From: Naegleria gruberi
Taxonomy: Eukaryota
Assembly (NCBI GenBank): GCA_000004985.1
Contig: GG738854.1
Reading direction: 5' to 3' (one strand)
Length of the DNA stretch: 64,000 nt
Within the stretch, counting starts at the first letter, position 1. Each line of letters opens with the position of its first letter. A model generated the notes under the pieces. That model was not told where the DNA came from. It saw only the letters and a list, made by a program, of their open reading frames with translations, and ran no database searches. Below are positions 1-64,000 of this stretch, piece after piece. A program made the translations under genes and the position numbers.

Positions 1-23
1 ATTCTATATTAGAATCCTTACCA

Positions 24-2615
24 ATGTTAATTATTACTTTTGTGAAGGTGGTTGACATTTCTGATTGTACTGTTGAAAGATTAGGTTCTCAATGGCTTTA
101 TGTCTCTTCAACAGTTGATATAATTTTGATGCGTTTAATTGTTAATGATTGCAAATTGAAGGGCAATTTAGTCTATCTCACTTCTACAAACAAGGTTTTT
201 ATTAAGAACTCTCTTTTTAAAGACATTACTGGAACTGTGGTTAATATGGCAAATATTGTAACTTTGGAGTTGAAAAATTCGACTTTCCATTCGTGCCATA
301 GTAGAATACACGAATCGATTGTGATACTGAACACTAATGAAGTATTTTCAGCTAGTGCAACTAATGAAAAATCGATTATTTGGGGATCAAGATTTATCAA
401 GTGTTCAGGGTCCAGGGGAGGAGCAATCTTCTTGAGTTCTTTTTATAAGGTTGATATTAACAGGTGTGAATTCATAGCAAATAGTGCACCAAGTGGGAGT
501 GCAATATACTCGGATAGTAGAAGGGGAATGATTTATACAGCTACAGGGCTGGAACCTACCATCTCCATCTTTCATTCACTATTTCAAGAGAATGGAGACC
601 CAACTTTTGGGTCAACATCCTCTGGAGGAGCCATTCACGTTAAGGGAAGCATATATATTGAACAATGTACATTTATTGCCAATTATGCTGTTAAGGGTGG
701 TGTAATTTATATTGACAAATCAGATTCCACCTTTTACTTTAGTCAATACGAACAAAAGTTAGCAGTATTGGTTGCTAGAAGTGAATTTCAGAATAACACA
801 GCAAATTTTGGAGAAATTTCCTTCACTGAACTACCTGATCCATCACTAATCTATTTCAAAACCAATATTGTTGTATTTAATCCAACTTCTCTGGGATCAC
901 CTTGTACCAAGCTAATTATTGATAATACGCAATCTGAACGAGGAAATGTTTACAATGGAACATTAATGGTTTACATGGGAGAGAATGTGAATATAAACAT
1001 GATTGCTTCTAATTTATACGGATACATATTCCCAAAACCATACACAATTATTGGAATTAGGACTCCTGGATCTTCCAAGATATTTGTCAAAACATTAGAT
1101 GATGAAGATCATGTTGAAAATCAAACATTTAACAAATCCTTCTCACTCTATTCACATTATGAAATTTCCTCTCATGAAGATTTGGAGATTTTCATTTCTT
1201 ATGATAAGGTTCATATATCACTCAACTTGATTGTAACACCTTGTCCATTATTCTACAAGTGGGAATCTCCTGTTTGTGTTAATATTTTCTACTTGATTCC
1301 AACTGTTGCTTCAGTCACTTTGTTGACGATAGTTATTGGACTTGTAGCAATTGTTGCTTGTTGTATTGCAAGAAACAAGACAAAGAGATGGAATAGTCGA
1401 AAGAAGGCAGAAAGAATAATGGAACAAGCTCTACTTGATAAAAGAGTTATCTTTGAGGAAGATGAAGAGTCTAGCTCATGTAATTTGAATCGACCTTTCA
1501 TAATCTCAGCAGAAGATATTGTAATTGTAAAGAAAATTGGTGAGGGAGGTGCTGCTAATGTTTTCCTTGCTAAATGGAAAGGTCAAGAAGTTGCCATTAA
1601 AACTCTTAAAGAATGTTTCAGAGGAGACAATGAGGTTTTGGAAACAGAAGCTGCCTTGATTAGTAGTTTCCTTCATCCGAATGTGATTAGATTTTGGGGA
1701 TTTTGTGCCTCATCCTCTCAGAAATACATGGTCATGGAGTATATGAAAGGAGGAAGTTTGGAGAATCTGATTCAGAGTTGTAAAATTGGAAAGGAAAAGT
1801 TGTCCCTCTATGAAAAGCTTCAAATTCTGATTGGGGTAGCTAAAGGAATGGCTTATCTGCATGGCTTGAAACCATGTTGTGTTCACCGTGACTTGAAACC
1901 TGGAAATATTCTGTTGGATGAAAATCGAATCAGTAAGGTTGGAGATTTTGGTTTATCCAGACTCATTTCAAATACCTATCAGACCAGTTTTACAACGAAT
2001 GTGGGTACTTTATTCTATATGGCACCAGAAAACTTTTCTGATAATACCTTCTCTGAAGATTCATTGGGAATGTCTGGTTTTTCACACACAACCTACCAAA
2101 CTACAAATATGACCAACAATACTCATCATTCCATCCAATCATACTATTCAGAGACAGAGTCAGCAGTAGATCAATCGGCAACTATACAAGAATCAGAGAC
2201 CTCTGAGAAGAAACTATTGAATGCTTCAAAGGTTGATGTTTACAGTTATGCAGTGATTATGTGGTCACTCTTCTTTGAGGAAAGTCCTTATGGAAACTAC
2301 AATACTAAGAAGATGAACTTTTTTGGAGATAGTAATGATAACTTTACTAATTGTTACACTGTTTTACCATTGATTCTTCAAGGTAAGAGACCTACAGTAC
2401 CATTTAATTCTGTTGAGAAGATGAAGAGATGGCTTGATGTGTTTGTACTCCCAAAAGAATTAGGAAAGGACAGAGAACATTTATCTAAAATTGTTTTTAG
2501 ATATCTCAACATGATGAAGCTGTGTTGGCATCCACAGCCAGAAGAGCGTCCACCATTTGATCAAATAGTTCCAGAACTGGAAGATTTAGCTGAGCAACTC
2601 CAATACAATAATTGA
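24..2615 (+). CDS. Receptor-like TKL protein kinase with a Pmp-like parallel beta-helix ectodomain, one TM helix and a cytoplasmic kinase domain. Probably 5'-partial, since there is no signal peptide inside the window. Single exon here.
   Basis: Ectodomain repeats: GGAIFLSS, SGSAIYSD, GGAIHVKGS, GGVIYID with F..N spacing. TM: IPTVASVTLLTIVIGLVAIVACCIA. Kinase motifs: GEGGAANVFLAKWKGQEVAIK, HRDLKPGNILLD, DFGLSRL, GTLFYMAPE. Stop is TGA at 2613-2615. Confidence 0.85.
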   Translation: MLIITFVKVVDISDCTVERLGSQWLYVSSTVDIILMRLIVNDCKLKGNLVYLTSTNKVFIKNSLFKDITGTVVNMANIVTLELKNSTFHSCHSRIHESIVILNTNEVFSASATNEKSIIWGSRFIKCSGSRGGAIFLSSFYKVDINRCEFIANSAPSGSAIYSDSRRGMIYTATGLEPTISIFHSLFQENGDPTFGSTSSGGAIHVKGSIYIEQCTFIANYAVKGGVIYIDKSDSTFYFSQYEQKLAVLVARSEFQNNTANFGEISFTELPDPSLIYFKTNIVVFNPTSLGSPCTKLIIDNTQSERGNVYNGTLMVYMGENVNINMIASNLYGYIFPKPYTIIGIRTPGSSKIFVKTLDDEDHVENQTFNKSFSLYSHYEISSHEDLEIFISYDKVHISLNLIVTPCPLFYKWESPVCVNIFYLIPTVASVTLLTIVIGLVAIVACCIARNKTKRWNSRKKAERIMEQALLDKRVIFEEDEESSSCNLNRPFIISAEDIVIVKKIGEGGAANVFLAKWKGQEVAIKTLKECFRGDNEVLETEAALISSFLHPNVIRFWGFCASSSQKYMVMEYMKGGSLENLIQSCKIGKEKLSLYEKLQILIGVAKGMAYLHGLKPCCVHRDLKPGNILLDENRISKVGDFGLSRLISNTYQTSFTTNVGTLFYMAPENFSDNTFSEDSLGMSGFSHTTYQTTNMTNNTHHSIQSYYSETESAVDQSATIQESETSEKKLLNASKVDVYSYAVIMWSLFFEESPYGNYNTKKMNFFGDSNDNFTNCYTVLPLILQGKRPTVPFNSVEKMKRWLDVFVLPKELGKDREHLSKIVFRYLNMMKLCWHPQPEERPPFDQIVPELEDLAEQLQYNN

Positions 2616-2619
2616 CAAC

Positions 2620-3765
2620 TCAATTGAAATTCCTCCACATTCTCTCCAAGGATCGTTTTTCAATAGCATACGGAACTTCAAGAACTCCTCTCAAAATCTT
2701 TAAAATATCAAGACCCATACTGTAATGAACATAAGTTAACAATAAACTATTGATATTGCACAACTTACAATATTCCAATAATTCCTGCAATTTGGCCTAA
2801 AAGACCTTCCATCGTTGAAGTAACCATTTCAGTAATTACATTAACATTCAATGTTGAATAAGCAACTGAAATTACCACTTCATCTCCATCGAATTGAGTT
2901 AATTCCACGATGGATAACTGAGGATGCCATCTCACTGAATTAATTCCTCCTTCGGTATTTGGTTTTAGTCTATTTGTGATAACCTTTGTCAAGATGAAAT
3001 AATTGTCCACTCCAGAAATTGCATAATTGGTCTCTGCAAATACATTAGGTACTGTTCCAGTTTCGTGAAAAGAAACTTGCAAACCAAATCTTGAATCTCT
3101 ATTTTCAGGAACAAAAGGGACATGAAAATAGAATGAAATAGTTCCTGCATATCCAATATCAGTAGCTTAAATTGTGAATGAGATTTTTCCTTGCTCGTTA
3201 ATCACTTACCATTCAAAAGTGATTGGCTCACATTATTGAATACATAACAATTGAACAATTGACCATTCTGAAAAAGCACAACTCTATCATAATGAGGATC
3301 CAAATTTTCCACAATTCCCAATGTAGAATTCACTTTCGTTGCAAACTTTAACGTTAAATTACAATAATCACAATCCAACATTGCATTCCAGTTACAAACA
3401 GTAATAGCTGGAAACGGTAAAGGAACTGACTCGATAAATGTTGTGGCTGTTGTTGGATTACTAATACTCTGCACAAATTGTTCGGAAGAGTCAACAATAT
3501 ACCATATACACATTGCTGTTGCTATGAACCACCCAATGCATGTTATTGCTCTGCTCACCTTAGTGTACATCCATGTTTTCTTCTTCTTTTTCCTCCGTTC
3601 TTGAAGTGTTTGCTGTATTTGCTGAATTTGCCTCACTTGTTCCATTCTGATTTCGGAATCCTGCACTCCATCATCACACACAGGACCTACTTGAACCTGA
3701 ATCCCAGACAACGTCTCGAACGTTGTAGAATTGGAACATTTCTCCTCCTCATTGTTTGTTGCCAT
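2620..3765 (-). CDS. DEG/ENaC/ASIC-like cation channel subunit, short form of about 350 aa, in 3 exons: 3765..3210, 3165..2769, 2719..2620.
   Basis: TM1 is ITCIGWFIATAMCIWYIV, followed by the post-M1 motif FPAITVCNWN (compare ENaC FPAVTICTLN). The pre-M2/M2 region EGLLGQIAGIIGIFMGLDILKILRGVLEVPYAIEK resembles ASIC [30 protein letters not shown]. Introns are 3166..3209 (GTAAGT...TTTAAG) and 2720..2768 (GTAAGT...TTACAG). The stop at 2620-2622 lies 5 bp from the stop of the convergent kinase gene. Confidence 0.7.
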
Positions 3766-3928
3766 TTTTTTTATTAAGGTTTTTGCATTTCCTTTAGCAG
3801 CTTTTTTAGTAGGTTTGGAAAGTTCATTGTCGGAATTGGTTATTGATTCAATAGTGATTGCAAGATGCTATTTTCTTATATTTGACTTGAAAGATTTGGT
3901 TGATATCTATTTCAATATTTGAGATGGT

Positions 3929-4948
3929 TAATTAAAGTTATCCCAAACTCTTCGTATTGACCGATGTTTCACAGAATAGGGAATTACAAGAATTCCTCTT
4001 AGAAATTTCAATACATCCAATCCCATACTATCAACAAGCAAAAATTACAAAGCCAACTCTTAATAATAAACTTACAAAATTCCAACCATGCCAGCAATTT
4101 GCCCTAACAACCTTCAACGAAGTTGTGTAAATTTCTGAAATTTGTCTCAAATTCATAGAAGCATAAGCTACCGAAATAACAATGATATCATCATGTGTAT
4201 CGGTGAGTTCTATAAAGGACAATACTGATTCCCAACGAACCGAATGTAAGCCATCTTCTTTCGTTGGTTTCAATCTTGTGGTTAACACTTTTGTAACAGA
4301 AAAGAAATTGTCTACATTTGGAATGGCAAAGTTTGTCTCTGAAAAAACATTTGGCACAGTTCCAATCTCATGAAATGAAATTTGCAGACCGAATCTTCCA
4401 TCCAAACTCTGGGGCACGAGAGGGAGCTTAAAGTAGAATGTTAAAGTTCCAGAATATCCAACATCCTTTGCTGTTTCGAATGAGAATTATCCGCATAAAT
4501 TCAAATACGAACCTTCAACAGGATTCATCGACCTATTATTAAATACTAAACATTGAAATGGCTGTTCGTGCTGAACTACCACCTTACTATCATATTCCAT
4601 TGTGTAATTCTCCACAAAACCAGTTTCACTATTCACTCTCGTCAAGTGTTCCAAAGAAAGGGAGCAAAACTCACAATCATGCAAAGCATTCCAATTACAA
4701 ACAGTCATTGCAGGATAATATAAAGGAACCGAATCAACATAGGATGTTGCTGTGGTCGGATTTTCAAGTGCCGAGATGAAATTCGTTATTATATGAATAG
4801 GCAATATAAAATCCACAAACTCCCATCGCCACAATCCATCCAGCCATTGTGATTAATTCTCCAAAGTGAGGCAATCTGATACTCCAGTTTTTCCTTAATT
4901 GTGTCCATTTACTTTTATTAAGGGTGCCCTGCAAATTGGTATTATTTC
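3929..4948 (-). pseudogene. Tandem paralogue of the DEG/ENaC-like gene with the same 3-exon layout, but with apparent frameshifts. Probably a pseudogene, or an assembly indel error.
   Basis: The conserved blocks are spread over three reading frames at the 5' end: MDTIKEKLEYQIASLWRINHN, then GWIVAMGVCGFYIAYSYNNEF, then ISALENPTTATSYVDSVPLYYPAMTVCNWN. Exon 2 ends ...GAAGGTTGTTAGGGCAAATTG where the intact copy has GAAGGTCTTTTAGGCCAAATTG. That is a 1-nt deletion, which puts a TAG in the conserved frame. Exon 3 (FMGLDVLKFLRGILVIPYSVKHRSIRRVWDNFN*) is intact but out of phase with exon 2. Confidence 0.6.
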
Positions 4949-5340
4949 CTATTGTCTGATGATTAAGTTGATGATGATGATTATTATTGAATAATTTTCG
5001 TGATGATGAAGATGACGACCATGATGATGATGATTGATGATGTGATGAGGTGCCTTCTTTGGCGACCTTCCAACCTCTATATAAACACTATCTGAACTGA
5101 GAATCGACTTGTCTCTTCTTGGAAACGAAGTGTGCATTTTTTTGAGTGTTGTTAAGGGAAGTTTGAATACGGATTTGGAGTTCCATAGCCATAACTGAAA
5201 CATTGTTGTAGAAAGAAAATTCATTTCTTGGGTTATGATATATTGGTGAAGATGAATTGGAGGGTTGCTGCTTATTCCAGATGTCTACAACCAGCACACT
5301 ATGGAAAGAATATAAAAGAATAATTTTTTAAATATGCGAA

Positions 5341-5425
5341 GCTCATATAGCTCAGTGGTAGAGCATTTGTCTTATGAGAACTTAAGGTTAGCAGATGGCC
5401 GAGGGTTCGACCCCCTCTATGAGCA
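5341..5425 (+). tRNA. Intron-containing tRNA with a canonical cloverleaf. The anticodon loop is CUUAUG|A, giving anticodon UAU, which suggests tRNA-Ile(UAU). Position 37 is G, which is unusual. The intron is about 13 nt, located 3' of position 37.
   Basis: Acceptor stem GCTCATA pairs with TATGAGC, with discriminator A. D arm is GCTC-AGTGGTA-GAGC. Anticodon stem TTTGT/GCAGA has two G-U pairs. T arm is GAGGG-TTCGACC-CCCTC. The variable loop is 5 nt. There are 36 nt between the D arm and T arm where 22-23 are expected, so the extra is an intron. Confidence 0.6.
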
Positions 5426-5781
5426 GTTCAAATTTTTTGCTTTTTAGTAGTGTTAAAGATTTATTAGAAGATTTCAATTCCAATTAATTAGCTCCAATCT
5501 TTTGTAGAGAATAAGAAATCTTTACGAGGTTGTTTTTGAGAATACTTTCTCTTGACTACCATGGAATGCGAATCTCTTTGATTCCACTTCATACTGGTAA
5601 CCTGAATATTGTCCAACTTGTTTTTAAGTGGTTTGTCAGATACGTGGTGTAAATAGGGTTCGTCCTGGCCAAATGACTTTCCAGATGAAGATCTGCCAGA
5701 AGAGCTCCAAGGAGACAATTGTCCAAAACGAAAGCTTTGTAAAGAGATTAGGTTAGGTAATATAAAGCAAAAAATTTGAAC

Positions 5782-5866
5782 TGCTCATAGAGGGGGTCGA
5801 ACCCTCGGCCATCTGCTAACCTTAAGTTCTCATAAGACAAATGCTCTACCACTGAGCTATATGAGC
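5782..5866 (-). tRNA. Second, identical copy of the intron-containing tRNA (UAU anticodon), convergent with the first copy.
   Basis: This is the exact reverse complement of 5341..5425. It lies inside a perfect inverted repeat of about 140 bp. Confidence 0.6.
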
Positions 5867-6059
5867 TTCGCATATTTAAAAAATTATTCTTTTATATTCT
5901 TACCCATTCAACTTTTCTTGTCTCTTTATGGTTTGATGCTACATTTCAGAACCAACATTCATTCCTTTCTGGCCAGAATAAAAATTTAGAAAGATTATTT
6001 GATGAAATTGTTTACAAATTTAATGTAATCATCAATTTGTTCGTTTCAAAACAAAAAAA

Positions 6060-7079
6060 ATGATCAATCGCGATAATGATGAAGATAAAGTTTCTTTCAC
6101 CTTCTTTAATTTCACTCAATCCGAAGTCTGCAATCCTCTTTATGCTAAACTTCGTGAAAAACTTTCGTCCAACAAGAGCAAAACCTTCTCCATGCAATTT
6201 ACTCCCCACAAAACGATTGGCTATCAAAGGCCTATAATTACCGAGGACGGAGATGTGGAAGAAGTTTCTAATGAAGAGAACAAGTTGAAACTTCATTATC
6301 CTTCCGATATTAAAATTGCTCGCCATCATGGTTGTCTTGTAATTGCTGATGATCATAATGATAGAATAGTATTTCTCAATTTGGATAATTATCAATTGAG
6401 GACTGAATTTATTTTGGAAGAGAATGTCACTGATTTTTGGATTGAGTCTGATAGTGCTGGAAATGAATATATTTATTTTGGAGATAATGGAATTACTTTT
6501 AAATTTAATATTGCCAAATTGGTTGAACATGCACAAGTCAAGTTGAAAGATATAGAGCCTATGTGGAAGATTTCTGAAAAACTGTCTGGATCTATAATGG
6601 TAATACATGATACAAGTAGAAAGGAAAAGGTAGTATTGAGATGGAACAATGATGCACAAGGATTAAATGCTCATAGAGATTGTGATGGTTCTCTATTGGC
6701 CAAATATCCAGTCTTGTCGTTGTGTGATTCTCCTGGACTGTTTGCCATTTCAAATTCAGAATTCATTGCTCTCAATCACGAATCTAATATGGTCTTTAAA
6801 ATTACATTTACCGATGGCAAATGTGAAAACTCAGACATGTTTCAAGTACAAAATCATTGGAAACATCCACTTTCGGTTGCAAAAGAATTGAATCAACCTA
6901 GAATTTACATCTCAGATTATGGAAATAAGAGGATTGTTGTGTGGGACTTGTTGCAGGGGTGTGAAATTAAAATTCACCACGAGGAACATCTCCATCCATT
7001 TGGAATTTTCTATGACGATCAATCTGGACTACTCTATGTTGTCGATCAACAAGCTTCTATCATTCGAGTGTATCAGTAA
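6060..7079 (+). CDS. Hypothetical NHL-like beta-propeller protein.
   Basis: ATG follows an A-run (aaaaaaaATG). NHL-like blades: IYISDYGNKRIVVWD, LLYVVDQQASIIRVY, GCLVIADDHNDRIVF. Confidence 0.55.
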   Translation: MINRDNDEDKVSFTFFNFTQSEVCNPLYAKLREKLSSNKSKTFSMQFTPHKTIGYQRPIITEDGDVEEVSNEENKLKLHYPSDIKIARHHGCLVIADDHNDRIVFLNLDNYQLRTEFILEENVTDFWIESDSAGNEYIYFGDNGITFKFNIAKLVEHAQVKLKDIEPMWKISEKLSGSIMVIHDTSRKEKVVLRWNNDAQGLNAHRDCDGSLLAKYPVLSLCDSPGLFAISNSEFIALNHESNMVFKITFTDGKCENSDMFQVQNHWKHPLSVAKELNQPRIYISDYGNKRIVVWDLLQGCEIKIHHEEHLHPFGIFYDDQSGLLYVVDQQASIIRVYQ

Positions 7080-7244
7080 ATACTTTAAACCACAAGATAT
7101 TGTAAACTAGAGTCTCTCCGCATTGTAATCGAAAGATTCGTAGTAGTATTTCACCGATTGTTCCACTATGTGATCATATGATTGGTGAAACAATTTGCGT
7201 GGATAAAAATGGAGGGTGAAATTTTTATGATTGTTGAAAAAAAA

Positions 7245-9025
7245 ATGACAACAAACAATCGCACGAAAATTATTTATTGCACAACTTTGTTGGTCGTTGT
7301 GCTCTCGTTAATGATGACGGTTGGAGTGCAAGGAGCCGATGATTTATTTCTCGTTGTTCGTCCATCATCATCTTCCCCAATGAAGAGAAGTTTGGATTCA
7401 TTTTACATGTTGCCAAAGGCTAAAATTAATCTTCTCGGAGGAGATGAAGTACATGCTCATGTACACTATGATGAGACAACTAACAAGACTGGGTGGGCCT
7501 TGTTGAGTCTTACAACAAATCCTGATGAAACAGATGCTGATCAAGCTTTTGCTGCTGGTTTTGTTGAAGGTATGTTGTTGGTAAAATGGAATTCATCAAT
7601 ATTCATGGAAATCATTTGAATGCACAGGTTATGTAACTGCCAATTTAATGGAAACCTATTGGCCTGGATTTAACAATGCAAGCTATACTCCAAGTTTGGA
7701 TCCTCAACTCAATCAATTTTTGGATGACAATTTACGTTTCATGAGAAGAAAAATTGCTGAATCTAGAAATGGAAATACCAATGAAAAACTTTATTGGACT
7801 CATGTAGGTTTGGTTTTGGATCAAGTTGAAGGTCTCTATGCTGGCTATTTAAAAAAAATGGCTGAACAATTCAAAACACCAACATTGACACTTCTAGAAA
7901 TGCTCAAATTCCAAGTAGCTGCTGACACTGATGACTTGTATTCCAAGTGGCAACCAACAAATTTTGACAATATGAGCAAGGAAGAAATTGAAAAATATAC
8001 ACTCCTTCACACAAGATGCACTGCATTCATCAAGTATAGTGAAGACAAGAAGAATCTTTTCCTTACTCATGCCACCTGGGCTCCTTATCAATACATGTTG
8101 AGAATTTACAAACATTACAGAATTAATTTTAAGGATACACCTGCCAAGTTGGTCAGCTTTTCTTCATCACCTGGATGGTTGGCTAGTGGTGATGATTTCT
8201 ACATTACTAGTGCTGGACTTATTGTTACTGAAACAACAAACTCCATCTATAATCAAACATTGTACAATTATGTTACATCAGAAACTGTATTATATTGGAT
8301 GAGAAATATTGTTGCAAACAGATTAGCCAACTCTGCCAAAGAATGGACTGAACTCTTTGCCAAATATAATAGGTATGTATTTTTAACAAAATGAATGTTA
8401 AATCCAGAACCACTATAGTGGCACTTATAACAATCAATGGATGATTATTGACACTAAGAAATTTGTACCAGGAGCTGATAAATCAGATCCAGAATTATTC
8501 TATATTTTGGAACAAATTCCAGGAGATTGTATGAGTGCTTCAATGAGTCACATTCTCGATGAAAGATATTGGCCATCATTCAATCTTCCTTACTTCTCAT
8601 ATATTTTTAATGTTAGTGGATATCCAGAAAAATTGAAAAAGTATGGAGACTTTTTCAGTTATGACAAGTGTCCTAGAGCTAAGATTTTCAAACGTGATGC
8701 ACCTTCAGTCAATACCATTGAGGATGTCAAGAAATTGATCAGATATAATGACTATCAACATGATCCACTTTCATTAGGAGATGCATGCCATCAAATTGCA
8801 TCCAGATGTGATTTGAATCCTGGAGGCTCAGCATTTGGTGCTATTGATGCTAAAGTTACTGACATTGCCTTTGCTAGAAGAAACTTTGCTTTTGCTCAAT
8901 CTGGACCAACTCACGACCAAGAACCAGTATTCAAGTGGAATAATGTTAATAGCCCAGCTAATCCACATCCTGGACAACCTGTTGAATTTGATTTTAATTG
9001 GGTATCTATGGCTCCAATATATTAA
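7245..9025 (+). CDS. Phospholipase B-like (PLBD-family) secreted protein in 3 exons: 7245..7569, 7628..8372, 8419..9025.
   Basis: Signal peptide MTTNNRTKIIYCTTLLVVVLSLMMTVGVQG. Introns are 7570..7627 (GTATGT...CACAG) and 8373..8418 (GTATGT...TATAG). Splicing restores the conserved FAAGFVEGYVTANLMETYWP and AKYNSGTYNNQWMIIDTKKF blocks. Confidence 0.8.
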
Positions 9026-9135
9026 TTTTATAATATTGAGCTCAAGAGAGAACGATTTGAATTTCCCTTATATTATTAGTAATAAATTTAAAATATAAAA
9101 AAATGCAGAGACTTTAGGTACAAATTCTTGAAAAA

Positions 9136-10326
9136 ATGAGTGAATTGAAAACCATCAAAGATCTGCGTTCCAATTTCACAGCCATCAAAAAGATTGTTCA
9201 GGATGGCGTTGCACAGGAACCTAATTCAAACACTTTAGGCACAATTATACGCTTGTTACAAAAGTATGAATATGATCCGAAAGAATTTTTTGGTACGGAG
9301 AAAGGCATTGATGAATATTCAATGTTGGAATTAAATATTTGTGATGACAGTAGTGAACAGAATATTTGTATGAAAACGATACTGTTGATTAATTCGTTTT
9401 GGTTATTGGAGGTGAAACTTGCTGCTAAGAATGCAAAAGAGTTTCGGCTATTTTTTAATTGCATTGAAAAGAAGGTTTTAACAAAGTTTTTTGATTGCCT
9501 GCAACGAATTTATAGAGAATCAAATGAAGGAGAGCTTAAAGAGTTCACAAGTGGAATGGAAAGTTTGGAGAAATGGCAACAGTTCATTTTACATTTGTAC
9601 ATGTGTATGAATAGTGACATTTATACTGGCGCTAATTCCCTAAATAATATAATGACATCACGTCCAACTATATTATTATCATTAGTGCTTTATCAACATT
9701 TTTCTGAAAAGAAGGAAAAATTCTTGAATGAGAATCCTGGAAAATCATTCAATTTGACAATAACTGAAAATTATCTCCTTTCTACTGCAATTCTTATTTC
9801 TGATGATTATGACCTCGACGAGATGAGTTCAGAATTAAAGCTTACCATGGACCACATTTCAAAAGTGTACATTGAATATTTATACAATTTGGTAGGGTTG
9901 ACCTTTGAACAAGATACTCCAAATCTAGTATCGCTTGGTATTGTTTCTGTGGCCCAACTATCAATACGTAATTGTGATTTTGTTCAAAGATTAATCAAAG
10001 ATGATTACAGAATTATACAAAATACAGAAAATTCAGTTATTATCACAGAAGATTTCATTAGTGAGAAAGTTCCAGACATCCAAAATAAGAAACGAAACCG
10101 TGGCGAAAGTGCTTTGGCGGTCAAAATTAAGCTGTTAACTCTAATTGATATTTTGCTAGATGCTGATTTTGAAGATTTCAATGAAAATCAAAAGGTAGAG
10201 TTTTGTCTGTACTTTAAAGAGTTGATTATTGAATCCCTTAATGATGAAATGATTAATGAGTCGGGAAGTTTAGTCGGTAAACAAGCTGTTGCCACAGCCA
10301 TTAGATCTATCTCAGTTGTTACTTAG
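9136..10326 (+). CDS. Hypothetical protein. It may be the 5' part of one larger gene continuing in the 10384..11712 ORF, because the two are in the same frame and separated only by one TAG.
   Basis: A 396-codon ORF with an ATG after an A-run. There is no recognisable domain. Confidence 0.5.
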   Translation: MSELKTIKDLRSNFTAIKKIVQDGVAQEPNSNTLGTIIRLLQKYEYDPKEFFGTEKGIDEYSMLELNICDDSSEQNICMKTILLINSFWLLEVKLAAKNAKEFRLFFNCIEKKVLTKFFDCLQRIYRESNEGELKEFTSGMESLEKWQQFILHLYMCMNSDIYTGANSLNNIMTSRPTILLSLVLYQHFSEKKEKFLNENPGKSFNLTITENYLLSTAILISDDYDLDEMSSELKLTMDHISKVYIEYLYNLVGLTFEQDTPNLVSLGIVSVAQLSIRNCDFVQRLIKDDYRIIQNTENSVIITEDFISEKVPDIQNKKRNRGESALAVKIKLLTLIDILLDADFEDFNENQKVEFCLYFKELIIESLNDEMINESGSLVGKQAVATAIRSISVVT

Positions 10327-10383
10327 ACTGAGGGTACTATAGATCTTTTATCAGACAATTTTAGGGAATACCTATTTAATATT

Positions 10384-11712
10384 TTGTTCTGGTGTAAGCG
10401 ATTGCTATTTTCCAAAAATAGTACAATTAGAGCAAGAACTTTCCGTTCCCTTTCGGATTTTTTCACTAAAACTAGTTATTATTCTGACGATTTGATGGAG
10501 GCAATTATCAAATCACATGAATTGAATTTAGAGGAGGTACCAGATTATTTTGACATGTTGAGAGGAATTGCCAAAATTATGACAAACGTAAAAATTGGTG
10601 AATCTGTTGCGGAAAGCTTCAAATCCTTAATATTTACCTTATTTGAAAACATTTGTGTGGAAAATTTTTTGGTCAGTTTAAAAAAAACAAATGACGAAAG
10701 GAAGAAAATGCACTATATGAACATTGACAAATTCTTTCGTATGATAGAGGTTACGTATCTCATGATGGTAAATGATATTGACCTATTAGAAAGATTGCTT
10801 GTATTCATTGAAAAACAGACAGAGGTTATGAAGTGCACTTTATCAAGTGACCTTCTTCCATCATTTGCCTTGACCCTTAAAGAAATTATCAAATCAACTG
10901 ATAGAAATACTCTATTGGAGGTGTTTGACCAGCTAGAATATTATCCATTCTTGGTCAATTTTATTTCATTTTACTTTGCTAATGGTGACGCAGATCCAAA
11001 CTTTGAAATGAGTCCAATATTCACATTGTTGGGATGCTTTAGCGATTCCACGATACTGCACACCCATTTTTCCTTTGTTTCTGAGGTACTTGGCGAAGAT
11101 CAAGATTATATCTATGATTTCTTATTGCCAATTATAATCCGTAATGCCATTCTACCAAAATCTGCTTTGGAAACTACTGACCCAGACCAAGCAATATTCT
11201 TTGTAGAAAAGATCAAAGAAGTTCATTATGCACTGAGCAGAATAGTGAGCAATGATATTTTAATTAATGGAGGAGTAATCTCTTCTATGATATTGCAACA
11301 AACTATTGGTCCAATAACTAGTAATGCAACACAACTCAAAGCATTCGATAATCTGGTTGAATCGGATTTACTAAACAAGTACATGGAGAACATGTTCTTT
11401 ACCATGCTTGCTTGTGGAAAGGAGACACTGAAACAGTTCCCCCAACTTGCCAAAATTCTTTCCCATCTGTATGATACTACATATTCAAAGGAATTTCCTG
11501 ATAGTGAGCAATTCTTATTTTCCTCCTTTTTGGAATTAATGGAATACGCAATTGATAATGAAGTTTTAAAAGTTGGATATAATGAATGTGAATGGATGGA
11601 AAATGCTGAAGTAAATATCATTCCCAAATGTAAATCATCTCTGAGATCTCAATGTAAAAGAGTCATTATGAAGATATTGATAGAACTTAAATACGAAGAA
11701 GATAGTGATTGA
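10384..11712 (+). CDS. Hypothetical protein. It is either a continuation of the upstream ORF or an independent gene whose first ATG lies near 10495.
   Basis: Open frame of 442 codons. The first in-frame ATG is 37 codons downstream of the ORF-track start. The 56 codons between the upstream TAG and that ATG contain no stop, which is unlikely by chance at this AT content. Confidence 0.45.
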   Translation: MFWCKRLLFSKNSTIRARTFRSLSDFFTKTSYYSDDLMEAIIKSHELNLEEVPDYFDMLRGIAKIMTNVKIGESVAESFKSLIFTLFENICVENFLVSLKKTNDERKKMHYMNIDKFFRMIEVTYLMMVNDIDLLERLLVFIEKQTEVMKCTLSSDLLPSFALTLKEIIKSTDRNTLLEVFDQLEYYPFLVNFISFYFANGDADPNFEMSPIFTLLGCFSDSTILHTHFSFVSEVLGEDQDYIYDFLLPIIIRNAILPKSALETTDPDQAIFFVEKIKEVHYALSRIVSNDILINGGVISSMILQQTIGPITSNATQLKAFDNLVESDLLNKYMENMFFTMLACGKETLKQFPQLAKILSHLYDTTYSKEFPDSEQFLFSSFLELMEYAIDNEVLKVGYNECEWMENAEVNIIPKCKSSLRSQCKRVIMKILIELKYEEDSD

Positions 11713-12028
11713 TTCTTCTTTTCAAAAAACTATTTAGCAATCTTTTTCATATTAAATCGCTATTGCCTTTTTATGAGATATCAACAAGCAGTCTATTTAT
11801 TACTTGATTTTGTAAAGTTTTTTCTTTTCCTATCATCTTTCTGCTCAAAAAAAATCCACTTTAACTCTTGTTAATTCCATTGGTGAGTAGTGTCGATAGA
11901 TCTGTAAGCGTTTTGGCTCATTAACCTTTTCGTGAGTATCCCCGCCTTAGTTACAATCGCTTTTCCATCGAACCAGTAATCTCCAGTCTGCACTTGAAGA
12001 ACCAAAGTCACGTTGATCTCAAAAAAAA

Positions 12029-14281
12029 ATGTTTAGTAACTGCCATCATCATGATGATGCTGAACGTGTAGTAATTATATTGGACGATCATGACAAATTT
12101 ATGGAACAATTATTGAATAGCAAATATAAACAAGAACGAAATTTATCATGCTACAAACAAATATTAAAATATTTAACTAATACGAGAGGTTTAATATTAA
12201 AGTATTATGAATTACCTGTTATATTACGAAGAGATCGGAGATTCATCACTGAAATTGCACAAACTTTTGAATTTTACCAACAATTACCTGAAGAATTTAA
12301 ATCCGATAAACAAGTAATGCTAAATTGTTTTAAAAAGAAAGTATTTAATGGAAGTGATATTAAGAGTGGATATATTCCCTCTAATTTAATGAATGATAGG
12401 AAATTTATATTGGAATTAATTGAAGGAAATCCAACATGTCTCTATTTAGTACCGAAAGAAAGAGAATTCGTGTTGGCAGCAATGAAACACGATATTATAT
12501 ATTTGGGATTTCTCCCAGGAAGTGAAAAGAAGAATGAATCATACATGTGGGAATTGTTTTTGAAAAATTGGGAAAATTTAAGATTTGCAAGTGGTGAATT
12601 ACTAAATAATCCATCATTTGCTATAAAAGTAAGAAAGCATGATACCAATACTTTCAACTATTATTGTGGACGGCCACATTTGGCGGTTCATGCAAGGGAT
12701 AAATTTCGAAATAATAGAGAATATGTGCTTTTTGCTATTTTACATGGAAAAGCTGATTTTACAATGATAAAAAAGGTATTTCAAGCGGATTTGGAAATTA
12801 AAATGGCAAATAATATTAAAACTGATGCCTCCTTATGGAAATTAAAGGAAGAATGGGCAAATGACAAGGAAATGATTTTGAAATATGTCAAACATAATTC
12901 AAATATATTGAAATTTATTAATTTGGAATTACTACAGGATTATGAATTTAATATTAAATTAATTTACAAAAATATTGAAAGTATTCAATTTATTAATGAA
13001 TGCAATACTAATTTTAAACAATTATTTACACAATCAGATAAAACTGAATTAATTTCTAGATATTTAAGCAACAAAAAATTTAACATTAATTCCAAAATTA
13101 TAAATCCAACTAATATTAGAGCATTTGGTTCCAAAATTAATTATATACATTTTATAGAGGAATATTTAAATGAAAACGATTTAATTTATATAACAAGTAA
13201 TATTGATGGACAAGCATGTTACGGTTTGTTAAACGTAATTTCCAATAAGAAAATTTTCAATGAATGCTTACAATTATGGAAAATAACAGTTAAAAAGCAT
13301 TATTCATGTTATGAATTATTTAATATAAAATATACCAAACAAGATATTATTGAGATAATTTCATCCATGCATGAATCTCCTTTTCCATTCCTGGCACACA
13401 TTGATAGAAATGTATTTAGCTCTGAGAGTGAAGTTCTTCTCATTGCAATTCAAACCCATTTCAAGTGCTTTGAATTGGCAAGTAAAGAACTGAAATCTGA
13501 CTTGAATTTTATTAGAAAGTCAGTCAATTTAAATAGAAATATTATTAAAGTAATAGATTTGCAAATTGTACAAGATAATTTGGATTTATTGATTATTTAT
13601 ATAAATTATAAATTAAAAATCAATACCATGTATGGATATCAAAATAGCGCTCATGCATTAAATCCATTAATTAACATATTAGCAAAACATTTACAAAATG
13701 AGGATACAGTTTTACAATTAGTAGAAATACCCCAATTTGTAAATTTATTTTATGGCCATATAGATATTAATTTAAGATCAAGTGAGGAATTCTGTTTAAA
13801 AATATTAAAAACAGATTTGAATAATGCCACTAAAATTCCAAATTTAATTAAATATAGAAATTTCATAATTGAATTTCTAAAAGAGGGAAAATCCATTACA
13901 TTCATTCCTAAAATATTCGAACAGGATGAGGAATTTTTACATTTATTTTTTAAAAACTGGAATCGTACGGAATACCTTCCAATATTACCAGCGGATGAAA
14001 TTTTTATTGGTATTCTAATTAAGGAATTGAAAATTAACCCATCCATATATAGAAATTTTAATAATAGTGATCCGTTGAAACATAATTGGGATATATTATT
14101 GAATGTTGCCAGAGATGTAAATAGCTGTTTAGTTTTTCCCACCACAATATGGCAAGATGAGAATTTTAAATTGGAACTTGTGAAGAGAGGAATTTTTCCA
14201 CCTTCCTTTTTGAAACATTTTAATAGCATTTTGAACGATATGGATTTGATTGTAGAAAATGGTTTTTACTTGATTCAATAA
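12029..14281 (+). CDS. Asn/Ile-rich repeat protein, hypothetical. Degenerate repeats of about 35 aa resemble DUF4116-type repeats.
   Basis: A 750-codon ORF with ATG after aaaaaaaaa. Recurring blocks: DKQVMLNCFKK, EREFVLAAMKHD, NREYVLFAILHG, DKEMILKYVKHNSNILKFI. Confidence 0.45.
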   Translation: MFSNCHHHDDAERVVIILDDHDKFMEQLLNSKYKQERNLSCYKQILKYLTNTRGLILKYYELPVILRRDRRFITEIAQTFEFYQQLPEEFKSDKQVMLNCFKKKVFNGSDIKSGYIPSNLMNDRKFILELIEGNPTCLYLVPKEREFVLAAMKHDIIYLGFLPGSEKKNESYMWELFLKNWENLRFASGELLNNPSFAIKVRKHDTNTFNYYCGRPHLAVHARDKFRNNREYVLFAILHGKADFTMIKKVFQADLEIKMANNIKTDASLWKLKEEWANDKEMILKYVKHNSNILKFINLELLQDYEFNIKLIYKNIESIQFINECNTNFKQLFTQSDKTELISRYLSNKKFNINSKIINPTNIRAFGSKINYIHFIEEYLNENDLIYITSNIDGQACYGLLNVISNKKIFNECLQLWKITVKKHYSCYELFNIKYTKQDIIEIISSMHESPFPFLAHIDRNVFSSESEVLLIAIQTHFKCFELASKELKSDLNFIRKSVNLNRNIIKVIDLQIVQDNLDLLIIYINYKLKINTMYGYQNSAHALNPLINILAKHLQNEDTVLQLVEIPQFVNLFYGHIDINLRSSEEFCLKILKTDLNNATKIPNLIKYRNFIIEFLKEGKSITFIPKIFEQDEEFLHLFFKNWNRTEYLPILPADEIFIGILIKELKINPSIYRNFNNSDPLKHNWDILLNVARDVNSCLVFPTTIWQDENFKLELVKRGIFPPSFLKHFNSILNDMDLIVENGFYLIQ

Positions 14282-14943
14282 CCCTATTTATTCATCTTCA
14301 ATATACTGCTGCAAAAATAAATCAAATAAATGAAGATAAGCTTATTAAACTAGGAAGGAATACAGAATTAACCGACAAATCACTAAAGAAAGATAAACAA
14401 GCTTCATCATCAAAGAACAGTAAGGAAGAAAATCCTGAGGAAATCAATAGAAAGTGGCATTTAAATTCTAGAAGGAAAAGAAATCCACAACAGTTTAAAA
14501 CTCTTTCTCCCTAAAGAAGAAACTAAACAAATAGAGACAAACATGAAGCTTTTATCATCTGGCTCATCGACGATTATAAGTAATACATCATGTTGATTAA
14601 GAGTTTGATTATTAAAATGTCTAACAAGGTCCAAAATGTAAGATTGTGAAATTGTATTCACGTATCATAAGTAAGAAGATGTTGTCCTTTCCAATTGAAA
14701 CATTTTTTTGATAAGAAAACTATTTCTAGAATTGAAATTGCCAGAATCAATAAGGGTTCTGAAGTAAAGGTGTTAAAGAAGAGAGATTGGAGGAAACAAG
14801 TTCAATTGGAAAGAGAAAAATGTATAAATTCATGCATTTTCCTCAAATATTCTCCATTGGAAAGAAATCAATGAATTGTGAATTTAGGTAAATTCTGATA
14901 AATTTCCAAATTAAATAAAAAACTCTCAGAGTTTATATGTAAA

Positions 14944-16452
14944 TTACATAACTGGATTTGTAATGATAATGTCAATATCGAAAAGTTGATGGTTTTCTGG
15001 TGATTCATGCAAGTATGTTTTCAGTTTTGCAAGCATTTCCTTCTCACTCTTTGATGTAAATATTGGGAGATATGGTGAGCAAGCAACCATAGTATTCCAA
15101 CCTCCGCATGCAACACAAACAGCTTTCAATTGGATATTTCCCCCAGAGTTGATTTTCATAGAGTCTGGGAATAAATTCATTTCTGATAGAGTTGTTTGAG
15201 TTTTCAAAATTCCTGGTTGATTTTGTTCCTCCTTTGTACTTTGATTGAATCCACTGTGTCCAAACAAGTAAGCTTTACCTTCAGAATCAAGAGCTGCTGA
15301 GTGATAACCTCCACAACTCACTTGAACAATATTCTTGAAATTTTTGTGTTCAAATAAACGACAATCCTCAGCACCACTCTCGGATTTTCTATTGAGACAA
15401 TTATATTGATTTCTTCCGCATGAGTAGACCACCCCTTCCTGAGTAGTAAATAAGGTGTGATAGTAACCAGAGTCAGCTGTCACTACTTTGTGATTAAATC
15501 CTTCAACCTTTTTTGTTGTATGCTTTCCATTTGCTGATCCAAAAAGCATATGACCCAATTCACCACAAGCATAAACTTCTCCCTGATCAGTAATGAAAAA
15601 ACTATAGTCATAACCACCAGATGCAGAAATTAATTTAGGGATTCCAGTGATTTTAGTGATAGCTCTTCCAAAACCTTGCCCACAACAGTAGGCATTTCCA
15701 TCAAAACTTACAAAGATTGAATGATAGTAACCTGCGTGAATGGATCTGATCTTTTCAGGTATATCAATCTTGTGTGTCAAACCTTTGTATCCTTCACTCA
15801 ATTGACCATGAGAGTTATCTCCACAGCCGTACACATCACCTTCCTTGGATAAAAACAATGTAAAGTAATATCCACAAGATGCTTGAACAATAAAGTGAGG
15901 AATTAATTCAGAAAAAATTTTAAAATCTTTCAATTCACTTTCTGATCTATCAACTCCGACCTGACCATTAGAATTAGAACCACAGCCCAATGCAAATCCA
16001 TCTTCAGTAATTGCAATAGCTTCTGTATAGCCCATAACGACTGAACTAATCTTGAATGGTGATCGAATATATGCAGGATTCTCAGCATCAGAAATTGCGA
16101 TCCAATTATCACCAAGGCCTCTCATCGAACTAGTTTCACCAAAACTAAACAAAACAGCTTGGGAAGCTTCCAACAGAGAGAAGGATGTTGGTTCGGATTT
16201 ATCGTTACGATAGGCTATTCTAGCTTTTATCATTTCTTTAAATTTAGCAGTATAGAAAGTAGCCTGATCTTTACGAAACTTGGTATCTTGACTTTGATAG
16301 GAGGCATCAATGTGAGGAATACTCATACTAGGAATAATTCCAATAGCACCAAATGATTTGGATTCACCTTGAAGACCACCCGATCCATTGTTTGAAGTTT
16401 CGGTTGATGATTTTGGTTTCTTCTTGAAAATGTTGGTGACGAAAGAAAGCAT
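14944..16452 (-). CDS. RCC1-repeat (regulator of chromosome condensation-like) protein.
   Basis: Repeated RCC1 signatures: GCGSNSNGQVGV, YGCGDNSHGQLSEG, YACGELGHMLFG, YSCGRNQYNCLN, VSCGGYHSAALDSEGKAYLFGHSGFNQ. Confidence 0.8.
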   Translation of the reverse strand: MLSFVTNIFKKKPKSSTETSNNGSGGLQGESKSFGAIGIIPSMSIPHIDASYQSQDTKFRKDQATFYTAKFKEMIKARIAYRNDKSEPTSFSLLEASQAVLFSFGETSSMRGLGDNWIAISDAENPAYIRSPFKISSVVMGYTEAIAITEDGFALGCGSNSNGQVGVDRSESELKDFKIFSELIPHFIVQASCGYYFTLFLSKEGDVYGCGDNSHGQLSEGYKGLTHKIDIPEKIRSIHAGYYHSIFVSFDGNAYCCGQGFGRAITKITGIPKLISASGGYDYSFFITDQGEVYACGELGHMLFGSANGKHTTKKVEGFNHKVVTADSGYYHTLFTTQEGVVYSCGRNQYNCLNRKSESGAEDCRLFEHKNFKNIVQVSCGGYHSAALDSEGKAYLFGHSGFNQSTKEEQNQPGILKTQTTLSEMNLFPDSMKINSGGNIQLKAVCVACGGWNTMVACSPYLPIFTSKSEKEMLAKLKTYLHESPENHQLFDIDIIITNPVM

Positions 16453-17108
16453 TTTTTTTAATGTTCTTCTTGATTCGAAAGTGAAATGTGAAAGGAGAGG
16501 AGGCCTTCTTTTGAAGTTACCATTTGGAGAACATTGGAAAGTTACATAATTTCTTATGATACTCCAATAGGGTTTTAAAAATCCTATATATTACAACATT
16601 TAGTAAATAAATTATATTTAATTTCTTACCTAAATTCATTGGAATGATAGTAAGGATGAAGAAAATGAGGACGAGGAGAACATTATGATATTGTTGTTGA
16701 TGACGTTGTTGTAACATTTTTTAAGGCTATTAATATCATCATGTTCATGAACAACAGGAGAACACAACGATTAAGCGCGCCCGAGTATATTTGTGTTGAT
16801 GATATGGCTAAGGAAATAATATTTGTTCTGATGATTAATTAATTGTTATTGGTTGAGGAATTTAAACGATGGTGTGATGGTGGTAATGATATTAAATAAC
16901 TGAGTTGGTTTTGTTGAAGAGTTGATGATAGAGAGTGTGTTGTGTAAATTTGTGTGAAGAAAAGCAATCTATTCATGAAGATTTCTTCTCTGAAATGTAT
17001 TTTGAGAATTGGTATTGGTATTATTAATCCATCATGATGAGAGCCACAAGCAGTTTTCACTAATTTTTTAATTTGTTGTTTTTTGTTTAATTTTCATAAC
17101 GGAAACAA

Positions 17109-17120
17109 CCGCGCCAAAAA
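17109..17120. promoter_or_regulatory. E2F-like site CCGCGCCAAAAA (TTTGGCGCG) in the intergenic region between the RCC1 and NHL genes.
   Basis: aaCCGCGCCAAAAAAAtg. A second GC island (TAAGCGCGCCCGAG) lies at 16771-16784. Confidence 0.3.
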
Positions 17121-17503
17121 AATGTCTTCTAATTGTTAGTCGGATTTGGACAACAAGAAACAAAATCAAACGGAAGATTGTTTATTGCACATAATTTGGC
17201 TCAATGCTACCTCTATGTAGTCGGCTTTATGGATTTGATGCAAATTAAATAATTAACAAAAACACACCAAGCCTTGAAGAAATTAAATTACAATATTAAT
17301 TATTATGTTATTGGGCAATTAAGCGAAATAATGAAAGAAGAAACCACTAGAACCCTTTCACCCATTATCAATCATTATTGCAATAGGAGTCGTTTCGCTT
17401 TTATAGCAATCGCGTAATTTCTTACTTCCAACTCCTGTCAAACTAAACCCAACTCAAACACACATGTAGATCTTGAACATACCATCAGAACATTCAGCAA
17501 AAA

Positions 17504-20500
17504 ATGTATCGAATGGGTTTATTTGAATGCCTTCAGTTGTTGATTGTTTGTTGTTTGACATTGGCAATGATAAGTTGTTCTAATGCCCAGACCAGATCAG
17601 TTGATTACAAAATAACAACACTTGCTGGAGGATTGTATGGAGAAGGAGTGAGAGCAACAAATGTTGGTATTAATGGACCGTTTGGTGTTTATTCATCATC
17701 TCTTTCTGGTGGGAACGTTTATTACACAGATGTTTCATATGGGCAAGTGAGATTTGTTGATTCGAATGGAATTTCACATCTTGTTGCTGGCTCACCAACT
17801 TATCATACAGGAACAGCCACAGATAGCTTGACTTTTGCAAATGATACCTTGAACATGCCACACAGTATTTCGTTCAATTCGAATGGAGAGATGTTTATTG
17901 CAGAGTACAACGCAACAAGGATTAGAAAGGTTTATTACAATTCAACTATTGGAGATTACAGTATGATTACTGTTGCTGGAGGTGGTTCTTCTCTTAGCAG
18001 TAACATTTCAGCTCTCAATGCCAAGTTCTCTCAACCTCGATGTGTTGTTGTTTCGCCAAATAATGAAGTTTACATTTGTGATACAGGTAATTACATGATC
18101 AGAAAGATTGTGAATGGTGTTGTGTATAATATTGTTGGAAATGGACAGCAGGGATCAAGTACTGATGGCACTCTTGCTGTCAATGCCAAAGTTTCTCTGG
18201 TATTGAGTGTTGCCTTTCATCCAGTGAGTGGTGAATTGTTCTTTTCTGATTATTCCAATAATGCAATCAAGTATGTCATGAATAATGGCAGCATTTTCAC
18301 ATATGCAACATCTAGTGGCCCTTATGGAATTGCTTTCGACTCGAGTGGCGATAATTTATATGTGGCAGAGTATGGATCTAACAAGATTGTTAAATTCACT
18401 AATGGTGTTAGATCTGTAATTGTCAATACTTTGGGCACAAAAAGTTTCAGTGGAGATGGTGGTAGTTCTTTGAGTGCAACCATCAATCTTCCTGCTGGTA
18501 TTGCACTGAATGGAAATAATCTCTACTTTGCTGATACTGCCAACAATCGTATTAGAGTGGTCAATTTACAAACCAGTATTGTGAATACTATTGCAGGTGA
18601 TGGAACTGCAAGATTCCTTGGAGCTTACTCTGGATCAAGATCAGATGTTTCATTATTTAGACCAGAGACAACATTTTACAATTCACAGACTGATGAGTTG
18701 CTGGTGGCCGACACCCTCAATCATCGCGTAGTTAGAATCAACTCACTGACAAATATCAATACATCCCCAATTGAATCTATTGCTGGTTATACTGGTATTG
18801 CTAGCAATGATGTTGCAGGCAAGTTGGGAAATCAAACCTATCTCAATTATCCATACTCTGTAGCTCAATCAGAAACTAGTGGTGATGTCTATTTTGGAAC
18901 CACTAATTTTGTTTACAAATGGGGAAAGAAAGATCAAAAGATTACACTCATTGCTGGATCGAGTAGTACATTGGCAGGCGATAATTATCTTGCTGTTGGT
19001 TCACAATTATATCAACCAGCTGGTATGGCCTTTGCTTCAAATGGAGATTTATATTTTTGTGATTCTAATAATCATGCTATTAGAAAGATTGATACTCAAG
19101 GTGTGATTACAACACTAACTGGAAATGGAACAGCAGGATTCCAAGATGGTGATGCTGCAAGTGCACTTTTCAATAGTCCAGCTAGTATTGCCTTATTACC
19201 AAATGGCGATTTTCTAGTTGCTGATTTTACCAATTCTAGAATTAGAAAATATGTTGCCAGTACCAAACAAGTTGTTACTATTGCTGGTAATTCAACTCTT
19301 GGTTTCTATGGAGATAATGGACTGGCTTCAAAGGCACTTCTAAACAAACCTACAGGTGTTTTCTATAATTCCACATCAGGTGATATTTTGATTGCTGATT
19401 ATTTCAATTTCAGAATTAGAAAAATTTCCAATAATACAGGAATTATTACAACCATTGCTGGATCTGGTTCAACCAGCTACAATGGAGATGGATTGGCAGC
19501 AACATCTACAAGTATGGCTCCATACGGATTGGCAGTAAATCCAATTAGTGGGGAGCTGTTCTTTACTGATAATGCCAACTTTCTTGTTAGAAGAATTGAT
19601 GCCAGCTCTAAGGTTCACACAGTAATTGGTGTTGCTAAAAGTACAATTTTCAATGTAACCAGTTTGGCCAATTCAACTGGTTTATCTTCAATTTCGTTCT
19701 TGACATTTTCACCAAGTGGTGATCTTTATGTTTCTTGCTTTGGACAACATGTCATCAAAAAGATGAGTTATGGTAGCGATATTGTTTATAATGTAGCTGG
19801 TACAGGAAATACAGATTTGAATGGAGATGGATTGGAAGCAACATTGACCAATCTTTATCAACCAATTGCTGTAGCTTACTCTCCTACTTCCAGTGAATTA
19901 TACTTTTCTGATTATTTACATGATAGAGTGAGAAAAATAACCTCTTCAGGATTGGTTGAAACAGTTGCAGGAGGTTTAGGTGATAAGGGATTGGCTGTTA
20001 ATGCAAAAATCAGAGGTGTTTCATCAATATTACTGGTAGACAATGATTTATATATCTCTGATGCATTCAATTATAGAATTCGTAAAATTTCCCTCTCAAC
20101 TGGTATTATTGATTCCATTGTTGGAGCATCATATGCATCTATTTACAATGGAGATAACTTGGCCAATCAAACCAATATTAACTATGTATGGGATCTGAGA
20201 ATTCAAAACGGTGAACTTGTATTTGCTGACATGAACAATAACTTAATTAGGAAAACAAGTTTATCTGGTAAAGGAAAGGTAACAACCATTGCTGGTATGG
20301 GTACAAACAATGCTTCGATTATTATCGATAATGTCAAGGCAACAAGTGCCTATTTGAAAAACCCTGGTTCTGTTGCATTCTTACCAACTGGTGATATGAT
20401 TATTGCAGAGACAGAAGGTCATATCATTAGAAAGGTTGATTTGAATGGCAATATTTCACTCATTGCTGGATCATTCTTCCAACCAGGTTTCAATGGTGAC

Positions 20501-21535
20501 TTGTCAGATTCAAAGAATTCTTTATTGTATCAACCAACAGGACTTTCTATTTTACAGGATGGTAGAATCATCTTCTCAGACTTTGGAAACAATAGAGTGA
20601 GAATGTTAACACCATATTGTAAGGATGAAAAGTATTATTTGACTCAATCTTCACAAGGTATTGTCTGCAACATTACTTCATGTTATGGACTCGCCTACAA
20701 TGATGCAAAAGTTTGTTCAGGAAATGGAATTTGTTCATCATTGAATAACTGCAGCTGCTCAAGTGGATATTCTGGAAACGATTGCTCAACTGCTGATATT
20801 TGTTCTGTCTTGTCAAGCTCATATGTTTGTACAACAACGTCTCTCAACACAACTGAAACTCAAGTTACAACAGTTCAAAATGTCACTCAATTGGATTCGA
20901 AAACTATCGAGTTCTCATCTACAAGTACTGTCACTGTTTCACTGCCATCAACAATTTCACAATACTTGACAAGTGTTGATTCAACATTGAAGAATGACAC
21001 TGTTACTGTTGTCAGTTCTGTTTCATCAGCAAGCAAAGTAACAGAAACTTCTGAGGTTATTTCACCAGTCATCTCAATTGTTCTTGTCAAGTCAAGTTCT
21101 AATCAAAAAATTTCTGTCCAAAATCTCGAAGAACCAATTTCATTATATTTCAATAAGGTCAACATGACTGTTTCGAATATTGAAACCTTGAATGTAACTT
21201 GTATGTATTATGATGAAAGTGAAAAGGTATGGAAATCGGATGGGGTTGAAAGTGAAATTACAGAGATTATTCTCCACAACCTTGCTGATGGAAATGTTAC
21301 CTTGACAATTTCACTTACATGCAAGACTTTCCATTTAACTTCATTTGGAATCATTGATCAAAACTACAAGAAGGCAACTACTAACTCTAATACTGACGAT
21401 TCCACAATCTTGACAGATTACACAGTTTTAATAGGTGCCATTGTTGGTGGTGTTGGTGGATGTTGTGTTATTGCCACAATTATTACACTCATCATTGTTG
21501 TCATTATCTTTGTAAGAAGAAGAGGAAAGAAATAA
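17504..21535 (+). CDS. Large type-I membrane protein of 1343 aa: signal peptide, about 15 or more NHL repeats, an EGF-like Cys module, a Ser/Thr-rich stalk, a TM helix and a short RRRGKK tail.
   Basis: Signal peptide MYRMGLFECLQLLIVCCLTLAMISCSNA. NHL motifs: NNAIKYV, NNRIRVV, NHRVVRI, NHAIRKI, NSRIRKY, NFRIRKI, NYRIRKI, NNRVRML. EGF-like: CSGNGICSSLNNCSCSSGYSGNDCS. TM: IGAIVGGVGGCCVIATIITLIIVVIIFV. Confidence 0.85.
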   Translation: MYRMGLFECLQLLIVCCLTLAMISCSNAQTRSVDYKITTLAGGLYGEGVRATNVGINGPFGVYSSSLSGGNVYYTDVSYGQVRFVDSNGISHLVAGSPTYHTGTATDSLTFANDTLNMPHSISFNSNGEMFIAEYNATRIRKVYYNSTIGDYSMITVAGGGSSLSSNISALNAKFSQPRCVVVSPNNEVYICDTGNYMIRKIVNGVVYNIVGNGQQGSSTDGTLAVNAKVSLVLSVAFHPVSGELFFSDYSNNAIKYVMNNGSIFTYATSSGPYGIAFDSSGDNLYVAEYGSNKIVKFTNGVRSVIVNTLGTKSFSGDGGSSLSATINLPAGIALNGNNLYFADTANNRIRVVNLQTSIVNTIAGDGTARFLGAYSGSRSDVSLFRPETTFYNSQTDELLVADTLNHRVVRINSLTNINTSPIESIAGYTGIASNDVAGKLGNQTYLNYPYSVAQSETSGDVYFGTTNFVYKWGKKDQKITLIAGSSSTLAGDNYLAVGSQLYQPAGMAFASNGDLYFCDSNNHAIRKIDTQGVITTLTGNGTAGFQDGDAASALFNSPASIALLPNGDFLVADFTNSRIRKYVASTKQVVTIAGNSTLGFYGDNGLASKALLNKPTGVFYNSTSGDILIADYFNFRIRKISNNTGIITTIAGSGSTSYNGDGLAATSTSMAPYGLAVNPISGELFFTDNANFLVRRIDASSKVHTVIGVAKSTIFNVTSLANSTGLSSISFLTFSPSGDLYVSCFGQHVIKKMSYGSDIVYNVAGTGNTDLNGDGLEATLTNLYQPIAVAYSPTSSELYFSDYLHDRVRKITSSGLVETVAGGLGDKGLAVNAKIRGVSSILLVDNDLYISDAFNYRIRKISLSTGIIDSIVGASYASIYNGDNLANQTNINYVWDLRIQNGELVFADMNNNLIRKTSLSGKGKVTTIAGMGTNNASIIIDNVKATSAYLKNPGSVAFLPTGDMIIAETEGHIIRKVDLNGNISLIAGSFFQPGFNGDLSDSKNSLLYQPTGLSILQDGRIIFSDFGNNRVRMLTPYCKDEKYYLTQSSQGIVCNITSCYGLAYNDAKVCSGNGICSSLNNCSCSSGYSGNDCSTADICSVLSSSYVCTTTSLNTTETQVTTVQNVTQLDSKTIEFSSTSTVTVSLPSTISQYLTSVDSTLKNDTVTVVSSVSSASKVTETSEVISPVISIVLVKSSSNQKISVQNLEEPISLYFNKVNMTVSNIETLNVTCMYYDESEKVWKSDGVESEITEIILHNLADGNVTLTISLTCKTFHLTSFGIIDQNYKKATTNSNTDDSTILTDYTVLIGAIVGGVGGCCVIATIITLIIVVIIFVRRRGKK

Positions 21536-21595
21536 ACCAAGATAATCACTTTATATTTTACAAATCTGCTATATTGATATAATTGAAACTGTATT

Positions 21596-22525
21596 TTAAT
21601 TAATAAGTTCAATTACAGTGTTTTCTTGCAAATTCGAAACCAAAGGTTGCAAACAAACAATACATGGCAAATGATCCGATGCATTTTCCTTATACTCACT
21701 CAATACCTTACTCGAAATCAATTTAAACTGATCCTTTCTTCCAAAAATGTGATCATAACTTCCCCACAATGAAAATGGGCCTTTCAGTGGCCAATACCAA
21801 GTTGTTTGATTTTCAATAAAATCATGGAATTTCATTTCTTTGAGGAGGGAGGCATAGTTAGATTGGAATATTCCAGATTGACTTGTTTCGTTGAAATCTC
21901 CTAAAATGATGAGTGGATAGGAACATTTTTGTAATGCTTGTTTCGTATAACTCTCAACTTCATTTCGTCTTACTGAAACGGTTTGATAGAGAAAGGCACT
22001 AATATGTTGTAAATTTCCACCTTCGAATGAGAGAGGAGGTCTCAAATGTAAATTCAATACTTGATAATTAACAGAATCTTCAAGTTTCGAATTCTTTCTT
22101 GTCACAATAATATGCATGGCATCAAAATAACTTCCCTCCACATTACTACTCAACATTTCCACATCCAAATTGAGATTAGCTTTAGCCATCACTCCAGTTC
22201 CACTTGCTAAATAAACATTCGTCTTGGAATGATCCCAAACTTGATTTGGATATTGAGTAGAAAGTGTTGTACTATTCGAAACTGCAATTTCCCACCCAAC
22301 ATGAGTCTCCTGTAAACAAATCAAATCAACATTATCCACATTCTCCTTCATGGCTTGTAAAACTCGTTGACCATTATACGAAAGTGCTCCATCATAATTA
22401 ACACCACCAAAATTCACATTAAACGACATGATTCGAAGAATAGGAAGAGATTTCCGTGATTCTATTAAATCATTTAAAATAGACTGTGGGTTGCGTAATG
22501 ATGTATTGTTTGGAGGTAACGACAT
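21596..22525 (-). CDS. Endonuclease/exonuclease/phosphatase (EEP) family protein.
   Basis: N-terminal catalytic motif LICLQETHV and C-terminal SDHLP motif. ATG after an A-run. Confidence 0.7.
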   Translation of the reverse strand: MSLPPNNTSLRNPQSILNDLIESRKSLPILRIMSFNVNFGGVNYDGALSYNGQRVLQAMKENVDNVDLICLQETHVGWEIAVSNSTTLSTQYPNQVWDHSKTNVYLASGTGVMAKANLNLDVEMLSSNVEGSYFDAMHIIVTRKNSKLEDSVNYQVLNLHLRPPLSFEGGNLQHISAFLYQTVSVRRNEVESYTKQALQKCSYPLIILGDFNETSQSGIFQSNYASLLKEMKFHDFIENQTTWYWPLKGPFSLWGSYDHIFGRKDQFKLISSKVLSEYKENASDHLPCIVCLQPLVSNLQENTVIELIN

Positions 22526-22703
22526 TTTTTTTTTGTAAATTTGTGAGTGTTGAACTTTTGTTCGAAAGTAATGAATGAAAATTAGTAAAGAACTGTGAAC
22601 TTTTGATGACGTAAAAGTAATCGTTGCAAACTAAACGATTCAACTTATTATTATTCAGATATGAATCTGTACATCCAATATTATTTAGTCTTCTCTTTCT
22701 CAT

Positions 22704-24623
22704 TTACCATTTTTTACTTTCACAAATTGAATCGACAATTGGGTGAATTTGGATGAGGAATTCGCTCAATTGCTCATTAAAAGATCCACTTCGCATACTA
22801 CCCATTGCAGCAGCAATTCTGTTTTTCATGAGAGTTGGAGCGAATTCTGATGGATTCTCTAAGGCACATTCAATTGCCATCTTGAATAAGGAAAAATTCT
22901 TCTGAGTACTATCGGTATGTATAATATCCAACAAGATTCTAAAAATGTTATCCTCTGTAATTGCCAACAACTTTTTGTGAATAGCTCTCACATGCACTGG
23001 TAAGGCAATCTTGGGGGAGAATAAACTTGAGAAGCATAAGGGAGTATGAGCTGCCTCTTTGACAATGCTTGGAGATGTTGCAAGATTTTCATACTCTTCC
23101 TCTTTCATCTCTACAAATAATGGATAGAGTGCTTCAAAAACTAACATGCAATCACTTGGTTTATAGATCCACTTTGCTTGTCTGCATGCTTCACCAACTC
23201 TTTGAATAAGGTAGAAAAGAGGATTGGAAGATTTGTAAACTATTTGGAAAATATCACAAATTGGTAAAAAGTGCCTTCTCATCTTTTTCAATGATTGCAC
23301 TATTGAATGGCTCTTCTTTTTGAAATCCGCCATTGATAAGCTGGTATCAATAAACAAGTGCACCGGAGAGAAATTCAAATAGTCACTTTTCAATTGTGAA
23401 AGAAAATTTTTGTTTTTCTGAATATCCATAATAATATCCACAATTTCAATCCTAACATTCTGTATGGAACTGATTAAAAAATCATTACTGCTACAACAAA
23501 TTTGTGTGATATTGGAGAGCTTAGAGTTCTTGGTTAAAAACTCTTTCAAAACACTTGGAGATTCGATTGATTGAAGAACCTTTGCAGAGCCAATTGGGAT
23601 TTCTTCCTCAAGATAAATAATTTTGCTAATTTGGTCTGGATCAAATCCGCATTCCTTGATATATTGGAATTTGTCTGAAATGTTAGAATAATATTTTCTA
23701 TCAGATGCTAAAAGAGGATACCTCCTTAATTGCTTTTGTAAAAACTTCAAGAATCGTCTCCATTCCACCTGTGTTGGTGCTTCATTGGAGGGCTCTTGTT
23801 GGGGCTCTTTTTTTTTCAAACGTTCTCTTTTGATCCATGGTGAGAATGCTAAACTTGGCTGTGAGAGGAACGCTTGGTAGAACCAAACTGGCTCATATCT
23901 AGATCTCAATACTGCCGAATAAACAGGTTCACTAAGAATGTATTGACTAGCTGGTAATACTTGTATCATGTTGGATGAAACTCTTGAATTGGAGAGAACA
24001 AGATCAGGATTTCTAATGCATTGATAGAGTCCTTCCCAAATCAATTTGACAACCAACAAATCATAACAATCATCTATTAAAAAGGAATAAAATGTTTTCT
24101 TTGAAACTCTAATAAGATTGTAAAATTCGCTAACAATTTCATCAATAATCAATTGTCTCATAAACAAGCTCTCTGCAAAAATAGCACGAGAGCTTGCTAA
24201 ATACTTGAATTCTCCATGCTTGGTTCCAAAGTAATGATATCCATTTGTATTTTCCTTTATCCAAGCAACAATCCTTTGATTGGAAAACAAACTATGCAAC
24301 ACTTGACTCAACACCATTGTTGACTTTCTCCTATCGTTGAAATCAATACTCGCTCCACTTGTAATCTTTTCAAAATGTGAATAAAAAGGAAAAATGTAAT
24401 CCATCACTTGTAGCAACACTTCAAAGGATAATTCATTAAAACGAGTCTTGATCTTTTTCTTGATCAGAATTGGCGTGTTTGTATTTTTCGATTTACTTTC
24501 TTTTTCATCATCGGAATTAATTTCCAATAATTCCTCATCTTTATAAAATTCATCATCACCATCATCACTACTGTAGCCTTCCAATTCTTCAAGCAAGGAG
24601 GTTGCTGATACGCCTTTCACCAT
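22704..24623 (-). CDS. Hypothetical protein of about 640 aa with an acidic N-terminal region.
   Basis: Long uninterrupted ORF. The first ATG (MVKGVSATSLLEELEGY) follows aaaaaaaa. No recognisable domain. Confidence 0.6.
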   Translation of the reverse strand: MVKGVSATSLLEELEGYSSDDGDDEFYKDEELLEINSDDEKESKSKNTNTPILIKKKIKTRFNELSFEVLLQVMDYIFPFYSHFEKITSGASIDFNDRRKSTMVLSQVLHSLFSNQRIVAWIKENTNGYHYFGTKHGEFKYLASSRAIFAESLFMRQLIIDEIVSEFYNLIRVSKKTFYSFLIDDCYDLLVVKLIWEGLYQCIRNPDLVLSNSRVSSNMIQVLPASQYILSEPVYSAVLRSRYEPVWFYQAFLSQPSLAFSPWIKRERLKKKEPQQEPSNEAPTQVEWRRFLKFLQKQLRRYPLLASDRKYYSNISDKFQYIKECGFDPDQISKIIYLEEEIPIGSAKVLQSIESPSVLKEFLTKNSKLSNITQICCSSNDFLISSIQNVRIEIVDIIMDIQKNKNFLSQLKSDYLNFSPVHLFIDTSLSMADFKKKSHSIVQSLKKMRRHFLPICDIFQIVYKSSNPLFYLIQRVGEACRQAKWIYKPSDCMLVFEALYPLFVEMKEEEYENLATSPSIVKEAAHTPLCFSSLFSPKIALPVHVRAIHKKLLAITEDNIFRILLDIIHTDSTQKNFSLFKMAIECALENPSEFAPTLMKNRIAAAMGSMRSGSFNEQLSEFLIQIHPIVDSICESKKW

Positions 24624-24708
24624 TTTTTTTAATAAATTTAAATTTGTAAAAAGATTACAAAAATTCAAGTTTGAAATTGAACTAAAAATTACTTATGTTT
24701 AGTGTGAT

Positions 24709-25533
24709 TTAGTTTATAAAGTTAAAGAAAACATCTGTATATTGGGTGTTGGCTCTCAGGTTGACAGAGATTTTCATCTTTTTCTTTTCCATCTTTTCCA
24801 AAACTTTGGAAATTACTAAATTAAATTCTTCTTGCACATCATCTTTCAATATATAATGCTTTGCATTTCGATAATTTGCCCCAAACTTCAACAATAATTC
24901 AATCATTTCTTCATCTTTAAGTTCAAATGCACGATACAAGGCAGTAATCATCGAATGATCATTAAATTGGTCAACCTTAGCCCCCTTCTCTAATAAATAT
25001 TGAGCTACATTATAATGTCCATTTTCTACAGCAACATAGAGTGGATACTTTTCACAATCATAATGCCCCCTTGATGGTATACAGTAACAATCTAGATTCA
25101 CACTAAATTTTTCAAAATACCACCAAATTATCCCAAAATATCCTTTTTGAAGTGGTTTCATGATAGGAGCAATGAATTCACCATATCTACCACCACGATT
25201 CCTTGGAGAAACAATGTCAATGTGTGGCAAGATTAATTTAACAATTTCCAAATGATTCATTTCACATGCCAAATACAGACATTCAGATAATCGCTTCTCC
25301 TTGATTTTTCCATTAAATAATTCGTCTTTATTATTCAATAATTCATCCAATAATAATTTAAATATTGATAAAAATCCATATTTCGATGCCAATTCCAGTC
25401 CAACAATTACATCTTGATGAAAATCTGACAATTTAATTGCATTCTCATGATAATCATGAATAAAATTCCAAACTCCGACACTGTCTCCTGTTGAAATAAG
25501 TTTGAAAAACTCTTCCCTTGCCAATGTTTCCAT
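24709..25533 (-). CDS. Ankyrin-repeat protein.
   Basis: ANK repeats: LYLACEMNHLEIVKLILPH, PLYVAVENGHYNVAQYLLEKGAKVDQ, ALYRAFELKDEEMIELLLKFGANY. ATG (METLAREE) after an A-run. Confidence 0.75.
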   Translation of the reverse strand: METLAREEFFKLISTGDSVGVWNFIHDYHENAIKLSDFHQDVIVGLELASKYGFLSIFKLLLDELLNNKDELFNGKIKEKRLSECLYLACEMNHLEIVKLILPHIDIVSPRNRGGRYGEFIAPIMKPLQKGYFGIIWWYFEKFSVNLDCYCIPSRGHYDCEKYPLYVAVENGHYNVAQYLLEKGAKVDQFNDHSMITALYRAFELKDEEMIELLLKFGANYRNAKHYILKDDVQEEFNLVISKVLEKMEKKKMKISVNLRANTQYTDVFFNFIN

Positions 25534-25647
25534 TTTTTTTGACAATGTTTACCAGTCTGCATATCCAACACAATGAATGTTACACTGATGTCAAAGAAGT
25601 TCAGAGGAACATACCTGTCAAATGCCTTTGACATCATCATAGACTCC

Positions 25648-26340
25648 TCTACTAGTGTTCTAGGCTACTTTTCAGGCAAAAGACATTTTAGGCTATTATT
25701 TGATGGACAAAAGTTCTTGGTGTTGCCTTGTATGTATTAATAACACCGAACAAATACACGTTCCATTATTTTCCACCATTAAGAAAAAATATTTCAGCCC
25801 AAACACACATTGGGAACACTTTGGTGATTTTCAGAGTGATTTCACCCCATGAATCCACCAAACTTTCACATCATCATCTCAACATCATCCTAATAGTATT
25901 ACTGGTAGTATTTTTTATTATTGGATTGTGATTATAAATTTGGAATTTAATTTTCACTTGGGAAAAATTCAAGTTGGTAAACCATCATCGGAACAACTTC
26001 CAACCATCATCATTGTTATTTATCATCATTATAATAGTAATATTTGTGGAAATAAATCTGATAATAGTAATATTTTAGTGAAATTCAATATTTTCACTAA
26101 AATCATCATCACTGCCAGATTCATATGGTAATTTGGAAAACTTTCAATCTAGTATTGTTCAGCATGGTCGATTCCATCAGGTAAAATCACTTCCGAACAT
26201 TTTCCTATTGGTTATCATCATGATAGGTTCATGTATATTTTCAACATGTACATGGACCATAACTCAACATGTACTTCACCAACTTGGAAAATGTCTTTCA
26301 TAACTACTATTCAAATACATAATAAACAATATATTTATTA
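25648..26340. repeat. Dispersed non-coding repeat, copy A. Identical to the sequence at 63401..64000 and related to the interior of the TIR element at 46372..47784.
   Basis: 25691..26300 matches 63401..64000 base for base (checked over several lines). It contains (CATCAT)n-like tracts. The ORFs over it (25728..25931, 25928..26131) are rejected as spurious. Confidence 0.8.
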
Positions 26341-27340
26341 TCAGTTTTTCATCATTTTGTTGTTTTACCAACTTCGGAATATTCATGATAACATATCATG
26401 ATTCATGCCAAAAGTACATAGCCAAACTTCTTGAAACATTAATAAACTGTTATTAGTATTATTGTAGATGTACCATATCAAATATTTCGTTTTATTTCGA
26501 TGAGATCATAAAGATCTTAAATTTCTCTCTAAACATGCAAGTTCTCAGCCTAACCAGATGTTCACCATGTCAAAACATCAAAATAATAAATTTCATTGTA
26601 CTTTTGTATCACACATTAATTTATTGTGTTAAATTCATTGAATTGGAGATTTTAAATTTTTAAAAACTAATCTGTGATTATTTACCAATTAAATATACTT
26701 CTTTAATACTTGATAATTCATAAAATCCTAGTAGATATTGAATAGGTTCATAAAACAAGATATTACACATAATGGCTCTAAATTCATGCTAATAGAGCTT
26801 GTTTAATGAGACTTATCATATTAATGATATTTCCTACCTTAACAGATAAGTGTTGTCTAATTGGATTCTATTTGTGCAAGGCCTAATTCCATCCCTAATA
26901 TAGCAGACTTTTAGGGATGGATAATTTTAATGGAATCTATCCTAGAAGTATTTTTCGCCTGGAAGGTTCATACCAACGAATTTAACTGCCTGGGTCTTCA
27001 TGCGAGTTTTTATCGCCTATAACAACTAGTTCGGCTTCAGACATTCTCTCCTCGGTTGTTGGTCTAAATGACTACTCAGTATATGTGTTAAATTAATTAA
27101 GGAATTGGATGAAGTATATTAAGCCAAGAAATTTCATGAACCAAACAGCTTGGGATCTCACTAACATTTAAAGTCAACCTGGAAACTTGTTCAGCCTCTC
27201 ATTAACCTCAAACCTTACTCAATGCACACAATTCACAATCGGCTGCAATTCAAGTAATACTTGTTTAGTAAAATATTAACTCCGACACTATCTCCTCTAA
27301 TCGACTACAATGTAAATTCAATGAAAAGATTGAAAAAGCT

Positions 27341-28024
27341 TTATTTCTTTCCACAGAAAGTAAACTTTCCTTTAAGACATTCTTCAAGTTTTTCCCTATC
27401 ATCATATTCAAAACTATTCTTACATGAATTATTTTCCCAAATACGTTTTTCAGCCCAAGTTCCATTACAAGAAACAGTAAAACTTTCAGATCCAACTGAA
27501 ATACAAGTATTCAAAGGAGTTCCAGAAATTGACTTGACTGAATCATCTTTACAATCACTCTTTCCATTAATAACTGAATGCTTGATAGTCCACAACATTG
27601 GTGGATAATCACCAATATTGAAGGCACCACATTCCACTCTATAAGGATGATAAGGAGCAGTAGCTTGACACTCATTGGTAGAAATTACATTATCAGCATT
27701 AGTTAAACAATGTGAACAATTGGTATTGCAGGAAGTTTTATAGATTACTCTGACCTTATCTGAAGAAATTTGAGTACAGTGAGCAATTTCATAACCATAA
27801 TTGACTGGATCACTTGTCGGAACACAGACATTAGTTTTATCGAAAGAAACTGATTCGATATTGGTGTTGTCATTACATGATTTACCTTGTGAGTAGAATC
27901 TATATTTGATGAATTGGTTTTCTTGATGAGAGTAACAGATGGCAATGGCCAAGACGGAAAGAAGCAAGAGGATTGTGTTGAATTTCATTTGTGTGTAATT
28001 TTTTTTAACAATTTTGTTTCGCAT
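27341..28024 (-). CDS. Secreted Cys-rich protein, hypothetical.
   Basis: Signal peptide MKFNTILLLLSVLAIAICYS, followed by many regularly spaced Cys residues. Confidence 0.6.
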   Translation of the reverse strand: MRNKIVKKNYTQMKFNTILLLLSVLAIAICYSHQENQFIKYRFYSQGKSCNDNTNIESVSFDKTNVCVPTSDPVNYGYEIAHCTQISSDKVRVIYKTSCNTNCSHCLTNADNVISTNECQATAPYHPYRVECGAFNIGDYPPMLWTIKHSVINGKSDCKDDSVKSISGTPLNTCISVGSESFTVSCNGTWAEKRIWENNSCKNSFEYDDREKLEECLKGKFTFCGKK

Positions 28025-28332
28025 AAACTATTGGAAATGGCATGAGCTGTTAGAACATTGCTTTTTTGATTGTAAACCTTTCCATCGTGTGTAGTGGAAA
28101 GTCAATATTCTCGGCGAACTGTTAATTATTGTGTTACTTTTTACAATTGCTCGTTTCCTAATATTCTTCACGACTTTACAAATTTTTCTTGGTAGATTAA
28201 AAAAGACTGAGATTAAAGGTATCAAATGTTTAGGTTGCACAATTATGTTCTTAGAATTAGTTTGATTTTTATTCCCTTCAGCAGTTAACATAGTCAGTTC
28301 AGGCAGCCAAAAATCCAAGATAAAATTGCAAC

Positions 28333-28405
28333 CGCCCCACGTGGGGCTCGAACCCACGACCGTTGGATTAAAAGTCCAACGCTCTACCGACTGAGCTAGC
28401 GGGGC
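28333..28405 (-). tRNA. tRNA-Lys(UUU).
   Basis: GCCCCGC-TA-GCTC-AGTCGGTA-GAGC-G-TTGGA-CTTTTAA-TCCAA-CGGTC-GTGGG-TTCGAGC-CCCAC-GTGGGGC-G. All stems pair, with one G-U pair in the acceptor stem. The ORF 28028..28423 translates this tRNA and is spurious. Confidence 0.9.
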
Positions 28406-28711
28406 TGCTCGACAATAATCCAAGGTGGGTCAATTTACAGGAATAGCTCACCAACAAAGGTCCAAGAAATGATTCTATTGAATTTTTGAATTTTTAACAT
28501 TAAAAAAATTACTATCCTCATATTACCTACAACACAACAAGAAATGTGTTACCTTAGATTATCACAATATGAATGAACTATTATTGTAAAAGAACATTAT
28601 CGAACATCCGAGCATCAAATACAGATATAAATCCTTTCTGTTCATATTCCTCCTGAGCCACAAAACATACACAAAAAAAACAAATCAACATTAGAAGGCT
28701 TTTTCATCACG

Positions 28712-30169
28712 ATGATGCAACAACAAGATACTAATTCAACAACAACAACAACAACAGAAGGAATGCTCGAGCTTCATGCAGAAGTTGATATTGTTAGAAA
28801 AGGGAGAAGATCAATTCCTTCCGAAATTTTGAGTTTAATCTTTAGTTATGCGATGGTGGATATAGTTGATGGAGAAATGATAAGAAAGGTTGGTGTATTG
28901 AGAGAGCTTGGTTCTGATTTTGTTGAGGCTATTGCAGACAATGTTAGACAATTGAATGTTGGATCCTTGTTGAGGTGTTATAAGGGAAACAAGTTGTCAG
29001 ATTATGCCTCCCACTTGTCAAGAAATATTGACAAGATTGTTCACATATTCCCAAAGCTTGAAAGATTGTTTCTTGATGGCTTGTCAGAATTGAAAGAGAA
29101 TCAATTGGAATACTTGCTAAATGAGTTGAATTTGAAGGAGATTTCAATTGTTGGATGTCCAATTAGTCAATTTAATTGTCCTGATATTGCTCAATTTGAA
29201 GTAATTACTGTTGATCAAGCTAATACAGAATTGAGATCGTCCCTATATAGACAAATATCCCTCTCCATTTACAATGGAAAGCCAAAAACTCGTGTTAAAG
29301 TGCCAGAAGGAATCAACTGCTTTCTCAAAACCCTCACTGGTACGGTATGTGAGCTAGAGCTGTCTTCAAGAGATACAGTCCATGATGTAAAAATGGTTTT
29401 CGAAGGATATTCTGGAGTTTATGCTGATAACCAACGTATGATATTTGCTGGGAAAAGATTGGCCGATGATAGGTGCTTGTACGAGTATGGTTGCACAAAT
29501 TCAGATTCAACCATTCATGTCGTATTGAGATTGTCTCAGGACTCTAATACTAAGATGCTTGACCTTCCAAATTATAACCAGATTAAATTCACTCCTCAAG
29601 AGGAATTGAAATCTTCCACTCTTTACGAACATGATGAGTTTAAAGTCTTGGAGTTGGACATTTTCAATGAGACCACGTGTGAAGTCTTAACAAAGGATAT
29701 TCTATATGAGAAAAAAGATGATTTTGACTATAACATTACCACTGTTTTGTCCAAGCCATTCAAGAGATATCTCAATACTACAGTCATTCCTTACCTTAAC
29801 AATTTGAGAAAGTTTGATAGGAAAATTCAAGAAGTGCAAGATATTTTCGTGGTTCACTACTCTCTCGAAGAGGATCAAGATTTAATCCTTCACACTGATC
29901 CTTCTTATATTACTTTGAATATTTGTGTTCATATATCGAACAATTTTACAGGAAATGAAATTGAGTTCATCACTCAAAACGAACAACAAGTGAGTGAGTT
30001 AGTGGAAAAGTGTGGATGTGGTCAGGATATTGATTCATCCATCAATTATACCTACAGAAGAGTTACACCAACAATCGGTAAAGCTTTAGTTCATCTTGGA
30101 AATCATCCTCACAAAACTCTCAACATTACCAGTGGCAATAGATTTAACATTATCTGTTGGTTGAAATAA
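28712..30169 (+). CDS. Multidomain protein: F-box-like N-terminus, a ubiquitin-like domain, and a C-terminal 2-oxoglutarate/Fe(II)-dioxygenase-like domain.
   Basis: F-box-like: IPSEILSLIFSYAMVD. Ubiquitin-like: VKVPEGINCFLKTLTGTVCELELSSRDTVHDVKMVFEGYSGVYADNQRMIFAGKRLADDRCLYEYGCTNSDSTIHVVLRL. Dioxygenase triad candidates: HTD (LILHTDPSY), a distal H (LVHLGNHPHK), and R (NRFNIICW). Confidence 0.65.
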   Translation: MMQQQDTNSTTTTTTEGMLELHAEVDIVRKGRRSIPSEILSLIFSYAMVDIVDGEMIRKVGVLRELGSDFVEAIADNVRQLNVGSLLRCYKGNKLSDYASHLSRNIDKIVHIFPKLERLFLDGLSELKENQLEYLLNELNLKEISIVGCPISQFNCPDIAQFEVITVDQANTELRSSLYRQISLSIYNGKPKTRVKVPEGINCFLKTLTGTVCELELSSRDTVHDVKMVFEGYSGVYADNQRMIFAGKRLADDRCLYEYGCTNSDSTIHVVLRLSQDSNTKMLDLPNYNQIKFTPQEELKSSTLYEHDEFKVLELDIFNETTCEVLTKDILYEKKDDFDYNITTVLSKPFKRYLNTTVIPYLNNLRKFDRKIQEVQDIFVVHYSLEEDQDLILHTDPSYITLNICVHISNNFTGNEIEFITQNEQQVSELVEKCGCGQDIDSSINYTYRRVTPTIGKALVHLGNHPHKTLNITSGNRFNIICWLK

Positions 30170-30297
30170 TTCTATTATGTACAATACATTGAATTTCAAA
30201 TGTTTTGTAATATTCCCTTAATATCTTAAAATATGCAAAAACACGTTTTTGGTTTTATTTTTAGAAAATTCACAAAACATAAAAAAATTTACACACA

Positions 30298-30707
30298 TGT
30301 TCAGCTACGTCAACGAGTTACTCTCATCAGTGGTGAATCTCTCATCAGCAGAGTCTGTTATGCCGGAATCAACTCCTGCAATCGTTAATGCAGCCAATTC
30401 ACTGATAAAAGATACCTTTGATGATGATCAAATAGAAATGGAAAGGAAGGGAAGAAGATTACAAGAGTGGACTTGTTTGCACTTGTGTAATTTTCTCTAT
30501 CGTTCGGAGAGTGGTGAAGAGTTATTGTTTGTGATTAGGAATTTAATGAAGGCTGATGTTCAGGTGAAGGAAATTTATTCAGCTATTCATGATGAAGAGG
30601 AAAAGAATAGATTGATGGATTTGGTGGGTGGAACCAGAAGTGAAATTGAATTGGTTTTGAAATTGGTAGGAAAGGAAATTGATAGAATTAATGAATTGTT
30701 ATTGTAA
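30298..30707 (+). CDS. Small hypothetical protein.
   Basis: ORF starting at ATG (MFSYVNELL). No recognisable domain. Confidence 0.4.
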
Positions 30708-30853
30708 AGTTGGTGTTTGGATTTGGAAGAGGAATGAAACTTTTAAATCAGCTCCATTACTTGGACTCAGAAATATGAAAATCAAAGATTATTGAAATGA
30801 TCTTTTAGATTTCGAATATAATTTACAAATGAAAGAAGAATTAAAACTGAACT

Positions 30854-31663
30854 TTACATCAAAATTGCTACTTCAATAATTTTATTGGGCAGCACTGAAT
30901 TGTTAGAATCCTTCTCACGTGAAATTTGAAAGAGTGCCCAACCATGTCTTGTTACAGATTGAGTTGATGCACTATTATTCGAATGTTGTTGCTGCTGTTG
31001 TTGTTGATTATTAGTTGAAATTGATTCAGAAATTGAAAGAGAATTAGTACTATTTTGATTATTATTCGCATTAGAAAGTGGTGCTGAACTAGTTGAATTA
31101 GCCACCACCGATTGACCACCATTCGTTTCATTTCCTTCAGAAACCATTGCAGAACTACCACTCTGTGATTGACTCATTGAAAAATTAATATAAACTCCAT
31201 TAGGCAAAACTGTAAATTTCAATCGATAGGCAAGTGTGAATTTGTGTGGAGTCAGAGCAGTGTACAACTCAATCGTTTGCATTAGTGTCAAATCTCTGTT
31301 CATCATATTTACAAAATGAATTTGTCCGCTCGGTGATAATTCCTTGAGTGAAAGTTTGTTTTTTGTTTTTTGTAAAAGATTTGAGATGGAGTGGGCGAAG
31401 GTTCCATTATTGACGATTTGGGACCATTTGGAAAGGTTTCTTGTTGGAAAGATGACTCTGGTTCGGCTTGTTAGTTTGGAGTTGTTATTGTTATTCACAA
31501 AAGTTATTGGAAAGGTTTCGGTTGGTGTGGAGAATGGAAGAGGCAAGTTAGATTGAATGGATGAAGTAGTGCATAAACCCTTTCGTCTAGGTTTATCAGT
31601 TTCTCGTGATTTACTGTTCAAGAATTGGGATTGCTTCTTTTCAGCATACTTTGAGAGTCTCAT
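30854..31663 (-). CDS. Low-complexity Asn/Gln/Ser-rich hypothetical protein.
   Basis: ORF with poly-Q (QQQQQQQ) and poly-N tracts. ATG after aagaATG. Confidence 0.5.
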   Translation of the reverse strand: MRLSKYAEKKQSQFLNSKSRETDKPRRKGLCTTSSIQSNLPLPFSTPTETFPITFVNNNNNSKLTSRTRVIFPTRNLSKWSQIVNNGTFAHSISNLLQKTKNKLSLKELSPSGQIHFVNMMNRDLTLMQTIELYTALTPHKFTLAYRLKFTVLPNGVYINFSMSQSQSGSSAMVSEGNETNGGQSVVANSTSSAPLSNANNNQNSTNSLSISESISTNNQQQQQQQHSNNSASTQSVTRHGWALFQISREKDSNNSVLPNKIIEVAILM

Positions 31664-32416
31664 TCTTAAAACTATTCGAAACCTAAAGATGAAGATTGCA
31701 AGTTATTGTTGTTGTATTGCTACCAAACAAGTTGGATCGTGTTGACTTGTTTTTTTTGTGTTCGACTTCTCTATCGTCTCTTATTACCCGAAAATGTAGA
31801 TTCGGTTACTAGTACACGAAACACAATAAGAAACTTAAAAAAACGATATGATGGATAGGTGTATTAGAATGAGTTTCAACTTGACATTTTGGAGCAAGAG
31901 ATTGGAGGGAAACTTACCTGCATGACTCTTTTGACAAGTGACTTTGAAAAATTTGCAGTGACAGGCAGATCAAAACGAAACCCCGAATTGGAAATTTGTA
32001 TTTTTCAAAAAATATTATAATTTTAAATAAGTTTTTGTATTAGAAATGCTGGGTAAATGTAGTGAGAGTGTTGATGAGATTCGTCCAATGTAGAATAAGT
32101 TAGACGAATGTCAGATAGATCTGGTATTAATATTATGGTTGACTGATTCGTTGCATTGCATTCGAACTGGAAAGTTAGATCAATACAACGTAACCTTGTT
32201 TTCACTAAAAAGAGATCTTGTTTTAAAAACAATGTTTCCAGTATACGAAACGTTTCTAATAAGAGATCTTGAACGAATCACTGTAAACAACATGAAAAAA
32301 TTAAGGCAAATCTACAGTTTTCATTCTAAAAATCTCTAATCAAAATGCATTCAATCAATTTCTTAAACAATTTATTAATAGTTTACAAATATAACTGGAA
32401 CTTTGAACAAAAGGTT

Positions 32417-32427
32417 TTTGGCGCGAA
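32417..32427. promoter_or_regulatory. E2F-like site TTTGGCGCGAA, 25 bp upstream of the ARH gene ATG.
   Basis: Exact match to the classic E2F palindrome core TTTGGCGCGAAA. It is an isolated GC island in an AT-rich promoter. Confidence 0.4.
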
Positions 32428-32451
32428 TTTGTCAAGTTCATCCCAAAAAAA

Positions 32452-33495
32452 ATGTTCAAACATCAAATCGAAGGAATGATGTGGTGTTTGGCTGTTGGTG
32501 ATGCCTTGGGCATTCCGTTTGAATGCAAAACTTATTCAGAGATTTTAAAAATGCGGGAAAATGCGGAGGAGAAATTGGAAAATCCATATAGGAAGTGTTG
32601 TGGCCATCCGTTCATTCCTGATGATTTTGAACCGGGAATGTATACGGATGATACACAATTGAGTTTGGCCATGTTTCGTGCATTGGAAAGGTATGGACAC
32701 AAGTTGAGTGATCAAGTAGAATTTGAGAAATCATTAATGCCCTTAATAGTTGAGGAACATGTCAAGGAATTTGAAAAATCAATTGTTGGTTGGGGAGGCA
32801 CACGTGATGCTATCAAGAGGTTACAACAGAAAACACATTCGTATAAGGATTCGGGTAATGTTGGAGCTGTTGGAAATGGAGTGATTATGAAGTTGGCTCC
32901 CCTCTTCTTGTTTTATTTCAGAGAATTGAAATTGGATGAATTGACAAGAGAGGAAGCTATAGAAAAGATTGAAAATATTTCAAATGAATGGTTGAATGAC
33001 CAAGTGACTGTAATTACAAAAATGACACATGACACTCAATCATGCATTGTAACCAGTTGCTTAATGATTAGATTTGGAATGTTAATTTTACTATATGGAA
33101 AGGAATTTATCAATTTCAAGAAGGAAATCTTTTCAAATTTATTGAAATATTGTAAAGAATTGGAAATTAATGATATAGCAAAAAGTATTACAACAAGAAT
33201 TCAAACTCTAATTGATAATTTGGATGATTTGAAAGATGACTTGACTCTTGTGAACATTACTAACGGAGGAACGTTTGAAAGTGTGAATAGCTTGATGATG
33301 GTTATTGGAATCGTCATGTCTTTGCAACCAAATCAGAAACCTTTCGAACTGATTGAAAGGGCAGCATATATTGGTGGTGATTGTGATTCTAATGCATCCA
33401 TGGTTGGTGGCTTGATTGGTTCTGTGTTTGGAAAGCAAATTATTCCAGATTCGTATATTAAGCATCTTGTTTTTGATTTTGAAATTTGTGAATAA
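32452..33495 (+). CDS. ADP-ribosylglycohydrolase (ARH) family protein.
   Basis: MMWCLAVGDALGIPFE, GMYTDDTQLSLAMFRALE, IGGDCDSNASMVGGLIGSVFG. ATG after cccaaaaaaaATG. An E2F-like site lies 25 bp upstream. Confidence 0.8.
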   Translation: MFKHQIEGMMWCLAVGDALGIPFECKTYSEILKMRENAEEKLENPYRKCCGHPFIPDDFEPGMYTDDTQLSLAMFRALERYGHKLSDQVEFEKSLMPLIVEEHVKEFEKSIVGWGGTRDAIKRLQQKTHSYKDSGNVGAVGNGVIMKLAPLFLFYFRELKLDELTREEAIEKIENISNEWLNDQVTVITKMTHDTQSCIVTSCLMIRFGMLILLYGKEFINFKKEIFSNLLKYCKELEINDIAKSITTRIQTLIDNLDDLKDDLTLVNITNGGTFESVNSLMMVIGIVMSLQPNQKPFELIERAAYIGGDCDSNASMVGGLIGSVFGKQIIPDSYIKHLVFDFEICE

Positions 33496-33600
33496 ATTAA
33501 ACTTGTCAACAAATTGTAATTCTCATCCACTTCACACATGTCTTCCTAGAATAACAGAAGTACGTTTCGCAAAGTTTAGCTATGCTTATGAAGATTAAAT

Positions 33601-36600
33601 TCAATGTAACGTGCCAGTATCACTGTTGGAATTTTGGTAATTATTAAAATTATGTAATGATTGGAGAGGAATCAATCGGGGGAGATCATCGATTTTTTGA
33701 CATTGTGATTGTAATTCTTCCAATAAATCAATAATTTCAATAAATTCAGGTCTTTGTGAGGAATCCTGAGCCCAACATCTTTCCATGATTTGAACATATG
33801 ATTCTAAAAATCCAATAATTTCACTTTTTCCAAGATTTTCGATATGTTTCTTTGTAAAATTGTGTTCAATCCACTCATCAATTTGTTTTTCACTGAATGA
33901 TTTTGCATGCAACAGTTCTGGCCTGTGTCCTTTTGCAACTCTCATCAATATTTGGAAAACAGTTGTAGAGTTATCAATTTCATTTGAAAATGGTAATATT
34001 TCATATAATAGCTCCCACATTATTACTCCAAATGAATAAACATCCACTTTTGTGCTTTTACCTTTGTGATTATCTGAAAGTAATTCCTATAAAACAAAGT
34101 TCAACAAATCTATTTTCAATAGATACTTACAGGTGCCTATTGTATTTGTTAATGAATTCACAATAAAATACTTCCAAACTTACCATATAGAGTAAAGTTC
34201 CAACATTTGAGGTCATGGTTGCTGAATTGTTTGAAACAATTTTGCTCAATCCAAAATCTCCAACTTTTGCGTTCATAATCTTGTCCAATAAAATGTTCCC
34301 TGGTTTCAAATCTCTGTAATATTTTTGTTTAGGATAGAGTAAAACTCATAACATACCTGTGAATGATTTTGTGAGGTTTGATAGAATGTAAATATATCAA
34401 TCCTTTGGTGATATCAATCAAAATTTTAAGCTTGGTCTCAAATCTCATAATTTCTCTTCCTATTCTTGAGTTATAAATTGCCTTTTCTAGACTTCCATGT
34501 TCCATATATTCAACAACCATATATTTTCCATTGGTTGTGAGCGAAACTCCATAACAACTGACAATACAGGGATGTCTCAATGAGCTCATTAACATTGCTT
34601 CATTCTCAAACTCCTCATCATTTGAATCAGTTTTCAATTGTTTGATGGCAACATCAGTTCGATTCCACTTGGCATGGTAGATCATGCCCATTGCTCCTTC
34701 ACCAACTCTTTTTAGAATATTAATTTCTGATATTGGAATAATGTATTGTTGTCGTTTTTTTTGTGAATTAAGGATTTCCTTAGTATTAGAAGAATCTATT
34801 CCACTGTTAATACTATTTGAAGATATTAGTGGGGTGAATTCACTCTCAAATATAAATTCATTATCTGTAAACTTCCTTTCAATTTCCTTTTCAGCACGTT
34901 CTTGCTTCCTCAATTTCAACAATTTTCTTGTTATGAATATTCCTGCGTATAAAACTGCTCCAAATATAATTAAGAGTGAAATGAAACCTAATATTGCAGA
35001 GGTTAAAATAATTGCTATTGGAGAATATTCACAAATATAACCATTATCAAGCTTGTTTAAAATATAACTGTTTGGGCATGGAAGTATTTTCACTTTGACA
35101 ATTTTCTCAATGTCTGGAGTTACTATGATTGATAGAGAAAATTCTTTGGATATTTGACTTGGAAATATTTGCAAGCTCACTAATATTGTACGATTGTCAA
35201 ATAGATTATTTTGAGAAACAGTTCCATCTTCAATATTCGTTGGTCGAATAATCAACATATTCGGTTCCATCAATGATGAGGCAGTTTGATTGTAAAGATC
35301 TTTCACTAATACATTCATCTTGAATGATTCTCCAGGGTATATTTCAAGTTCATTGCCATTTTCTGTATTTCTTTCAAATTGAACTTCAACAGTTTGCAAA
35401 GGTGTCGCCACATTATTGCCATAGCATAGAGCATTATTTCCAACTATTATTTCGCCATTAACGGTCAACTGAGAGTAAATGCACCCTCCAGCATAAGCTG
35501 CAAGATTATTTTCACAAATTATATTCTTAATATAGGGAGTTACCGTGTTTATCCACATGGCCCCACCATTTTTTGCCGAGTTGTCATTAAAGGTAGAGTC
35601 AGTAAAACGAATTGAGCCAAATAATTTAGTTGTTTCAACATAAATTGCTCCACCTAAATCAGCAGTGTTTTTGGTAAATTGTGAATTTCCAATGTCTAAA
35701 TCTGTTCCATAAAGATAGAGTGTAGATCCTTTGCTTCCACCTGTATTTTCAATAAATTTACAATTTGTAATGGAAAGTGAATAGGACAACATTGTTTGAT
35801 CAAAAAATTCTAATAAAGCAGTGCCTGTTGTGAGTCTATTTTCAATAAACAAGCTATTGCGTATAAGTATTGCGATAATGCTAATAGAAGGATTATCTGT
35901 AAAGGATAAAAACCTTCCCCTATTATTTGAAACTAGACAGTTATTAATTGTTAAGGAGTCAACCATTTGTAATGAAAGCAACGCATTAGAGGCTGTATTA
36001 TTTTTAAAGGAACTGTTTGAAATTAGTATTCCAGAAATGCCAATCATTTGAAAGAGCATGTAATATTCAGTGTTTTCAATAGTTACTCCATTCAATTCAA
36101 TATTATCCAATGATATGAATAAAGCATTTGATAATACAGTAGAATTGATAATTGAAACTCTATTTCCAAGATTGAATTTCGAGATGGTCAGTAAGGAGCT
36201 TAATTTTGAGGTCCAAATAGAATTACCAATAGTAAATGTCTCAAAATTATCCATGTGAAAAACTCCATTAATTCTGCAATTATTAAATAGAACTGTTTTA
36301 GAATTTTTCAAATTAATAATTACTTCCATATTAGTGTTGAAAACGAATAGGTTTAATACTCCCACAATACTGAAATAATAATAAAAATTACAATCAATAA
36401 TCTCCAATTTTCGAATTTCCGAATGCATGACGACTGCATCTCTTGTTGTGCAATTTAACAATTTGAAATGTTCAATTCCATTATATAGTAAGAATTCCCC
36501 ACCAATGAATCCAAACTCTATTGTAAATGCATCAATAATTGCGTATGCCTGTAAATTGCCACGAGTAGTGAACAATTGCTTGTCCTTTCCTTTCCATATC

Positions 36601-37040
36601 ATTTCGAATCGATTTGCGTATTTGGAAAAATCGAAATTTGTTTCATAGCTTCGCATAAGTCCATTAATTACAATCACCATTGTGAAATTATCCAATTTTT
36701 TACCTTGATTAATTATTTCTGCCAATTCATTGTTTGCTGCTTTTACAATTTGACTCGGAGAGGAACATGGTTGATGCTCATCCCTACACGTTGCATTCAA
36801 ATCATCAACATTAGGAAATTCAGAATCTAAATAATAAATAGCTGAATATGATGATGAATTAATTGTATTGTTGGCCATTACATATTGATGATGCTCTTGT
36901 TCTTGTGGTTGGAGTACTACTACTAATTCATTATTAGCTAATATCGACTCGGACTTTGTTATTATCATCATTATCATCATCATAATAATTAAAAGCCTAA
37001 TAAATCTAAGAACCTCCGAAGAGGTGGTTATCTTGTGCAT
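33601..37040 (-). CDS. Receptor-like TKL kinase with a Pmp-like beta-helix ectodomain. Exons: 37040..34357, 34313..34184, probable 6-nt micro-exon 34136..34131, and 34086..33601.
   Basis: Signal peptide MHKITTSSEVLRFIRLLIIMMMIMMIITKS. Ectodomain repeats: GGAIYVET, GGAMWINT, GGCIYSQ. TM: IAIILTSAILGFISLLIIFGAVLYAGIFI. Kinase: VGEGAMGMIYHAKW...VAIK, HR|DLKPGNILLD (intron 34314..34356, 43 nt), DFGLSKI, GTLLYM|AP|ELL, DVYSFGVIMWE. Confidence 0.8.
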
Positions 37041-37328
37041 TTTGTTTTTCAATTTTTGAATTTGATTATCCGTCGGAAGCCTTCATATTCTCTTTCTCTC
37101 TCTAGCTGTGTATTAAGATGGATTCAATAGATTGTCTGATAATTTCTTGAAGTTATCTTAAATTGTAATAGAATTTGTGCTTATTGAAATTTTTATTTTT
37201 TAATTTTATTTGATGATTCGGAAAGTTTTTTTAAAAAAAACTTGCTGCTTTAATTATTATTGAATCCTTAATTAGCCTTGAAAACTTTGAAAGTTCTCCT
37301 GTCAGAGCATGTCAACCCATCAAAAAAA

Positions 37329-37802
37329 ATGTCACAAGATAAAGAAGACTCTCTCACTGCATGGTTGAACAATATTGTTGTTGCTCTAGGTGAAGAAGAT
37401 ATAAGCAATATTAATCTTTTGCCTGTCACTGTCAGTGAGACATCAACAAACCAAACAGTTCCTGCAGGTGATAAGAAGGTTAGAAAGCGAAAGGAAACTA
37501 AACAACTACCATTCCCAAATATTCAATCAACAGACATTTCTGATGGACTTGTTTCCACTAACAGGCGAGTTTCGAATAATAACAAGTCGAGCAGCAAGGA
37601 CCAACAACAAATAGATTTGTTAAAGATTGGAAAGGGTTTCGTTCAACACACCACTTGGACTACTTCATCTGTTCTCCATGGGAAGAGAAAAGAAACTCTA
37701 GAAAATATTAGAAACTCAAAGAAGAAGAAGAAAGAAACAGTTGACCCACACGAGACGACCAAGATCTGCAATGCAAATGTGGCTCGCACATTGCATCAGT
37801 AG
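37329..37802 (+). CDS. Small basic hypothetical protein.
   Basis: ORF starting at ATG after caaaaaaaa. Lys/Ser-rich. No recognisable domain. Confidence 0.4.
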   Translation: MSQDKEDSLTAWLNNIVVALGEEDISNINLLPVTVSETSTNQTVPAGDKKVRKRKETKQLPFPNIQSTDISDGLVSTNRRVSNNNKSSSKDQQQIDLLKIGKGFVQHTTWTTSSVLHGKRKETLENIRNSKKKKKETVDPHETTKICNANVARTLHQ

Positions 37803-37914
37803 TTTGACCCACTCGTTAGCGTCTTAACTATTCCAAATTTGTAAAATTAAAGGTTTCTAATAGAAATTTATTTCAAATTTAATTTTAAAAAATATTTTGC
37901 AATTTTAAAAAAAA

Positions 37915-39213
37915 ATGAATAATAATCAAAGATTTGATGTTTTGATTCTCTCCACCATTTTTTCATTTCTTCCCGCCAAAAATTATTTACTGAAAATTTG
38001 TCTTGTTTGTCGAGATTGGAATTTTTCAAATTCTTGTAAAATTAATAATCATGAGAATAATAACGATCAGAATTATCCTCTTCCGATGGTTGCACTTGAT
38101 TTATCCAACCGTAAGATTTTTGATGAAAAATTAGTAAAATTACTTGATGAGCAATTGGATCGGTATGATTGGAGAAATTTGAGAATATTAAATTTGGAGA
38201 AGAATCTTATTGAACGTATTGGTTGTTTGATGGAGACAGGGAGATCGTTGCAATTGAGTAATTTGAGAGTTTTAAATTTGAATGAAAATCAAATTGATGA
38301 GGAGTGTAGTTTGTTGTGTTGTGGTGTGGAAAATTTTATCAATTTGAAGGAATTATATTTGAGAACGAATTTTATTAGAAATATTGTTGTGAGAACGCAA
38401 TTTCCTGCTTTGGAAACGTTGGATTTGAGTGGTAATTGTATTGGAAATCAGGGAGTTGTTTCTTTATTGAAGGATGGTCTTGAAAATTTCCCAAACTTGC
38501 GAAAATTAGTGCTTTCTAATGTGGATATGAAGAGTTTGGATCCATTGCTCATGAATTGCCACAATTGCCCAAAATTGAAATGTTTAGATTTTAGTAATAA
38601 TTTTATTTATAACTCACAAACGATTCATTATAAGCATTTTAATTTTCCATTATTGGATGAGCTATATTGCTCAGCAGTTAATTCTACAGCTCGTTTACAA
38701 GAATTAATTGTGGAAAAATCACTTGATTCCTCCCTCACAACACTTGATTTATCACAATGTTATGTTGGAGAAGTTTTTTTGAAAGCTCTTTCTTTGGGAG
38801 AATTCAAGAAATTGACTAAACTCTTACTATCTAATAATGAAATTGGAAATGAGGAAGTTCTGCTATTGGGAAAACTTGACATGCCGAATCTAGTTCATCT
38901 CAATCTTGATGATAACCTAATTGGATTGGAAGGCGCTAACATCATTTCCAATTTTACTAATTTTCCTCAATTAGAATTTCTTTCCTGTAGAAAATATCCC
39001 GCAACAAAACACAAAACATTTGAAAGTTATTCATTGAATAATTTTCTTGAGGATTGCAGGGAGGAATTGGGAGAGGAATTAGAGGAGGAAGAAGAAGATT
39101 GTGAAGAGGATTATTATGGAGGTTTACGTAATTCGAAAGGAAAGGAAATTAGTTTTGTATCGTCGTTTGTTAGCTTTACTTGGACAAAAAGTGATTATGT
39201 CTATGTCTATTAA
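37915..39213 (+). CDS. F-box-like / RNI-type leucine-rich-repeat protein.
   Basis: N-terminal FDVLILSTIFSFLPAKNYLLKICLVCRDWNF. LRRs: LRILNLEKNLIERIG, LRVLNLNENQIDEE, LETLDLSGNCIGNQGVVSL, LRKLVLSNVDMKSL. Acidic C-terminal tail. Confidence 0.75.
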   Translation: MNNNQRFDVLILSTIFSFLPAKNYLLKICLVCRDWNFSNSCKINNHENNNDQNYPLPMVALDLSNRKIFDEKLVKLLDEQLDRYDWRNLRILNLEKNLIERIGCLMETGRSLQLSNLRVLNLNENQIDEECSLLCCGVENFINLKELYLRTNFIRNIVVRTQFPALETLDLSGNCIGNQGVVSLLKDGLENFPNLRKLVLSNVDMKSLDPLLMNCHNCPKLKCLDFSNNFIYNSQTIHYKHFNFPLLDELYCSAVNSTARLQELIVEKSLDSSLTTLDLSQCYVGEVFLKALSLGEFKKLTKLLLSNNEIGNEEVLLLGKLDMPNLVHLNLDDNLIGLEGANIISNFTNFPQLEFLSCRKYPATKHKTFESYSLNNFLEDCREELGEELEEEEEDCEEDYYGGLRNSKGKEISFVSSFVSFTWTKSDYVYVY

Positions 39214-39290
39214 TGGTTTAGAATAGCAACTGACTGCTATTTTGGTTTGTTTATTCCATCAAATAAACCGACATTTGACTTTAAAAAAAA

Positions 39291-39895
39291 TGAGACAAGA
39301 CAAGATAACATTCAACCCAGATAATTATTGTCTCATCTATGAAGAGGTAATGACATGCCAAGAAACAAGAAATATCTTTAAAGAATTCTTGAAGGAAAAC
39401 ATGGCGGAAGAACCACTTCTTTATTTGGACGAATGTGAAAAGTATAAAGTGGAATATGCCAAGTTGAAAGAGAAATTTAACGGTTTATCTTTGATGGTTA
39501 AAAGAAGTAGTAGTGTAGGAAATGTTTCTGATTTGGGAAACGAGACAAGTGGCAAGGAATGGGATAAAAATCAGTTGACTAAATTATTTGTGAATTTAAA
39601 AGGAATTATTGATGAGTTTATTGTGGAAGAGGCAACTAAGGAGTTGAATTTGTCGGTTAGGAAGTGGACGATAATGGAATGGCAGATAATAGAAGCAATG
39701 ATGAACGGATTCGAACAGGATTCGTCCAATTTTGAACTTTCGAATAATTTGTATAGGAAACTGGATATTAATGTGCTGTTTGAAAAGGTAGATTTAGTGG
39801 TTATGATAGATTTGAAAATGGATCAATTTCCTCGATTTATTCGTTCAAATTTAGCTCGAAAATTTCTATTAGAAAAGGGAGAACATTTCACATGA
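39291..39895 (+). CDS. RGS-domain protein, copy 1. The ORF ends at a TGA that falls at a conserved Arg position when compared with the paralogue at about 56.7-58.3 kb. Homologous sequence continues in frame, and across a 41-nt GTATGT...TTTTAG intron, out to 40296.
   Basis: RGS block: YEEVMTCQETRNIFKEFLKENMAEEPLLYLDECEKYKVEY. Downstream of the TGA the same frame reads TVAIDISKGFKVDLRFKPKDLKDKEINDNHIYFG. That aligns with paralogue RSIAIDVSRGFHVDIRFLPKDLSKNFIYDKDIFFG. The terminal block ELNFRKCLEENCVKYPNRSWYKEWLALKQNPTQF* aligns with LKELVEENLKAHPQKSWYRDYLSLFHNKSL*. Confidence 0.6.
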
Positions 39896-40339
39896 ACTGT
39901 GGCAATCGATATTTCGAAAGGTTTCAAAGTTGATTTGAGATTTAAACCAAAAGATTTGAAAGATAAGGAAATTAATGACAATCACATTTATTTTGGTATG
40001 TTAAATTGCAAAATTTTCATTGTTAACCATTTTTAGGATTAACCATCGTTAACATTCCAATATTTTCGTCATTCTTTTACAAACAAATGGCGATGAAAAG
40101 GACGAAAAGTATAAGGAAATCAATGATGAAAGAATTGGATCGATTAACAGATTATGGACGAAAGAAAATGGATACTAGTTCATTTGTGGATGAATTGAAT
40201 TTTAGAAAGTGTTTGGAAGAAAATTGTGTGAAATATCCGAATCGATCATGGTATAAGGAGTGGCTGGCTCTAAAACAAAATCCAACTCAATTTTAAAGAA
40301 TTCCAATTTACAGAAAACTTAACATTTTGAAGTGTTATT

Positions 40340-43300
40340 TTAATTCATAAGAATGGAAGAACACTTATTGAGCTTGTCACAAATTTCTGCAAATGAAGGT
40401 CTTTCAACGTCCTTGTCCCAACATTTTGTCATTATTTCACACAACTCTTTCACAACAAGGGCAAGCTTCATCTCTGAATTACGAGAAGATCCAAAAATTC
40501 CTCCCTTCTCATTTTCCATCAAAAAGGAATTGACATATTCCTTCAATAAAGGATCCAATTGTTGATATCTTCTTGAAGATGAACTAATGTGATCACTGCC
40601 AGTACCTTGGAAGGAGAAATTCTTCTTGATTCTAAATGGAATTATTGGTCTCAATCCATTCACAATCTCTGTTGTAATTGAAATCATGTTAAAGTTAGGC
40701 AAGGTAATAGAATCAATTTGCTCAATATCAATGTTTGATTTCACGAGAGGAGAGTCATTTCTAAGTGGTTCCTTTTCCAATTCCACATCATCAATATTAC
40801 TATCTTCATCCAAATTAATTGGTTCGTAAGGTTTCACATTAATAAGATTCTTGTGCTTGACCATAAAATTCTTCATGGCTTCAAAACTTTCGGGACTGTA
40901 GGCACGTTCTTCAAAGAGCAATTCCCACATGATAATACCAAATGAGTAACTGTCACACTTTTCTGAATAGTCCTGACCTAAAATGAGCTCTGGAGGCATG
41001 TAAACTGGTGTGCCGATGGCTGATGTGAGTACACTTGCAGAGTCTTGAGTAAATTCTCTTCCTAATCCAAAATCACAAATCTTGGCAACATTATTTTCAG
41101 AGATGAGAATATTTTCAGGTTTGAGATCTCTGTGAATCAATGGTGGATCTAAACTATGCAAATATTTCATACCATACGCAACATCTAACAAGTAATTGAG
41201 CTTTGTTGCCAGGTTGAGTGGGGTCTTTTTCTTTTTCGAGTCGTGAATCTTCTTTCTCAATGTACCTCCACTCAAATATTCAATGACAATGAACCGATCA
41301 CTTGGTGTAATTGCAATTCCATAGAAAGTAACAATATTTGGGAATCTGAGAGTACTGAGAATATAAGCTTCCTTTTCAAAAGTAGAGTTGATTGTGTCTG
41401 TTTCTGCTTGATTGTCTTCATCATATTGAGTAATGTCAATATTAATTCTCTTGACAGCTACAGTGTTATTCATCCATTTAGCTAAAAATATTACTGATTC
41501 ACCACCTTGGCCAATTCTTTCAACAATTTGCAGGTCTTCAGGTTTGATAATCCAACTCTTATCTTGATTGAAGGAGCTATTTCCTGCTGTATCATCGTGC
41601 AAACTGTGTTTGGAAGAAATAAGTTGATATTGGAGTAATCTCTTGTGTAAATCTTCTTCTGCTTGTTCTCTCTTCTTTAATTCTTTGAGTTTCTTTTTGA
41701 AGAAGTACAAACATAATGTGGTTAATAAAATGATAAAGGTCAAACCAAGGGCAACAATAACACCGAGTGAAATGAGTAATGCATTTTGAACTGCTGAATT
41801 GAAAATACATGCCTGATCATCTACACTGTAATCAAAACTGAAAGGACAATTTGGTTCAAGGTTGACTGGGAAGTAAAATTGTTGAATAACATTCTTACAT
41901 TTAAAGTAAAGAATTAAGGTTTGATTGAGTTGTCCTTTCACTTGTACGTTACTGAAAATAGCTGTATCATTTGAGAAGGTTGTAGAAACGTGATTCTTGT
42001 AGTCTTCTGTGTTGTTAATATTAGTTGTGAAAACCAAATCAATATCTGCATTCTTGATGCTTTCCATTCTTTCATTGAACAAGTCAAACGAATCCAAGGT
42101 TATTTTCACAAATTGACCTGCATATAAATTAAAACCAGTGTACTTTTTCAAGAGAAGAGACTTGAATATACTAAGAGGAAAATCGTACGGAGTATCCTTT
42201 GGTTCCCATCCATTACTAGAAAGAGCAAAATACTTTGGATCAGAGGCATAATTGTCTCCATAAAGTTCAGCATAATTATCGTCAAAAAAAGCAGTCTTGA
42301 ATTGGCTGGCAATACGCATACTGGTTGTTCCTACGAGAAATACAGCACCTCCAGAGTTTTCTGCTCTATTGTGAAGGAAATTAATATTGCTAAATTGGAA
42401 TTTTGAATTTGGATAATCAATGTTATACAAGTACATTGCTCCACCATTGTCTGCCTTGTTATAGCTCAGAGTGATATTAGAAACTGTAGTAGAAACAGAT
42501 GAAGGAGTGAAGAGAATTGCACCTCCCATTCCTTCTTTCACTGGATTGTGGACAATTCTATTGTACTGAAATAAGGAATCTTGGATATTCAAATTAGTTA
42601 AACCATAGGCAAATACAGCACCTCCTCCTGGAGCTTGCTCAGAGTAGGCCTCTTCAGGTTTGTAAATAATTACATTTTGACTAAATTTAGAACTTCTCAC
42701 ATCCAATAAATCTCCTCTCGACACGTAAATTGCAGAACCACGAATACTGGCAACATTACCTTCAAAAGAGGAATCCTTCAAAATGAGCGAACTCCTTCTC
42801 TCTCCATAAATACCGCCAGCTCTTCCTTGTCGTGCTAGTCCATAGTTGAAGCTACTTCTCTCCACAAATGAGTATGTACTTGATTTGAGATAGAGAGCAC
42901 CTCCATATCCATCACAGGTACTGTTAAATAGAGTTGAATCGTTCAGGAAAAATTTTCCCTTCTCAATAAAAATAGCTCCTCCATCGTACTTGGAATAACA
43001 TTTAGAGAATGTGGAATAGGTAATACTTGAATAAGGAATATCCAAATACAAACATCCACCAGAATCTTGACTTGTTGCTGTTTCGAATTTTGAAGTTGTA
43101 ATTGATACAGATCCACTCTCAGAAGTGACATAGATAAAACCACCAAATGAAGAGAGGGCAGTATTGTAACCATCAGAAAATGTGGAGCGTACCAATGTGA
43201 AAACTCTATCAGTAACTCGTTCGCTTTGATCTGAAATGTAGATTGATCCTCCATGTCTCAAAGCAGTATTTCCCTTAAAATTACAACGTAAAACACTCAA

Positions 43301-44928
43301 CTTCAATGTGTTTGAATTAATGGCTGCTCCAAACTGGGCACTATTATTAATAAACTGTGAATCAATAACCTTCAAACTGTCTGATGCTATCTCTGAAAAT
43401 TGTTGCAAGTCCAAATAACGAACTGCAGATGCACTGCTCGTTCCCTCAAAAACACATCCAATAATGGATCCATTCCTCACATTTTGTAAGAAGAGAGCTC
43501 CACCATCATTGTCCAAAAATTTTGTACCAACCACAGATGTAGCTTGTGAATCAGCAATAGCAAGAACAGGTAACGTGCCCATATTACTATTTTCCATAAA
43601 GGCAGAGTTTGCAACCAACACAATGTAATAATTTTGAATGGAAACAAAGTGACAGGTTGTGTAACTGAATTGAACATTGGTAATAAAAGCACTAGTACCT
43701 GTCAATGACTCACTACTCTTAACTTGTAAACTTCCAGTAGCATTAAAGTTGGTATCAGAGATTTTAACTTTGGAACACGTTGCACAAGTCATGGCACCAA
43801 CACTGTAACACTGACTTCCAGTGCAATTTGTTGCAAAATTGCTCTTCTCAATTGTGAACTGTCTAGCTGTGTGTCCAAAGATGAAATAGTGTTTTGGTGA
43901 TGTGGATGTGCACTTTTGAGTTGAGGCACCAAGATCTTTACTTTCATCCAAACCAATTGTTACATAACTGGATGCAACATTGAGTGTAAAGGAAACATTT
44001 CTGAATAAAGCTTCACAATTATTATCCAATTCAAAATCAATATATGATTCAGATGGTCCTAAATTCCTCACCACTTGCAAATTTTCATAAAAACAAGTGC
44101 CACCTGAACATTCAACATAAGAATCGACCAGTTTAGAATTTCTAATGACAATATCTGGTTGCCAAGTTGCCGAAAACACATCAAACATTCGATTCAACTT
44201 GTTCATCTCCACCTCTTCAAATATAACTCTTGTTGTGTAAATACTCGAAACATAATCATTCTCTACTGCAATCACAGCATTAACATCCCAATTTACAAAG
44301 GCAATATTGGTGAATGATATTTCCATTTTGAAAGGATTGATTCGTATAAAGGGAGAATAATCAGCACATGAAATGAAAGTCTTTGACAATCCATAAAAGT
44401 TGGCAATAATCTTGCTTTGGATAGCCTCTGAATTGTTATAGTATGGCAAGTCAATTGCACAATTATTACTACCATCACTCACATCTATATTATTCAATAA
44501 ATAAATATTTAATTCTTGTTCTTCCGCTATTATTACATGATAATAATTATAATAGTATTATTAGTATTAATTTACATATGATGATGATTATTATTAATTT
44601 ACATGATGATCATTAATTTACATTGAAAATCAACAAAATTACTATTCGCATATATAAAAACAAACTACCTACCTGTACTAGTCGTATTGAACAGCACACT
44701 CCACCTCTCCAGTACATATTTTAGTGAGTTACATGGCTGAGAAGGGGTAGAACAGGGAAAGAAGTTATTGTTACTGCTGCTACTAGCCTTCGGATCAATG
44801 TAGACACTACTCATTATCTTGGCAATTGTGGTGTTGATGGTCAAAATGTTGAGAAACGATAGCACCACGAGGATAGAAATCAATCGCCACACCTCATGAT
44901 CCCTTCGGGTCATCATTGAATGTCTCAT
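40340..44928 (-). CDS. Receptor-like TKL kinase of about 1460 aa with a Pmp-like beta-helix ectodomain. Exons: 44928..44673 (signal-peptide exon) and 44484..40340.
   Basis: Exon 1: MRHSMMTRRDHEVWRLISILVVLSFLNILTI...NTTST. The 188-nt intron is 44485..44672 (GTAGGT...ATATAG). Ectodomain repeats: GGALFLQNVRNGS, HGGSIYISD, DGGAIFIEKG, YGGALYLKSS, GGGAVFAYG, GGAILFTPS, NGGAMYLYN, SGGAVFLVG. TM: ALLISLGVIVALGLTFIILLTTLCLYFF. Kinase: IGQGGESVIFLAKW...VAVK, HRDLKPENILIS, DFGLGREF, GTPVYMPPE. Confidence 0.85.
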
Positions 44929-45126
44929 CCACACAAACTATGGTAATTGTTGGAGTTGGAGGAGGTTTTTTATTCTTCTTGCGTACGATATTATCATTAC
45001 GATGACCAAGTAGTAACATCCACTCAATATTGGAAGTAAACATTGACATGTGAAAATACATTTGATACTTGTCAGCAATATTGAAAATTGCATTGTAATA
45101 GGTATTATGAATATTTACATAATAAT

Positions 45127-46206
45127 TTAATGCTTGTCTGTGATGAGATAGGATAATTGGAGAGCTTCGTTCTCTGTTAAAATTCCATCACCATCCAAAT
45201 CGTAAGGTGAGAGAACTCCCTTGCAAATGTGGTAATGTGTCTCCACTTCAGAGACTTGTATTTTACCTTCCACTTTCAATTGTTCAATTGATTTTCTGAC
45301 TCTCTTTTTCCATTCTTCCAATTCATGCAAATCTTCAATATTAGGAATGCTTAGCATTTGGTATTGATTCATTTTGGAGAAACCAGTTTCTGTTTTCTCA
45401 TGTCTGAACTTTTCCAAATCTGCTAAAAAATCCTTCTTCACCATTGATATGGGTGGAGATTCTACATTATCAATATAATTGCTCAATTTTGGAATTACAT
45501 CCTTCTTCCACTGATCAACTGACTTGTTCATTACTTCTTCGTATAATTGTTTGAAAATCCAAGCTTTGATATTTTGTCGAACAAGGTATTGAGGGTGAAT
45601 TAATAAATCAAAAACAGTTTCCAAATCCAACTTGTTGAGATAAACTGCTGCATAGGCAACACAAGCTCTATTACTCAGAAGTGAGTCCTTTGTTTCTATA
45701 TTTATGAGATTTCTCAAGAGTGGTTTAATTTCCTTATCTATCACAACAGTTTGACATCCTACACAAGCACTTAATTTCAAGGCATAATTTGGTGTATCAA
45801 TTGAACTGTTTGGCAATTTAAGGGCTCTTTTGATCATATCTGCTCTCATTGTTTCCGAAAGAATAACAAACGGATTCATCAGTAAATTACAAAGAGATTG
45901 GAAAGGATAAAATTCATTATCAGAAGATTCTGGCAATTTTCTAGTTCCTCTCAAATCAGCAGATATAAACCCGTGATCTATTATTTGCTTGAAAATATCC
46001 TCATGGTCTTGTAACGTTTCCTTCGTTAATCCTCTCCTCAACTTTTGCATATTATCAACATCTCTTGCCCTCAAAAATCCCATAACACTCTCCTCACAAC
46101 CACTTCCAAGATCCGACAAGTTTGCTCCCGAAGAAAACATTGATAAGGAATCACTCACCGACGATGATGACGTTAAGTGTTCGCTGTTATTGTTATTGTT
46201 GCTCAT
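45127..46206 (-). CDS. Hypothetical protein with a C-terminal EF-hand.
   Basis: Canonical EF loop DLDGDGILTENE near the C-terminus. Poly-N N-terminus. ATG at 46206. Confidence 0.6.
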   Translation of the reverse strand: MSNNNNNSEHLTSSSSVSDSLSMFSSGANLSDLGSGCEESVMGFLRARDVDNMQKLRRGLTKETLQDHEDIFKQIIDHGFISADLRGTRKLPESSDNEFYPFQSLCNLLMNPFVILSETMRADMIKRALKLPNSSIDTPNYALKLSACVGCQTVVIDKEIKPLLRNLINIETKDSLLSNRACVAYAAVYLNKLDLETVFDLLIHPQYLVRQNIKAWIFKQLYEEVMNKSVDQWKKDVIPKLSNYIDNVESPPISMVKKDFLADLEKFRHEKTETGFSKMNQYQMLSIPNIEDLHELEEWKKRVRKSIEQLKVEGKIQVSEVETHYHICKGVLSPYDLDGDGILTENEALQLSYLITDKH

Positions 46207-46301
46207 TACTATAGTAAATAGATATCTATTGGTTATAAGGGCGAAGCGTTGGGTTTTTTTTTAAAGTTTTTTTATGATACTTTTTAATTGTACAGAAAAA
46301 A

Positions 46302-46313
46302 GGCGCCAAATTT
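46302..46313. promoter_or_regulatory. E2F-like site GGCGCCAAATTT (TTTGGCGCC), about 100 bp upstream of the EF-hand gene at 46206 (minus strand).
   Basis: aaaaaGGCGCCAAAtttc is a GC island in an AT-rich intergenic region. Confidence 0.3.
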
Positions 46314-46371
46314 CAATGCCAATTTTGTAGGTTGCCATAAATCCAATAAAATTCATGGAATTAAAGAAATT

Positions 46372-47784
46372 AGTGTGGCCGGAAAGATTTCTGGCTGGGG
46401 TATTCTAGGAAAGAGTTTCTTAAAGAAATCTTTCCTGGAAAATCCAGTAAGCAACATAAAAATGGAAGCAATGCTTCCTTAATAGTTTTGAGTCCGAAGC
46501 TAATTGCACAGTTTTGAGCCTCAAAGACATCAAAAGAATATTCACAGCAAACTCAACAAAGAAGTACCTTGCATTCATAAAAAATATCAATTTTATGAGT
46601 AGCTTATTTTCGGAGTGGTTCTTCATCTTCCCACTCCAAGAATTGAACCTCATCATCTATACATCATCAATATAATAGTAATAATAGTAGTTTTATGTGG
46701 AAGTTTATCGTTATGGAATTAGATAGTAATTTTGATATTGGAAAAATTCAAGTTGGTGAATCATCATCAGAACACACACCAACCATCATCATTAATTTTT
46801 ACCATCATTATAACAATAGTATTTGTAGACTTTAATTTGAGAATAGTATTATTTTGACAAAAGTTAATTTTTCACTAAATTGGCCAATATCTTCCGATGT
46901 ACTGGACCATTATCAGAAATTCAAATGTGGGATTATTTGTAATAGTATATAGCAATACATATTCGAGTTTCATAGATTGGAATTTTGTTTTCATCAAGAT
47001 AGGTACATGTATATATTCAAAATAATATTGACCATATTTCAACATGTACTTCATCATCAACCAAACTTTCTTCGAATAGTACCATTCAAATACTTCATCA
47101 ACAACACTCCGAATAATAGTTTTTGGATATTTGGAGTTTTCACCTTGTTGGTGGTGTATTCATCATTCACCATATATTTTCATCATGATGATTGAATTTC
47201 AACAACATAGTATCATTAGTAGGGATGTCTAATATCACCATCAAGAGAGTTGGAATTTTTCCACTTAGTATTCATAGAGTTGTGGAATTTTCACTTCATC
47301 ATATCTTTTATCATCAATATCATCAGCAAGTCCACTTCCGATCATTAAGGTAAATATCTTAATGGTCATCATCATCACACCATCAATAAAATTCACTAAT
47401 GGTGAATTTTCCAACAAGGTAAATTTCAAGGTCGTAAATCTTGCTGATTTTCCACCTTGAATTATTTCAATAATTAAATAAAATTATATTTTTATTATTA
47501 GCATTGTGTTTTCTTGTAGCAACATCTGTTTTATGTATTCTCCACTTGATTTCATCAAATAAAATAGTAAATTAGAACATGATGTCTTTTCCTAATATCA
47601 TTGGTTTGCTGCTTCAGAACAAAAAATTACAAATTAAGGTGGATTCTTCACATACAGTCACTTTTGCCATTATGGTAACAACTCAAATAAGGATGAATCA
47701 ATATTGTTTACTGGAATTTCCAGGAAACTTTTTTCAGCGAAACTCTTTCCTGGAAAGACCAGAGGAAAAATCTTTCCGGCTACA
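46372..47784. mobile_element. Non-autonomous DNA-transposon-like element of 1413 bp, with terminal inverted repeats of about 72 bp and a 5-bp target-site duplication ATTAG.
   Basis: Left end: TGTGGCCGGAAAGATTTCTGGCTGGGG...AAAGAGTTTCTTAAAGAAATCTTTCCTGGAAAATCCAG. Reverse complement of right end: tGTAGCCGGAAAGATTTTTCCTCTGG...AAAGAGTTTCGCTGAAAAAAGTTTCCTGGAAATTCCAG. These are about 75% identical. Flanking ATTAG sits at 46367-46371 and 47785-47789. The interior (about 46690..47100) is about 75% similar to the 25900..26330 and 63600..64000 repeat. There is no long ORF. Confidence 0.7.
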
Positions 47785-47919
47785 ATTAGGAAAGATTACA
47801 ATTTGTGAATTTTGAAAGTGTGAAAAGAGCAACTTAATGGTCAACCAAGAATGAGGAACTGGCTGCCAAGATCGGTCACATGTCAATAACTTGAATCATG
47901 CAAAAAACATTAAAAAAAA

Positions 47920-48561
47920 ATGAGAATTAGACCATCTCACTTTCGTCGTTTATTCCCAGACGAATGTTCTATTCGAATGGTCGCTTTTTTTCTTCTCCTA
48001 ATCATTAGCATTATCCTTTGCATTGCTTGCCTTATCGGAACGATTATTACCTATTCCCTCTATCAAGGAGAGGATCCAAAATATTGGACACTTGACCGTG
48101 ATCCATTTACGATGGTTTTTGCACATACAAATTCATGTTATGTGAAAGACGTTGTTTGTTCGAGGAGATATTGTGATATATATATGGAATTTCCACTTCT
48201 TACTAGTATTGTCTTTTGGAATTATTCGTCATTGGCTAAAGTTTCACCTGGTGTAGTTTATGATATTTCGAATAGTTTTGATTATGCCAAAATATCTCCA
48301 AATATTACACTAGAAAAGAATATATTGTATGGAACAGCAAGAACTTCGGATCAATTTACAAGTATGCTTGGAAAAACTATTACATGTTTTACAGATTATT
48401 CTGAAAAGGTATACATTAGTCCAATAATTCCAGCCAGTAATGTAAATTATGAATTAGGAAATGCTGGGCTAGCTACTGCAATTTGTAGTGGAATATTCTT
48501 TTTGACTTCATTAGGAATGGTGTTTATTTACTTTTTTTGTGGTTGGCTTTATAAAACCTAG
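47920..48561 (+). CDS. Small membrane protein with N- and C-terminal TM helices, hypothetical.
   Basis: ATG after taaaaaaaaa. TM1: VAFFLLLIISIILCIACLIGTIITY. TM2: AICSGIFFLTSLGMVFIYFFCGWLY. Confidence 0.55.
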   Translation: MRIRPSHFRRLFPDECSIRMVAFFLLLIISIILCIACLIGTIITYSLYQGEDPKYWTLDRDPFTMVFAHTNSCYVKDVVCSRRYCDIYMEFPLLTSIVFWNYSSLAKVSPGVVYDISNSFDYAKISPNITLEKNILYGTARTSDQFTSMLGKTITCFTDYSEKVYISPIIPASNVNYELGNAGLATAICSGIFFLTSLGMVFIYFFCGWLYKT

Positions 48562-48678
48562 TTTCATAATTTTCAATTCGGTACCAAGAGCTTGGGATAG
48601 ACAAGCTTATCGAATCATCTCAGAAATACGAGAAGTTCCAAAAAAAGATAATTCGACAGAATAATACCAAGTAGTATT

Positions 48679-50863
48679 TTATTTCTTCTTTGGTATTTCA
48701 CCATTAGATGAGGAAGTTCTCTTTCTCTTCTTTTCATAGGTTGAGTTATTCGTTTCAGTAGTGCTTAGTTTTGATTCATTTTTTTCTGGATTGGAAACAG
48801 TATCACGTATGGAAGGAAAGAAATATGATCTGTAATCTTGTGTATCGACTATATCTGTAATGCCAAGTAATGCCAAGCATTCTCTTGTGGTAGGTCTTTT
48901 CTTTCTTTCTATGGCCACCATTTGTTTAAGCATGTCAAATAGCATACTACCCTTATTGGGCTCTAGCTCGTGGCATTTGATTGAAATTGTTTGCCATATT
49001 TCATCAGCAGTATTTTCCAACCGTTTCTTATCTATATCATTTTCTAATATCAATTCAATAAAAACTAAACCAAGAGAGTAGATATCAGTTTTTGGATGAA
49101 TAAAGTTTTTCCCTGTGGATTCCTTTTCAGGAGCATTGTAAGAAGAGGTTCCAGCAGTTGACTGTATCCACAAGTTTACGAATTTGCAAGTATCTCCATC
49201 TTCAATGTCAAAACGCTTGGCTAGTTCAAAATCAATGAATTTACAAAAAACGTTTGGGCCTTTTTTTTGGTCGACATTTGTTTCCTTAATAACTGTCGAT
49301 TTTAAATGATCCTCTTCTAATATTATAATATTACTAGGTTTAATGTCATTGTGTATTATCTTTCTTGAGTGAATGTGGTCAATTTCAAGCAGCAGTTGAG
49401 AAATAATGTGCAATTTTTCTTGGTGTGATCGTTTGTTAACAGTATTGAGCTCGGTTCCTGCAATTGATATCTCGATATGTTCTTTACAAACTACATCATT
49501 CACAGTTACTCTGTCATGAAGAAGAAATATATTTCCAATATCAATCCATTCTGGTTTTTCCGAAAGGAAAATCTTTACAAACACTGGTTGAGAGGAATGA
49601 TCAAGCACACCATAGAACATGTCTTTGGTAGCAGTACCTCTTCCTTGACCAGTACTTATCTCGAAAAGATACTCCTGAAGTGTGATAGTTGTTGTAAGCA
49701 CTGTGTCTAATGATGTCGTGAGATGAATCACCAACTTATCACCCTGTGAAATATCAGATCCACTTTCAATAGAACTTTCCATTCTCTTTCTTCCCATAGA
49801 CTCTTTGGTAATTGTGTCGATAAGAATGTTCTCTTCAAAATTAGCTTGTCTACTTGCCTCTAGTAAGAATGAAATAAATGTGTCAAGTAATTGTTTCTCC
49901 TCTGTCGTTGAAGGGTCAAGTGGAAACATCCCAACATTAAATAATTGATATTTGTATCTTTTCTTGATACGTGAAGTTTGTGGAACAAAAGCTTTAATTC
50001 CCAGCACACGAATAAACCTCTTCTCTGTCAGTAATCCATAAGTAACCAGTTTGTCGATTTGGATTGCATGTTTTTCAGAGGGCTTTATGTTTTTAAGTAA
50101 GGTGCCATGAACCATTCTTATTAGAGCCACTACCTTCAAGAAATCAGGGTGAGCAGTCTCGAAGTCTACCTTGTCCTCATGCCCAAACTTTAGACGATTG
50201 AAAGGAACGTCTTTCTCATTCTTTAATTCTAATCCGGAAAAATTATCAGGTGAAATAGTGCCCTGCAGTAAGTTTGCTACTTCCTTGCTGAGATATCTCG
50301 AGTTTTTTATCAAATTGCTGATAGAAACATTTCTAAATTGTTCTGAGCTCTATAATGTTTGGTTAAAAAACTTACTCATTAATTTTGAAGCCGTAGAGAG
50401 TAGGTAGTTGTAATAGTTTGTGGTATTTGGTGTTATTGGTATGAAACATTTCCTCTCCCAAAGAATGCATTTTGGTTGGGTGTAAGCAATCGGATAAAAG
50501 TTGAAAAGCTGCACTCAAATCTATCAAGTTGAAAACATCGACAACATGCCCAAATTTTTCAATGACCAAACGATAATGTGTGGAAATGGCTTCATTGTCC
50601 TGTTTGAGATTGTCAATGAGGCAGAACAATTGTTCTATGAAATTTCGAAAGTCGGTTATCACAGATACTTTTTGTATTGCAGCATGGAGGTTGTGATCCA
50701 AATGATGATGACGATCTGAAAGCCAAGTTACTTGCAATAAATCCTCTGCAATACAGAGTTTGTGGTTGAATTCTTCGGAGCCTTCTCTCCAGATATCTTT
50801 GCGAAGATCGAGGTTCTTTTTCTTGTGGAGTTCCTCAAGCTTTTCATCAAAGGATTTTGTCAT
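48679..50863 (-). CDS. Divergent cytoplasmic protein kinase with a non-kinase N-terminal region of about 400 aa. Two exons: 50863..50376 and 50332..48679.
   Basis: The 43-nt intron 50333..50375 (GTAAGT...AATTTAG) joins ...LYGFKINE to NVSISNLIKNSRYL in frame. The kinase core is atypical: HNDIKPSNIIIL (HND not HRD), DFELAKRF (DFE not DFG), SYNAPE. There is no clear GxGxxG. ATG after aaaaaaaa. An E2F-like site lies about 20 bp upstream. Confidence 0.6.
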
Positions 50864-50883
50864 TTTTTTTATCAGGCAATTTA

Positions 50884-50893
50884 AGCGCGAAAT
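50884..50893. promoter_or_regulatory. E2F-like site AGCGCGAAAT (TTTCGCGC on the other strand), about 20-30 bp upstream of the ATG of the 50863 minus-strand kinase gene.
   Basis: ttaAGCGCGAAAtttag lies immediately 5' of the ATG. Confidence 0.35.
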
Positions 50894-51071
50894 TTAGTCA
50901 AATACATTAAGGCAAGACTTGTACCAATATACAATGTACTTACATTGACTCGTTTCGAACGAAATGAAGAATACTGACATGACGATGGCAGATTACTATA
51001 ATTATGGCTTGTTATGCGTTACAAATCCTTCAGAAAGATATTCCTTACTTTATTTGAATAAATAATTAATT

Positions 51072-52537
51072 TCAATAATCTTGCTGGGCAAGGAGAATGA
51101 TAACTTGAGAGGCAAGGGACATGTCATGAAGTGAAACGAATTCGCTCTGTGAAAATGTAAACTTGAATGAAAAATTCAGTAAAAACTTACAGTTGAGTGG
51201 AAATTGTGGCCACCTGCGAAAATGTTAGCAGTTGGAAGACCCATCCAACTCAATTGAGAACCGTCAGTTCCTCCTCTAATAGAAACTTGCTTAACTTCCT
51301 CAATATTCAATTCCTTATAGGTTTCGATAATGCTCTTTTCCAAGTATGGATACTTGTCAATGATTTGTCTCATATTTCTGTATTGCTTGGTGAAAGTTGT
51401 TTCGATGGTTGCATTTTGATGTTCAGATTGAAGTTTGGCAACAATTTCCTTGATAATTTTTTGATAATTTTCCAAACCTTCATCATCAAAAGCTCTCAAT
51501 AAACATCTAATAGTTGACTTGTCAACATTTCCATTAAAATCCATACAGTGAATGAATCCTTGTCTGTCCTTGCTTACTTCTGGTGTTAAAACTTGATCAT
51601 TTGAAAATATCAAATCCAAAAATTTAGAAGCGACTTTGAGAGAGTTGACCATTCTACCATATGAATATCCTGGGTGAATGTTAAATCCTTTGAAAACCAA
51701 GGTAACAAGATCAGCACTGAAAGATTCAATATTATAGGTTCCAACTTCAGCTCCATCAGCAGTAAAAGCAACATCAGCACCAAACTTGGTTAAATTGAAA
51801 TAGTGTGGTCCTCTTCCAATTTCCTCATCAATAGTAAAAGCAATCTTAATATCACCATGTTTAATACTTGGATTATTCACTAAATATTCAACAGCAACCA
51901 TCATTTCAGCAACTCCTGATTTGTCATCCGATCCCAACAATGTTTCTCCACTGGCAGTCACAATATCATGTCCAATCATTTTAGCAAGCGATTTTCCATC
52001 AATTGCATACTCTACAATTGTTTTTCCATTCACAACCAAATCATTGCCGTCCTTATAATTTCTATGAACAATTGGCTTGACATTTGCTCCACTAAGCTCT
52101 GTAGCAGTGTCCATATGTGCCAAAAATCCAATATTTGTCTTTCTTTCGACATTTCCTGGCAAGACAGCATATACATTTCCATATTGATCCATTTCAGCTT
52201 GCAAATTCAAAGCTTTCAACTCATCAAGTAAAACCCGTGCAAAAATTAATTGTTTTTCAGTGCTCGGAACAGAAGCAGAAAGTGCATCACTCTGTGTATC
52301 AAATGTTACATAGTGCAGGAAACGTTCTTCCAATCGTTTTCTCATCCAATCTTGTTCCGTGATGGAAAATTTGGAATTTTCATAAATTAATTTTTTAATA
52401 TTTGATGGTGATGATTGTTCTCCGTTGAGTCCGATCTGGATGGATTCTTCCTGTGTTGCTGCGATGACGGAATAAGAAGCAAGCAACAAGAGGAGAAGCA
52501 AGGGAATAAATTGTTTCATTTTTTTTGTAATCAACAT
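51072..52537 (-). CDS. Peptidase T-like (M20B tripeptide aminopeptidase) with an N-terminal signal peptide. Two exons: 52537..51191 and 51146..51072.
   Basis: Signal-like MKQFIPLLLLLLLASYSVIAA. M20 motifs: LAHMDTATE, GSDDKSGVAEMM, IDEEIGRGPHYF, GGTDGSQLSWMGLP, GGHNFHST. The 44-nt intron 51147..51190 (GTAAGT...TTTCACAG) joins HNFHST to SEFVSLHDMSLASQVIILLAQQDY*, which is a typical PepT C-terminus. An alternative start is the ATG at 52519. Confidence 0.75.
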
Positions 52538-52712
52538 TTATACCAGTTTACAATATAAACTCAACTCTGATTCTACTCTTGGTGTTGTTCCAATCAATTA
52601 AGAATAAGGGAACAGAGAACATCAGTTGTTTTTTGAGTTTTTGATATTCGAAAGATCAAATACTTTAGATATCTAAAGGAATAGACTTAAATGCAAATGA
52701 TAGAAGACGGAT

Positions 52713-55700
52713 TTACATGAAAAGTGGGCTATCATCACATAATCTGGCAATTTCATACAAATGTTGGATAATTTCCTCAAAGCTTGGTCTTTCATTTGGG
52801 AGCTGATGCCAACACTGTTGCACTAGTTTGATATACTTGGAAACACCTTCAACAAATAGATTGCTGTTCTCATTATTGATTGGTTGAATAAATAATCTTG
52901 TCCATTCCTTCAATTGTTCATCATTTGAGAAGGGAATGTTTGGTCTTTTTCCTCTCACTATCTGGGTAATAACTGTTAGACTGTTACAATCTGACATCTC
53001 TGTAAAATAGTTCATCTTTTTGTGATTGTGAGTCGTATAAGGAACTTCTTCAAAAAAGAGTGACCACATAATAATTCCAAACGAATAGACATCAATCTTG
53101 GATGCATTCTTGATTCTTTCCTCTTTTGATAAGGAAGATCCTCCAAATGTACCTGATCCAATTGATGAATTACTATTCATATTTGAATTGGAATAATGGA
53201 TGGAGTCGGTAGCGTTTGAGAATCCAGAGAACTGTTCATTTTCAAAAAGCTCAGAATTATTAGAAACTCCAGAATCAAAATTCTCTGGAAATATTTGTTT
53301 AACACAGTGAAACTAGAATAAAACTTACCTGGAGGGCAATATAGAAGTGTACCAATGTTCAATGTCATACTAGTTTCAAACATGTTATTTCCAACAATTC
53401 TTGAAAGTCCAAAATCACAAATCTTTACACAATTTTTATCATCAAGAAGTACGTTTGCAATTTGAATGCCAGAATTCAATAAATTGTAATATAAATTACA
53501 TACCTGGTTTCAAATCACGATGACAAATCATATTTGGTTTAAGTGAATGCAAATAGGACATTCCTCTACTCACTCCCATCAAAATATCCAATTTCTGTTT
53601 CATAGTCAACTTTTGGCGACCAACTTTGCATTCACTGATTAGTTTTTCCAAACTACCTCCTTTCATGAATTCAATCACCATATATTTCTGGTTCTTGTTT
53701 GGAACACAAAAACCGTACATTGTAACTATTTCATCTTAAGTTATTTGAAACATAGGGGAATATTACATACCAATATTAGGATGTCTCAAACTAATTAAAA
53801 GTGCTCCTTCTCGTTCAAAAACATCTTCGTCATCTTGGTCCTTGATTGATTTAATTGCTACTTCAATTCCTTTCCATAATCCTTGATAAATCATTGATTG
53901 ACCTCCTTCTCCAATACGTTTCTGAATTGTAATATCCTCGGTTGGAATAATAAATGACGCCTTACTGTTAGGTCTATCCTCAGACTCTTCGAAAATAATC
54001 TTCTTATCAAGTAATACCCTTTCCATTTCAGATTCAGCTCTGGTTCGTTTTCTCAGTAGCTTTGATTTGTATCTAGCAACACAAAGTCCAATTAATCCAA
54101 TACAAGTGGTAATCAATGTCACTGCTGCTAAGCTTGTGACTAGAGGGAGAATGTAAAAAATGTTCACACAACCTGGTGCCTCATATCTATAGAAAGAAGG
54201 GCAAGAATCGAGAATAATATCCACCGTATAAGTTACTCTCTCATAGGTTACTGAAAGCTGCACACTTCTTGCTTCCTTGACTTCAGAATTTGAATACAAG
54301 CTAAAAGGCAGCCTGAAATCAGTATTGTTTGAGGAATCTGTCTTTAAAAACAGACTAGAATCACTAACTTGAAGAGTAATTGGAACCTTAGGTGTTTCAA
54401 TTAATCTTCCAAAAATGTTTCTTGCCTCAATCTCAATAATAAATTTTTGCCCCAAATAGGCTTTTTGAGTACCATTATAAACCGTGTGAGGATTGACATC
54501 AAGCTCAATAACTTTGTACTCAAATTCAAAACAAGGAGAGGAAATAGAGTCGTCATTGTCATAATAGTATTCTTCATTGATATAAATGGACCTATTACTG
54601 AGCACTTCTGAGTATCCAATTTTTCCATATTTTGCAGTGTTTGCATAAAAGACATTACTTGGAGTAATCGTGACCCGTATCTCTTTTGGTGCTTCCCCAA
54701 AGAAAATTACACCTCCCTTCTTTGCTATGTTTCGTTCAAAGTAACTTGTACTTATTTCAGAACTTCCTGTTACATAGAGTGCACCTCCTATGGTGTTTTC
54801 ATTTCCATTTCCAATAAATTTCGAGCCATCCACAGATAACACGTTTATATCGTATTTCGCACGAGACCTATATTCATAAAATATCGCTGAGCCCTTTGGA
54901 GCAACGTTATTGTAAAACTCACAATTCTTGACATGAAAAATAGCACTTGATTCAATATAAATTGATGATGTAGTGCAATTTAAAAATCTGGAATTTTGCA
55001 CAGTAGAAGATTTTTCGAAATAGTCATTGGATGGAATAATAGTATCATACGAAATTACATAATATATTGCTCCATTATAAGCATTTGGTTTCACATTAAT
55101 AAATTCTGAATGATCAACAAGGAAATAATGAATATCTTGCATGTGTAAACAAGTTGCAGAAATGTTGTTACATGACAGGTTTGTAATTTGTAACTCTTTG
55201 CATGTACTGATAAATATCATACTGCCTTGTGTGTTACTGTCATAGACTCTAACATTGTCAATCACTAGTTTGACGATAGAGGATACAAATAGCCAATTGG
55301 TTCCCATTGAAATGTTACTGTTAGTTATGTATGCGTCAATGGAATATCCAATATATAATACAGGATATCCTATTGCAAACGTTCCAATATAATCAATATT
55401 GTCAATAATTATTTCATTAGATTCAATGATTGAAAGTATAGAATCATCTCCAGTATCACACTCAAGTATTTTAACATCATCTACCCTTTCAATGAAGAGT
55501 TTGGCTTTCAGAGCAGAGTTTGTAATTTGCAAAATTCTTGAATTTCCTATAAAAGTATCCCCTCTGATTGTCACATGATCAAGCTCAATAATATCATAGT
55601 TAGCCATTCTCAAGTTTGTATCTGATATATCAACTTGTTGAAATATTGATACAGTTCCTTTTCTTGGTGAAAGAACCATTTGATTATTATATGTAAATTC

Positions 55701-56264
55701 ACCAAATTTCAAAAGTGATGCACTGAATTTACAATTTGTAAATGTTGCTTTGGGTGCACTCGTCAACGACATAGCAACATTGGTAAATCCAATATCTTGT
55801 GCCTCCACTGAAATGATGTTATTTTGATCAGTAAGAAGAGTTTGCCTTCCAACATGACAAACAATTGAGGCCATACCAGAATTCAATCCATTCTCAAATC
55901 TAACTCGATAACTAAAACCAGTTCTCTTATAAAAAGAAGGAACCTGACATTGATTCTCTGCTTGAATCCTAAAAACCACCGAGATAATAGTCTCTCCAAA
56001 CATCATTGTTTTTACCATATTATTCAAATGATTAACAGCACTACTCATATAATTACACAAATACTTTCCAGCACCTCCGGTACATGATGAACTAAATATC
56101 GAACTGATTGTATACTGATAACTCCTTTCCGAAACTCCAAGTACCAAATTATTATTTTCATTAATTATATTAGTACACAATAAAACAACAATGATCATCA
56201 AGTAATAAATTATTCTTGATGAACCCGAAGCGACTCTCCTTCTTGTATTCGTCATCACCATCAT
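52713..56264 (-). CDS. Receptor-like TKL kinase with a Pmp-like beta-helix ectodomain. Exons: 56264..53771, 53725..53504, about 53457..53329, and 53285..52713. The exon 2 to exon 3 junction is non-canonical.
   Basis: Signal anchor MMVMTNTRRRVASGSSRIIYYLMIIVVLLCTNII. Ectodomain repeats: NGAIYYVIS, KGSAIFYEY, GGALYVTGS, KGGVIFFGE. TM: LPLVTSLAAVTLITTCIGLIGLCVA. Kinase: IGEGGQSMIYQGLWKGIEVAIK, HPNI|VTMYGFC (45-nt intron 53726..53770), HRDLKP|ANVLLDD, DFGLSRI, LLYCPPG|ENF (43-nt intron 53286..53328), DVYSFGIIMW. Confidence 0.7.
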
Positions 56265-56707
56265 CGTGTGTCTAGCTTCTTTAAATTTGATGACGGTTGT
56301 GTTGTGGTCAATGAATTGCCGGCATAAAATCTTTGTGAGATTCAAAGACCAAAATTATTTGTGAGATGCAAACACAATTTTTTTCTTCTTGAAAAGAGTG
56401 GAAAATGCGTTGTGAATCTTAATTACGGTTAGACTAATAAGGGGAAATTTTCCGTATTTGGTCCCTTAATAGAATTTATTTTTTGAAAAAGATGGAAGTT
56501 TATTTTAGAAAATGATAAGAAAGGGGTTTTGAAATGTCAATGAAGGGTCATGACAGTATTGAGATAACAGTGGACAGAATCTGTCATCGAATTGACACCT
56601 GGCAGTTTGTTTGAAATGAACAGAGATAAACAAACGGTAAAAAAATGCCTCTCCTTAACAGCTCAACTAAAGATAATGACCTGCAAGCTTCCAGAAATTC
56701 AAAAGCA

Positions 56708-58302
56708 GTTAAAAACGACGTACCGAAACATCACCAACTATCATTAATCAAGGAATCAATAACAGCAATGGGGAATTAGTTTTCAATAATGGACGAAACA
56801 GACACTTTACTGCCAATAATTACAAAGTTCTCTATGAAGAGTTGATGAACAACCCAAAAGGAAGAGAAATCTTTCAGAAATATCTGAAAAATGAAGCATG
56901 TAGCGAAGAGCCAATTCTTTTCCTTAATGAAATGGATGAATTACGAGTCTAATATAACAAGATTAATAATTCGAATGAAATTTCATTGAAATTATGGAAG
57001 AAATATTTGGAGAAATTGTTTCGTATGGTTGAGAAATTCATCAGAGAGAAGAGTAATACTGAATTAAATCTTCAAGAAGCTCAACAGGAAAAATTATTGA
57101 GGAAAATTGATGAAGAAATTGCACCGCAATTTTCAAGAATATTTCTTTGTAATAATGGAGGAAAGAAAGTTTCGTCTCCTTCCTCGCCCTCTTCGCCAAC
57201 AAGTTCAAAAAGCTCCAAGTCAACCGAAAGCTATGAATCTTTCAGTAACCAATCTGTTGAATCAATAATAGAACAAGAATTGCAGAGCTATCTCAATATT
57301 GTCGATCCAGATGTATTATTTAATGAAATTGTCATATCAGTGAATGTTGATTTAAAGCTGGATCAATTTCCACGATTTTCCAGAAGTAAATTTCTCCTTG
57401 ATTTCCTTAACAAGCAAGGTGAAGCTTTCACCAGATCCATAGCCATCGATGTGTCCAGAGGATTTCACGTGGACATTCGATTTCTCCCAAAAGATTTATC
57501 CAAAAACTTTATCTACGACAAGGACATTTTCTTTGGATTTAGTTTAATTGAAGATTCACCAGATTGGCAAGTCATTCCTTGCTCTGCCATGTCAAACCAA
57601 GCTCAACTCTACCACTCCAACACATCCTACATATTTGGAAATAATGCAACTGGTATGAAACTCTACAAGATGGTCACAATTCTGCCCTACAAACTGGAAG
57701 ATGTCTTTTCAGCATTTTGTTTCATTCAAGGTGAAGACACTGGAGATCGATTGACTGAAAATCGAATCATTGGATCAAATGCTCCCAAACAGGCCATGTC
57801 CATGACTGGAGTGGATGAGAAGACTAATCCACTTGCCATTCGATATGTCACTTCATCATTGAAATTGTTACTTCCTGGACTAAAGGAAAGAGAATTTCCA
57901 AGAAGTTTAACTTGTGTCTATGATTGTGGATTGGATGCTTATATTAATGTTGGACACACGAGTCGTTATTCATTTCATGATGTGTCGAAAGAGAGAGTGG
58001 AGATGGATATGTTCTTTGTAAATATCATGTATCGAATAGGAGATTCGACAAGATTCGTATATGTTATTTACAGTGATGCACATACGCCCAAGGTATTGGA
58101 TTCGATGTTTGCAAAGGCTCATTGGAAACAACGTTGTGTGAGATTGGAACAAACATTCTTTCAATTATTACAAACTCACCAAACAAGTGAACTTTCAGAT
58201 AATTTTAAACTAAAAGAACTAGTTGAAGAAAACCTGAAAGCACATCCTCAAAAATCATGGTACAGAGATTATCTGAGTTTGTTTCATAATAAATCTCTCT
58301 AA
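56708..58302 (+). CDS. RGS-domain protein, copy 2, larger paralogue. There is an in-frame TAA at 56950-56952 at a conserved Glu position, and no in-frame ATG upstream of the RGS block. Possibly a pseudogene, or the 5' exon structure is unresolved.
   Basis: Frame-C translation ...NNYKVLYEELMNNPKGREIFQKYLKNEACSEEPILFLNEMDELRV*YNKINN aligns with copy 1 ...DNYCLIYEEVMTCQETRNIFKEFLKENMAEEPLLYLDECEKYKVEYAKLKE. Specifically GTC TAA TAT AAC AAG aligns with GTG GAA TAT GCC AAG. Downstream, 438 codons are open to 58302. Confidence 0.55.
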
Positions 58303-58511
58303 TTTTTAAATAACTCAGCTCCGAAAGACCTTGTTTATATGTATTCGAAAGTTAACAGATGTAAATAAGGAAGTTTTTACTAATTTAACAAAATAAATAG
58401 CCTCTTTGAAAGATTCACCTTACAATCTCCTTCCTTTTGTAAATAGCATTGGACAAATAGTCGGTGATGAAGTATGCTGATGTCAACTGTTAAAACATCA
58501 TAAAAAACAAA

Positions 58512-59633
58512 ATGACTTCTATCATCACCAACCAAACCTATGTCATTACTGCAACAACTGCTGATAGTGTTGCAAACCTTGTTGTTGATAGTGTAACTTT
58601 GATGGCAACAGCTCTCGTGATTATTCCAACACTCATTGTTTATTTCAAGAGAGATTCGTATTTGATTTTTAAAAGTCTAGTAGAAACTTGCAATTCGAAC
58701 ATGCATGCACCAGATCCCAGAACCAAATCAAAAGGTTTCTTCTTTTGCTTGATGAATAGTTTAGTTTTATTTCTGATATATCGAGTACTCATCGAAGGAC
58801 TCACAATCGCTCAGCACACTCAAGAATTACGAAAGAATGTCGAAACCTTTGTATTATTATTGAATATAAGAAGAATTTTAGATTACATTGGCATGTATTG
58901 GTTCTTAACCTTATTCACATTCATCATCCCAATTTGGATGAAAGTTTGCATTACATGGATTTCCACACAACGAAACCGAAAAATCATGAAAATTACAATT
59001 GGAATTCTTCTCATTCTTGTCAATGTGTTGGGATTCTGTGGTTTCTTACCAGTTACTGTCTTGTCAATTATTAGTGCAATTGATACAAATTTTGAGAGTA
59101 ATGATTTATTGAGAAAGATTTTAACTTATGGAATTGGAACACCACTTGTTGGTATTTCAACTGCAATTGTTTTCTTTTTGAGTATTGGAGTGGTGGTAAT
59201 GATTGTTATCATGTTGAGAGATGCTTCAAAGAAACAACCTGATAATAGTGAGCAATATCACATTCAAAGACAAGCTATTGTCAAATTGACTGTTGGAGTT
59301 ATTGTTTTGGCAGCTGCTGTCTTGATTGAAACAATTGGAGTTGCTGTGAATGGAGCTAATGTTCCAAATTATATTGTATTTCCATTGGCTAAGGGAATTC
59401 CATATGTTTTCTTTGCATTGTGTGTGGATTTAATATTTTGGCCATTTCCTCTGCCAATTCTGAGTCAACCAGTGCAATTTGTCATGCAAGAATTGAAGTT
59501 TTCCACCATTGTTAATTTACCATCAATAGAAAAGAAGAAGAAATTGGAGCAACAAGCAACACTCAGTAATCAATCCGCTAATCCTGAGACTAAACATGAG
59601 GAAATTCAATTGGAAGATCAATCAAATGTTTAA
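58512..59633 (+). CDS. Seven-transmembrane receptor-like protein (putative GPCR-like).
   Basis: Seven hydrophobic helices: LMATALVIIPTLIVYF, FFFCLMNSLVLFLIYRVLIEGL, YWFLTLFTFIIPIWMKVCITWI, ITIGILLILVNVLGFCGFLPVTVLSIISAI, IGTPLVGISTAIVFFLSIGVVVMIVIML, IVKLTVGVIVLAAAVLIETIGVAV, PYVFFALCVDLIFWPFPLPIL. Extracellular N-terminus and charged C-terminal tail. ATG after aaaaaacaaaATG. Confidence 0.65.
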   Translation: MTSIITNQTYVITATTADSVANLVVDSVTLMATALVIIPTLIVYFKRDSYLIFKSLVETCNSNMHAPDPRTKSKGFFFCLMNSLVLFLIYRVLIEGLTIAQHTQELRKNVETFVLLLNIRRILDYIGMYWFLTLFTFIIPIWMKVCITWISTQRNRKIMKITIGILLILVNVLGFCGFLPVTVLSIISAIDTNFESNDLLRKILTYGIGTPLVGISTAIVFFLSIGVVVMIVIMLRDASKKQPDNSEQYHIQRQAIVKLTVGVIVLAAAVLIETIGVAVNGANVPNYIVFPLAKGIPYVFFALCVDLIFWPFPLPILSQPVQFVMQELKFSTIVNLPSIEKKKKLEQQATLSNQSANPETKHEEIQLEDQSNV

Positions 59634-59982
59634 TTATTTCTCTGATATTAGAAAGTGTTTTAAATTATTTGAATGAATTCCCTTACTGGGCCATCACTTG
59701 AAACCAACTTTTGTGAACTTGAAGATTTCTTCCCTCCTATCCTCTGATTTCACAGAACATTGTAAATCAAAACAATAAATCATGTTTGTTTGCCAATGTT
59801 AACAAAAATTACTTCCTCTTGTTCGTGTAACCAACTAAAATGCAAACTCTTTAGCATGTAGGATCATCGTCAAAATAATTCTCCTCCCGCATATTTTGTG
59901 AACTTGAAAAAATAATTATTATTTTAAAAAAATTCTCAAAGGCTTCCCTGCAGGGTTTTATTATTTACTCATCATCTCCATA

Positions 59983-61028
59983 ATGTCGCAGAGATATTGT
60001 GTTCAACAAGCCTTGTTGTTGGTGCTGCTTGCTTGTTGTAGTGTTGTACTTGCTCAAAAATCGTACACTATCAATTCTATTAATTCTGTAGTTTATGTAT
60101 CATCGGGAAGTTGTGATGTGTCGGTTGTTGAGACTTATGTTTATGACTTTTTAGGATCTTATTCGACTGTTGCTAGAGCTATTCCATATACTATTGCTGC
60201 ATCATCTGCATTTCAAACTAGCTCATTGAAGGTTGATGTTTTAACTCCTGGATATTCCGTTTCAAAGTATACTAGTGATCAACAAGATGCCAAGTTTATT
60301 GTGGTAAATATTAGTCCTTCTACTCCTTCTGGTACCTCTACTAGAATGAGTATTCGTTATTCTTATTCTCTTACTGGACCTATTCGTCAATCAGGTGTAA
60401 GTATTACTATTATTTCACATTATTTCAACATGTTAATTTGTCATCTTGTGAAATAATTTCATTAAAATTCATCATCATATGGATATTGAACAATAATTGG
60501 AAATATCAATAACAGGGAAATAATCAAGTCACCTACTATTACAAGGAAGGAACTGAAATCAACAACTTGAATGCCACCTTCACCTTTGATTCATCAATTG
60601 ATTTGAAGGGAAGTTTAGTACCATCTGTTGGAGGTGTTGTAGTTGGAAATTCTGTCAACTTCCAAAAGATATCAATCTTCTCAAACACTGCCTTCCAACC
60701 ATCAGTTTCATTCAACACAATTTCTGGTCAGTTCAACAAGTGTAGTGGTCCTTCGTCTTCTGACCTTTTAACTATTATAGTTGTTGTGGTTGTCGTTGCT
60801 GTGTGTATTTGCATTTCCATCGTTTGTAGTATTCTTGGTTTCTTTAGAAGAGCTGTTAGTAATACTTTAGGATTTACAAGATGGGGAGGTTCTTCATCCT
60901 ATGGTTATGTTTCCAATGATTATGGACATCACCATCATCATTACCATTCTGGAGGTCATCATTCATACAGTGGTGGTGGAAGTAGTAGTCGTGGTAGTAT
61001 GACAGGCACCAGTGGTTTTGCTAATTAA
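59983..61028 (+). CDS. Type-I membrane protein with a His/Gly/Ser-rich cytoplasmic tail. Two exons: 59983..60396 and 60516..61028.
   Basis: Signal peptide MSQRYCVQQALLLVLLACCSVVLA. The 119-nt intron 60397..60515 (GTAAGT...AACAG) joins ...GPIRQSG to GNNQVTYYYKEGTE in frame. TM: LLTIIVVVVVVAVCICISIVCSILGFF. Tail: GHHHHHYHSGGHHSYSGGGSSS. Confidence 0.65.
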
Positions 61029-61270
61029 AATTGAAATAATTATCATCCAAACTTTTAGGTGCTCTTTTTTACCGTTACATTCTTTTAAAAAAAAATAGAA
61101 AATGGCATCATGTTGGATGAGTAGGAAGAGTAGTATAGTAGGTTGTGAACAAAATTATTGTTTTATTCATTGTTCAAATACTGTTGTTATTATTATTGGG
61201 AAAGCAAAATTGGGAGAACTCTTCTAGATTACAAGGTATCGGGAATTAGTACTAATTCTATTATAGCAAA

Positions 61271-61951
61271 TTACAATAGATTACTAATCTTGACTCTATC
61301 AAAACGTTTGGCTATTAGCGAAATGTCTTCATTGGAATATTTGGTTATCAGGTTTGGATAATTCAATACAAAATCAACAGCCAAATCGATTGCTCTTGAA
61401 TTTTCCTTATTGGAACTTGACTTTTGGTTTAACAGAGATTGAATTCTTCTATATGGCCAACGTTCAATATTGAGTCTAGTCTTGATTCTTTTGAGTTTGC
61501 TCTTGGAACACCCTAAACGCTTTGCAGCTTCATTCTCTGGAAGGAAAAAGTGCTTTTTAATATCATCATAACAAATGTAACTCTTTTGATTGGAACTAGT
61601 TCTATTGCATCGAATGATTTGAGATTGGTGTGAGGTTGTAAACTTATTCTTCAAGTCTACTGATCTCATTCTTGACTTGCTATTGCATTCTTCTTCATTG
61701 GAACTTGAAGAAGATGTATTATCATCAAGAATGACTGTTTTACGAGTACGTTTGCTACTTCTTTTCAGTATCGAACCATTTTCATCAGAGTTTTGGCTTG
61801 ATGCTGATGTATAGTCTGGAGCAATTGGAATACGAGTGGATGTTTTTACATTGGATAACGAACAATCAGAATATTCCAAATCACTAGTATTGGATCTATC
61901 TCTCTTCATACTGATTGGATGTATTGTCACTACTGAGTTTAAGGTGAGCAT
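61271..61951 (-). CDS. RWP-RK domain transcription-factor-like protein.
   Basis: Ser-rich N-terminal region, then ICYDDIKKHFFLPENEAAKRLGCSKSKLKRIKTRLNIERWPYRRIQSL, which contains the RWPxRK signature. Confidence 0.75.
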   Translation of the reverse strand: MLTLNSVVTIHPISMKRDRSNTSDLEYSDCSLSNVKTSTRIPIAPDYTSASSQNSDENGSILKRSSKRTRKTVILDDNTSSSSSNEEECNSKSRMRSVDLKNKFTTSHQSQIIRCNRTSSNQKSYICYDDIKKHFFLPENEAAKRLGCSKSKLKRIKTRLNIERWPYRRIQSLLNQKSSSNKENSRAIDLAVDFVLNYPNLITKYSNEDISLIAKRFDRVKISNLL

Positions 61952-63302
61952 GTTGTTATAGTTCTTCTTAATAATAGGGATGAAAATGTTTTTCTATTGG
62001 AAAGAGTTTGATCTTGGCAGGACGAATATCGTGGAGGTGGTTAATAATTATTATATTGGACGAGTTCGTGGAATGGTGTTGAGATCAGAGTAATATACAC
62101 AAGAGAGAGAGAGGAGGAATTAAAGTTGTTTTTTTTGAATGTGCTACTTTATCTCAGTAAGGGTGAGTGTTTAAATTGTGAGGAGGATTACACTGAATGA
62201 TTCGCTTAAATGCAACAACAAACTGCTTACTTGTCTCAATTATCAAGAGAGGTACCACCTAAAAGTACGTTCAAGGAATTGGAGTTAACAGGAGCGCGAG
62301 ATTTGAGTGCAAAAATCTAGCGCTACTGTGTTTTACTGTAATTTTGCACCATTTACTTTGTTTTACAGCGCTTAATTTGTGCATTCAAAATGCTAGAAAT
62401 GATTGTGTCATTGAGTAATGAGTCCAAACGGTTTATTTCAACGGTTAGAGTGGTGGTGTCAAACGAAAATATTATGTGGAGAATCTTCAAACGAAAACAT
62501 TACTTGGAAGAATGATGATATGTAGGACAATCATGATAAGTATTAATGAGTTTTGCAAATAATTGAGTAATGGCTCAATTCTTTGCTCAACTAACGCAAC
62601 AATTAATGGCTTGGTTGTTGAACAAACTCAGGAACACAAGGAACAAGATTATTGGAAGGTTAACTTTATACACTGAGATCTTGCGTTGGAGTTTTTGCAC
62701 CAATTTGTTGCCATTACGGTCGCATATTTTCCATTATTTCACTAGGTGAATCTATTAAGCACACAAAAGATTTTTCACACAATGAAAATTTATCAACATA
62801 TCAAATGAATGAGACAAATACCGTGAGTGGAATCATCAGCTTAATAGTTACAGAAGATTGGACAATTTATTTCTTTGGAAACAAGTGGCTTGGTAATGAA
62901 GTTGGGACAAGATGAAGAAAATTCACCTCAAAAACAAATTTTCCTCATCTGACCGATCTGTAAGGATCAAATGTAATAGGACTATTCCACAAGTTCATCA
63001 TTATCTCCCTCAAGAGCTCTTCAACTGGTCCTTCAGGTACTGGTGTTGTTCCTTCTGATCCTTCTGCTACCATTGCAGAGAAGGGTAAGATAATTTCCTA
63101 TTGTTCTGTCTTTGAGCTTTAGATTTCTTGGTGTTGGATTTGCCATTACGTTGTGGTCTCGAACGTTTTTGAATGGAGGTGAAAGTTTGATGAGTTTGAT
63201 GAGTTGTAGTATGAGCGATCATACAGAGGATGAAGAATTTGAATGAACAACAATAACATGCAGATTATCCAGAAGAATATTGCTTTGCGATGAAGCATCT
63301 TG

Positions 63303-64000
63303 TTCTAGGCTACTTTTTTCGCCTGAAAAACAGGCAAAAAATATTTAGGCCAAAAAAAATAGCCTAAAATGTCTAGGCGCAAAATAGTAGGGTGCTTATT
63401 TGATGGACAAAAGTTCTTGGTGTTGCCTTGTATGTATTAATAACACCGAACAAATACACGTTCCATTATTTTCCACCATTAAGAAAAAATATTTCAGCCC
63501 AAACACACATTGGGAACACTTTGGTGATTTTCAGAGTGATTTCACCCCATGAATCCACCAAACTTTCACATCATCATCTCAACATCATCCTAATAGTATT
63601 ACTGGTAGTATTTTTTATTATTGGATTGTGATTATAAATTTGGAATTTAATTTTCACTTGGGAAAAATTCAAGTTGGTAAACCATCATCGGAACAACTTC
63701 CAACCATCATCATTGTTATTTATCATCATTATAATAGTAATATTTGTGGAAATAAATCTGATAATAGTAATATTTTAGTGAAATTCAATATTTTCACTAA
63801 AATCATCATCACTGCCAGATTCATATGGTAATTTGGAAAACTTTCAATCTAGTATTGTTCAGCATGGTCGATTCCATCAGGTAAAATCACTTCCGAACAT
63901 TTTCCTATTGGTTATCATCATGATAGGTTCATGTATATTTTCAACATGTACATGGACCATAACTCAACATGTACTTCACCAACTTGGAAAATGTCTTTCA
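63303..64000. repeat. Dispersed repeat, copy B. It runs to the window end and is identical to copy A from 63401 onward. Its 5' boundary shares gttctaggctactttt with copy A but then carries an extra 55-bp insertion.
   Basis: Base-for-base identity of 63401..64000 with 25691..26290. The ORFs over it (63428..63631, 63628..63831) are spurious duplicates of those in copy A. Confidence 0.8.

What the first reader, a model, noticed from the sequence alone, without database searches (positions are those of the whole stretch)
28712..30169. Unusual fusion of F-box-like, ubiquitin-like and 2OG-Fe(II)-dioxygenase-like domains
A bona fide ubiquitin fold (ubiquitin-like conservation including the ...HVVLRL end) lies between an N-terminal F-box-like/LRR region and a C-terminal segment with an HxD...H...R arrangement, as in prolyl and other 2OG oxygenases. 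In social amoebae a 2OG prolyl hydroxylase modifies the SCF adaptor Skp1. A single protein combining SCF-recruitment, Ubl and hydroxylase-like modules would be a new arrangement linking oxygen sensing and ubiquitination.
Basis: partly seen in the sequence, partly recalled or inferred. Interest (0 to 1): 0.55.

Follow-up and report, generated by a model that had tools for sequence, protein, structure and literature searches.

The report
F-box, ubiquitin-like, OGFOD2-type hydroxylase fusion
An apparently unannotated Naegleria gruberi gene encodes one protein that joins a probable F-box/leucine-rich-repeat module, a ubiquitin-like domain without the diglycine cleavage site and an intact iron/2-oxoglutarate hydroxylase of the uncharacterised OGFOD2 family, one case of a link between this enzyme family and the ubiquitin system that I found described in no paper.

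Summary

The closest characterised relatives are lysyl hydroxylases, not the Skp1 prolyl hydroxylase. The same three-part protein exists in Naegleria lovaniensis and Willaertia magna. Ub-oxygenase and E2-oxygenase fusions occur in several other protist groups. KDM2A/B (F-box plus 2OG oxygenase) and FBXO7 (Ubl plus F-box) are precedents.

The most likely function is a protein hydroxylase tethered to the SCF/ubiquitin-proteasome machinery. Its substrate is unknown.

I rate it a new variant of a known kind, of moderate interest. Its main value is a fusion-based clue to the function of OGFOD2.

The parts
28712..30169 (+). Complete single-exon ORF, 485 aa plus stop. Naegleria gruberi gene, apparently not in the annotated protein set.
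   Evidence: ORF list. Chance of this open frame is about 6e-14. A neighbouring ORF is identical to N. gruberi XP_002680259.1. This ORF is absent from the collection under 5 start variants, and the homology search found no near-identical protein.
28712..28810 (+). Low-complexity leader (aa 1-33; poly-Q/poly-T). The orthologues have a much shorter leader or none before the F-box motif. The real start could be Met18.
   Evidence: Alignments A5 and A7. pLDDT<50 for residues 1-14 and 36-56 across the first three 10-residue blocks.
28811..28945 (+). Divergent F-box-like segment (aa 34-78). It has the motif IPSEILSLIFSY and three predicted helices (37-48, 54-66, 68-76).
   Evidence: Pfam F-box-like E=0.055, below cut-off. 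Orthologues score 0.017 and 0.0041 at the same place. hhalign against a validated F-box profile: 92% probability, P=5.6e-7, 20 columns. The profile alignment to FBXL2, FBXL17 and TIR1 starts at their F-boxes. Helices come from the AF2 model with pTM 0.74.
28946..29281 (+). About four FBXL-type (Cys-containing) leucine-rich repeats plus a capping helix (aa 79-190).
29309..29536 (+). Ubiquitin-like domain (aa 200-275), 46% identical to ubiquitin. The hydrophobic patch and K48 are kept. The tail is LRLSQD, with no Gly-Gly, so it is inferred to be neither cleavable nor conjugatable.
29603..29833 (+). N-terminal subdomain of the OGFOD2-like oxygenase (aa 298-374; strands 301-316, helices 320-333 and 344-364). 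It lacks the family's RPNSMNxYG motif.
   Evidence: Independent family profile aligned over 298-485. The motif is absent in all 31 Ub-fused members and present in 84 of 95 non-Ub members. Secondary structure.
29834..30166 (+). Double-stranded beta-helix catalytic core (aa 375-485), with an inserted helix at about 421-447.
29891..29899 (+). H394-T-D396: the HxD pair of predicted Fe(II) ligands.
   Evidence: Invariant in 130 and 150 aligned relatives. Aligned to the HxD motif of lysyl hydroxylase L230, printed as 'HHD' in the alignment. Coordinates.
30110..30112 (+). H467: predicted distal Fe(II) ligand.
   Evidence: More than 90% conserved. Invariant in A1.
30140..30142 (+). R477 (His+10): predicted binder of the 2-oxoglutarate C5 carboxylate.
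   Evidence: More than 90% conserved. Aligned with the conserved Arg of the L230 lysyl hydroxylase. The role is inferred from established 2OG-oxygenase chemistry.

Best explanation
The ORF encodes a catalytically competent Fe(II)/2-oxoglutarate-dependent protein hydroxylase of the OGFOD2-like family, a sister family of the collagen lysyl hydroxylase catalytic domain. Two targeting modules in the same polypeptide hold it at the ubiquitin system.

(i) A ubiquitin-like domain lacks the Gly-Gly end, so it should stay attached. It keeps the Leu8/Ile44/Val70 patch that ubiquitin receptors read.

(ii) An N-terminal, divergent FBXL-type F-box with about four LRRs probably docks on Skp1 (the SCF ligase) or on another partner.

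The enzyme would then hydroxylate a Lys or Pro side chain, with O2 and 2OG as co-substrates, on a protein it meets there: an SCF or ubiquitin-pathway component, or an SCF substrate.

Shown: the ORF, the ubiquitin domain, family membership of the oxygenase, conservation of the metal and 2OG ligands, the fold match, the LRRs, and the recurrence of Ub, E2 and F-box fusions in this family. Inferred: enzymatic activity, Skp1 binding, non-cleavage of the Ubl, and the identity and residue type of the substrate.
For: The ubiquitin domain is significant and its tail is LRLSQD.

Association with the ubiquitin system: among the closest 130 relatives, 24 carry ubiquitin and 5 carry an E2 domain. E2-Ub-Ub-oxygenase proteins come from two independent sources. 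In most fusions the Ub tail has mutated away from RGG, as expected if the Ub part is kept as a domain. Four orthologues keep the whole architecture at only about 33-36% identity, which argues for selection on it.
Against: No Pfam F-box or 2OG model reaches its curated cut-off on this protein.

The family's RPNSMNxYG motif is absent, so substrate binding may differ from canonical OGFOD2. No member of the OGFOD2 family has a known substrate (PMC10083964).

I have no expression evidence, and the gene is not in the annotated N. gruberi protein set.
Confidence: 0.6

Rival explanations
1. The N-terminus is just an LRR protein-interaction domain with capping helices. The F-box is vestigial or only apparent, and the protein never joins an SCF complex. 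It would be an LRR-targeted Ubl-oxygenase that works like the simpler Ub-OGFOD2-like proteins of other protists.
For: Pfam F-box scores are below cut-off. hhalign similarity is limited to 20 columns. A PDB search with the F-box segment alone gave only spurious hits. Foldseek was not significant. Most Ub-oxygenase relatives have no N-terminal module at all.
Confidence: 0.28
2. This is the first reader's model: a prolyl 4-hydroxylase related to the Skp1 hydroxylase PhyA. It is recruited through its F-box to hydroxylate Skp1 and so couples oxygen level to SCF activity.
Confidence: 0.07
3. This is a ubiquitin-precursor type fusion, like Ub-L40 or Ub-S27a. The ubiquitin part would be cut off by deubiquitinases, releasing an F-box-LRR-Ub piece and a free oxygenase.
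For: The Willaertia, N. lovaniensis and ENA orthologues keep LRLRGG followed by K, Q or R, so cleavage is conceivable in them.
Against: In this protein the tail is LRLSQD, with no Gly-Gly. Most Ub-oxygenase fusions have likewise lost RGG. The ubiquitin is internal, not N-terminal.
Confidence: 0.03
4. The ORF is a non-expressed or decaying gene copy, which would explain its absence from the annotation.
For: It is not in the protein collection, although neighbouring N. gruberi genes are. The F-box is more degenerate and the Gly-Gly is lost compared with the orthologues.
Against: The frame is 485 codons with no interruption (P about 6e-14). All catalytic ligands and the ubiquitin core are conserved. 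The domain models are confident.
Confidence: 0.05

Closest known systems
OGFOD2 / OGFOD2-like oxygenases (Pfam PF25238 plus a 2OG-Fe(II) oxygenase domain)
   Same: Same catalytic family. An independent family profile scores 82 bits over residues 298-485. 109 of the 130 nearest relatives hit PF25238. The HxD...H...R residues are conserved.
   Different: The window protein itself gives no PF25238 hit. It lacks the RPNSMNxYG motif found in 84 of 95 non-Ub members. It carries Ubl and F-box/LRR modules. The function of OGFOD2 is unknown (PMC10083964).
Collagen lysyl hydroxylase catalytic domain (mimivirus L230, PDB 6ax6; human LH3/PLOD3)
   Different: There are no glycosyltransferase domains and no sign of a collagen substrate. 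Identity is only about 23%. Lysine as the target residue is an inference.
KDM2A/KDM2B (FBXL11/FBXL10)
   Same: One polypeptide combines a 2OG/Fe(II) oxygenase with an F-box and FBXL-type LRRs (PMC7729025). The KDM2A/B F-box/LRR structures are among the matches to the N-terminal profile and model.
   Different: The oxygenase there is a JmjC demethylase placed N-terminal to the F-box, and there is no Ubl. Here the order is F-box-LRR-Ubl-oxygenase and the oxygenase is of the lysyl/prolyl-hydroxylase type.
FBXO7 (PARK15)
   Same: An F-box protein that also carries an integral ubiquitin-like domain (PMC3814724).
   Different: In FBXO7 the Ubl is N-terminal to the F-box, there are no LRRs and there is no enzyme domain. 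The domain order in FBXO7 is from my own knowledge.
Ub-OGFOD2-like and E2-OGFOD2-like fusions of other protists (e.g. Aplanochytrium stocchinoi A0A7S3LQB2; Nonionella stella E2-Ub-Ub-oxygenase; Rhizamoeba saxonica E2-oxygenase)
   Same: A ubiquitin domain sits directly upstream of the same oxygenase subfamily, the motif is absent, and the Ub tail is usually mutated from RGG.
   Different: They have no F-box/LRR module. Their ubiquitin is close to canonical, whereas here it is 46% identical to ubiquitin.
PhyA, the Skp1 prolyl 4-hydroxylase of Dictyostelium (PDB 6t8m)

Membership tests
Ubiquitin family (PF00240) | Score above the Pfam gathering threshold; beta-grasp fold | tested here: met
Ubiquitin family (conjugatable modifier or cleavable precursor) | C-terminal LRLRGG with a Gly-Gly at the processing site | tested here: not met
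   The tail is LRLSQD. The domain is therefore an integral Ubl, not a modifier.
2OG-Fe(II) oxygenase superfamily | HxD/E...H metal triad plus a basic residue that binds the 2OG C5 carboxylate | tested here: met
   H394, D396, H467 and R477. H394 and D396 are invariant, H467 and R477 more than 90% conserved in 130-150 relatives. They align with the HxD, distal His and Arg of L230.
2OG-Fe(II) oxygenase superfamily | Double-stranded beta-helix fold | tested here: met
2OG-Fe(II) oxygenase superfamily | Pfam PF03171/PF13640 gathering threshold | tested here: not met
   PF03171 scores 11.5 bits against a cut-off of 23, E=0.38, although it aligns over profile positions 4-99 of 101.
OGFOD2-like family | Significant match to a family profile | tested here: met
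OGFOD2-like family | Pfam PF25238 gathering threshold, and the RPNSMNxYG motif of the N-terminal subdomain | tested here: not met
   There is no PF25238 hit on the window protein. The Willaertia orthologue scores 17.2 bits against a cut-off of 31. The motif is absent. It is a divergent, Ub-linked subtype.
F-box proteins | Pfam F-box (PF00646) or F-box-like (PF12937) gathering threshold | tested here: not met
   13.7 bits against a cut-off of 24.3 (E=0.055) here. Orthologues score 15.5 against 20.5 and 17.3 against 24.3.
F-box proteins | LPxE(I/L)L...I(F/L)s.L helix-1 motif followed by two more helices, directly upstream of the substrate-binding repeats | tested here: inconclusive
   The helix-1 motif is present and conserved. 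hhalign against a validated F-box profile gives 92% probability, P=5.6e-7, but over only 20 columns. Three helices are predicted. The match to FBXL2, FBXL17 and TIR1 is colinear. The conserved Trp is missing in this species.
F-box proteins | Binding to Skp1 | not testable with these tools
   This needs a complex prediction or a pull-down with N. gruberi Skp1.
FBXL-type LRR | Tandem Cys-containing LRRs of about 26 residues that form a solenoid | tested here: met
Skp1 prolyl 4-hydroxylase (PhyA) / HIF-type PHDs | Specific sequence relationship to PHD-type P4H domains | tested here: not met
Collagen lysyl hydroxylases (PLOD) | Lysyl 5-hydroxylase activity on collagen-type sequences; accessory glycosyltransferase domains | not tested
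   Only the catalytic-domain similarity was shown. No glycosyltransferase domain is present in the 485-aa protein. Activity cannot be tested here.

The most novel reading that the evidence does not exclude
OGFOD2-like oxygenases, including uncharacterised human OGFOD2, are hydroxylases of the ubiquitin machinery itself. Their targets would be Lys or Pro residues of ubiquitin, E2s, Skp1 or cullins. The heterolobosean F-box-LRR-Ubl version would be an SCF-embedded hydroxylase that makes ubiquitylation directly dependent on O2 and 2-oxoglutarate. The repeated, independent fusions to Ub, E2 and F-box would then be 'Rosetta-stone' evidence for a post-translational modification of the ubiquitin system that has not been described.
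Probability: 0.2. Interest if true: 0.8.

Novelty: new variant of a known kind. Interest (0 to 1): 0.5.

Why it matters
OGFOD2 is one of the few human 2OG oxygenases with no known substrate (PMC10083964).

This locus and its relatives show that the family's catalytic domain has been joined repeatedly, in distant protist lineages, to ubiquitin, to E2 enzymes and, in Heterolobosea, to a probable F-box/LRR module. That gives a concrete, testable place to look for the substrate: the ubiquitin-proteasome system. The similarity to lysyl hydroxylases gives a candidate chemistry, hydroxylation of lysine.

If the F-box is functional, this would be an F-box/FBXL-type protein that carries a non-JmjC oxygenase.

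The ORF also seems to be missing from the N. gruberi gene set, so it is a small annotation correction for a model protist.

Tried and rejected
1. A homology search with the N-terminal 200 residues alone found nothing at E<=0.1. The F-box/LRR signal appeared only after three orthologues were added.

2. A two-sequence profile of the F-box segment alone, searched against PDB, gave only spurious repeat hits to de novo designed TIM barrels and coiled coils. I discarded them.

3. The first full-length AlphaFold model had an uninterpretable N-terminus (pLDDT<50 over residues 1-170). I re-modelled residues 1-200 with four orthologues (pLDDT 78.6).

5. The afdb50 fold library was unavailable.

6. Exact look-ups in the contig index failed for every window protein tried, and even for annotated N. 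gruberi peptidase T. This assembly is evidently not indexed there, so those negatives say nothing about annotation. The exact-sequence protein look-up was informative instead.

7. Synteny: the Willaertia and N. lovaniensis orthologues have unrelated neighbours.

8. Literature searches found no description of this architecture and no substrate for OGFOD2. Terms tried: OGFOD2; 2OGFeDO with ubiquitin; F-box with Ubl, 2-oxoglutarate and Naegleria; Skp1 with PhyA, Gnt1 and Naegleria; OGFOD2 with lysyl hydroxylase.

9. I rejected the cleavable ubiquitin-precursor reading for this protein because the Gly-Gly is absent.

10. The neighbour-joining tree of the catalytic domains recovered the four F-box proteins as one clade. 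It did not place that clade next to the other Ub-fused members, so I draw no conclusion on how many times the fusion arose.

Full report
**What is there**

Window 28712-30169 (+) is a single uninterrupted ORF of 485 codons with an ATG start. At the window's own stop-trinucleotide frequency (0.061), an open frame this long has a chance probability of about 6e-14.

The window is Naegleria gruberi NEG-M. The ORF at 32452-33492 is letter-for-letter XP_002680259.1. The peptidase T ORF at 51176-52537 is 100% identical to XP_002680389.1 over the 99% of it that aligns.

The ORF under study is not in the 15-billion-protein collection under any of five possible start codons. A homology search found no near-identical protein. 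It therefore appears to be unannotated in N. gruberi. A tRNA-Lys(UUU) gene lies 300 bp upstream on the other strand.

**The middle: ubiquitin**

- Pfam PF00240 matches residues 204-274 with E=3.5e-17, 62.4 bits against a cut-off of 25.4.
- The domain is 33/71 identical to ubiquitin and aligns end to end with PDB ubiquitins.
- Leu8, Ile44, Lys48, His68 and Val70 equivalents are kept.
- The tail reads HVVLRL-SQD instead of LRLRGG.
- By established knowledge of ubiquitin processing, it should therefore be neither released by deubiquitinases nor conjugated. It is an integral Ubl domain.

**The C-terminus: an OGFOD2-like 2OG/Fe(II) oxygenase**

Pfam 2OG-FeII_Oxy alone is sub-threshold (E=0.38), but the wider evidence is strong.

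- The first homology search found a Willaertia magna protein of the same length and layout (33% identity over residues 113-484).
- The same search found short metagenomic proteins made of ubiquitin + PF25238 'OGFOD2-like' + a 2OG domain.
- H394, D396, H467 and R477 are invariant in that first alignment.
- An exhaustive HMMER search with the C-terminal profile found 4,489 clusters at E<=1e-3. Of the closest 130 proteins, 109 hit PF25238.
- Across 130-150 sequences, H394 and D396 stay invariant, and H467 and R477 stay above 90%.
- To avoid circularity, I rebuilt a profile from 111 members without this protein and its three orthologues. It scores residues 298-485 at 82.3 bits.
- At sequence level, the family profile also hits L230 (E=7.3e-18) and LH3 (1.7e-11) first, and hits no PHD or PhyA entry.

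The domain is therefore a double-stranded beta-helix oxygenase with an intact triad. Its nearest characterised relatives are lysyl hydroxylases, not prolyl hydroxylases.

**The N-terminus: probably F-box plus LRR**

This is the least certain module.

- Alone, residues 1-200 find nothing.
- Pfam gives only sub-threshold F-box-like hits on the IPSEILSLIFSY helix. These are E=0.055 here, 0.017 in Willaertia and 0.0041 in N. lovaniensis, always at the equivalent position.
- The exhaustive search supplied two more orthologues with the same three-part layout. They are N. lovaniensis XP_044545796.1 and an unnamed ENA contig protein.
- A profile of the four N-termini matches PDB F-box/LRR proteins specifically. 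The hits are FBXL2 (E=4.3e-14), FBXL17 (6e-10), TIR1 (2.3e-6), SKP2 (1.4e-5), RAD7, FBXL5 and KDM2A.
- The alignments to FBXL2, FBXL17 and TIR1 begin at their F-box LPxE motif and run into the first LRRs.
- hhalign of the four F-box segments against a seven-sequence F-box profile gives 92% probability (P=5.6e-7), but over only 20 columns, i.e. helix 1. Two of the seven seed sequences came from tool output and five from memory.
- That F-box profile retrieves only F-box domains from PDB, including many non-seed proteins.
- With four sequences the N-terminal model becomes usable (pLDDT 78.6, pTM 0.74). It shows three helices followed by a strand-helix solenoid.

My reading is that the LRRs are established and the F-box is probable but degenerate in N. 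gruberi. The Trp of the 'CKxW' element survives in N. lovaniensis ('RCMRW') but not here.

**The wider pattern**

- Among proteins in hand that carry the oxygenase domain, 31 also carry ubiquitin.
- At least five carry an E2 (UQ_con) domain.
- Two independent sources give E2-Ub-Ub-oxygenase: the foraminifer Nonionella stella and an ENA/Logan contig.
- Named sources include Aplanochytrium (stramenopile), Nonionella (Rhizaria), Rhizamoeba (Amoebozoa) and the heteroloboseans.
- All 31 Ub-linked members lack the PN[ST]MN motif that 84 of 95 non-Ub members have. E2-only fusions keep it.
- In most fusions the ubiquitin tail is mutated (LRLSG, LRLRAG, LRLKAG and others). A few, including the three orthologues of this protein, keep LRLRGG.
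- The four F-box-type proteins are only about 33-36% identical to this one yet keep the whole layout. Their genomic neighbourhoods are unrelated.

**How it most likely works**

Shown:
- an intact oxygenase of the OGFOD2-like family;
- a ubiquitin-like domain without the Gly-Gly processing site;
- FBXL-type LRRs;
- a recurrent association of this enzyme family with ubiquitin-system domains.

Inferred:
- The protein is an active hydroxylase that uses O2 and 2OG.
- Its Ubl (intact Ile44 patch) and its F-box/LRR module place it on ubiquitin receptors and on Skp1/SCF.
- Its substrate is a protein met there.
- From the lysyl-hydroxylase kinship, the target residue may be lysine.

I put about 0.6 on this general model. 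The rivals are:
- the variant in which the F-box is non-functional (about 0.28);
- the cleavable-precursor idea;
- the pseudogene idea.

The last three are much less likely.

**Comparison with what is known**

- OGFOD2: same family, function unknown (PMC10083964).
- Collagen lysyl hydroxylases: nearest structures.
- KDM2A/B, also called FBXL11/10: a 2OG oxygenase with an F-box and LRRs, but of JmjC type and in a different order (PMC7729025).
- FBXO7: Ubl plus F-box (PMC3814724).
- The Ub/E2-oxygenase fusions of other protists: in sequence databases only.

No paper in the searchable library describes the F-box-LRR-Ubl-OGFOD2-like combination or the Ub/E2 fusions.

**Verdict**

- It is a new variant of known kinds, not a new category.
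- Interest is moderate (0.5). Its main value is a fusion-based hint at the function of an uncharacterised human enzyme family, plus a missing gene model in N. gruberi.

Noticed in passing
window 28712-30169: The ORF seems absent from the annotated N. gruberi NEG-M protein set. It is not found under five start variants, while ORFs a few kb away match XP_ entries exactly. This is a likely missing gene model.
   Followed up: partly
window 5341-5425 (+) and 5782-5866 (-): Two 85-nt tRNA genes with identical Rfam scores (61.4 bits) lie in inverted orientation about 360 bp apart. ARAGORN cannot assign an anticodon, so they probably contain introns.
   Followed up: no
window 51176-52537 (-): Peptidase T gene (XP_002680389.1). 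After the Naegleria and Willaertia orthologues and one unnamed JGI contig protein (55% identity), the next best hits are bacterial, mostly Ignavibacteria, at about 48% identity. This suggests lateral transfer from bacteria.
   Followed up: no
window 12029-14281 (+): A 750-aa ORF with a DUF4116 match (E=5.7e-32) lies in the lowest-GC stretch of the window (GC 0.258 at 12-14 kb).
   Followed up: no
window 32452-33495 (+); L001 6207-7834: An ADP-ribosylglycohydrolase (ARH3-like) gene lies 2.3 kb downstream of the ORF. In Willaertia, a PARP gene lies immediately upstream of the orthologue. There is no other shared neighbourhood, so this may be coincidence.
   Followed up: partly
related proteins P0005, P0050, P0097, P0155, P0161, P0165, P0172: E2 (UQ_con) domains are fused to the same oxygenase family, including E2-Ub-Ub-oxygenase in the foraminifer Nonionella stella. 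Ten of the 130 closest relatives carry ankyrin repeats.
   Followed up: partly
related proteins (31 Ub-linked against 95 non-Ub family members): The PN[ST]MN (RPNSMNxYG) motif of the OGFOD2-like N-terminal subdomain is missing in every Ub-linked member. It is present in 84 of 95 others and in the E2-only fusions. This is a clean subtype marker with no explanation yet.
   Followed up: partly
window 37915-39213 (+): A separate 432-aa LRR protein (LRR_4 E=3.6e-20) lies 8 kb downstream. I did not check it for an F-box.
   Followed up: no

What the first reader, a model, noticed from the sequence alone, without database searches (positions are those of the whole stretch)
34087..34183. Probable 6-nt micro-exon encoding the 'AP' of the kinase APE motif
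In the minus-strand kinase 33601..37040, the exon ending ...GTLLYM is followed by GTAAGT...(47 nt)...CAATAG | GCACCT | GTAAGT...(44 nt)...TTTATAG | GAATTACTT. Including the 6-nt exon GCACCT restores YM-AP-ELL, the conserved subdomain-VIII APE. Skipping it as one 97-nt intron is also in frame but gives YMELL. Both flanking splice sites are canonical. It is an in-frame micro-exon inside a catalytic motif and could be alternatively spliced.
Basis: seen in the sequence. Interest (0 to 1): 0.6.

Follow-up and report, generated by a model that had tools for sequence, protein, structure and literature searches.

The report
Six-base exon inside a kinase motif
A Naegleria gruberi receptor-kinase gene very probably has a genuine 6-base exon that supplies the 'AP' of the conserved APE motif, but this is an ordinary example of a known phenomenon and the public protein model already includes it.

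Summary
On the minus strand the exon ends ...TATATG (34184). It is followed by a 47-nt GTAAGT...TAG intron (34183-34137), GCACCT (34136-34131), a 44-nt GTAAGT...TAG intron (34130-34087) and GAATTACTT. Including GCACCT gives GTLLYM-AP-ELL.

The window is Naegleria gruberi. The gene encodes a 1101-aa type-I receptor-like TKL kinase.

Evidence that the micro-exon is real:
- AG-GCNCCN-GT arises by chance inside such an intron about 1e-5 of the time.
- All 82 homologues keep two residues there.
- Pfam Pkinase drops from 179.8 to 162.2 bits without AP.
- Both introns have the window's typical size (43-47 nt) and AAC at -12/-13.
- Each intron position is found separately in relatives. YM|AP occurs in an N. 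lovaniensis gene. xx|E occurs in another N. lovaniensis gene and in two metagenome contigs.

The public N. gruberi protein already contains YMAPELL, and only this splice pattern can produce it. The feature is therefore already annotated, though I found no paper describing it.

No transcript data could be reached, so alternative skipping remains untested. The closest paralogue's public model stops by reading into the same upstream intron, which suggests its annotation missed that intron.

The parts
33601..37040 (-). Whole gene: a type-I receptor-like TKL protein kinase, 1101 aa. It has an N-terminal hydrophobic leader, a beta-helix-like repeat ectodomain, one TM segment and a kinase domain.
   Evidence: Spliced translation is open from ATG 37040 to TGA 33601. 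Pfam Pkinase / PK_Tyr_Ser-Thr match at residues 774-1061. 100% identity to N. gruberi protein P0001 over its 685 aa. The ectodomain gives only a sub-threshold Chlam_PMP hit.
34357..37040 (-). Exon 1 (2684 nt): leader, ectodomain, TM and kinase N-lobe up to ...KIIHR.
   Evidence: ORF 34329..37052 is listed. Residues 121-938 of my spliced model (exon 1 from residue 121, and exon 2) align to paralogue P0099, so the part upstream of P0001's annotated Met417 is coding.
34314..34356 (-). Intron A, 43 nt, GTATGT...ACAG, phase 2, inside HR|DLKPGN.
   Evidence: AAC lies 14 nt from the 3' end.
34184..34313 (-). Exon 2 (130 nt): DLKPGN...DFG...GTLLYM.
34137..34183 (-). Intron 1, 47 nt, GTAAGT...CAATAG, phase 0, between YM and AP. 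A branch-site-like TTAAC lies at 34152-34148, 12 nt from the 3' end.
   Evidence: The same position and phase occur in N. lovaniensis gene P0014 (L004 1338-1398, 61 nt). The position is inferred in N. gruberi paralogue P0099 from its read-through C-terminus YM-VSLDNFTN.
34131..34136 (-). 6-nt micro-exon GCACCT = Ala-Pro of the APE motif (kinase subdomain VIII).
   Evidence: It is part of the only splice combination that yields the public protein sequence. Chance is about 1e-5. 82/82 homologues have two residues here.
34087..34130 (-). Intron 2, 44 nt, GTAAGT...TTTATAG, phase 0, between AP and E. A branch-site-like TTGAAC lies at 34104-34099, 13 nt from the 3' end.
   Evidence: The same position and phase occur in L001 (46 nt), L002 (43 nt) and N. 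lovaniensis L003 (68 nt). Window paralogue C has an intron 1 nt downstream (53328-53285).
33601..34086 (-). Last exon (486 nt including the stop): ELLSDNHKGKSTKVDVYSFG... kinase C-lobe and tail.

Best explanation
GCACCT (34136-34131) is a genuine internal coding exon of 6 nt in a Naegleria gruberi receptor-like TKL kinase gene. It is included in the functional mRNA, where it encodes the Ala-Pro of the APE motif at the end of the activation segment.

It exists because two short spliceosomal introns sit 6 nt apart. One lies at the YM|AP codon boundary and one at the AP|E boundary. Each is a complete, typical local intron: a perfect GTAAGT donor, 44-47 nt long, an AAC branch-like element 12-13 nt before a TAG acceptor.

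Inference: the introns are recognised by intron definition. The acceptor of intron 1 and the donor of intron 2 are too close for both to be occupied at once, so the two introns are probably removed one after the other, as documented for plant micro-exons.

Shown here: the sequence anatomy, the reading-frame consequences, the conservation of the two residues, and the separate occurrence of each intron position in relatives.

Inferred: actual inclusion in RNA, the order of splicing, and the need for AP for catalytic competence.
For: - Anatomy and frames.
- Only this two-intron solution reproduces the public N. gruberi protein ...GTLLYMAPELLSDNHK....
- AG-GCNCCN-GT appeared in 2/200,000 shuffles.
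- 82/82 homologues have two residues, mostly AP, between Y[MILC] and E, with no 2-residue deletion.
- Pfam Pkinase scores 179.8 bits with AP and 162.2 without; PK_Tyr_Ser-Thr scores 176 and 164.
- The motif aligns without gaps to GTPEWMAPEVL of the solved CTR1 kinase 3PPZ.
- Short introns of 43-58 nt with GTAAGT/GTATGT are the norm in this window. Seven of 9 short introns, including both here, carry AAC 8-15 nt from the 3' end, against 26% of shuffles.
- The intron-1 position is present in N. lovaniensis L004. The intron-2 position is present in L001, L002 and N. lovaniensis L003.
- Retention of either intron gives early stops.
- Sequential removal of the introns flanking micro-exons is documented in plants (PMC8831610).
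Against: - No transcript evidence was reachable. The public protein may come from a homology-guided gene model, so it is not independent proof of splicing.
- No other locus I could read has both introns together. A metagenome pattern scan found only 2 chance hits.
- Skipping is also in frame, so sequence alone cannot exclude it.
- A 6-nt exon poses a steric problem for simultaneous splice-site recognition.
Confidence: 0.85

Rival explanations
1. Alternative cassette micro-exon. Both isoforms are made: +AP is a normal kinase, and delta-AP (YMELL) is an in-frame, probably catalytically impaired receptor, perhaps a regulated decoy or pseudokinase form.
For: Skipping keeps the frame and leaves an open 1099-codon ORF. 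A 97-nt intron is within the local size range, since 119- and 146-nt candidate introns exist in the window. Exon skipping has been detected in N. gruberi transcriptomes in general (PMC6142364).
Against: No isoform data exist. In non-animal eukaryotes intron retention dominates over exon skipping (PMC6142364; PMC8831610). Both donors are perfect GTAAGT and each intron has its own branch-like element, which favours constitutive use. No homologue among 82 shows a delta-2 form.
Confidence: 0.1
2. There is no micro-exon. The 97 nt are a single intron, the GCACCT is a coincidence, and the real protein is YMELL.
For: GT...AG boundaries for a single 97-nt intron are canonical and the product is in frame.
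Against: Chance of an internal AG-GCNCCN-GT is about 1e-5. All homologues keep the two residues. Pfam score falls 12-18 bits. Each internal splice site coincides exactly with an intron boundary used in relatives.
Confidence: 0.03
3. Decaying gene. The locus is a pseudogene of an expanded family and the splice pattern is irrelevant.
For: The family is large and clustered, with at least four kinase paralogues in this 64-kb window. One neighbour (paralogue C) has an intron without an AG acceptor.
Against: The spliced frame is open for 1101 codons with all catalytic motifs (HRDLKPGN, DFG, APE, subdomain XI RP) intact. Splice sites are perfect.
Confidence: 0.02

Closest known systems
Plant acid invertase / fructan-exohydrolase 9-nt mini-exon encoding DPN of the NDPNG catalytic motif
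   Same: It is a very small, in-frame internal exon lying inside a conserved catalytic-domain motif and flanked by canonical introns. Family members that lost a flanking intron carry the same residues fused to a neighbouring exon (PMC4579127). Loss of the mini-exon gives a putatively non-functional allele (PMC4477480 abstract).
   Different: It is 9 nt rather than 6, in a different enzyme family and kingdom. The plant mini-exon is conserved across many genes and species and has transcript and experimental support. Here the two-intron arrangement is seen in one gene, perhaps also its closest paralogue, and has no RNA data.
Small (<=15 nt) constitutive coding micro-exons of plants (Yu et al. 2022, PMC8831610) and the Arabidopsis APC11 1-nt exon (PMC4674806)
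   Same: These are ultra-short coding exons that encode conserved protein motifs, with Pkinase among the top domains in Chlamydomonas. They are often missed or mis-annotated, and their flanking introns are removed consecutively.
   Different: Those were defined from RNA-seq; this one rests on sequence and comparative evidence. The organism is a heterolobosean (Discoba). I found no paper on micro-exons in this organism.
Animal neuronal alternative micro-exons (3-27 nt)
   Same: They are small and in-frame, and they sit within structured protein regions.
   Different: Animal micro-exons are regulated cassettes embedded in long introns and depend on exon-definition enhancers (from general knowledge). 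Here the introns are 44-47 nt and nothing indicates regulation.
TKL-group protein kinases (e.g. Arabidopsis CTR1, human TAK1)
   Same: These are the best solved-structure matches (E 5e-41 to 7e-40). The activation-segment motif GTxxWMAPE aligns without gaps.
   Different: The Naegleria protein is a single-pass receptor with a repeat-rich ectodomain. CTR1 and TAK1 are cytosolic.

Membership tests
Internal coding micro-exon flanked by spliceosomal introns | Canonical GT...AG boundaries on both flanking introns | tested here: met
   GTAAGT...TAG on both sides.
Internal coding micro-exon flanked by spliceosomal introns | Each flanking intron is viable on its own (length and branch-like element typical of the organism) | tested here: met
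   The introns are 47 and 44 nt, against local short introns of 43-58 nt. AAC lies 12-13 nt from the 3' end, as in 7 of 9 short introns, against 26% of shuffles.
Internal coding micro-exon flanked by spliceosomal introns | Inclusion preserves the frame and restores conserved residues | tested here: met
   The ORF is 1101 aa with YMAPELL. 82/82 homologues have the two residues. Pfam gains 12-18 bits.
Internal coding micro-exon flanked by spliceosomal introns | Exon-exon junctions observed in RNA | not testable with these tools
   N. gruberi DNA and RNA are not in the contig index. The spliced-junction scan of metagenome contigs was empty. RNA-seq exists as PRJEB23822.
Internal coding micro-exon flanked by spliceosomal introns | Same exon-intron arrangement conserved in orthologues or paralogues | tested here: inconclusive
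   Each intron position is found separately (L004 for intron 1; L001, L002, L003 for intron 2). Both together were seen in no other readable locus. Paralogue P0099 has intron 1 by inference only.
Alternatively spliced cassette micro-exon | Both inclusion and skipping isoforms present | not testable with these tools
   The only fact available is that skipping is in frame.
Eukaryotic protein kinase, TKL-like | Pkinase / PK_Tyr_Ser-Thr domain above the gathering score, with HRD, DFG and APE motifs | tested here: met
   175.9 and 170.3 bits against cut-offs of 31.7 and 23.1. HRDLKPGN, DFG and APE are present in the translation. Best PDB matches are CTR1 and TAK1.
Chlamydia-PMP-repeat ectodomain receptors | Chlam_PMP (PF02415) repeats above threshold | tested here: not met
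   Only 14.2 bits against a cut-off of 20.6, E 0.054. I do not file the ectodomain under this family.

The most novel reading that the evidence does not exclude
The 6-nt exon is a regulated switch. Naegleria would skip it in some life stage or condition to make an in-frame delta-AP, kinase-impaired receptor from the same gene, possibly also in its close paralogue. That would be an alternatively spliced micro-exon controlling catalytic competence in an early-branching, intron-definition eukaryote.
Probability: 0.07. Interest if true: 0.55.

Novelty: already known. Interest (0 to 1): 0.22.

Why it matters
The value is mainly practical and illustrative.

It shows that the N. gruberi spliceosome is expected to handle a 6-nt exon. 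According to PMC4674806, that size was long the smallest known for a constitutive exon.

Two old intron positions 6 nt apart can leave the middle of a catalytic motif as a free-standing exon.

It also flags an annotation weakness. The same public annotation that models this micro-exon truncates the gene's N-terminus at Met417. It also ends the closest paralogue (P0099) by reading into the equivalent upstream intron, which removes that kinase's C-lobe.

A genome-wide, RNA-seq-guided micro-exon scan in Naegleria would probably repair several kinase models. Nothing here changes what is known about splicing or kinases.

Tried and rejected
1. Looking up the spliced protein, P0001, P0011 and P0099 in the contig index.
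2. Scanning metagenome contigs for the spliced junction, with or without the 6 nt. There were 0 hits.
3. Scanning metagenome contigs for the structural pattern ATG|GTADGT..AG|GCNCCN|GTADGT..AG|GAR. There were 2 hits, both chance: L006 is unrelated coding DNA and L007 is a repeat.
4. Testing whether the micro-exon arose by tandem duplication of an intron. The two introns are no more alike than shuffles (score 10 against a mean of 13.2).
5. Testing whether either intron is a repeated, introner-like element. There are no other copies in the window.
6. Looking for RNA secondary structure that presents the micro-exon. The z-score was -1.66 and 12/200 shuffles folded as well, so it is not significant.
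7. Searching the literature for Naegleria plus micro-exon. Nothing relevant turned up.
8. Enumerating all other one- or two-intron GT/GC-AG solutions that could give YMAPELL. None exists besides the one proposed.
9. My first inference that intron 1 is a lineage-specific gain. I rejected it after L004 showed the same position in N. lovaniensis.

Full report
**Observation.** I read 33500-37200 on the minus strand and extracted the pieces by coordinate. The exon ends ...CTCTATATG at 34184. Then come:
- a 47-nt segment GTAAGTTTGG...ACAATAG (34183-34137);
- GCACCT (34136-34131);
- a 44-nt segment GTAAGTATCT...TTTTATAG (34130-34087);
- GAATTACTT from 34086.

A third intron of 43 nt (34356-34314, GTATGT...ACAG) splits HR|DLKPGN.

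Joining 37040-34357, 34313-34184, 34136-34131 and 34086-33601 gives an open frame of 1101 codons containing ...NVGTLLYMAPELLSDNHKGKSTKVDVYSFG... Leaving out the 6 nt gives an open 1099-codon frame with YMELL. Retaining either or both introns gives a stop within 5-37 codons of the junction.

**Organism and gene.** The full product matches a 685-aa 'predicted protein [Naegleria gruberi]' (P0001) at 100% identity. Base composition (about 33% GC) and the short introns fit that organism.

Pfam finds Pkinase (175.9 bits) and PK_Tyr_Ser-Thr (170.3 bits) at residues 774-1061. The best solved relatives are the TKL kinases CTR1 and TAK1. Upstream lie a hydrophobic N-terminal leader, a repeat-rich ectodomain and one hydrophobic transmembrane stretch. 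The ectodomain gives only a sub-threshold Chlam_PMP hit. The protein is therefore a type-I receptor-like kinase.

The window carries at least three more paralogues of this family: roughly 444-2588 on the plus strand, and 42625-40805 and 54932-52725 on the minus strand. A more distant kinase lies at about 49404-49030.

**Is it more than chance?** In mononucleotide shuffles of the 97 nt, with the outer splice sites fixed, a generic AG-6nt-GT with both halves >=35 nt and no stop occurs 6% of the time. A bare 'in-frame 6-mer with minimal splice sites' would therefore mean little. One that encodes Ala-Pro (GCNCCN) occurred in 2 of 200,000 shuffles, and the analytic estimate is 1e-5 to 5e-5.

This happens exactly where the kinase would otherwise lack two residues:
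- In an alignment of the 82 best database homologues, every one has two residues between Y/W-[MILC] and the Glu of APE, mostly AP, also SP, PP, DP and a few others.
- Removing AP lowers the Pfam Pkinase score from 179.8 to 162.2 bits and PK_Tyr_Ser-Thr from 176 to 164.
- The motif aligns without gaps to GTPEWMAPEVL of CTR1, PDB 3PPZ.

**Are the two halves credible introns?** A scan for GT[AT]NGT...AG segments that join long open frames found the window's short introns to be 43-58 nt, plus two candidates of 119 and 146 nt. The 47- and 44-nt introns are thus of the modal size. Both have perfect GTAAGT donors and TAG acceptors.

Seven of nine short introns in the window, including both of these, carry AAC 8-15 nt before the 3' end, against 26% of shuffles. 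Here it lies at 12 and 13 nt, as TTAAC and TTGAAC. I read this as a branch-site-like element, which is an inference.

**Comparative evidence.** This was the most informative part.
- *Intron-2 position (phase 0, just before the Glu codon).* It recurs in a JGI metagenome contig encoding the most similar partial relative, which is 58% identical over 56% of the kinase-domain query. There AP is fused to the upstream exon: L001, GCACCA|GTAAGT..46 nt..CACAG|GAA. It also recurs in a second contig of the same sample (L002, 43 nt) and in N. lovaniensis gene P0022 (L003, 68 nt).
- *Paralogue C.* It has an intron 1 nt further downstream, in phase 1 (53328-53285).
- *Intron-1 position (phase 0, YM|AP).* It recurs in N. 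lovaniensis gene P0014: L004, TATATG|GTAGGT..61 nt..AAAAG|GCACCTGAACTATTG, with AP-E contiguous.
- *No intron at either site.* This holds for window paralogues A and B, N. lovaniensis P0015 (L005) and several metagenome relatives with contiguous ORFs.

Both splice junctions that define the micro-exon are thus independently used at the same codon boundaries in relatives. The gene under study is the one locus I could read that has both. Whether the ancestor had both introns, followed by differential loss, or they were gained separately cannot be decided from this sample.

The two introns are not similar to each other and have no other copies in the window. There is therefore no sign of origin by duplication or by an introner-like element.

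**Public annotation.** P0001 contains ...GTLLYMAPELLSDNHK.... I enumerated all one- and two-intron GT/GC-AG solutions in 34313-33950. Only introns 34183-34137 plus 34130-34087 produce that peptide. The public gene model therefore already uses this 6-nt exon, and the finding is not new as a database fact. I found no paper on micro-exons in Naegleria.

The model may have been homology-guided, so I do not count it as transcript evidence. It starts at what is Met417 of the longest frame. The upstream 416 codons are open from an ATG preceded by in-frame stops. My residues 121-938, which include residues 121-416 of that upstream part, align to paralogue P0099 at 49% identity over 838 aligned columns. 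The public N-terminus is therefore probably truncated.

**A likely annotation casualty.** P0099 is an N. gruberi paralogue on another scaffold, 87% identical in the kinase domain. It ends ...NVGTLLYM-VSLDNFTN. Reading through our intron 1 gives YM-VSLEVFYC.... VSL(D/E) is the translation of GTAAGTTTGGA-.

The paralogue evidently has an intron at the same boundary, and its public model runs into it and stops, losing the whole C-lobe. Whether it also has the 6-nt exon could not be checked, because N. gruberi DNA is not in the contig index.

**Mechanism.** My best explanation is a constitutive coding micro-exon created by two neighbouring short introns. With introns this short, splice sites are expected to be paired across the intron (intron definition, established knowledge).

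The acceptor of intron 1 and the donor of intron 2 are 6 nt apart and cannot plausibly be occupied at the same time. The introns are therefore probably removed consecutively. This has been shown for plant micro-exons, where the upstream intron tends to be the one detained (PMC8831610).

No significant RNA structure spans the region (z -1.66). In the protein, AP-E closes the activation segment. It is established kinase knowledge that the APE Glu pairs with the conserved Arg of subdomain XI, here in SQRPEF. A two-residue deletion would displace it, so the skipped form is predicted to be impaired. That prediction is an inference and was not tested.

**Rivals.**
- *Alternatively skipped cassette.* It cannot be excluded because skipping is in frame, but nothing favours it. 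Exon skipping is the minority mode outside animals (PMC6142364).
- *A single 97-nt intron with a coincidental GCACCT.* The statistics and the comparative data effectively exclude it.
- *A pseudogene.* This is unlikely given an intact 1101-codon frame with all catalytic motifs.

**Comparison with known cases.** The nearest analogue is the 9-nt mini-exon of plant acid invertases. It encodes DPN of the NDPNG motif, and family members differ in whether the flanking introns are present (PMC4579127). More generally the feature belongs with the <=15-nt coding micro-exons catalogued in plants, which often encode conserved motifs and are often mis-annotated (PMC8831610). Six nucleotides was long cited as the smallest constitutive exon, until a 1-nt exon was shown in Arabidopsis APC11 (PMC4674806).

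**Verdict.** The kind of feature is known and this instance is already in the public protein model. Interest is low to moderate. The useful by-products are the evidence that both intron positions are old in the family, and the pointers to mis-annotated neighbours and paralogues.

Noticed in passing
window 53503-53458 (minus strand), in paralogue C (about 56345-52850): Paralogue C gives an uninterrupted 1165-codon frame with intact HRDLKPANVLLDD...DFG...LLYCPPENF only if a 46-nt segment GTATGT...CAAATTG is removed. The segment ends in TG, not AG, and there is no AG within 79 nt of its GT. It is an apparent non-canonical GT-TG intron, a very recent acceptor mutation, or an assembly error.
   Followed up: partly
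window 53328-53285 (minus strand): Paralogue C has a 44-nt intron in phase 1 inside the Glu codon of its PPE motif. That is 1 nt downstream of the phase-0 position of intron 2 in the gene under study and in L001-L003. It is a possible case of intron sliding or of independent insertion at a near-identical site.
   Followed up: partly
window 37040-35792 (minus strand): The public protein P0001 starts at Met417 of the longest open frame. The 416 codons upstream are open from an ATG preceded by stops and begin with a hydrophobic leader. Residues 121-416 are homologous to paralogue P0099. The public model therefore looks N-terminally truncated.
   Followed up: partly
not in window: N. gruberi protein P0099 (820 aa, on a scaffold of 174,974 nt): The closest paralogue is 87% identical in the kinase domain. 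Its public model ends ...GTLLYMVSLDNFTN, which is a read-through of a GTAAGTTTGGA donor at the same YM| boundary. The model lacks the whole kinase C-lobe, probably because the intron, and perhaps a micro-exon, was missed.
   Followed up: partly
window 24-2615 (+), 33601-37040 (-), 40340-44497 (-), 52700-56345 (-): There is a cluster of at least four receptor-like kinase paralogues in 64 kb, with different intron states at the APE site: none, both, none, and one shifted by 1 nt. Paralogues A and C, and N. lovaniensis P0015, carry a long Ser/Asn-rich insert between APE and DVYSFG.
   Followed up: partly
window 12001-14000: This is the lowest-GC stretch of the window (25.8% against about 33%). 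It coincides with a 750-codon ORF at 12029-14281 (+) and has no tandem repeats. I did not examine it further.
   Followed up: no
L004 1-409 and 501-1875 (N. lovaniensis PYSW02000006.1): The N. lovaniensis homologue P0014 (414 aa) starts within the transmembrane/juxtamembrane region. It is immediately preceded by a separately annotated 806-aa gene with a faint Chlam_PMP hit. The two models are probably one receptor-kinase gene split by the annotation.
   Followed up: no

What the first reader, a model, noticed from the sequence alone, without database searches (positions are those of the whole stretch)
39291..40296. RGS paralogue 1 is interrupted by an in-frame TGA at a conserved Arg and has lost about 250 aa of the middle region
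After GEHFT-TGA the same frame continues with TVAIDISKGFKVDLRFKPKDLKDKEINDNHIYFG, then a GTATGT...TTTTAG intron, then a C-terminal block. Both segments are clearly homologous to the larger paralogue at 56.7-58.3 kb. The stop replaces the paralogue's Arg codon. That makes this either a truncated RGS-only gene with a relic 3' region, a pseudogene, or a case of stop-codon readthrough.
Basis: seen in the sequence. Interest (0 to 1): 0.55.

Follow-up and report, generated by a model that had tools for sequence, protein, structure and literature searches.

The report
Broken RGS gene copy in Naegleria
One copy of a two-domain signalling gene in the amoeba Naegleria gruberi carries a premature stop codon and a 555-base deletion that an intact environmental version lacks, so this is ordinary gene decay and not a recoded stop codon.

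Summary
The window comes from the 665-kb scaffold of the Naegleria gruberi NEG-M reference. An RGS-domain ORF starts at ATG 39290 and ends at TGA 39893-39895 (codon 202). In 11 of 11 relatives that position is Arg. The same frame continues for 33 conserved codons, crosses a 41-nt GTATGT...TTTTAG intron (39996-40036) and reaches the family's C-terminal block (TAA 40294-40296).

A 4.2-kb metagenome contig (L001) covers the same locus at 98-99.5% identity. It has AGA where the window has TGA. It also holds 555 bp (185 codons) that are missing between window 40048 and 40049. A structure prediction for a paralogue shows that this segment encodes the whole beta-sheet core of a START-like lipid-binding fold. 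Pfam does not detect this domain.

A second NEG-M scaffold (43.7 kb, co-linear) carries a copy whose gene model also ends at ...GEHFT but keeps the START part. So the stop is not a sequencing error, and it came before the deletion.

Most likely this is a decaying allele: an RGS-only ORF followed by a relic 3' region. I found no SECIS element, no favourable readthrough context and no plausible intron that would skip the stop.

The 'larger paralogue' used for comparison is also disrupted, by an in-frame TAA at 56950 and the lack of a usable start codon. Interest is low.

The parts
39290..39895 (+). RGS-only ORF: ATG, 201 codons, then TGA. The reference annotates only codons 38-201 (EFC47518 / NAEGRDRAFT_47142, 164 aa).
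   Evidence: translation and coordinates. P0006 matches the window exactly and lies on the 665,159-bp scaffold.
39338..39853 (+). RGS domain, residues 17-188. It is complete upstream of the stop.
   Evidence: Pfam PF00615, 33.9 bits against a cutoff of 23.9, profile positions 2-113 of 117.
39893..39895 (+). Premature TGA at the family's invariant Arg. The intact allele has AGA, so this is a single A-to-T change at 39893.
   Evidence: window T versus L001 A. (Arg in 11 of 11 relatives).
39896..39995 (+). Relic end of exon 1: the conserved linker TVAIDISKGFKVDLRFKPKDL...IYFG, still in frame.
39996..40036 (+). 41-nt phase-1 intron, GTATGT...TTTTAG. It is retained in L001 without any base difference. 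Removing it restores the conserved IYFG|LT junction.
   Evidence: One search shows a neighbouring gene's short intron with the same GTATGT donor and a CAG acceptor.
40037..40296 (+). Relic exon 2: GLTI, then the deletion junction, then the C-terminal helices and the NRSWYKEWL motif, then TAA at 40294-40296.
40048..40049 (+). Junction of the 555-bp (185-codon) in-frame deletion. The missing segment is L001 1509-2063. There is no microhomology and no flanking repeat.
   Evidence: the deletion covers residues 241-425 of the intact protein, equivalent to P0004 207-379, which holds all the beta-strands of the START-like fold.
56713..58302 (+). Paralogue 2, the comparison copy. It is also disrupted: TAA at 56950-56952 inside the RGS domain and no in-frame ATG upstream. 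The reference model P0010 covers only 57025-58302.

Best explanation
This is a decaying copy of a heterolobosean two-domain gene: an N-terminal RGS domain, a conserved linker and a C-terminal START-like domain.

An A-to-T change turned the invariant Arg codon AGA into TGA just after the RGS domain. Translation now ends after 201 residues, and everything downstream is released from selection. Later, on this haplotype only, a 555-bp deletion in exon 2 removed the whole beta-sheet core of the START-like domain.

What remains is an RGS-only ORF followed by a non-functional relic. The relic happens to stay in frame. The locus is most likely null or hypomorphic and is tolerated because N. gruberi has intact paralogues (P0004, P0011).

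Shown: both lesions, the intact allele, the domain content, and the presence of the stop in the reference annotation of two copies.

Inferred: the order of events, the TGA in the second copy (only its protein model was seen), and the loss of function.
For: 1. The window is the N. gruberi NEG-M 665-kb scaffold. P0006, P0010, P0017, P0019 and P0020 match window ORFs exactly.
2. Contig L001 is the same locus, with the same LRR gene upstream and the same kinase-like gene downstream, at 98.2-99.5% DNA identity. It has AGA instead of TGA and 555 extra bp that encode conserved family sequence. L002 is an independent assembly of the same run and confirms the extra segment.
3. Arg is invariant in 11 of 11 relatives from N. 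gruberi, N. fowleri, N. lovaniensis, Willaertia and metagenomes.
4. The second NEG-M copy, on a 43,759-bp scaffold, is co-linear: its neighbour gene pairs with the window gene at 45127-46206. It is annotated as a 202-aa protein ending ...GEHFT, followed by a separate 230-aa protein that contains the segment deleted here. So the stop lies on two diverged backgrounds and the deletion on one.
5. The deleted segment corresponds to P0004 residues 207-379, which hold every strand of a START fold. The AlphaFold model has mean pLDDT 71, with most of the C-terminal domain at about 80-94. Foldseek matches STARD10 and CERT START at E about 4e-09 and target TM about 0.7.
6. The RGS domain is complete upstream of the stop.
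Against: - The RGS ORF is intact in all three alleles, and the reference annotates it, so a functional RGS-only protein cannot be excluded.
- Apart from the nonsense change and the deletion, the region after the stop differs from L001 by only 2 synonymous changes, so there is little general decay. Both lesions may be recent.
- The deletion is in frame. That has a 1 in 3 chance of happening by accident, but it is also what a readthrough product would require.
- The haplotig DNA could not be retrieved, so its stop codon is inferred from the gene model.
- No expression data were available.
Confidence: 0.82

Rival explanations
1. Gene fission under selection. The TGA allele is a functional variant that splits RGS-START into a stand-alone RGS protein and, on the other haplotype, a separately expressed START-like protein. 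Paralogue 2 independently keeps only the START-like half.
For: - The stop occurs on two backgrounds that differ at 6 of 201 residues.
- The haplotig keeps an open START-like ORF, annotated as its own gene (P0008).
- Paralogue 2 is the reciprocal fragment.
- Small RGS-only proteins of about 200 aa are functional GAPs in animals (R4 subfamily; my own knowledge).
Against: - No expression or selection evidence is available.
- Window versus L001 has 3 nonsynonymous changes, 2 synonymous changes and a codon indel in the RGS ORF. The neighbouring kinase-like gene has 1 nonsynonymous and 9 synonymous. That hints at relaxed rather than purifying selection, but the numbers are too small for a test.
- In the window copy the START part is destroyed.
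- The most conserved block of the family, the linker right after the Arg, is lost from the RGS product.
Confidence: 0.1
2. Programmed recoding of the TGA, by readthrough or selenocysteine, gives a longer protein.
For: - The frame stays open from the TGA to the family's natural TAA, through a correctly placed intron and across an in-frame deletion.
- N. gruberi has been reported to have selenocysteine machinery (my own knowledge; not checked here).
Against: - The stop replaces an invariant Arg, not Cys.
- Rfam found no SECIS or any other family in 39000-41000 even at E up to 1.
- The 3' UTR can be at most about 40 nt, because the convergent gene's ORF ends at 40340.
- The context is TGA-A, not the leaky TGA-CTAG type (which contexts are leaky is my own knowledge).
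- The window's long ORFs (up to 1385 aa) use the standard code.
- The readthrough product would lack the START core.
- The intact allele simply encodes Arg.
Confidence: 0.03
3. Sequencing or assembly artefact. The true NEG-M sequence has AGA and no deletion.
For: These are single-base and single-junction events in a draft assembly. An almost identical intact sequence exists in another dataset.
Against: - A second, independently assembled and diverged NEG-M copy ends at the same residue.
- The deletion junction lies in unique sequence, with no repeats that could collapse an assembly.
- Flanking sequence is co-linear on both sides.
Confidence: 0.04

Closest known systems
Unitary or polymorphic pseudogenes (loss-of-function alleles that segregate alongside an intact allele)
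   Same: There is a disabling nonsense mutation at an invariant residue, and a later deletion in the released 3' part. An intact allele exists in another sample. Synteny and the intron are preserved, so this is not a processed copy.
   Different: The 5' ORF still encodes a complete domain and is annotated as a gene. Loss of function is inferred, not shown.
Small RGS-only proteins (animal R4 subfamily, such as RGS2 and RGS4)
   Same: The surviving 201-aa product would be little more than an RGS domain (Pfam PF00615).
   Different: It arises here by truncation of a two-domain protein. No GAP activity or expression data exist. Sequence similarity to animal RGS proteins is only at the Pfam-domain level.
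START / StAR-related lipid-transfer domain proteins (STARD10, CERT, STARD4)
   Same: The family's C-terminal domain is predicted to adopt the helix-grip START fold (Foldseek E about 4e-09, target TM 0.66-0.78).
   Different: There is no sequence-level match to Pfam START or to any solved START protein. The domain is fused to RGS, an architecture I found no paper describing. In the window copy the fold's core is deleted.
Programmed UGA readthrough or selenoprotein genes
   Same: An in-frame TGA is followed by conserved, in-frame coding sequence.
   Different: No SECIS, no leaky context and an Arg rather than Cys homologue position. The downstream domain is destroyed, and the allele without the stop encodes Arg.

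Membership tests
RGS domain proteins (Pfam PF00615) | Match to the RGS profile above the gathering threshold | tested here: met
   33.9 bits against 23.9, residues 17-188, all upstream of the TGA.
Heterolobosean RGS + START-like family (P0002, P0004, P0011-P0016, L001) | Conserved linker block DLKMDQFPRF...GE.FTR.IAIDISKGF.VDLRFKPKDL...IYFG | tested here: met
   The block is present and in frame, but its invariant Arg is replaced by TGA.
Heterolobosean RGS + START-like family (P0002, P0004, P0011-P0016, L001) | Complete C-terminal START-like domain of about 170-195 core residues | tested here: not met
   A total of 185 residues, holding all the beta-strands, are absent from the window copy.
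Heterolobosean RGS + START-like family (P0002, P0004, P0011-P0016, L001) | C-terminal helices with the P.RSWY.EW motif | tested here: met
START lipid-transfer domain | Sequence match to a START profile or to solved START proteins | tested here: not met
   no Pfam START hit at E up to 10; a family profile searched against PDB sequences gave no START hit.
START lipid-transfer domain | Helix-grip fold: N-terminal helix, 9-stranded sheet, long C-terminal helix | tested here: met
   tested on paralogue P0004 and not on the window copy. Top hits were STARD10, CERT and StAR, with probability 1.00.
START lipid-transfer domain | Lipid binding in the cavity | not testable with these tools
   This needs biochemistry.
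Pseudogene (unprocessed) | Disabling lesions relative to an intact orthologue or allele, with synteny and intron retained | tested here: met
Pseudogene (unprocessed) | No functional product (no expression or no selection) | not testable with these tools
   No RNA-seq or proteomics was accessible. The substitution counts are too few to test.
Selenoprotein gene | SECIS element in the 3' UTR and a UGA aligned with Cys or Sec in homologues | tested here: not met
   no Rfam hit in 39000-41000; the column is Arg in 11 of 11 relatives.
Programmed stop-codon readthrough | Leaky stop context and a conserved, functional extension | tested here: not met
   the context is TGA-A; the extension lacks the domain core. 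Translation past the stop itself was not testable.

The most novel reading that the evidence does not exclude
The premature stop may be a maintained variant that splits an RGS-START signalling gene into separately used RGS-only and START-only genes. It lies on two diverged NEG-M haplotypes, and one of them keeps an open START-like ORF. The neighbouring paralogue 2 has been reduced independently to the reciprocal START-only half. On this reading the window would be catching domain fission, or subfunctionalisation by domain loss, in progress.
Probability: 0.08. Interest if true: 0.45.

Novelty: new member of a known kind. Interest (0 to 1): 0.2.

Why it matters
The main value is for annotation. 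At least four N. gruberi reference gene models are fragments of RGS-START-type genes and are not complete proteins. They are NAEGRDRAFT_47142, NAEGRDRAFT_76266, NAEGRDRAFT_54590 and the 425-aa model at 57025-58302.

The locus also gives a natural comparison between loss-of-function and intact alleles for one member of the family.

The by-product is more interesting than the stop itself. Heterolobosea have a family that fuses an RGS domain to a START-like, presumably lipid-binding, domain that Pfam does not detect. That hints at lipid-linked control of G-protein signalling. It is a lead, not a finding.

Tried and rejected
- **Stop-codon reassignment.** Rejected. The window holds standard-code ORFs of up to 1385 aa.
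- **An intron that skips the TGA.** I enumerated every in-frame GT...AG pair that spans it. None has the local GTATGT or GTAAGT donor. All would remove the most conserved block of the family.
- **SECIS or another RNA element.** Rfam at E up to 1 over 39000-41000 found nothing.
- **Deletion by repeat slippage or assembly collapse.** No direct repeat brackets the 555 bp, and the junction has no microhomology.
- **Retrieving the DNA of the second NEG-M copy.** Exact-product look-ups for P0001, P0008, the 201-aa ORF and the 69-aa relic ORF all returned nothing on record.
- **More alleles in JGI metagenomes.** None were found.
- **Literature.** I found no paper for PRJEB11402, for the locus tags, or for RGS plus START in Naegleria.
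- **Sequence-level START membership.** Pfam and a PDB profile search were both negative.
- **An intron to rescue the missing start of paralogue 2.** By hand, I found no GT...AG pair of the length class needed to shift the frame. This was not checked with a script.

Full report
**Source of the window**

The sequence is about 33% GC and gene-dense. It has long standard-code ORFs and short GTATGT...YAG introns. Several window ORFs match N. gruberi strain NEG-M proteins exactly. All of them lie on a 665,159-bp scaffold.

**Checking the observation**

It encodes 201 residues and ends at TGA 39893-39895.
- Pfam places a complete RGS domain at residues 17-188 (33.9 bits; cutoff 23.9).
- After the TGA the frame continues as TVAIDISKGFKVDLRFKPKDLKDKEINDNHIYFG.
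- A 41-nt phase-1 intron (39996-40036, GTATGT...TTTTAG) follows. Exon 2 (40037-40296) ends in TAA.
- BLASTP against the 56.7-58.3 kb paralogue aligns straight through the stop (E 2e-32), with FT-X-TVAID opposite FT-R-SIAID. The C-terminal block aligns separately (E 3e-06).
- In a 12-sequence family alignment the stop column is Arg in all 11 other sequences.

**An intact allele**

A protein search returned N. gruberi hits and an ENA metagenome protein, P0003. P0003 is 99% identical to the window's C-terminal block but carries about 150 additional residues ahead of it.

Its contig, L001 (4186 bp, run ERR1078381), is the same locus. It has the same LRR gene upstream and the same kinase-like gene downstream, at 98.2-99.5% DNA identity. 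Base-level comparison shows two things:

1. L001 has AGA where the window has TGA. This is a single T/A difference at 39893.
2. L001 has 555 bp (1509-2063, 185 codons) between the bases that are adjacent in the window at 40048 and 40049.

The junction has no microhomology, and no repeat brackets the segment. A Logan assembly of the same run (L002) confirms the segment. The 555 bp encode family-conserved sequence (AEDTPDW...TR..), so the difference is a deletion in the window lineage and not an insertion in L001.

**What was lost**

Pfam sees nothing in the C-terminal half of any family member. A family profile finds no solved START protein by sequence.

An AlphaFold model of the intact paralogue P0004 has mean pLDDT 71, with most of the C-terminal domain at about 80-94. 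It shows a helix, a nine-strand sheet and a long helix. Foldseek matches STARD10, CERT, StAR and STARD4/5 START domains at E about 4e-09 to 6e-08 and target TM 0.66-0.78.

The deletion corresponds to P0004 residues 207-379, which hold every strand of that fold. The Arg-to-stop site, equivalent to P0004 R169, lies in the conserved linker just after the RGS helices.

**The second copy in the same strain**

- Cluster look-ups show that the window's gene is annotated as EFC47518 / NAEGRDRAFT_47142. That model is 164 aa, starts at the internal Met38 and ends at the TGA.
- A 43,759-bp NEG-M scaffold carries EFC36068 / NAEGRDRAFT_76266. It is 202 aa, 97% identical, and also ends ...GEHFT.
- The next gene model on that scaffold, judged by its consecutive protein accession, is EFC36067 / NAEGRDRAFT_54590. 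It is 230 aa and contains the segment deleted in the window.
- The window gene at 45127-46206 also has a counterpart more than 90% identical on that scaffold, NAEGRDRAFT_76267.

The small scaffold is therefore a co-linear second copy, most likely the other haplotype. Naegleria is described as mainly a heterozygous diploid (PMC9928731).

The stop is thus present on two backgrounds that differ at 6 of 201 residues, while the deletion is on one. That rules out a simple base-calling error and puts the nonsense change before the deletion. One caveat applies. I saw only the protein models of the second copy, so its stop codon is inferred.

**Alternatives tested**

- Code reassignment is excluded by the long standard-code ORFs.
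- No SECIS or other Rfam family occurs in 39000-41000 at E up to 1. The 3' UTR can be at most about 40 nt before the convergent gene's ORF ends at 40340.
- The stop context is TGA-A.
- No candidate intron with a credible donor can skip the stop without removing the family's most conserved block.
- Readthrough of this copy would yield an RGS domain with a tail that cannot form the START fold.

**Selection**

Window versus L001 differs as follows:

| Region | Nonsynonymous | Synonymous | Other |
|---|---|---|---|
| RGS ORF, before the stop | 3 | 2 | one codon indel |
| RGS gene, after the stop | 0 | 2 | nonsense change; 185-codon deletion |
| Neighbouring kinase-like gene | 1 | 9 | none |
| Neighbouring LRR gene | 4 | 7 | none |

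They hint at relaxed constraint on the RGS gene but are too few for a test. Whether the 201-aa RGS-only product is made and used remains open. The TGA lies 100 nt upstream of the exon junction, so the mRNA could be an NMD substrate. That is inference only.

**Comparison with known kinds**

This is an unprocessed, apparently polymorphic, loss-of-function allele of a multi-copy family. N. gruberi keeps intact members (P0004, 462 aa; P0011, 621 aa). Orthologous-type proteins occur in N. fowleri, N. lovaniensis and Willaertia magna.

It belongs to the RGS family by Pfam. It fails the START-like part of its own family's architecture because that part is deleted.

The family's RGS + START-like architecture appears not to be described. 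No paper in the searched library holds Naegleria, RGS domain and START domain together. This is a side observation.

**Paralogue 2**

It has an in-frame TAA at 56950-56952 inside the RGS domain. Its frame is open only from 56713, with no ATG. The only upstream ATG (56645) is in another frame and stops at 56779. The reference model P0010 (425 aa, 57025-58302) begins after the TAA. The window therefore holds two reciprocal fragments: RGS-only and START-only.

**Verdict**

The feature is real, and it is ordinary gene decay. Interest is low (0.2). The most novel reading not excluded is maintained domain fission, at a probability of about 0.08.

Noticed in passing
window 56713-58302 (+): The 'larger paralogue' is itself disrupted. 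It has an in-frame TAA at 56950-56952 inside the RGS domain. It has no in-frame ATG upstream: ATG 56645 is in another frame and stops at 56779. The reference model (P0010, 425 aa) starts at 57025, after the TAA. It is the reciprocal START-only fragment of paralogue 1.
   Followed up: partly
P0004, P0011-P0016, L001 747-2311; window 57435-58302: Heterolobosea (N. gruberi, N. fowleri, N. lovaniensis, Willaertia magna) share a family that fuses RGS to a C-terminal domain invisible to Pfam and to PDB sequence profiles. AlphaFold plus Foldseek predict that domain to be a START lipid-transfer fold. I found no paper describing this architecture.
   Followed up: partly
window about 38-47 kb versus the 43,759-bp NEG-M scaffold (NAEGRDRAFT_76266, 54590, 76267): The reference assembly holds a second, co-linear copy of this region, probably the other haplotype. 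It was seen only through protein clusters. Its START-part model (P0008) lacks 5 residues (ATKFS) that are present in L001.
   Followed up: partly
window 39213-39260 versus L001 598-715: The intergenic region upstream of the RGS gene differs from the environmental allele by indels: 49 bp and 34 bp are absent from the window, and 12 bp are extra in the window. The flanking coding DNA is 98-99% identical.
   Followed up: no
window 34292-34347 (- strand): The 907-aa ORF at 34329-37052 appears to stop in the kinase catalytic loop (...IIHRYVMSFTLS*). This is just an unspliced GTATGT...TTACAG intron of about 50 nt, and DLKPGN follows it. It is an ordinary intron. It also shows that this donor consensus and short intron length are typical here.
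   Followed up: yes
window 12001-14000: This is the lowest-GC stretch of the window (0.258 against about 0.33-0.35 elsewhere). It coincides with a 750-aa ORF at 12029-14281.
   Followed up: no

What the first reader, a model, noticed from the sequence alone, without database searches (positions are those of the whole stretch)
46372..47784. MITE-like DNA element with 72-bp TIRs and ATTAG TSD, related to two 100%-identical repeat copies 38 kb apart
The element at 46372..47784 has inverted termini (TGTGGCCGGAAAGATTT...) of about 72 bp at about 75% identity and a 5-bp direct duplication ATTAG. Its interior has no ORF. It carries CATCAT-rich sequence about 75% similar to the repeat at 25648..26340 and 63303..64000. 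Those two copies are base-identical over at least 600 bp, which means recent mobilisation or recent segmental duplication. Copy A sits in the promoter region of the ankyrin gene.
Basis: seen in the sequence. Interest (0 to 1): 0.5.

Follow-up and report, generated by a model that had tools for sequence, protein, structure and literature searches.

The report
Non-coding DNA transposons in Naegleria gruberi
The flagged 1.4-kb stretch is a real, non-coding mobile-element insertion between two Naegleria gruberi genes, and the two "identical repeats" are copies of a sister element with the same insertion signature; this is an ordinary kind of genomic parasite, though poorly catalogued in this organism.

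Summary
The window is the Naegleria gruberi NEG-M reference genome. Element E (46374-47784, 1411 bp) has 84-nt terminal inverted repeats (63/84 identical). Its ends read TGTGG...CTACA, and it is flanked by a 5-bp direct repeat, ATTAG. It has no coding capacity. It fills most of the spacer between two divergent genes; without it the spacer would be about 297 bp.

New here: repeat "A" is itself a complete element (25656-27024, 1369 bp). Its ends read TGTTCTAGGC...GCCTATAACA and it has its own 5-bp duplication, ACTAG. Copy B starts at 63301 with the same terminus but a different flank, so A and B are separate insertions, not a segmental duplication. A and B are 100% identical over 605 bp up to the window end. 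A and E share a roughly 560-bp core (69% identity) at the same offset.

Best reading: two related families of non-autonomous cut-and-paste DNA transposons, one of them recently active. TGT...ACA ends plus 5-bp duplications fit an integrase-type DDE transposase (Ginger2/TDD-like). No transposase could be linked, because N. gruberi DNA outside the window was unreachable. Solo LTRs are the main rival. This is a new member of a known kind, of low to moderate interest.

The parts
46369..46373 (.). Left copy of the 5-bp target-site duplication ATTAG of element E
   Evidence: Read directly. It is identical to 47785-47789.
46374..47784 (.). Element E: a 1411-bp non-coding element bounded by inverted repeats, with ends TGTGG...CTACA
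   Evidence: The 17-nt tip occurs only at these two ends in the window.
46374..46457 (+). Left terminal inverted repeat of E. It has three conserved blocks (1-17, 31-47, 58-84) and an internal palindrome built on GGAAAGAKTTTC.
   Evidence: DNA fold z-score -5.0.
46602..47163 (+). Core of E homologous to elements A and B (about 69% identity), CATCAT-rich
   Evidence: BLAST. nhmmer E = 9.5e-39. Global-alignment z = 24 against shuffles.
47701..47784 (-). Right terminal inverted repeat of E
   Evidence: DNA fold z-score -4.3.
47785..47789 (.). Right copy of the 5-bp target-site duplication ATTAG of element E
   Evidence: Read directly.
25651..25655 (.). Left copy of the 5-bp target-site duplication ACTAG of element A
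25656..27024 (+). Element A: a 1369-bp non-coding sister element. Its termini are TGTTCTAGGC...GCCTATAACA (9/10 inverted). AGGC occurs 3 times in the first 40 nt and GCCT 4 times in the last 145 nt. It lies 122 bp upstream of the ankyrin gene's ATG.
   Evidence: No Pfam hit passes threshold.
27025..27029 (.). Right copy of the 5-bp target-site duplication ACTAG of element A
   Evidence: The pattern 'reverse complement of the left tip + left flank' has 1 match in the window, against 0.02 expected.
63301..64000 (+). Element B: a second copy of the A family, cut off by the window end. It has the same tip, TGTTCTAGGCTAC, but a different left flank (CATCT). It carries about 55 extra nt near the tip, including a 28-bp tandem repeat. 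From 63396 on it is 100% identical to A.

Best explanation
E, A and B are insertions of two related families of non-autonomous cut-and-paste DNA transposons in the Naegleria gruberi genome.

Proposed mechanism: a transposase made elsewhere in the genome binds the element tips (TGT...) and the repeated subterminal motifs. In E that motif is GGAAAGAKTTTC, present in both orientations within each 84-nt TIR. In A and B it is YAGGC, with three or four copies at each end in inverted orientation. The transposase excises the element and inserts it through a 5-bp staggered cut. Repair of that cut yields the flanking duplications ATTAG and ACTAG.

Shown: the inverted termini, the two independent 5-bp duplications, the lack of coding capacity, the shared core at the same offset, the different flanks of A and B, and their 100% identity, which suggests recent copying.

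Inferred: the enzyme. TGT...ACA ends together with 5-bp duplications are the signature of retroviral-integrase-like DDE transposases. Among eukaryotic DNA transposons this best matches the Ginger2/TDD group, whose Dictyostelium members TDD-4 and TDD-5 make 5-bp duplications.

All three insertions lie in gene-upstream intergenic DNA (E and A about 120-170 bp from the nearest start codon; B's neighbouring gene is uncertain). That may reflect target choice, or simply survival of harmless insertions in a compact genome.

Graded confidence: mobile-element insertion about 0.9; TIR DNA transposon rather than LTR about 0.7; Ginger2/TDD-type transposase about 0.4.
For: - Organism: the window ORFs are exactly EFC47643.1 and EFC47635.1 of N. 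gruberi NEG-M, on a 665-kb scaffold.
- E has an 84-nt TIR, a 5-bp TSD and no ORF or Pfam domain.
- A has 10-nt inverted tips plus an ACTAG TSD. The predicted 15-mer is unique in the window, against 0.02 expected.
- The A and B flanks differ right at the shared tip.
- A and B are 605/605 identical.
- The A-E core homology sits at matching offsets: A 168-731 against E 229-790.
- Subterminal motifs are symmetric. In A, AGGC lies at positions 7/19/35 and GCCT at 1226/1302/1333/1360, against a background of 1.1 per kb. In E, GGAAAGA and TCTTTCC are mirrored at the two ends.
- Each TIR of E has a significant internal palindrome.
- Removing E shrinks the divergent-gene spacer from 1713 bp to about 297 bp.
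- Literature: Ginger2 termini are TGTNR, TIRs are 50-180 bp, TSDs are 4 bp, or 5 bp in TDD-4/TDD-5, and targets are AT-rich (PMC2836005; PMC10045372).
Against: - No transposase or integrase domain occurs in any window ORF of 110 aa or more.
- A Ginger2/TDD profile search returned 116 proteins, none labelled Naegleria.
- No other copy of the E tip was found. Every metagenome hit checked (82 of the 120 stretches are listed by the tool) was a chance match that does not extend beyond about 33 nt. A six-frame protein search with the E ends found nothing.
- A's strict TIR is only 10 nt, shorter than the 50-180 bp reported for Ginger2.
- A's tip, TGTTC, does not fit TGTNR on one side.
- The A and E tips are unrelated in sequence apart from TGT, although their interiors are homologous. 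This is the reverse of the usual pattern in DNA-transposon families.
- TG...CA ends plus a 5-bp TSD also describe solo LTRs.
Confidence: 0.65

Rival explanations
1. E, A and B are solo long terminal repeats (B possibly the 5' LTR of a full element) of Gypsy- or Copia-like retrotransposons. They would have been left behind by LTR-LTR recombination and originally inserted by a retroviral-type integrase.
For: - The ends are TG...CA (TGTT...AACA in A), with 5-bp TSDs, lengths of about 1.4 kb, no coding capacity and promoter-proximal positions.
- A's strict inverted tip is only 10 nt, as is typical of LTRs.
- LTR/Gypsy elements are reported in the sister species N. lovaniensis (PMC6125883).
Against: - E has an 84-nt inverted repeat with three conserved blocks and nested palindromes at both ends, for which an LTR has no known need.
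- A has mirrored clusters of AGGC/GCCT motifs at its two ends, as expected for transposase binding sites.
- No reverse transcriptase, RNase H or integrase ORF occurs anywhere in the 64 kb.
Confidence: 0.2
2. A and B are products of a segmental duplication or gene conversion (or an assembly artefact) rather than of transposition. The E inverted repeat and its ATTAG flanks are a chance or structural feature of a divergent promoter.
For: - 100% identity over 605 bp is also what a very recent duplication, a conversion tract or a collapsed assembly would give.
- The region is known to be represented twice in the assembly, with a 99%-identical protein on a 43.7-kb scaffold.
Against: - A/B similarity begins exactly at the TGT tip and the flanks are unrelated.
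- A is bounded by its own TSD.
- The E TIR has self-BLAST E = 2e-9 and a matching 5-bp TSD.
- Three elements share the same end and TSD logic.
Confidence: 0.04
3. The elements belong to a DNA-transposon group other than Ginger2/TDD. This could be an undescribed superfamily, or a eukaryotic IS3/IS481-like lineage that also uses TGT...ACA ends.
For: - The TGT ends and short TSDs are shared by IS3/IS481-related eukaryotic elements (PMC10045372).
- No Naegleria Ginger2-like protein surfaced.
- Most N. gruberi repeats are unclassified (PMC12344493).
Against: - IS481EU makes 4-bp or 15-bp or longer TSDs.
- Other superfamilies I recalled without testing here have different TSD lengths or tips. Transib, for example, makes 5-bp TSDs but has CACNNTG tips.
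Confidence: 0.1

Closest known systems
[quoted passage not shown]
   Same: - The tips are TGTNR (E: TGTGG and TGTAG).
- The TIRs are tens to hundreds of bp (E: 84 nt).
- The TSD is 5 bp, as in TDD-4/TDD-5.
- The target sites are AT-rich.
- Transposition would be cut-and-paste, with non-autonomous derivatives possible (PMC2836005).
   Different: - No integrase-like transposase has been linked.
- Family A has only a 10-nt strict TIR, and its TGTTC tip breaks TGTNR on one side.
- The targets ATTAG and ACTAG differ from the RTATAY preference reported for animal Ginger2.
- The group is not reported from Heterolobosea in the papers I could search.
Solo LTRs of Ty3/Gypsy or Ty1/Copia retrotransposons
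   Same: The ends are TG...CA (TGTT...AACA in A), the TSD is 5 bp, the size is 1.4 kb, the sequence is non-coding, and the position is upstream of genes.
   Different: - E has a long multi-block inverted repeat.
- A has mirrored subterminal motifs.
- No internal retroelement sequence is nearby.
MITEs (miniature inverted-repeat transposable elements)
   Same: They have TIRs and a TSD, no ORF, lie close to genes, and depend on a transposase supplied in trans.
   Different: At 1.37-1.41 kb they are about twice the usual upper size for MITEs. High copy number has not been shown.
Transib
   Same: The TSD is 5 bp.
   Different: Transib tips are CACNNTG (from my own knowledge). The tips here are TGTGG and TGTTC.

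Membership tests
Ginger2/TDD | Termini follow 5'-TGTNR | tested here: met
   E has TGTGG and TGTAG. A has TGTTA on the right but TGTTC on the left, which fails at the fifth base. The criterion is from PMC2836005.
Ginger2/TDD | TIRs of about 50-180 bp | tested here: inconclusive
   E has 84 nt at 75%. A has only 10 nt of strict TIR, plus mirrored AGGC motifs.
Ginger2/TDD | TSD of 4 bp, or 5 bp as in TDD-4/TDD-5 | tested here: met
   ATTAG for E and ACTAG for A.
Ginger2/TDD | Mobilised by an integrase-like DDE transposase (H2C2 zinc finger + rve core, no reverse transcriptase) carried by an autonomous copy with the same termini | not testable with these tools
   - There is no such ORF in the window.
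- N. gruberi DNA outside the window could not be fetched.
- A profile of nine Ginger2/TDD cores gave 116 hits, none labelled Naegleria, but the search is word-seeded and most hits are unnamed.
MITE (operational class) | Short, usually under about 800 bp | tested here: not met
   1411 bp and 1369 bp.
MITE (operational class) | TIRs, a TSD and no coding capacity | tested here: met
MITE (operational class) | Many copies in the genome | not testable with these tools
   Three related copies lie in 64 kb. The metagenome scan and the translated search found no further copies.
Solo LTR of an LTR retrotransposon | TG...CA ends with a 4-6 bp TSD | tested here: met
Solo LTR of an LTR retrotransposon | Full-length relatives exist with two direct LTRs flanking gag/pol, a primer-binding site and a polypurine tract | not testable with these tools
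   Copy B runs off the window after 700 bp. There is no RT, RNase H or integrase ORF in the window.
Transib | CACNNTG termini with a 5-bp TSD | tested here: not met
   The TSD length fits, but the tips are TGTGG and TGTTC. The tip consensus comes from my own knowledge.

The most novel reading that the evidence does not exclude
These are the first recognised integrase-type (Ginger2/TDD-like, or a new TGT...ACA/5-bp-TSD lineage) cut-and-paste transposons in Heterolobosea/Discoba. At least one family would have been active very recently and would insert preferentially about 100-170 bp upstream of start codons. If so, the 'TE-poor' N. gruberi genome would carry a substantial unclassified load of such elements: at least 5% of this window, against 0.28% classified genome-wide.
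Probability: 0.2. Interest if true: 0.4.

Novelty: new member of a known kind. Interest (0 to 1): 0.22.

Why it matters
The element is an ordinary kind of thing, a non-autonomous transposon, so the intrinsic surprise is low. There are three modest points of value.

- N. gruberi repeats are largely unclassified in published work. These elements give exact boundaries, TSDs and tip motifs that would let curators define two families.
- If the TGT...ACA/5-bp signature reflects a Ginger2/TDD-like transposase, it would extend that integrase-related group to Discoba. That bears on how ancient the link between DNA transposons and LTR integrases is.
- The 100% identical A and B copies, and the insertions into promoter-proximal DNA of a compact genome, suggest current activity and possible effects on neighbouring genes: the ankyrin gene, and the divergent pair around E.

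Tried and rejected
1. Metagenome scan with the 17-nt E tip. It returned 120 stretches, 82 of which are listed by the tool. All those compared with the element were single chance matches that do not extend beyond about 33 nt.
2. Fetching N. gruberi DNA, including the 43.7-kb allelic scaffold, for an empty-site test. Four exact-protein look-ups returned nothing.
3. Syntenic loci from N. lovaniensis (L001) and a Naegleria-like Logan assembly (L002). The 213-aa neighbour gene and the kinase gene are absent there, so the insertion site is not comparable.
4. Exact look-up of element-internal ORFs in the protein collection: none present.
5. A six-frame concatenated translation of both E ends used as a protein query, to catch ORFs called on other copies: no hit at E <= 10.
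6. A Ginger2/TDD profile built from the supplementary alignment of PMC2836005: no Naegleria-labelled hit.
7. Trying to read TDD-4-like TIRs from a Dictyostelium locus (L123). This was swamped by A/T low-complexity inverted repeats and abandoned.
8. Rfam at permissive thresholds on E and A. It gave only sub-threshold miRNA-like hits that reflect the palindromes inside the TIRs.
9. Other superfamilies were rejected from the sequence. Alternative boundaries giving TA, TTA/TWA, TTAA, 8-bp or 9-10-bp TSDs do not give symmetric termini or matching flanks.
10. Literature searches for Naegleria transposons, MITEs or Ginger elements found no description of these families.

Full report
**What the window is**

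The ORFs are long, closely packed and eukaryotic in content: receptor-like protein kinases, NHL/EGF, RCC1, ankyrin, RWP-RK and ubiquitin domains. GC content is about 33%.

The 359-aa ORF at 45127-46206(-) is exactly EFC47643.1/XP_002680387.1. The RCC1 ORF at 14944-16452(-) is exactly EFC47635.1. Both are from Naegleria gruberi strain NEG-M, on a 665,159-bp scaffold.

A second scaffold of 43,759 bp carries a 99%-identical copy of the 359-aa protein, with 355/359 residues identical. This is probably an allelic haplotig.

**Checking the observation**

- **Inverted repeat.** The repeat finder reports arms at 46374-46457 and 47701-47784, 84 nt and 75% complementary. Ungapped, 63 of 84 positions match, including 16 of the first 17. 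The pair is the only inverted hit of its kind in a self-BLAST of the window (E = 2e-9). The 17-nt tip occurs nowhere else in the 64 kb.
- **Blocks within the repeat.** Conservation falls in three blocks, at positions 1-17, 31-47 and 58-84. Each arm also holds its own internal palindrome built on GGAAAGAKTTTC. The DNA fold z-scores are -5.0 and -4.3.
- **Target-site duplication.** The 5 nt just outside the two tips are both ATTAG, at 46369-46373 and 47785-47789. From base composition the chance of this is about 0.2%.
- **Alternative boundaries.** Boundaries that would give TA, TWA, TTAA, 8-bp or 9-10-bp duplications do not give symmetric ends.
- **Coding capacity.** The longest ORF touching the element is 78 aa. 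None of these ORFs matches Pfam even at E <= 1. Rfam finds nothing above threshold.
- **Genomic position.** The element sits between two divergently transcribed genes. It is 167 bp from the ATG of the 359-aa gene and 135 bp from the ATG of a 213-aa gene. Without the element and one TSD copy, the spacer would be about 297 bp instead of 1713 bp.

**The two "identical repeats"**

Positions 25696-26300 and 63396-64000 are 605/605 identical. The match ends only because the window ends.

Upstream of the identical stretch, the two copies share an exact 17-mer, TGTTCTAGGCTACTTTT, at 25656 and 63301. Between that 17-mer and the identical part, copy B carries about 55 extra nt, including a 28-bp tandem repeat and small palindromes.

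Outside that 17-mer the flanks are unrelated...CTCTACTAG in A...GAAGCATCT in B.

I searched downstream of A for the reverse complement of its tip and found GCCTATAACA at 27015-27024, followed immediately by ACTAG. These are the same 5 nt that precede the left tip at 25651-25655. The predicted 15-mer (reverse complement of the left tip plus the left flank) occurs once in the whole window on either strand with up to 2 mismatches. Shuffles give 0.02 expected.

So copy A is a complete 1369-bp element with TGT...ACA ends and its own 5-bp target-site duplication. Copy B is a separate insertion of the same family that runs off the window. This argues against a segmental duplication.

**How E relates to A and B**

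BLAST gives 69% identity over about 460-470 bp. nhmmer extends the homology to A positions 168-731 against E positions 229-790. The shared core therefore lies at the same offset in two elements of nearly the same length.

The outer segments align only marginally better than shuffled sequence (z = 2.5 and 3.9, against 24 for the core). The tips share little beyond TGT.

A has short strict inverted tips (9/10) but mirrored motif clusters. AGGC occurs at positions 7, 19 and 35. GCCT occurs at 1226, 1302, 1333 and 1360. The window background is 1.1 per kb for each.

I read E and A/B as two diverged sister families of one kind of element.

**What kind of element**

The features shown are typical of a non-autonomous cut-and-paste DNA transposon:

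- inverted ends with repeated subterminal motifs;
- no ORF;
- a fixed-length target duplication at two independent insertions.

TGT...ACA ends with a 5-bp duplication are the signature of retroviral-integrase-like DDE enzymes.

The Ginger paper describes Ginger2/TDD elements as follows: TGTNR tips, 50-180-bp TIRs, AT-rich targets, and 4-bp TSDs, or 5 bp for TDD-4 and TDD-5 of Dictyostelium (PMC2836005). A later paper gives the same summary (PMC10045372). E fits all of these. A fits the TSD and, on one side, the tip rule.

This is a match of signatures, not a tested membership.

- No transposase or integrase domain occurs in any window ORF of 110 aa or more.
- A profile of nine Ginger2/TDD cores taken from the paper's supplementary alignment returned 116 proteins, none labelled Naegleria. 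That search is word-seeded and most hits are unnamed, so the negative result is weak.

**Main rival: solo LTRs**

Solo LTRs also have TG...CA ends, a 5-bp TSD, a length of 1.4 kb, no coding capacity and promoter-proximal positions. Gypsy elements are reported in N. lovaniensis (PMC6125883).

Against this reading:

- E has an 84-nt, multi-block inverted repeat with nested palindromes.
- A has mirrored AGGC/GCCT clusters.

An LTR has no known need for either feature, whereas a transposase that must bind both ends does. I put the LTR reading at about 0.2.

**What could not be done**

Genome-wide copy number, an empty site on the allelic scaffold and an autonomous partner therefore remain untested.

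- The metagenome scan with the E tip returned 120 stretches, 82 of which are listed by the tool. All those compared with the element were chance matches that do not extend beyond about 33 nt.
- A six-frame translated query of both E ends found nothing.
- Syntenic loci from N. lovaniensis and a Naegleria-like Logan assembly lack the neighbouring 213-aa gene, so the site cannot be compared.
- Literature searches found no description of these families.

Published work notes that only a small fraction of N. gruberi repeats can be classified (PMC12344493). One preprint gives classified TE content as 0.28% (10.64898/2026.06.24.734286). These three elements cover at least 3.5 kb, or 5.4%, of this window.

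**Verdict**

- The element is longer than a classical MITE.
- The "repeats" are themselves elements of a sister family with their own TSD.
- The interior similarity is 69%, not 75%.

This is an ordinary class of feature and a new member of a known kind. Interest is low to moderate. It would rise somewhat if a Ginger2/TDD-like transposase with these tips is found in Naegleria.

Noticed in passing
window 5303-5449 (+) and 5758-5904 (-): An inverted pair of 85-nt tRNA genes lies at 5341-5425(+) and 5782-5866(-), inside 147-nt arms that are 98% identical. Rfam scores each at 61 bits. ARAGORN cannot name the anticodon, possibly because of an intron.
   Followed up: partly
window 28333-28405 (-): A tRNA-Lys(UUU) gene (Rfam 70.9 bits) lies inside a mechanically listed 131-aa ORF (28028-28423), which is therefore probably spurious. 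It is 1.3 kb from the right end of element A.
   Followed up: no
window 45127-46206 (-), and a separate 43,759-bp scaffold of the same assembly: The region is represented twice in the NEG-M assembly. EFC36072.1 on the small scaffold is 355/359 identical to the window's EFC47643.1, and a partial RCC1 protein (EFC36069.1) is there too. This is probably an allelic haplotig. It would be the natural place to look for an empty site of element E.
   Followed up: partly
window 63301-63400: The left end of copy B carries about 55 nt absent from copy A. They include a 28-bp tandem repeat (63326-63384) and small GCCTG/CAGGC and TAGGC/GCCTA palindromes. Downstream of this the two copies are 100% identical, so the terminal region rearranges faster than the body.
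   Followed up: partly
window 26889-26920: The right subterminal part of element A has a 10-bp-stem hairpin, CCATCCCTAA ... TTAGGGATGG. It contains the CCCTAA/TTAGGG hexamer in both orientations.
   Followed up: no
window 24-2615 (+), 33601-37052 (-), 40340-44497 (-), 52713-56345 (-): There are several paralogous receptor-like protein kinases with large Chlam_PMP / beta-helix-type N-terminal regions. Some kinase domains are split across adjacent ORFs, presumably by introns. Weak DNA similarity links 1719-2324 with 53004-53690.
   Followed up: no
window 2665-3459 and 3973-4762: These are tandem paralogous segments, 66% identical over about 800 bp, on the minus-strand ORFs 3202-3765 and 4031-4834. 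One has a weak ASC (amiloride-sensitive channel) Pfam hit below the cut-off.
   Followed up: no
window 25656, 46374/47784 and 63301 relative to neighbouring start codons: All three insertions lie in gene-upstream intergenic DNA. A is 122 bp from the ankyrin ATG. E is 167 bp and 135 bp from its two divergent neighbours. B is about 80 bp from a possible minus-strand ATG at 63222. This could reflect promoter targeting or survivorship in a compact genome. With only three cases it is no more than a hint.
   Followed up: partly

What the first reader, a model, noticed from the sequence alone, without database searches (positions are those of the whole stretch)
56708..58302. RGS paralogue 2 also carries an in-frame stop (TAA for Glu) inside the RGS domain, and it sits directly upstream of a 7TM receptor gene
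GTC TAA TAT AAC AAG in copy 2 aligns codon-for-codon with GTG GAA TAT GCC AAG in copy 1, so this is GAA to TAA. The frame stays open on both sides, and there is no in-frame ATG 5' of the RGS block. Two paralogues that each hold a different nonsense codon at conserved positions is unexpected. Possible explanations are parallel pseudogenisation of a family, programmed readthrough, or assembly errors. The next gene (58512..59633) encodes a 7TM receptor-like protein, which places a GPCR candidate and its RGS regulator side by side.
Basis: seen in the sequence. Interest (0 to 1): 0.6.

Follow-up and report, generated by a model that had tools for sequence, protein, structure and literature searches.

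The report
Broken RGS-START gene copy in Naegleria
One copy of a Naegleria gruberi signalling gene (an RGS domain fused to a lipid-binding START domain) carries a real premature stop codon. It is most likely a recently inactivated copy, which is an ordinary event in a small gene family and not a sign of unusual decoding.

Summary
The window is Naegleria gruberi NEG-M nuclear DNA. TAA at 56950-56952 sits in an otherwise open 529-codon frame, at a family-conserved Glu, and splits a Pfam RGS domain. The frame has no ATG before the RGS block.

It is not an intron. Homology to eight relatives runs straight through the stop, and the six intact family genes I could read as DNA are intronless with their own ATG. 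It is not a code change. TAA ends 23 of 30 long ORFs here, and the other apparent in-frame stops are 42- and 66-nt introns.

GenBank sidesteps the stop with a 425-aa model (XP_002680263.1) that starts at ATG 57025.

Best reading (0.62): a young pseudogene or null allele, GAA>TAA, probably with a second 5' lesion.

- Copy 1 (39.25-40.28 kb) has a complete RGS domain, then TGA, a ~213-aa deletion and a frame change.
- The family is RGS plus a START fold, which Pfam does not detect.
- The neighbour (58512-59633) is a real 7TM bundle, but GPCR membership and conserved linkage are not supported.

One oddity remains. A 98%-identical metagenome strain has GAA>TAA at a conserved Glu of that 7TM gene.

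A base-call error cannot be excluded, because no independent sequence of the site was reachable.

The parts
56616..56745 (+). ATG-initiated 43-codon ORF in a different frame that overlaps the start of the RGS frame. It is a candidate for the original 5' end of the gene.
   Evidence: One search lists the ORF. One search shows that removing one A from the A5 run fuses this ATG to the RGS frame (MNRDKQ...QLKRRTETSP...GELVF...). This is inference only. An alternative is ATG 56645, which would need a 1-nt insertion.
56711..56715 (+). A5 homopolymer, candidate site of a 1-nt insertion (a second lesion)
   Evidence: No consensus GTAAGT/GTATGT intron can join any upstream ATG to the RGS frame.
56713..56949 (+). 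Upstream open segment (79 codons). It encodes the conserved GE(L/I)(V/I)(F/Y) motif and the first third of the RGS domain (YKVLYEELM, EEPILFL).
   Evidence: Pfam RGS 25.3 bits, profile positions 2-38
56950..56952 (+). In-frame TAA at a family-conserved Glu; GAA>TAA by one G>T change
   Evidence: GAA>TAA is the commonest one-step nonsense path in this ORF (32 of 274 paths).
56953..58302 (+). Downstream open segment (449 codons plus terminator TAA 58300-02). It holds the rest of the RGS domain (to about 57408, with a Ser-rich insert) and a START-like domain (about 57418-58299).
   Evidence: RGS profile 68-116, 15.4 bits. The START fold was shown on the model of paralogue P0003.
57025..58302 (+). 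GenBank gene model XP_002680263.1 / EFC47519.1 (NAEGRDRAFT_64585, UniProt D2V6X0), 425 aa. It starts at the first ATG after the stop.
39251..40281 (+). Copy 1 of the family. It has a complete RGS domain, then TGA at 39893-39895 at the invariant Arg of FTR (AGA in copy 2). About 213 aa of the START domain are replaced by 95 nt, and the C-terminal remnant (40096-40281) is in another frame.
   Evidence: (RGS 38.1 bits, profile 2-113),
58512..59633 (+). Neighbouring gene XP_002680264.1 (NAEGRDRAFT_64586), 373 aa, a seven-helix membrane protein. Codon 95 (GAA, 58794-58796) is TAA in a 98%-identical metagenome strain.

Best explanation
The region is gene NAEGRDRAFT_64585 of Naegleria gruberi NEG-M. 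It belongs to a small heterolobosean family whose intact genes are intronless ORFs of about 500-620 codons. They encode an N-terminal RGS domain (a GTPase-activating domain for G-alpha subunits) followed by a START-fold lipid-binding domain.

In this copy a single G>T change turned a conserved Glu codon (GAA) into TAA, the normal terminator of this genome, 80 codons into the conserved frame and inside the RGS domain. The frame has also lost contact with a start codon. The most likely cause is a 1-nt change in the A5 run at 56711-15.

Translation would stop after at most about 110 residues, so no RGS-START protein is made. This copy is a very young pseudogene, or a null allele on the assembled haplotype of a heterozygous strain. 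The 425-aa GenBank protein is an annotation device that avoids the stop.

**Shown:** the stop, its exon location, the family and its domains, and TAA as the normal terminator.

**Inferred:** that the base is real, that no protein is made, and the 5' frameshift.
For: **Organism and gene model.**
- XP_002680263.1 is 100% identical to the ORF from ATG 57025.

**The stop lies in coding sequence.**
- The alignment with eight relatives is colinear and ungapped across it.
- The RGS domain spans it.
- Every in-frame GT..AG segment that could remove it lacks the GTAAGT/GTATGT donor seen in this window, and would delete the conserved V-E-Y-x-K and (I/V)SLK residues.

**Intact family genes read as DNA are uninterrupted ORFs with their own ATG.**
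- Three lie in tandem in N. lovaniensis.
- P0004 was read on two metagenome contigs.

**No ATG precedes the RGS block, and no consensus intron supplies one**. A 1-nt contraction of the A5 run would supply one.

**TAA is the ordinary terminator here.**
- It ends 23 of 30 long ORFs.
- The internal TAA-T tetranucleotide equals that of 8 of 23 natural terminators.
- The other apparent in-frame stops in the window are a 66-nt intron, a 42-nt intron and a 5' leader.

**Decay in this family happens.** Copy 1 in the same window carries TGA, a deletion and a frame change.

**The strain is heterozygous.** A second NEG-M scaffold carries alleles of window genes that differ at about 1% of residues. PMC9928731, citing Fritz-Laylin 2010, reports heterozygosity.
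Against: - **Few lesions.** Only one certain lesion is present, plus one inferred.
- **Conservation is normal.** Copy 2 keeps 91 of 113 family-conserved columns (19% deviating). That is the same range as intact members (15-25%), so there is no sign of relaxed constraint. Inactivation must be very recent, or absent.
- **No second look at the base.** No independent sequence of the site could be obtained, so a base-call error is not excluded.
- **A parallel case next door.** In a sister strain the neighbouring gene also shows GAA>TAA at a conserved Glu. There are 16 synonymous and only 2 missense differences around it. That is a coincidence if both are plain null alleles.
Confidence: 0.62

Rival explanations
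1. Base-call or consensus error in the 2010 Sanger draft. The real codon is GAA, the gene is intact, and the missing ATG may likewise be a homopolymer miscall in the A5 run.
For: The ORF is otherwise perfect, and its conservation equals that of intact members. Both putative lesions are single-base events, one of them in a homopolymer. No second sequence of the site was available.
Against: A finished-quality error that happens to create a stop in a given 1.6-kb gene is rare (prior knowledge of Sanger consensus accuracy, not tested here). Two independent errors in one gene would be rarer still. Decay is demonstrably occurring in this family (copy 1).
Confidence: 0.13
2. The gene survives as a shortened product. 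Transcription or translation starts at ATG 57025, as annotated, and gives a START-domain protein that carries only the C-terminal half of the RGS domain.
For: A 425-codon ORF remains intact downstream and is the GenBank model. Its START-region conservation is normal. Many database relatives match only profile positions ~180-535, that is, the end of the RGS domain plus START.
Against: The ATG lies inside the RGS helical bundle, so the remnant would lack about the first 65 residues of that domain. The intact state of the ORF is equally expected for a very young pseudogene. There is no evidence for an internal promoter.
Confidence: 0.12
3. The UAA is occasionally or regularly decoded (as Glu, or by near-cognate readthrough), so a full-length RGS-START protein is still made.
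For: The TAA sits exactly at a conserved Glu, and the frame is intact on both sides. A sister strain has TAA at a family-invariant Glu of the adjacent 7TM gene, with strongly purifying substitution patterns on both sides (16 synonymous and 2 missense).
Against: - TAA ends 23 of 30 long ORFs, and the TAA-T context is that of normal terminators.
- No other exonic in-frame stop was found in about 16,000 ORF codons of the window.
- No further nonsense difference appears in 1,710 codons compared with the sister strain.
- The window holds no suppressor tRNA.
- GAA>TAA is simply the commonest nonsense path in this AT-rich ORF.
- The literature search found nothing on Naegleria readthrough.
Confidence: 0.03
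4. The TAA is removed by splicing of a tiny in-frame intron, for example 56947-57000 (54 nt) or 56947-57012 (66 nt).
For: This genome has short in-frame introns that contain stops: 42 nt at 4471-4512(-) and 66 nt at 10277-10342. GT..AG pairs of 54 and 66 nt exist around the TAA.
Against: - The donor would be GTCTAA, and the acceptors GGAAG or TGGAG. These are unlike the GTAAGT/GTATGT...YAG sites seen here.
- The excised codons are homologous to coding residues of the paralogues, VEYxK and (I/V)SLK.
- Intact family genes are intronless.
Confidence: 0.03

Closest known systems
RGS proteins (Pfam PF00615; solved relatives RGS17, RGS10, GAIP, RGS4, RGS16)
   Same: The sequence profile matches above Pfam's cut-off and matches solved RGS domains (E 2e-5 to 4e-3). 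The N-terminal FxxLM...F..(F/Y)L...EE..LF motif and the C-terminal D(Q/S)FPRF motif are both present.
   Different: - The domain carries a long Ser-rich insert.
- It has EEP where R4-type RGS domains have EEN (alignment).
- It is fused to a START fold.
- In this copy it is cut by a stop codon.
- GAP activity is untested.
START-domain lipid-transfer proteins (STARD10, CERT, StAR, STARD4/5). For architecture, the RhoGAP-START proteins DLC1/DLC2 (STARD12/13).
   Same: The C-terminal ~290 residues of the family model adopt the helix-grip START fold. Foldseek E is 5e-8 to 1e-6, and the TM-score normalised to the target is 0.6-0.74, including against StarD13/DLC2. Like the DLC proteins, the protein joins a GTPase-activating domain to a START domain (architecture comparison from general knowledge).
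   Different: Pfam START (PF01852) gives no sequence-level match. The GAP module is an RGS domain (for heterotrimeric G-alpha) and not a RhoGAP. A full-text search found no paper that mentions RGS, START domain and Naegleria together.
Unitary or duplicated-gene pseudogenes made by a single nonsense mutation, and the common annotation practice of truncating a model to the next ATG
   Same: There is a disabling stop in an otherwise homologous ORF. A sister copy in the same window is in a more advanced state of decay. The database model starts just downstream of the stop.
   Different: No further decay is visible yet. Expression status is unknown. It may be only one allele of a heterozygous strain.
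Stop-codon reassignment or dual use with UAR = Glu (Blastocrithidia nonstop; PMC12153298, abstract seen)
   Same: TAA occupies a conserved Glu position, here and in the neighbouring gene of a sister strain.
   Different: In those organisms in-frame stops are frequent across genes. Here there is one in the window, and TAA is the dominant terminator.
Seven-transmembrane bundles of the rhodopsin/GPCR type (microbial rhodopsins, Ste2, class A GPCRs, TMEM87A)
   Different: - There is no sequence-family match: Pfam gives nothing and the PDB profile search gives nothing.
- Foldseek E is >= 0.04 and TM-scores are below 0.5.
- The fold search does not separate GPCRs from rhodopsins or Golgi 7TM proteins.
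- UniRef's label 'THH1/TOM1/TOM3 domain' for a homologue was not reproduced by Pfam here.

Membership tests
RGS domain proteins (PF00615) | Sequence match to the RGS profile above the curated threshold | tested here: met
   38.3 bits against a cut-off of 23.9 with the stop bridged. The upstream fragment alone scores 25.3 bits, and the downstream part alone 15.4 bits, which is below the cut-off. The family profile hits solved RGS17, RGS10, GAIP and RGS4.
RGS domain proteins (PF00615) | Uninterrupted domain able to fold as the helical bundle | tested here: not met
   TAA at 56950-52 separates profile positions 2-38 from the rest. Intact paralogues have the full domain.
RGS domain proteins (PF00615) | G-alpha-contacting Asn (RGS4 Asn128) and GAP activity | not testable with these tools
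   The family-invariant ELNL motif (57058-57072 in copy 2) resembles RGS4's EVNL, which I recall from memory. That part of the alignment was not printed. Activity needs biochemistry.
START (helix-grip) lipid-binding domains | Helix-grip fold | tested here: met
   AF2 model of paralogue P0003 (mean pLDDT 59.6, START region mostly 70-90). Foldseek against PDB: STARD10, CERT, STARD5 and StAR at E 5e-8 to 2e-7, target-normalised TM 0.62-0.73. This was tested on the paralogue, not on copy 2 itself; the two are 43% identical and colinear.
START (helix-grip) lipid-binding domains | Sequence match to Pfam START | tested here: not met
   No START hit at E <= 0.1 in copy 2 or in four relatives.
Pseudogene | Disabling mutation in sequence homologous to a functional gene | tested here: met
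   A nonsense codon at a conserved Glu and no in-frame start codon. Intact relatives are intronless with their own ATG.
Pseudogene | Relaxed selective constraint or further decay | tested here: inconclusive
   19% of conserved columns deviate, against 15-25% in intact members. No orthologue is close enough for dN/dS (nearest relative 43-45% identical).
Pseudogene | No functional product | not testable with these tools
   Needs RNA-seq, ribosome profiling or proteomics.
Programmed stop-codon readthrough | Leaky stop and context (usually UGA or UAG with a stimulatory 3' context) | tested here: not met
   The stop is UAA followed by U, the same tetranucleotide as 8 of 23 normal terminators in the window. 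The known leaky contexts are recalled from general knowledge.
Programmed stop-codon readthrough | Stop conserved in orthologues, with coding conservation downstream | not testable with these tools
   No orthologous sequence of this copy was found in proteins or JGI metagenomes.
Reassigned genetic code (UAA = Glu or Gln) | Frequent in-frame TAA in conserved genes, with TAA rare as a terminator | tested here: not met
   TAA ends 23 of 30 long ORFs. The other candidates are introns or a leader. One nonsense difference appears in 1,710 codons against the sister strain.
Reassigned genetic code (UAA = Glu or Gln) | tRNA with an anticodon complementary to UAA | tested here: inconclusive
   The window holds only tRNA-Lys(UUU) and two tRNA-Ile(UAU).
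G-protein-coupled receptors (for the neighbour 58512-59633) | Seven-helix bundle of the rhodopsin/GPCR fold | tested here: met
   [not shown]
G-protein-coupled receptors (for the neighbour 58512-59633) | Membership of a recognised GPCR sequence family | tested here: not met
   No Pfam family in the protein or in four homologues. No PDB sequence match at E <= 1. Foldseek E >= 0.04.
G-protein-coupled receptors (for the neighbour 58512-59633) | Conserved linkage to, or functional coupling with, the RGS gene | tested here: not met
   No 7TM homologue lies within 6 kb of RGS-START genes in L006, or elsewhere on contigs L007 and L008. Paralogues of the two families lie on contigs of different length in N. 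gruberi and N. lovaniensis. Coupling itself is not testable.

The most novel reading that the evidence does not exclude
Naegleria gruberi tolerates, or at low level decodes, UAA at Glu positions. On this reading, TAA-interrupted genes such as this RGS-START copy and the 7TM gene of the sister strain still yield full-length protein. That would be an incipient dual-use stop codon in a heterolobosean with an otherwise standard code.
Probability: 0.03. Interest if true: 0.8.

Novelty: new member of a known kind. Interest (0 to 1): 0.2.

Why it matters
**For the finding itself, little.**
- It is a nonsense-disabled copy in a small lineage-specific family.
- It shows that the GenBank/UniProt entry D2V6X0 is an artefactually truncated model that hides both the RGS domain and the lesion.

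**Two by-products are of modest value.**
- Heteroloboseans have a family that joins an RGS domain to a START-fold domain. Sequence profiles miss the START part, so this family has probably gone unnoticed. It is a G-alpha counterpart of the RhoGAP-START (DLC) architecture, and it suggests lipid-regulated or membrane-targeted control of G-protein signalling.
- The GAA>TAA pair in two adjacent genes of two strains is a cheap, precise thing to check for stop-codon tolerance in Naegleria. The second haplotype of this very region is already in GenBank.

Tried and rejected
**Searches that gave nothing**
- **Alternative genetic code.** Rejected on terminator usage and on the lack of other exonic in-frame stops.
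- **Other 'in-frame stops' in the window.**
  - 10324 TAG lies in a 66-nt intron (10277-10342).
  - 4489 TAA(-) lies in a 42-nt intron, at the same position as a GTAAGT intron of the tandem paralogue.
  - 28030 TAG(-) lies in a leader next to tRNA-Lys.
- **Introns around the TAA or joining an upstream ATG.** I enumerated 58 and 49 GT..AG options. None has a consensus donor, and all of those spanning the TAA delete conserved residues.
- **Suppressor tRNA.** ARAGORN's odd 'tRNA-??? (ta)' calls are ordinary tRNA-Ile(UAU) genes with a 13-nt intron.
- **Independent sequence of the site.**
  - The look-up of encoding contigs has no N. gruberi NCBI records.
  - The JGI metagenome scan with six peptide patterns found no relative.
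  - The protein search found no other allele.
- **Fishing more sister-strain contigs.** Cluster look-ups then gave three more contigs.
- **AFDB fold search.** Not available.
- **Literature.** Nothing on Naegleria readthrough or on RGS-START.

**Corrections to my own earlier inferences**
- I first thought the 7TM gene was unannotated, because one search shows only cluster representatives. One search shows it is XP_002680264.1.
- My first by-eye reading of the ATG coordinates was off by one and was redone by script.
Full report
**What the window is.** The DNA is 31-37% G+C, apart from one 26% stretch at 12-14 kb. The ORF downstream of the flagged stop is 100% identical to 'predicted protein [Naegleria gruberi]'. 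That protein is XP_002680263.1 / EFC47519.1, NAEGRDRAFT_64585, UniProt D2V6X0, 425 aa, on a 665,159-bp scaffold. Other window ORFs are exact matches to NEG-M proteins on the same scaffold. The window is therefore nuclear DNA of N. gruberi NEG-M.

**The observation.**
- TAA at 56950-56952 lies in a frame that is open for 79 codons upstream (from 56713) and 449 codons downstream, to TAA 58300-02.
- The median stop-to-stop distance in the window is 8 codons, and the longest open stretch in 20 shuffles is 157 codons.
- With the stop bridged, Pfam RGS scores 38.3 bits (cut-off 23.9) across the stop.
- The upstream 79 residues alone score 25.3 bits (profile positions 2-38). The downstream part holds profile positions 68-116. 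The stop therefore splits the RGS domain.
- The five codons GTC TAA TAT AAC AAG match GTG GAA TAT GCC AAG of copy 1 at 39449-39463.
- In an alignment with copy 1 and seven relatives from N. gruberi, N. lovaniensis, Willaertia magna and metagenomes, the column is E in five, D in one and C in two.
- The first in-frame ATG (56845) is the family-invariant Met inside the RGS block.
- All elements of the observation are confirmed.

**Is the stop in an exon?** This genome has very short introns. Several of them are multiples of three and contain stops, so they look like in-frame stops.
- I found 58- and 46-nt introns with GTATGT donors at about 7572 and 8373.
- A 66-nt intron (10277-10342) contains the TAG at 10324.
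- A 42-nt intron (4471-4512, minus strand) contains the TAA at 4489. It lies at the same position as a GTAAGT intron in the tandem paralogue.
- The third candidate, 28030, is a leader next to a tRNA-Lys gene.

I therefore enumerated every in-frame GT..AG segment that spans 56950.
- The only ones of Naegleria-like size start at GTCTAA (56947) and end at GGAAG or TGGAG (54 and 66 nt).
- They have non-consensus sites.
- They would remove V-E-Y-x-K and (I/V)SLK, residues that align with coding residues of the paralogues.

The intact family genes I could read as DNA are single uninterrupted ORFs with their own ATG. These are three tandem genes in N. lovaniensis (L006 3980-5815, 6001-7578, 7884-9518) and P0004 on two metagenome contigs. 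The TAA is exonic.

**Is TAA a sense codon here?** No.
- TAA ends 23 of 30 long ORFs, including this gene and its neighbour.
- The internal TAA is followed by T, like 8 of 23 natural terminators.
- The window contains only tRNA-Lys(UUU) and two tRNA-Ile(UAU) genes with 13-nt introns.
- Full-text searches found nothing on readthrough in Naegleria.

**The 5' end.**
- Two ATG-initiated ORFs in the other two frames overlap the start of the RGS frame: 56616-56745 and 56645-56777.
- None of 49 GT..AG combinations that would join an upstream ATG to the RGS frame has a consensus donor.
- Removing one A from the A5 run at 56711-15 fuses ATG 56616 to the RGS frame.
- Because intact relatives are intronless, I infer a second lesion, a homopolymer indel. 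This is not shown.

**What the family is.**
- A profile of the family matches solved RGS domains: RGS17, RGS10, GAIP, RGS4 and RGS16, at E 2e-5 to 4e-3.
- An AlphaFold model of the intact N. gruberi paralogue P0003 has a helical N-terminal half and an alpha/beta C-terminal half.
- Foldseek places the C-terminal half in the START fold: STARD10, CERT, STARD5, StAR and StarD13, at E 5e-8 to 1e-6 and target-normalised TM 0.6-0.74.
- Pfam sees no START domain in any member.
- An exhaustive HMMER search finds 66 cluster representatives at E <= 1e-30. About 20 of them match nearly the whole length of the profile.
- I found no paper that mentions this combination in Naegleria.

**Copy 1.**
- P0003 residues 96-342 map to 39311-40000, and residues 556-614 map to 40096-40272 in another frame. 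About 213 residues of the START domain are therefore replaced by 95 nt.
- The stop is TGA at 39893, where copy 2 has AGA and the family has an invariant Arg.
- The RGS domain of copy 1 is complete (38.1 bits, profile 2-113) and has an in-frame ATG. Copy 1 is either dead or reduced to an RGS-only gene.
- The two copies are only 32-36% identical, so they are old paralogues and not a recent pair.

**How degraded is copy 2?** Not measurably.
- It keeps 91 of 113 columns conserved in the other full-length members (19% deviating). Intact members deviate at 15-25%.
- Its nearest relative is 43-45% identical, too distant for dN/dS.
- Inactivation is therefore very recent, or the base is wrong, or the stop is tolerated.

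**Independent sequence.** None could be obtained for the site. Two relevant things turned up.

First, a second NEG-M scaffold of 43,759 bp carries alleles of window genes.
- One is a partial RCC1 gene equal to window 16452-15943(-).
- The other is an allele of 45127-46206(-) with 4 of 359 residues different.
- The alternative haplotype of this region is therefore public. If it is colinear, it would extend to about 59.7 kb.
- No RGS or 7TM allele from it is among the annotated proteins.

Second, metagenome run ERR1078381 contains a strain about 98% identical in DNA.
- Over 1,710 aligned codons in five genes there are 32 synonymous, 16 missense and one nonsense difference.
- The nonsense difference is GAA>TAA at codon 95 of the neighbouring 7TM gene (58794-96). 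That Glu is present in every homologue that covers the position.
- The gene shows 16 synonymous and 2 conservative missense differences around it.
- Two GAA/TAA differences at conserved Glu codons in adjacent genes of two strains is odd. GAA>TAA is, however, the commonest one-step nonsense path in the RGS ORF (32 of 274) and a common one in the 7TM ORF (9 of 160).
- The metagenome base rests on one run of unknown depth, and the pattern was noticed after the fact.
- I treat it as unexplained but weak.

**The neighbour.** The ORF 58512-59633 is XP_002680264.1.
- It has seven hydrophobic segments and an N-terminal NQT sequon.
- Its AlphaFold model has seven long helices (mean pLDDT 65).
- Foldseek gives only E >= 0.04.
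- No Pfam family or PDB sequence match exists for it or its homologues.

It is a genuine 7TM bundle of the rhodopsin/GPCR fold type, but its family is unassigned. Linkage with RGS-START genes is not conserved.
- No homologue lies near the RGS-START genes in L006, L007 or L008.
- Paralogues of the two families sit on different contigs.

**Verdict.**
- The most likely explanation (0.62) is a young pseudogene or null allele, made by GAA>TAA and probably also by a 5' frameshift. The GenBank model papers over it.
- Rivals are a base-call error (0.13), a surviving START-only product from ATG 57025 (0.12), readthrough or UAA-as-Glu (0.03) and a tiny intron (0.03).
- The finding is ordinary.
- The RGS-START architecture and the second TAA-for-Glu are the only points worth a follow-up. 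The follow-up is cheap, because the second haplotype and the metagenome reads are public.

Noticed in passing
window 58794-58796; L001 375-377 and L002 33-35: In a ~98%-identical Naegleria strain from metagenome run ERR1078381, the 7TM gene next door has TAA where NEG-M has GAA (Glu95). That Glu is conserved in every homologue covering the position. The rest of the gene shows 16 synonymous and 2 conservative missense differences. The ENA and Logan assemblies of that run both show the TAA.
   Followed up: partly
window ~15943 to possibly ~59700 (equivalent region): A second N. gruberi NEG-M scaffold (43,759 bp) carries diverged alleles of window genes: XP_002668813.1 for the RCC1 gene at 14944-16452(-), and XP_002668816.1 for 45127-46206(-), with about 1% of residues different. 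An alternative haplotype of this region is therefore in GenBank. Its DNA could not be fetched.
   Followed up: partly
window 56833-58299; P0003 model m872abace3310: The family joins an RGS domain to a START-fold domain that Pfam does not detect. There are 66 cluster representatives at E <= 1e-30 in the global protein set. No paper was found on this combination.
   Followed up: partly
L006 3980-9518 (N. lovaniensis PYSW02000024.1): Three intronless RGS-START genes (611, 525 and 544 aa) lie head to tail, so the family forms a tandem array in N. lovaniensis. In N. gruberi the two window copies lie 17 kb apart on the same strand, and both are damaged.
   Followed up: partly
window 39290-39895: Copy 1 keeps an in-frame ATG and a complete RGS domain (Pfam 38.1 bits) and stops right after it. 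It could be a functional RGS-only gene and not a dead copy. Its ATG lies only about 77 nt after the stop of the upstream LRR gene (37915-39213).
   Followed up: no
window 5341-5425 (+) and 5782-5866 (-); L005: Two identical tRNA-Ile(UAU) genes with a 13-nt intron form an inverted pair about 360 nt apart. The sister-strain contig L005 lacks window 5450-6072, which includes the second copy.
   Followed up: partly
window 10277-10342 (+) and 4471-4512 (-): These are short in-frame introns (66 and 42 nt) that contain stop codons and mimic in-frame nonsense codons inside long open frames. The 42-nt one has a GTTCGT donor and lies at the same position as a GTAAGT intron in the tandem paralogue at about 3204(-).
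   Followed up: yes
[not shown]
   Followed up: no
window 28333-28405 (-): A tRNA-Lys(UUU) gene lies just upstream of the secreted Cys-rich protein gene at 27341-27988(-). Its translation makes the upstream frame look open.
   Followed up: yes
window 53763-56345 (-) and 52713-53180 (-): A large ORF ends in ...RHPNIGM, in the middle of a kinase motif. A kinase C-terminal fragment is encoded about 600 nt downstream. This is probably one receptor-kinase-like gene split by an intron.
   Followed up: no
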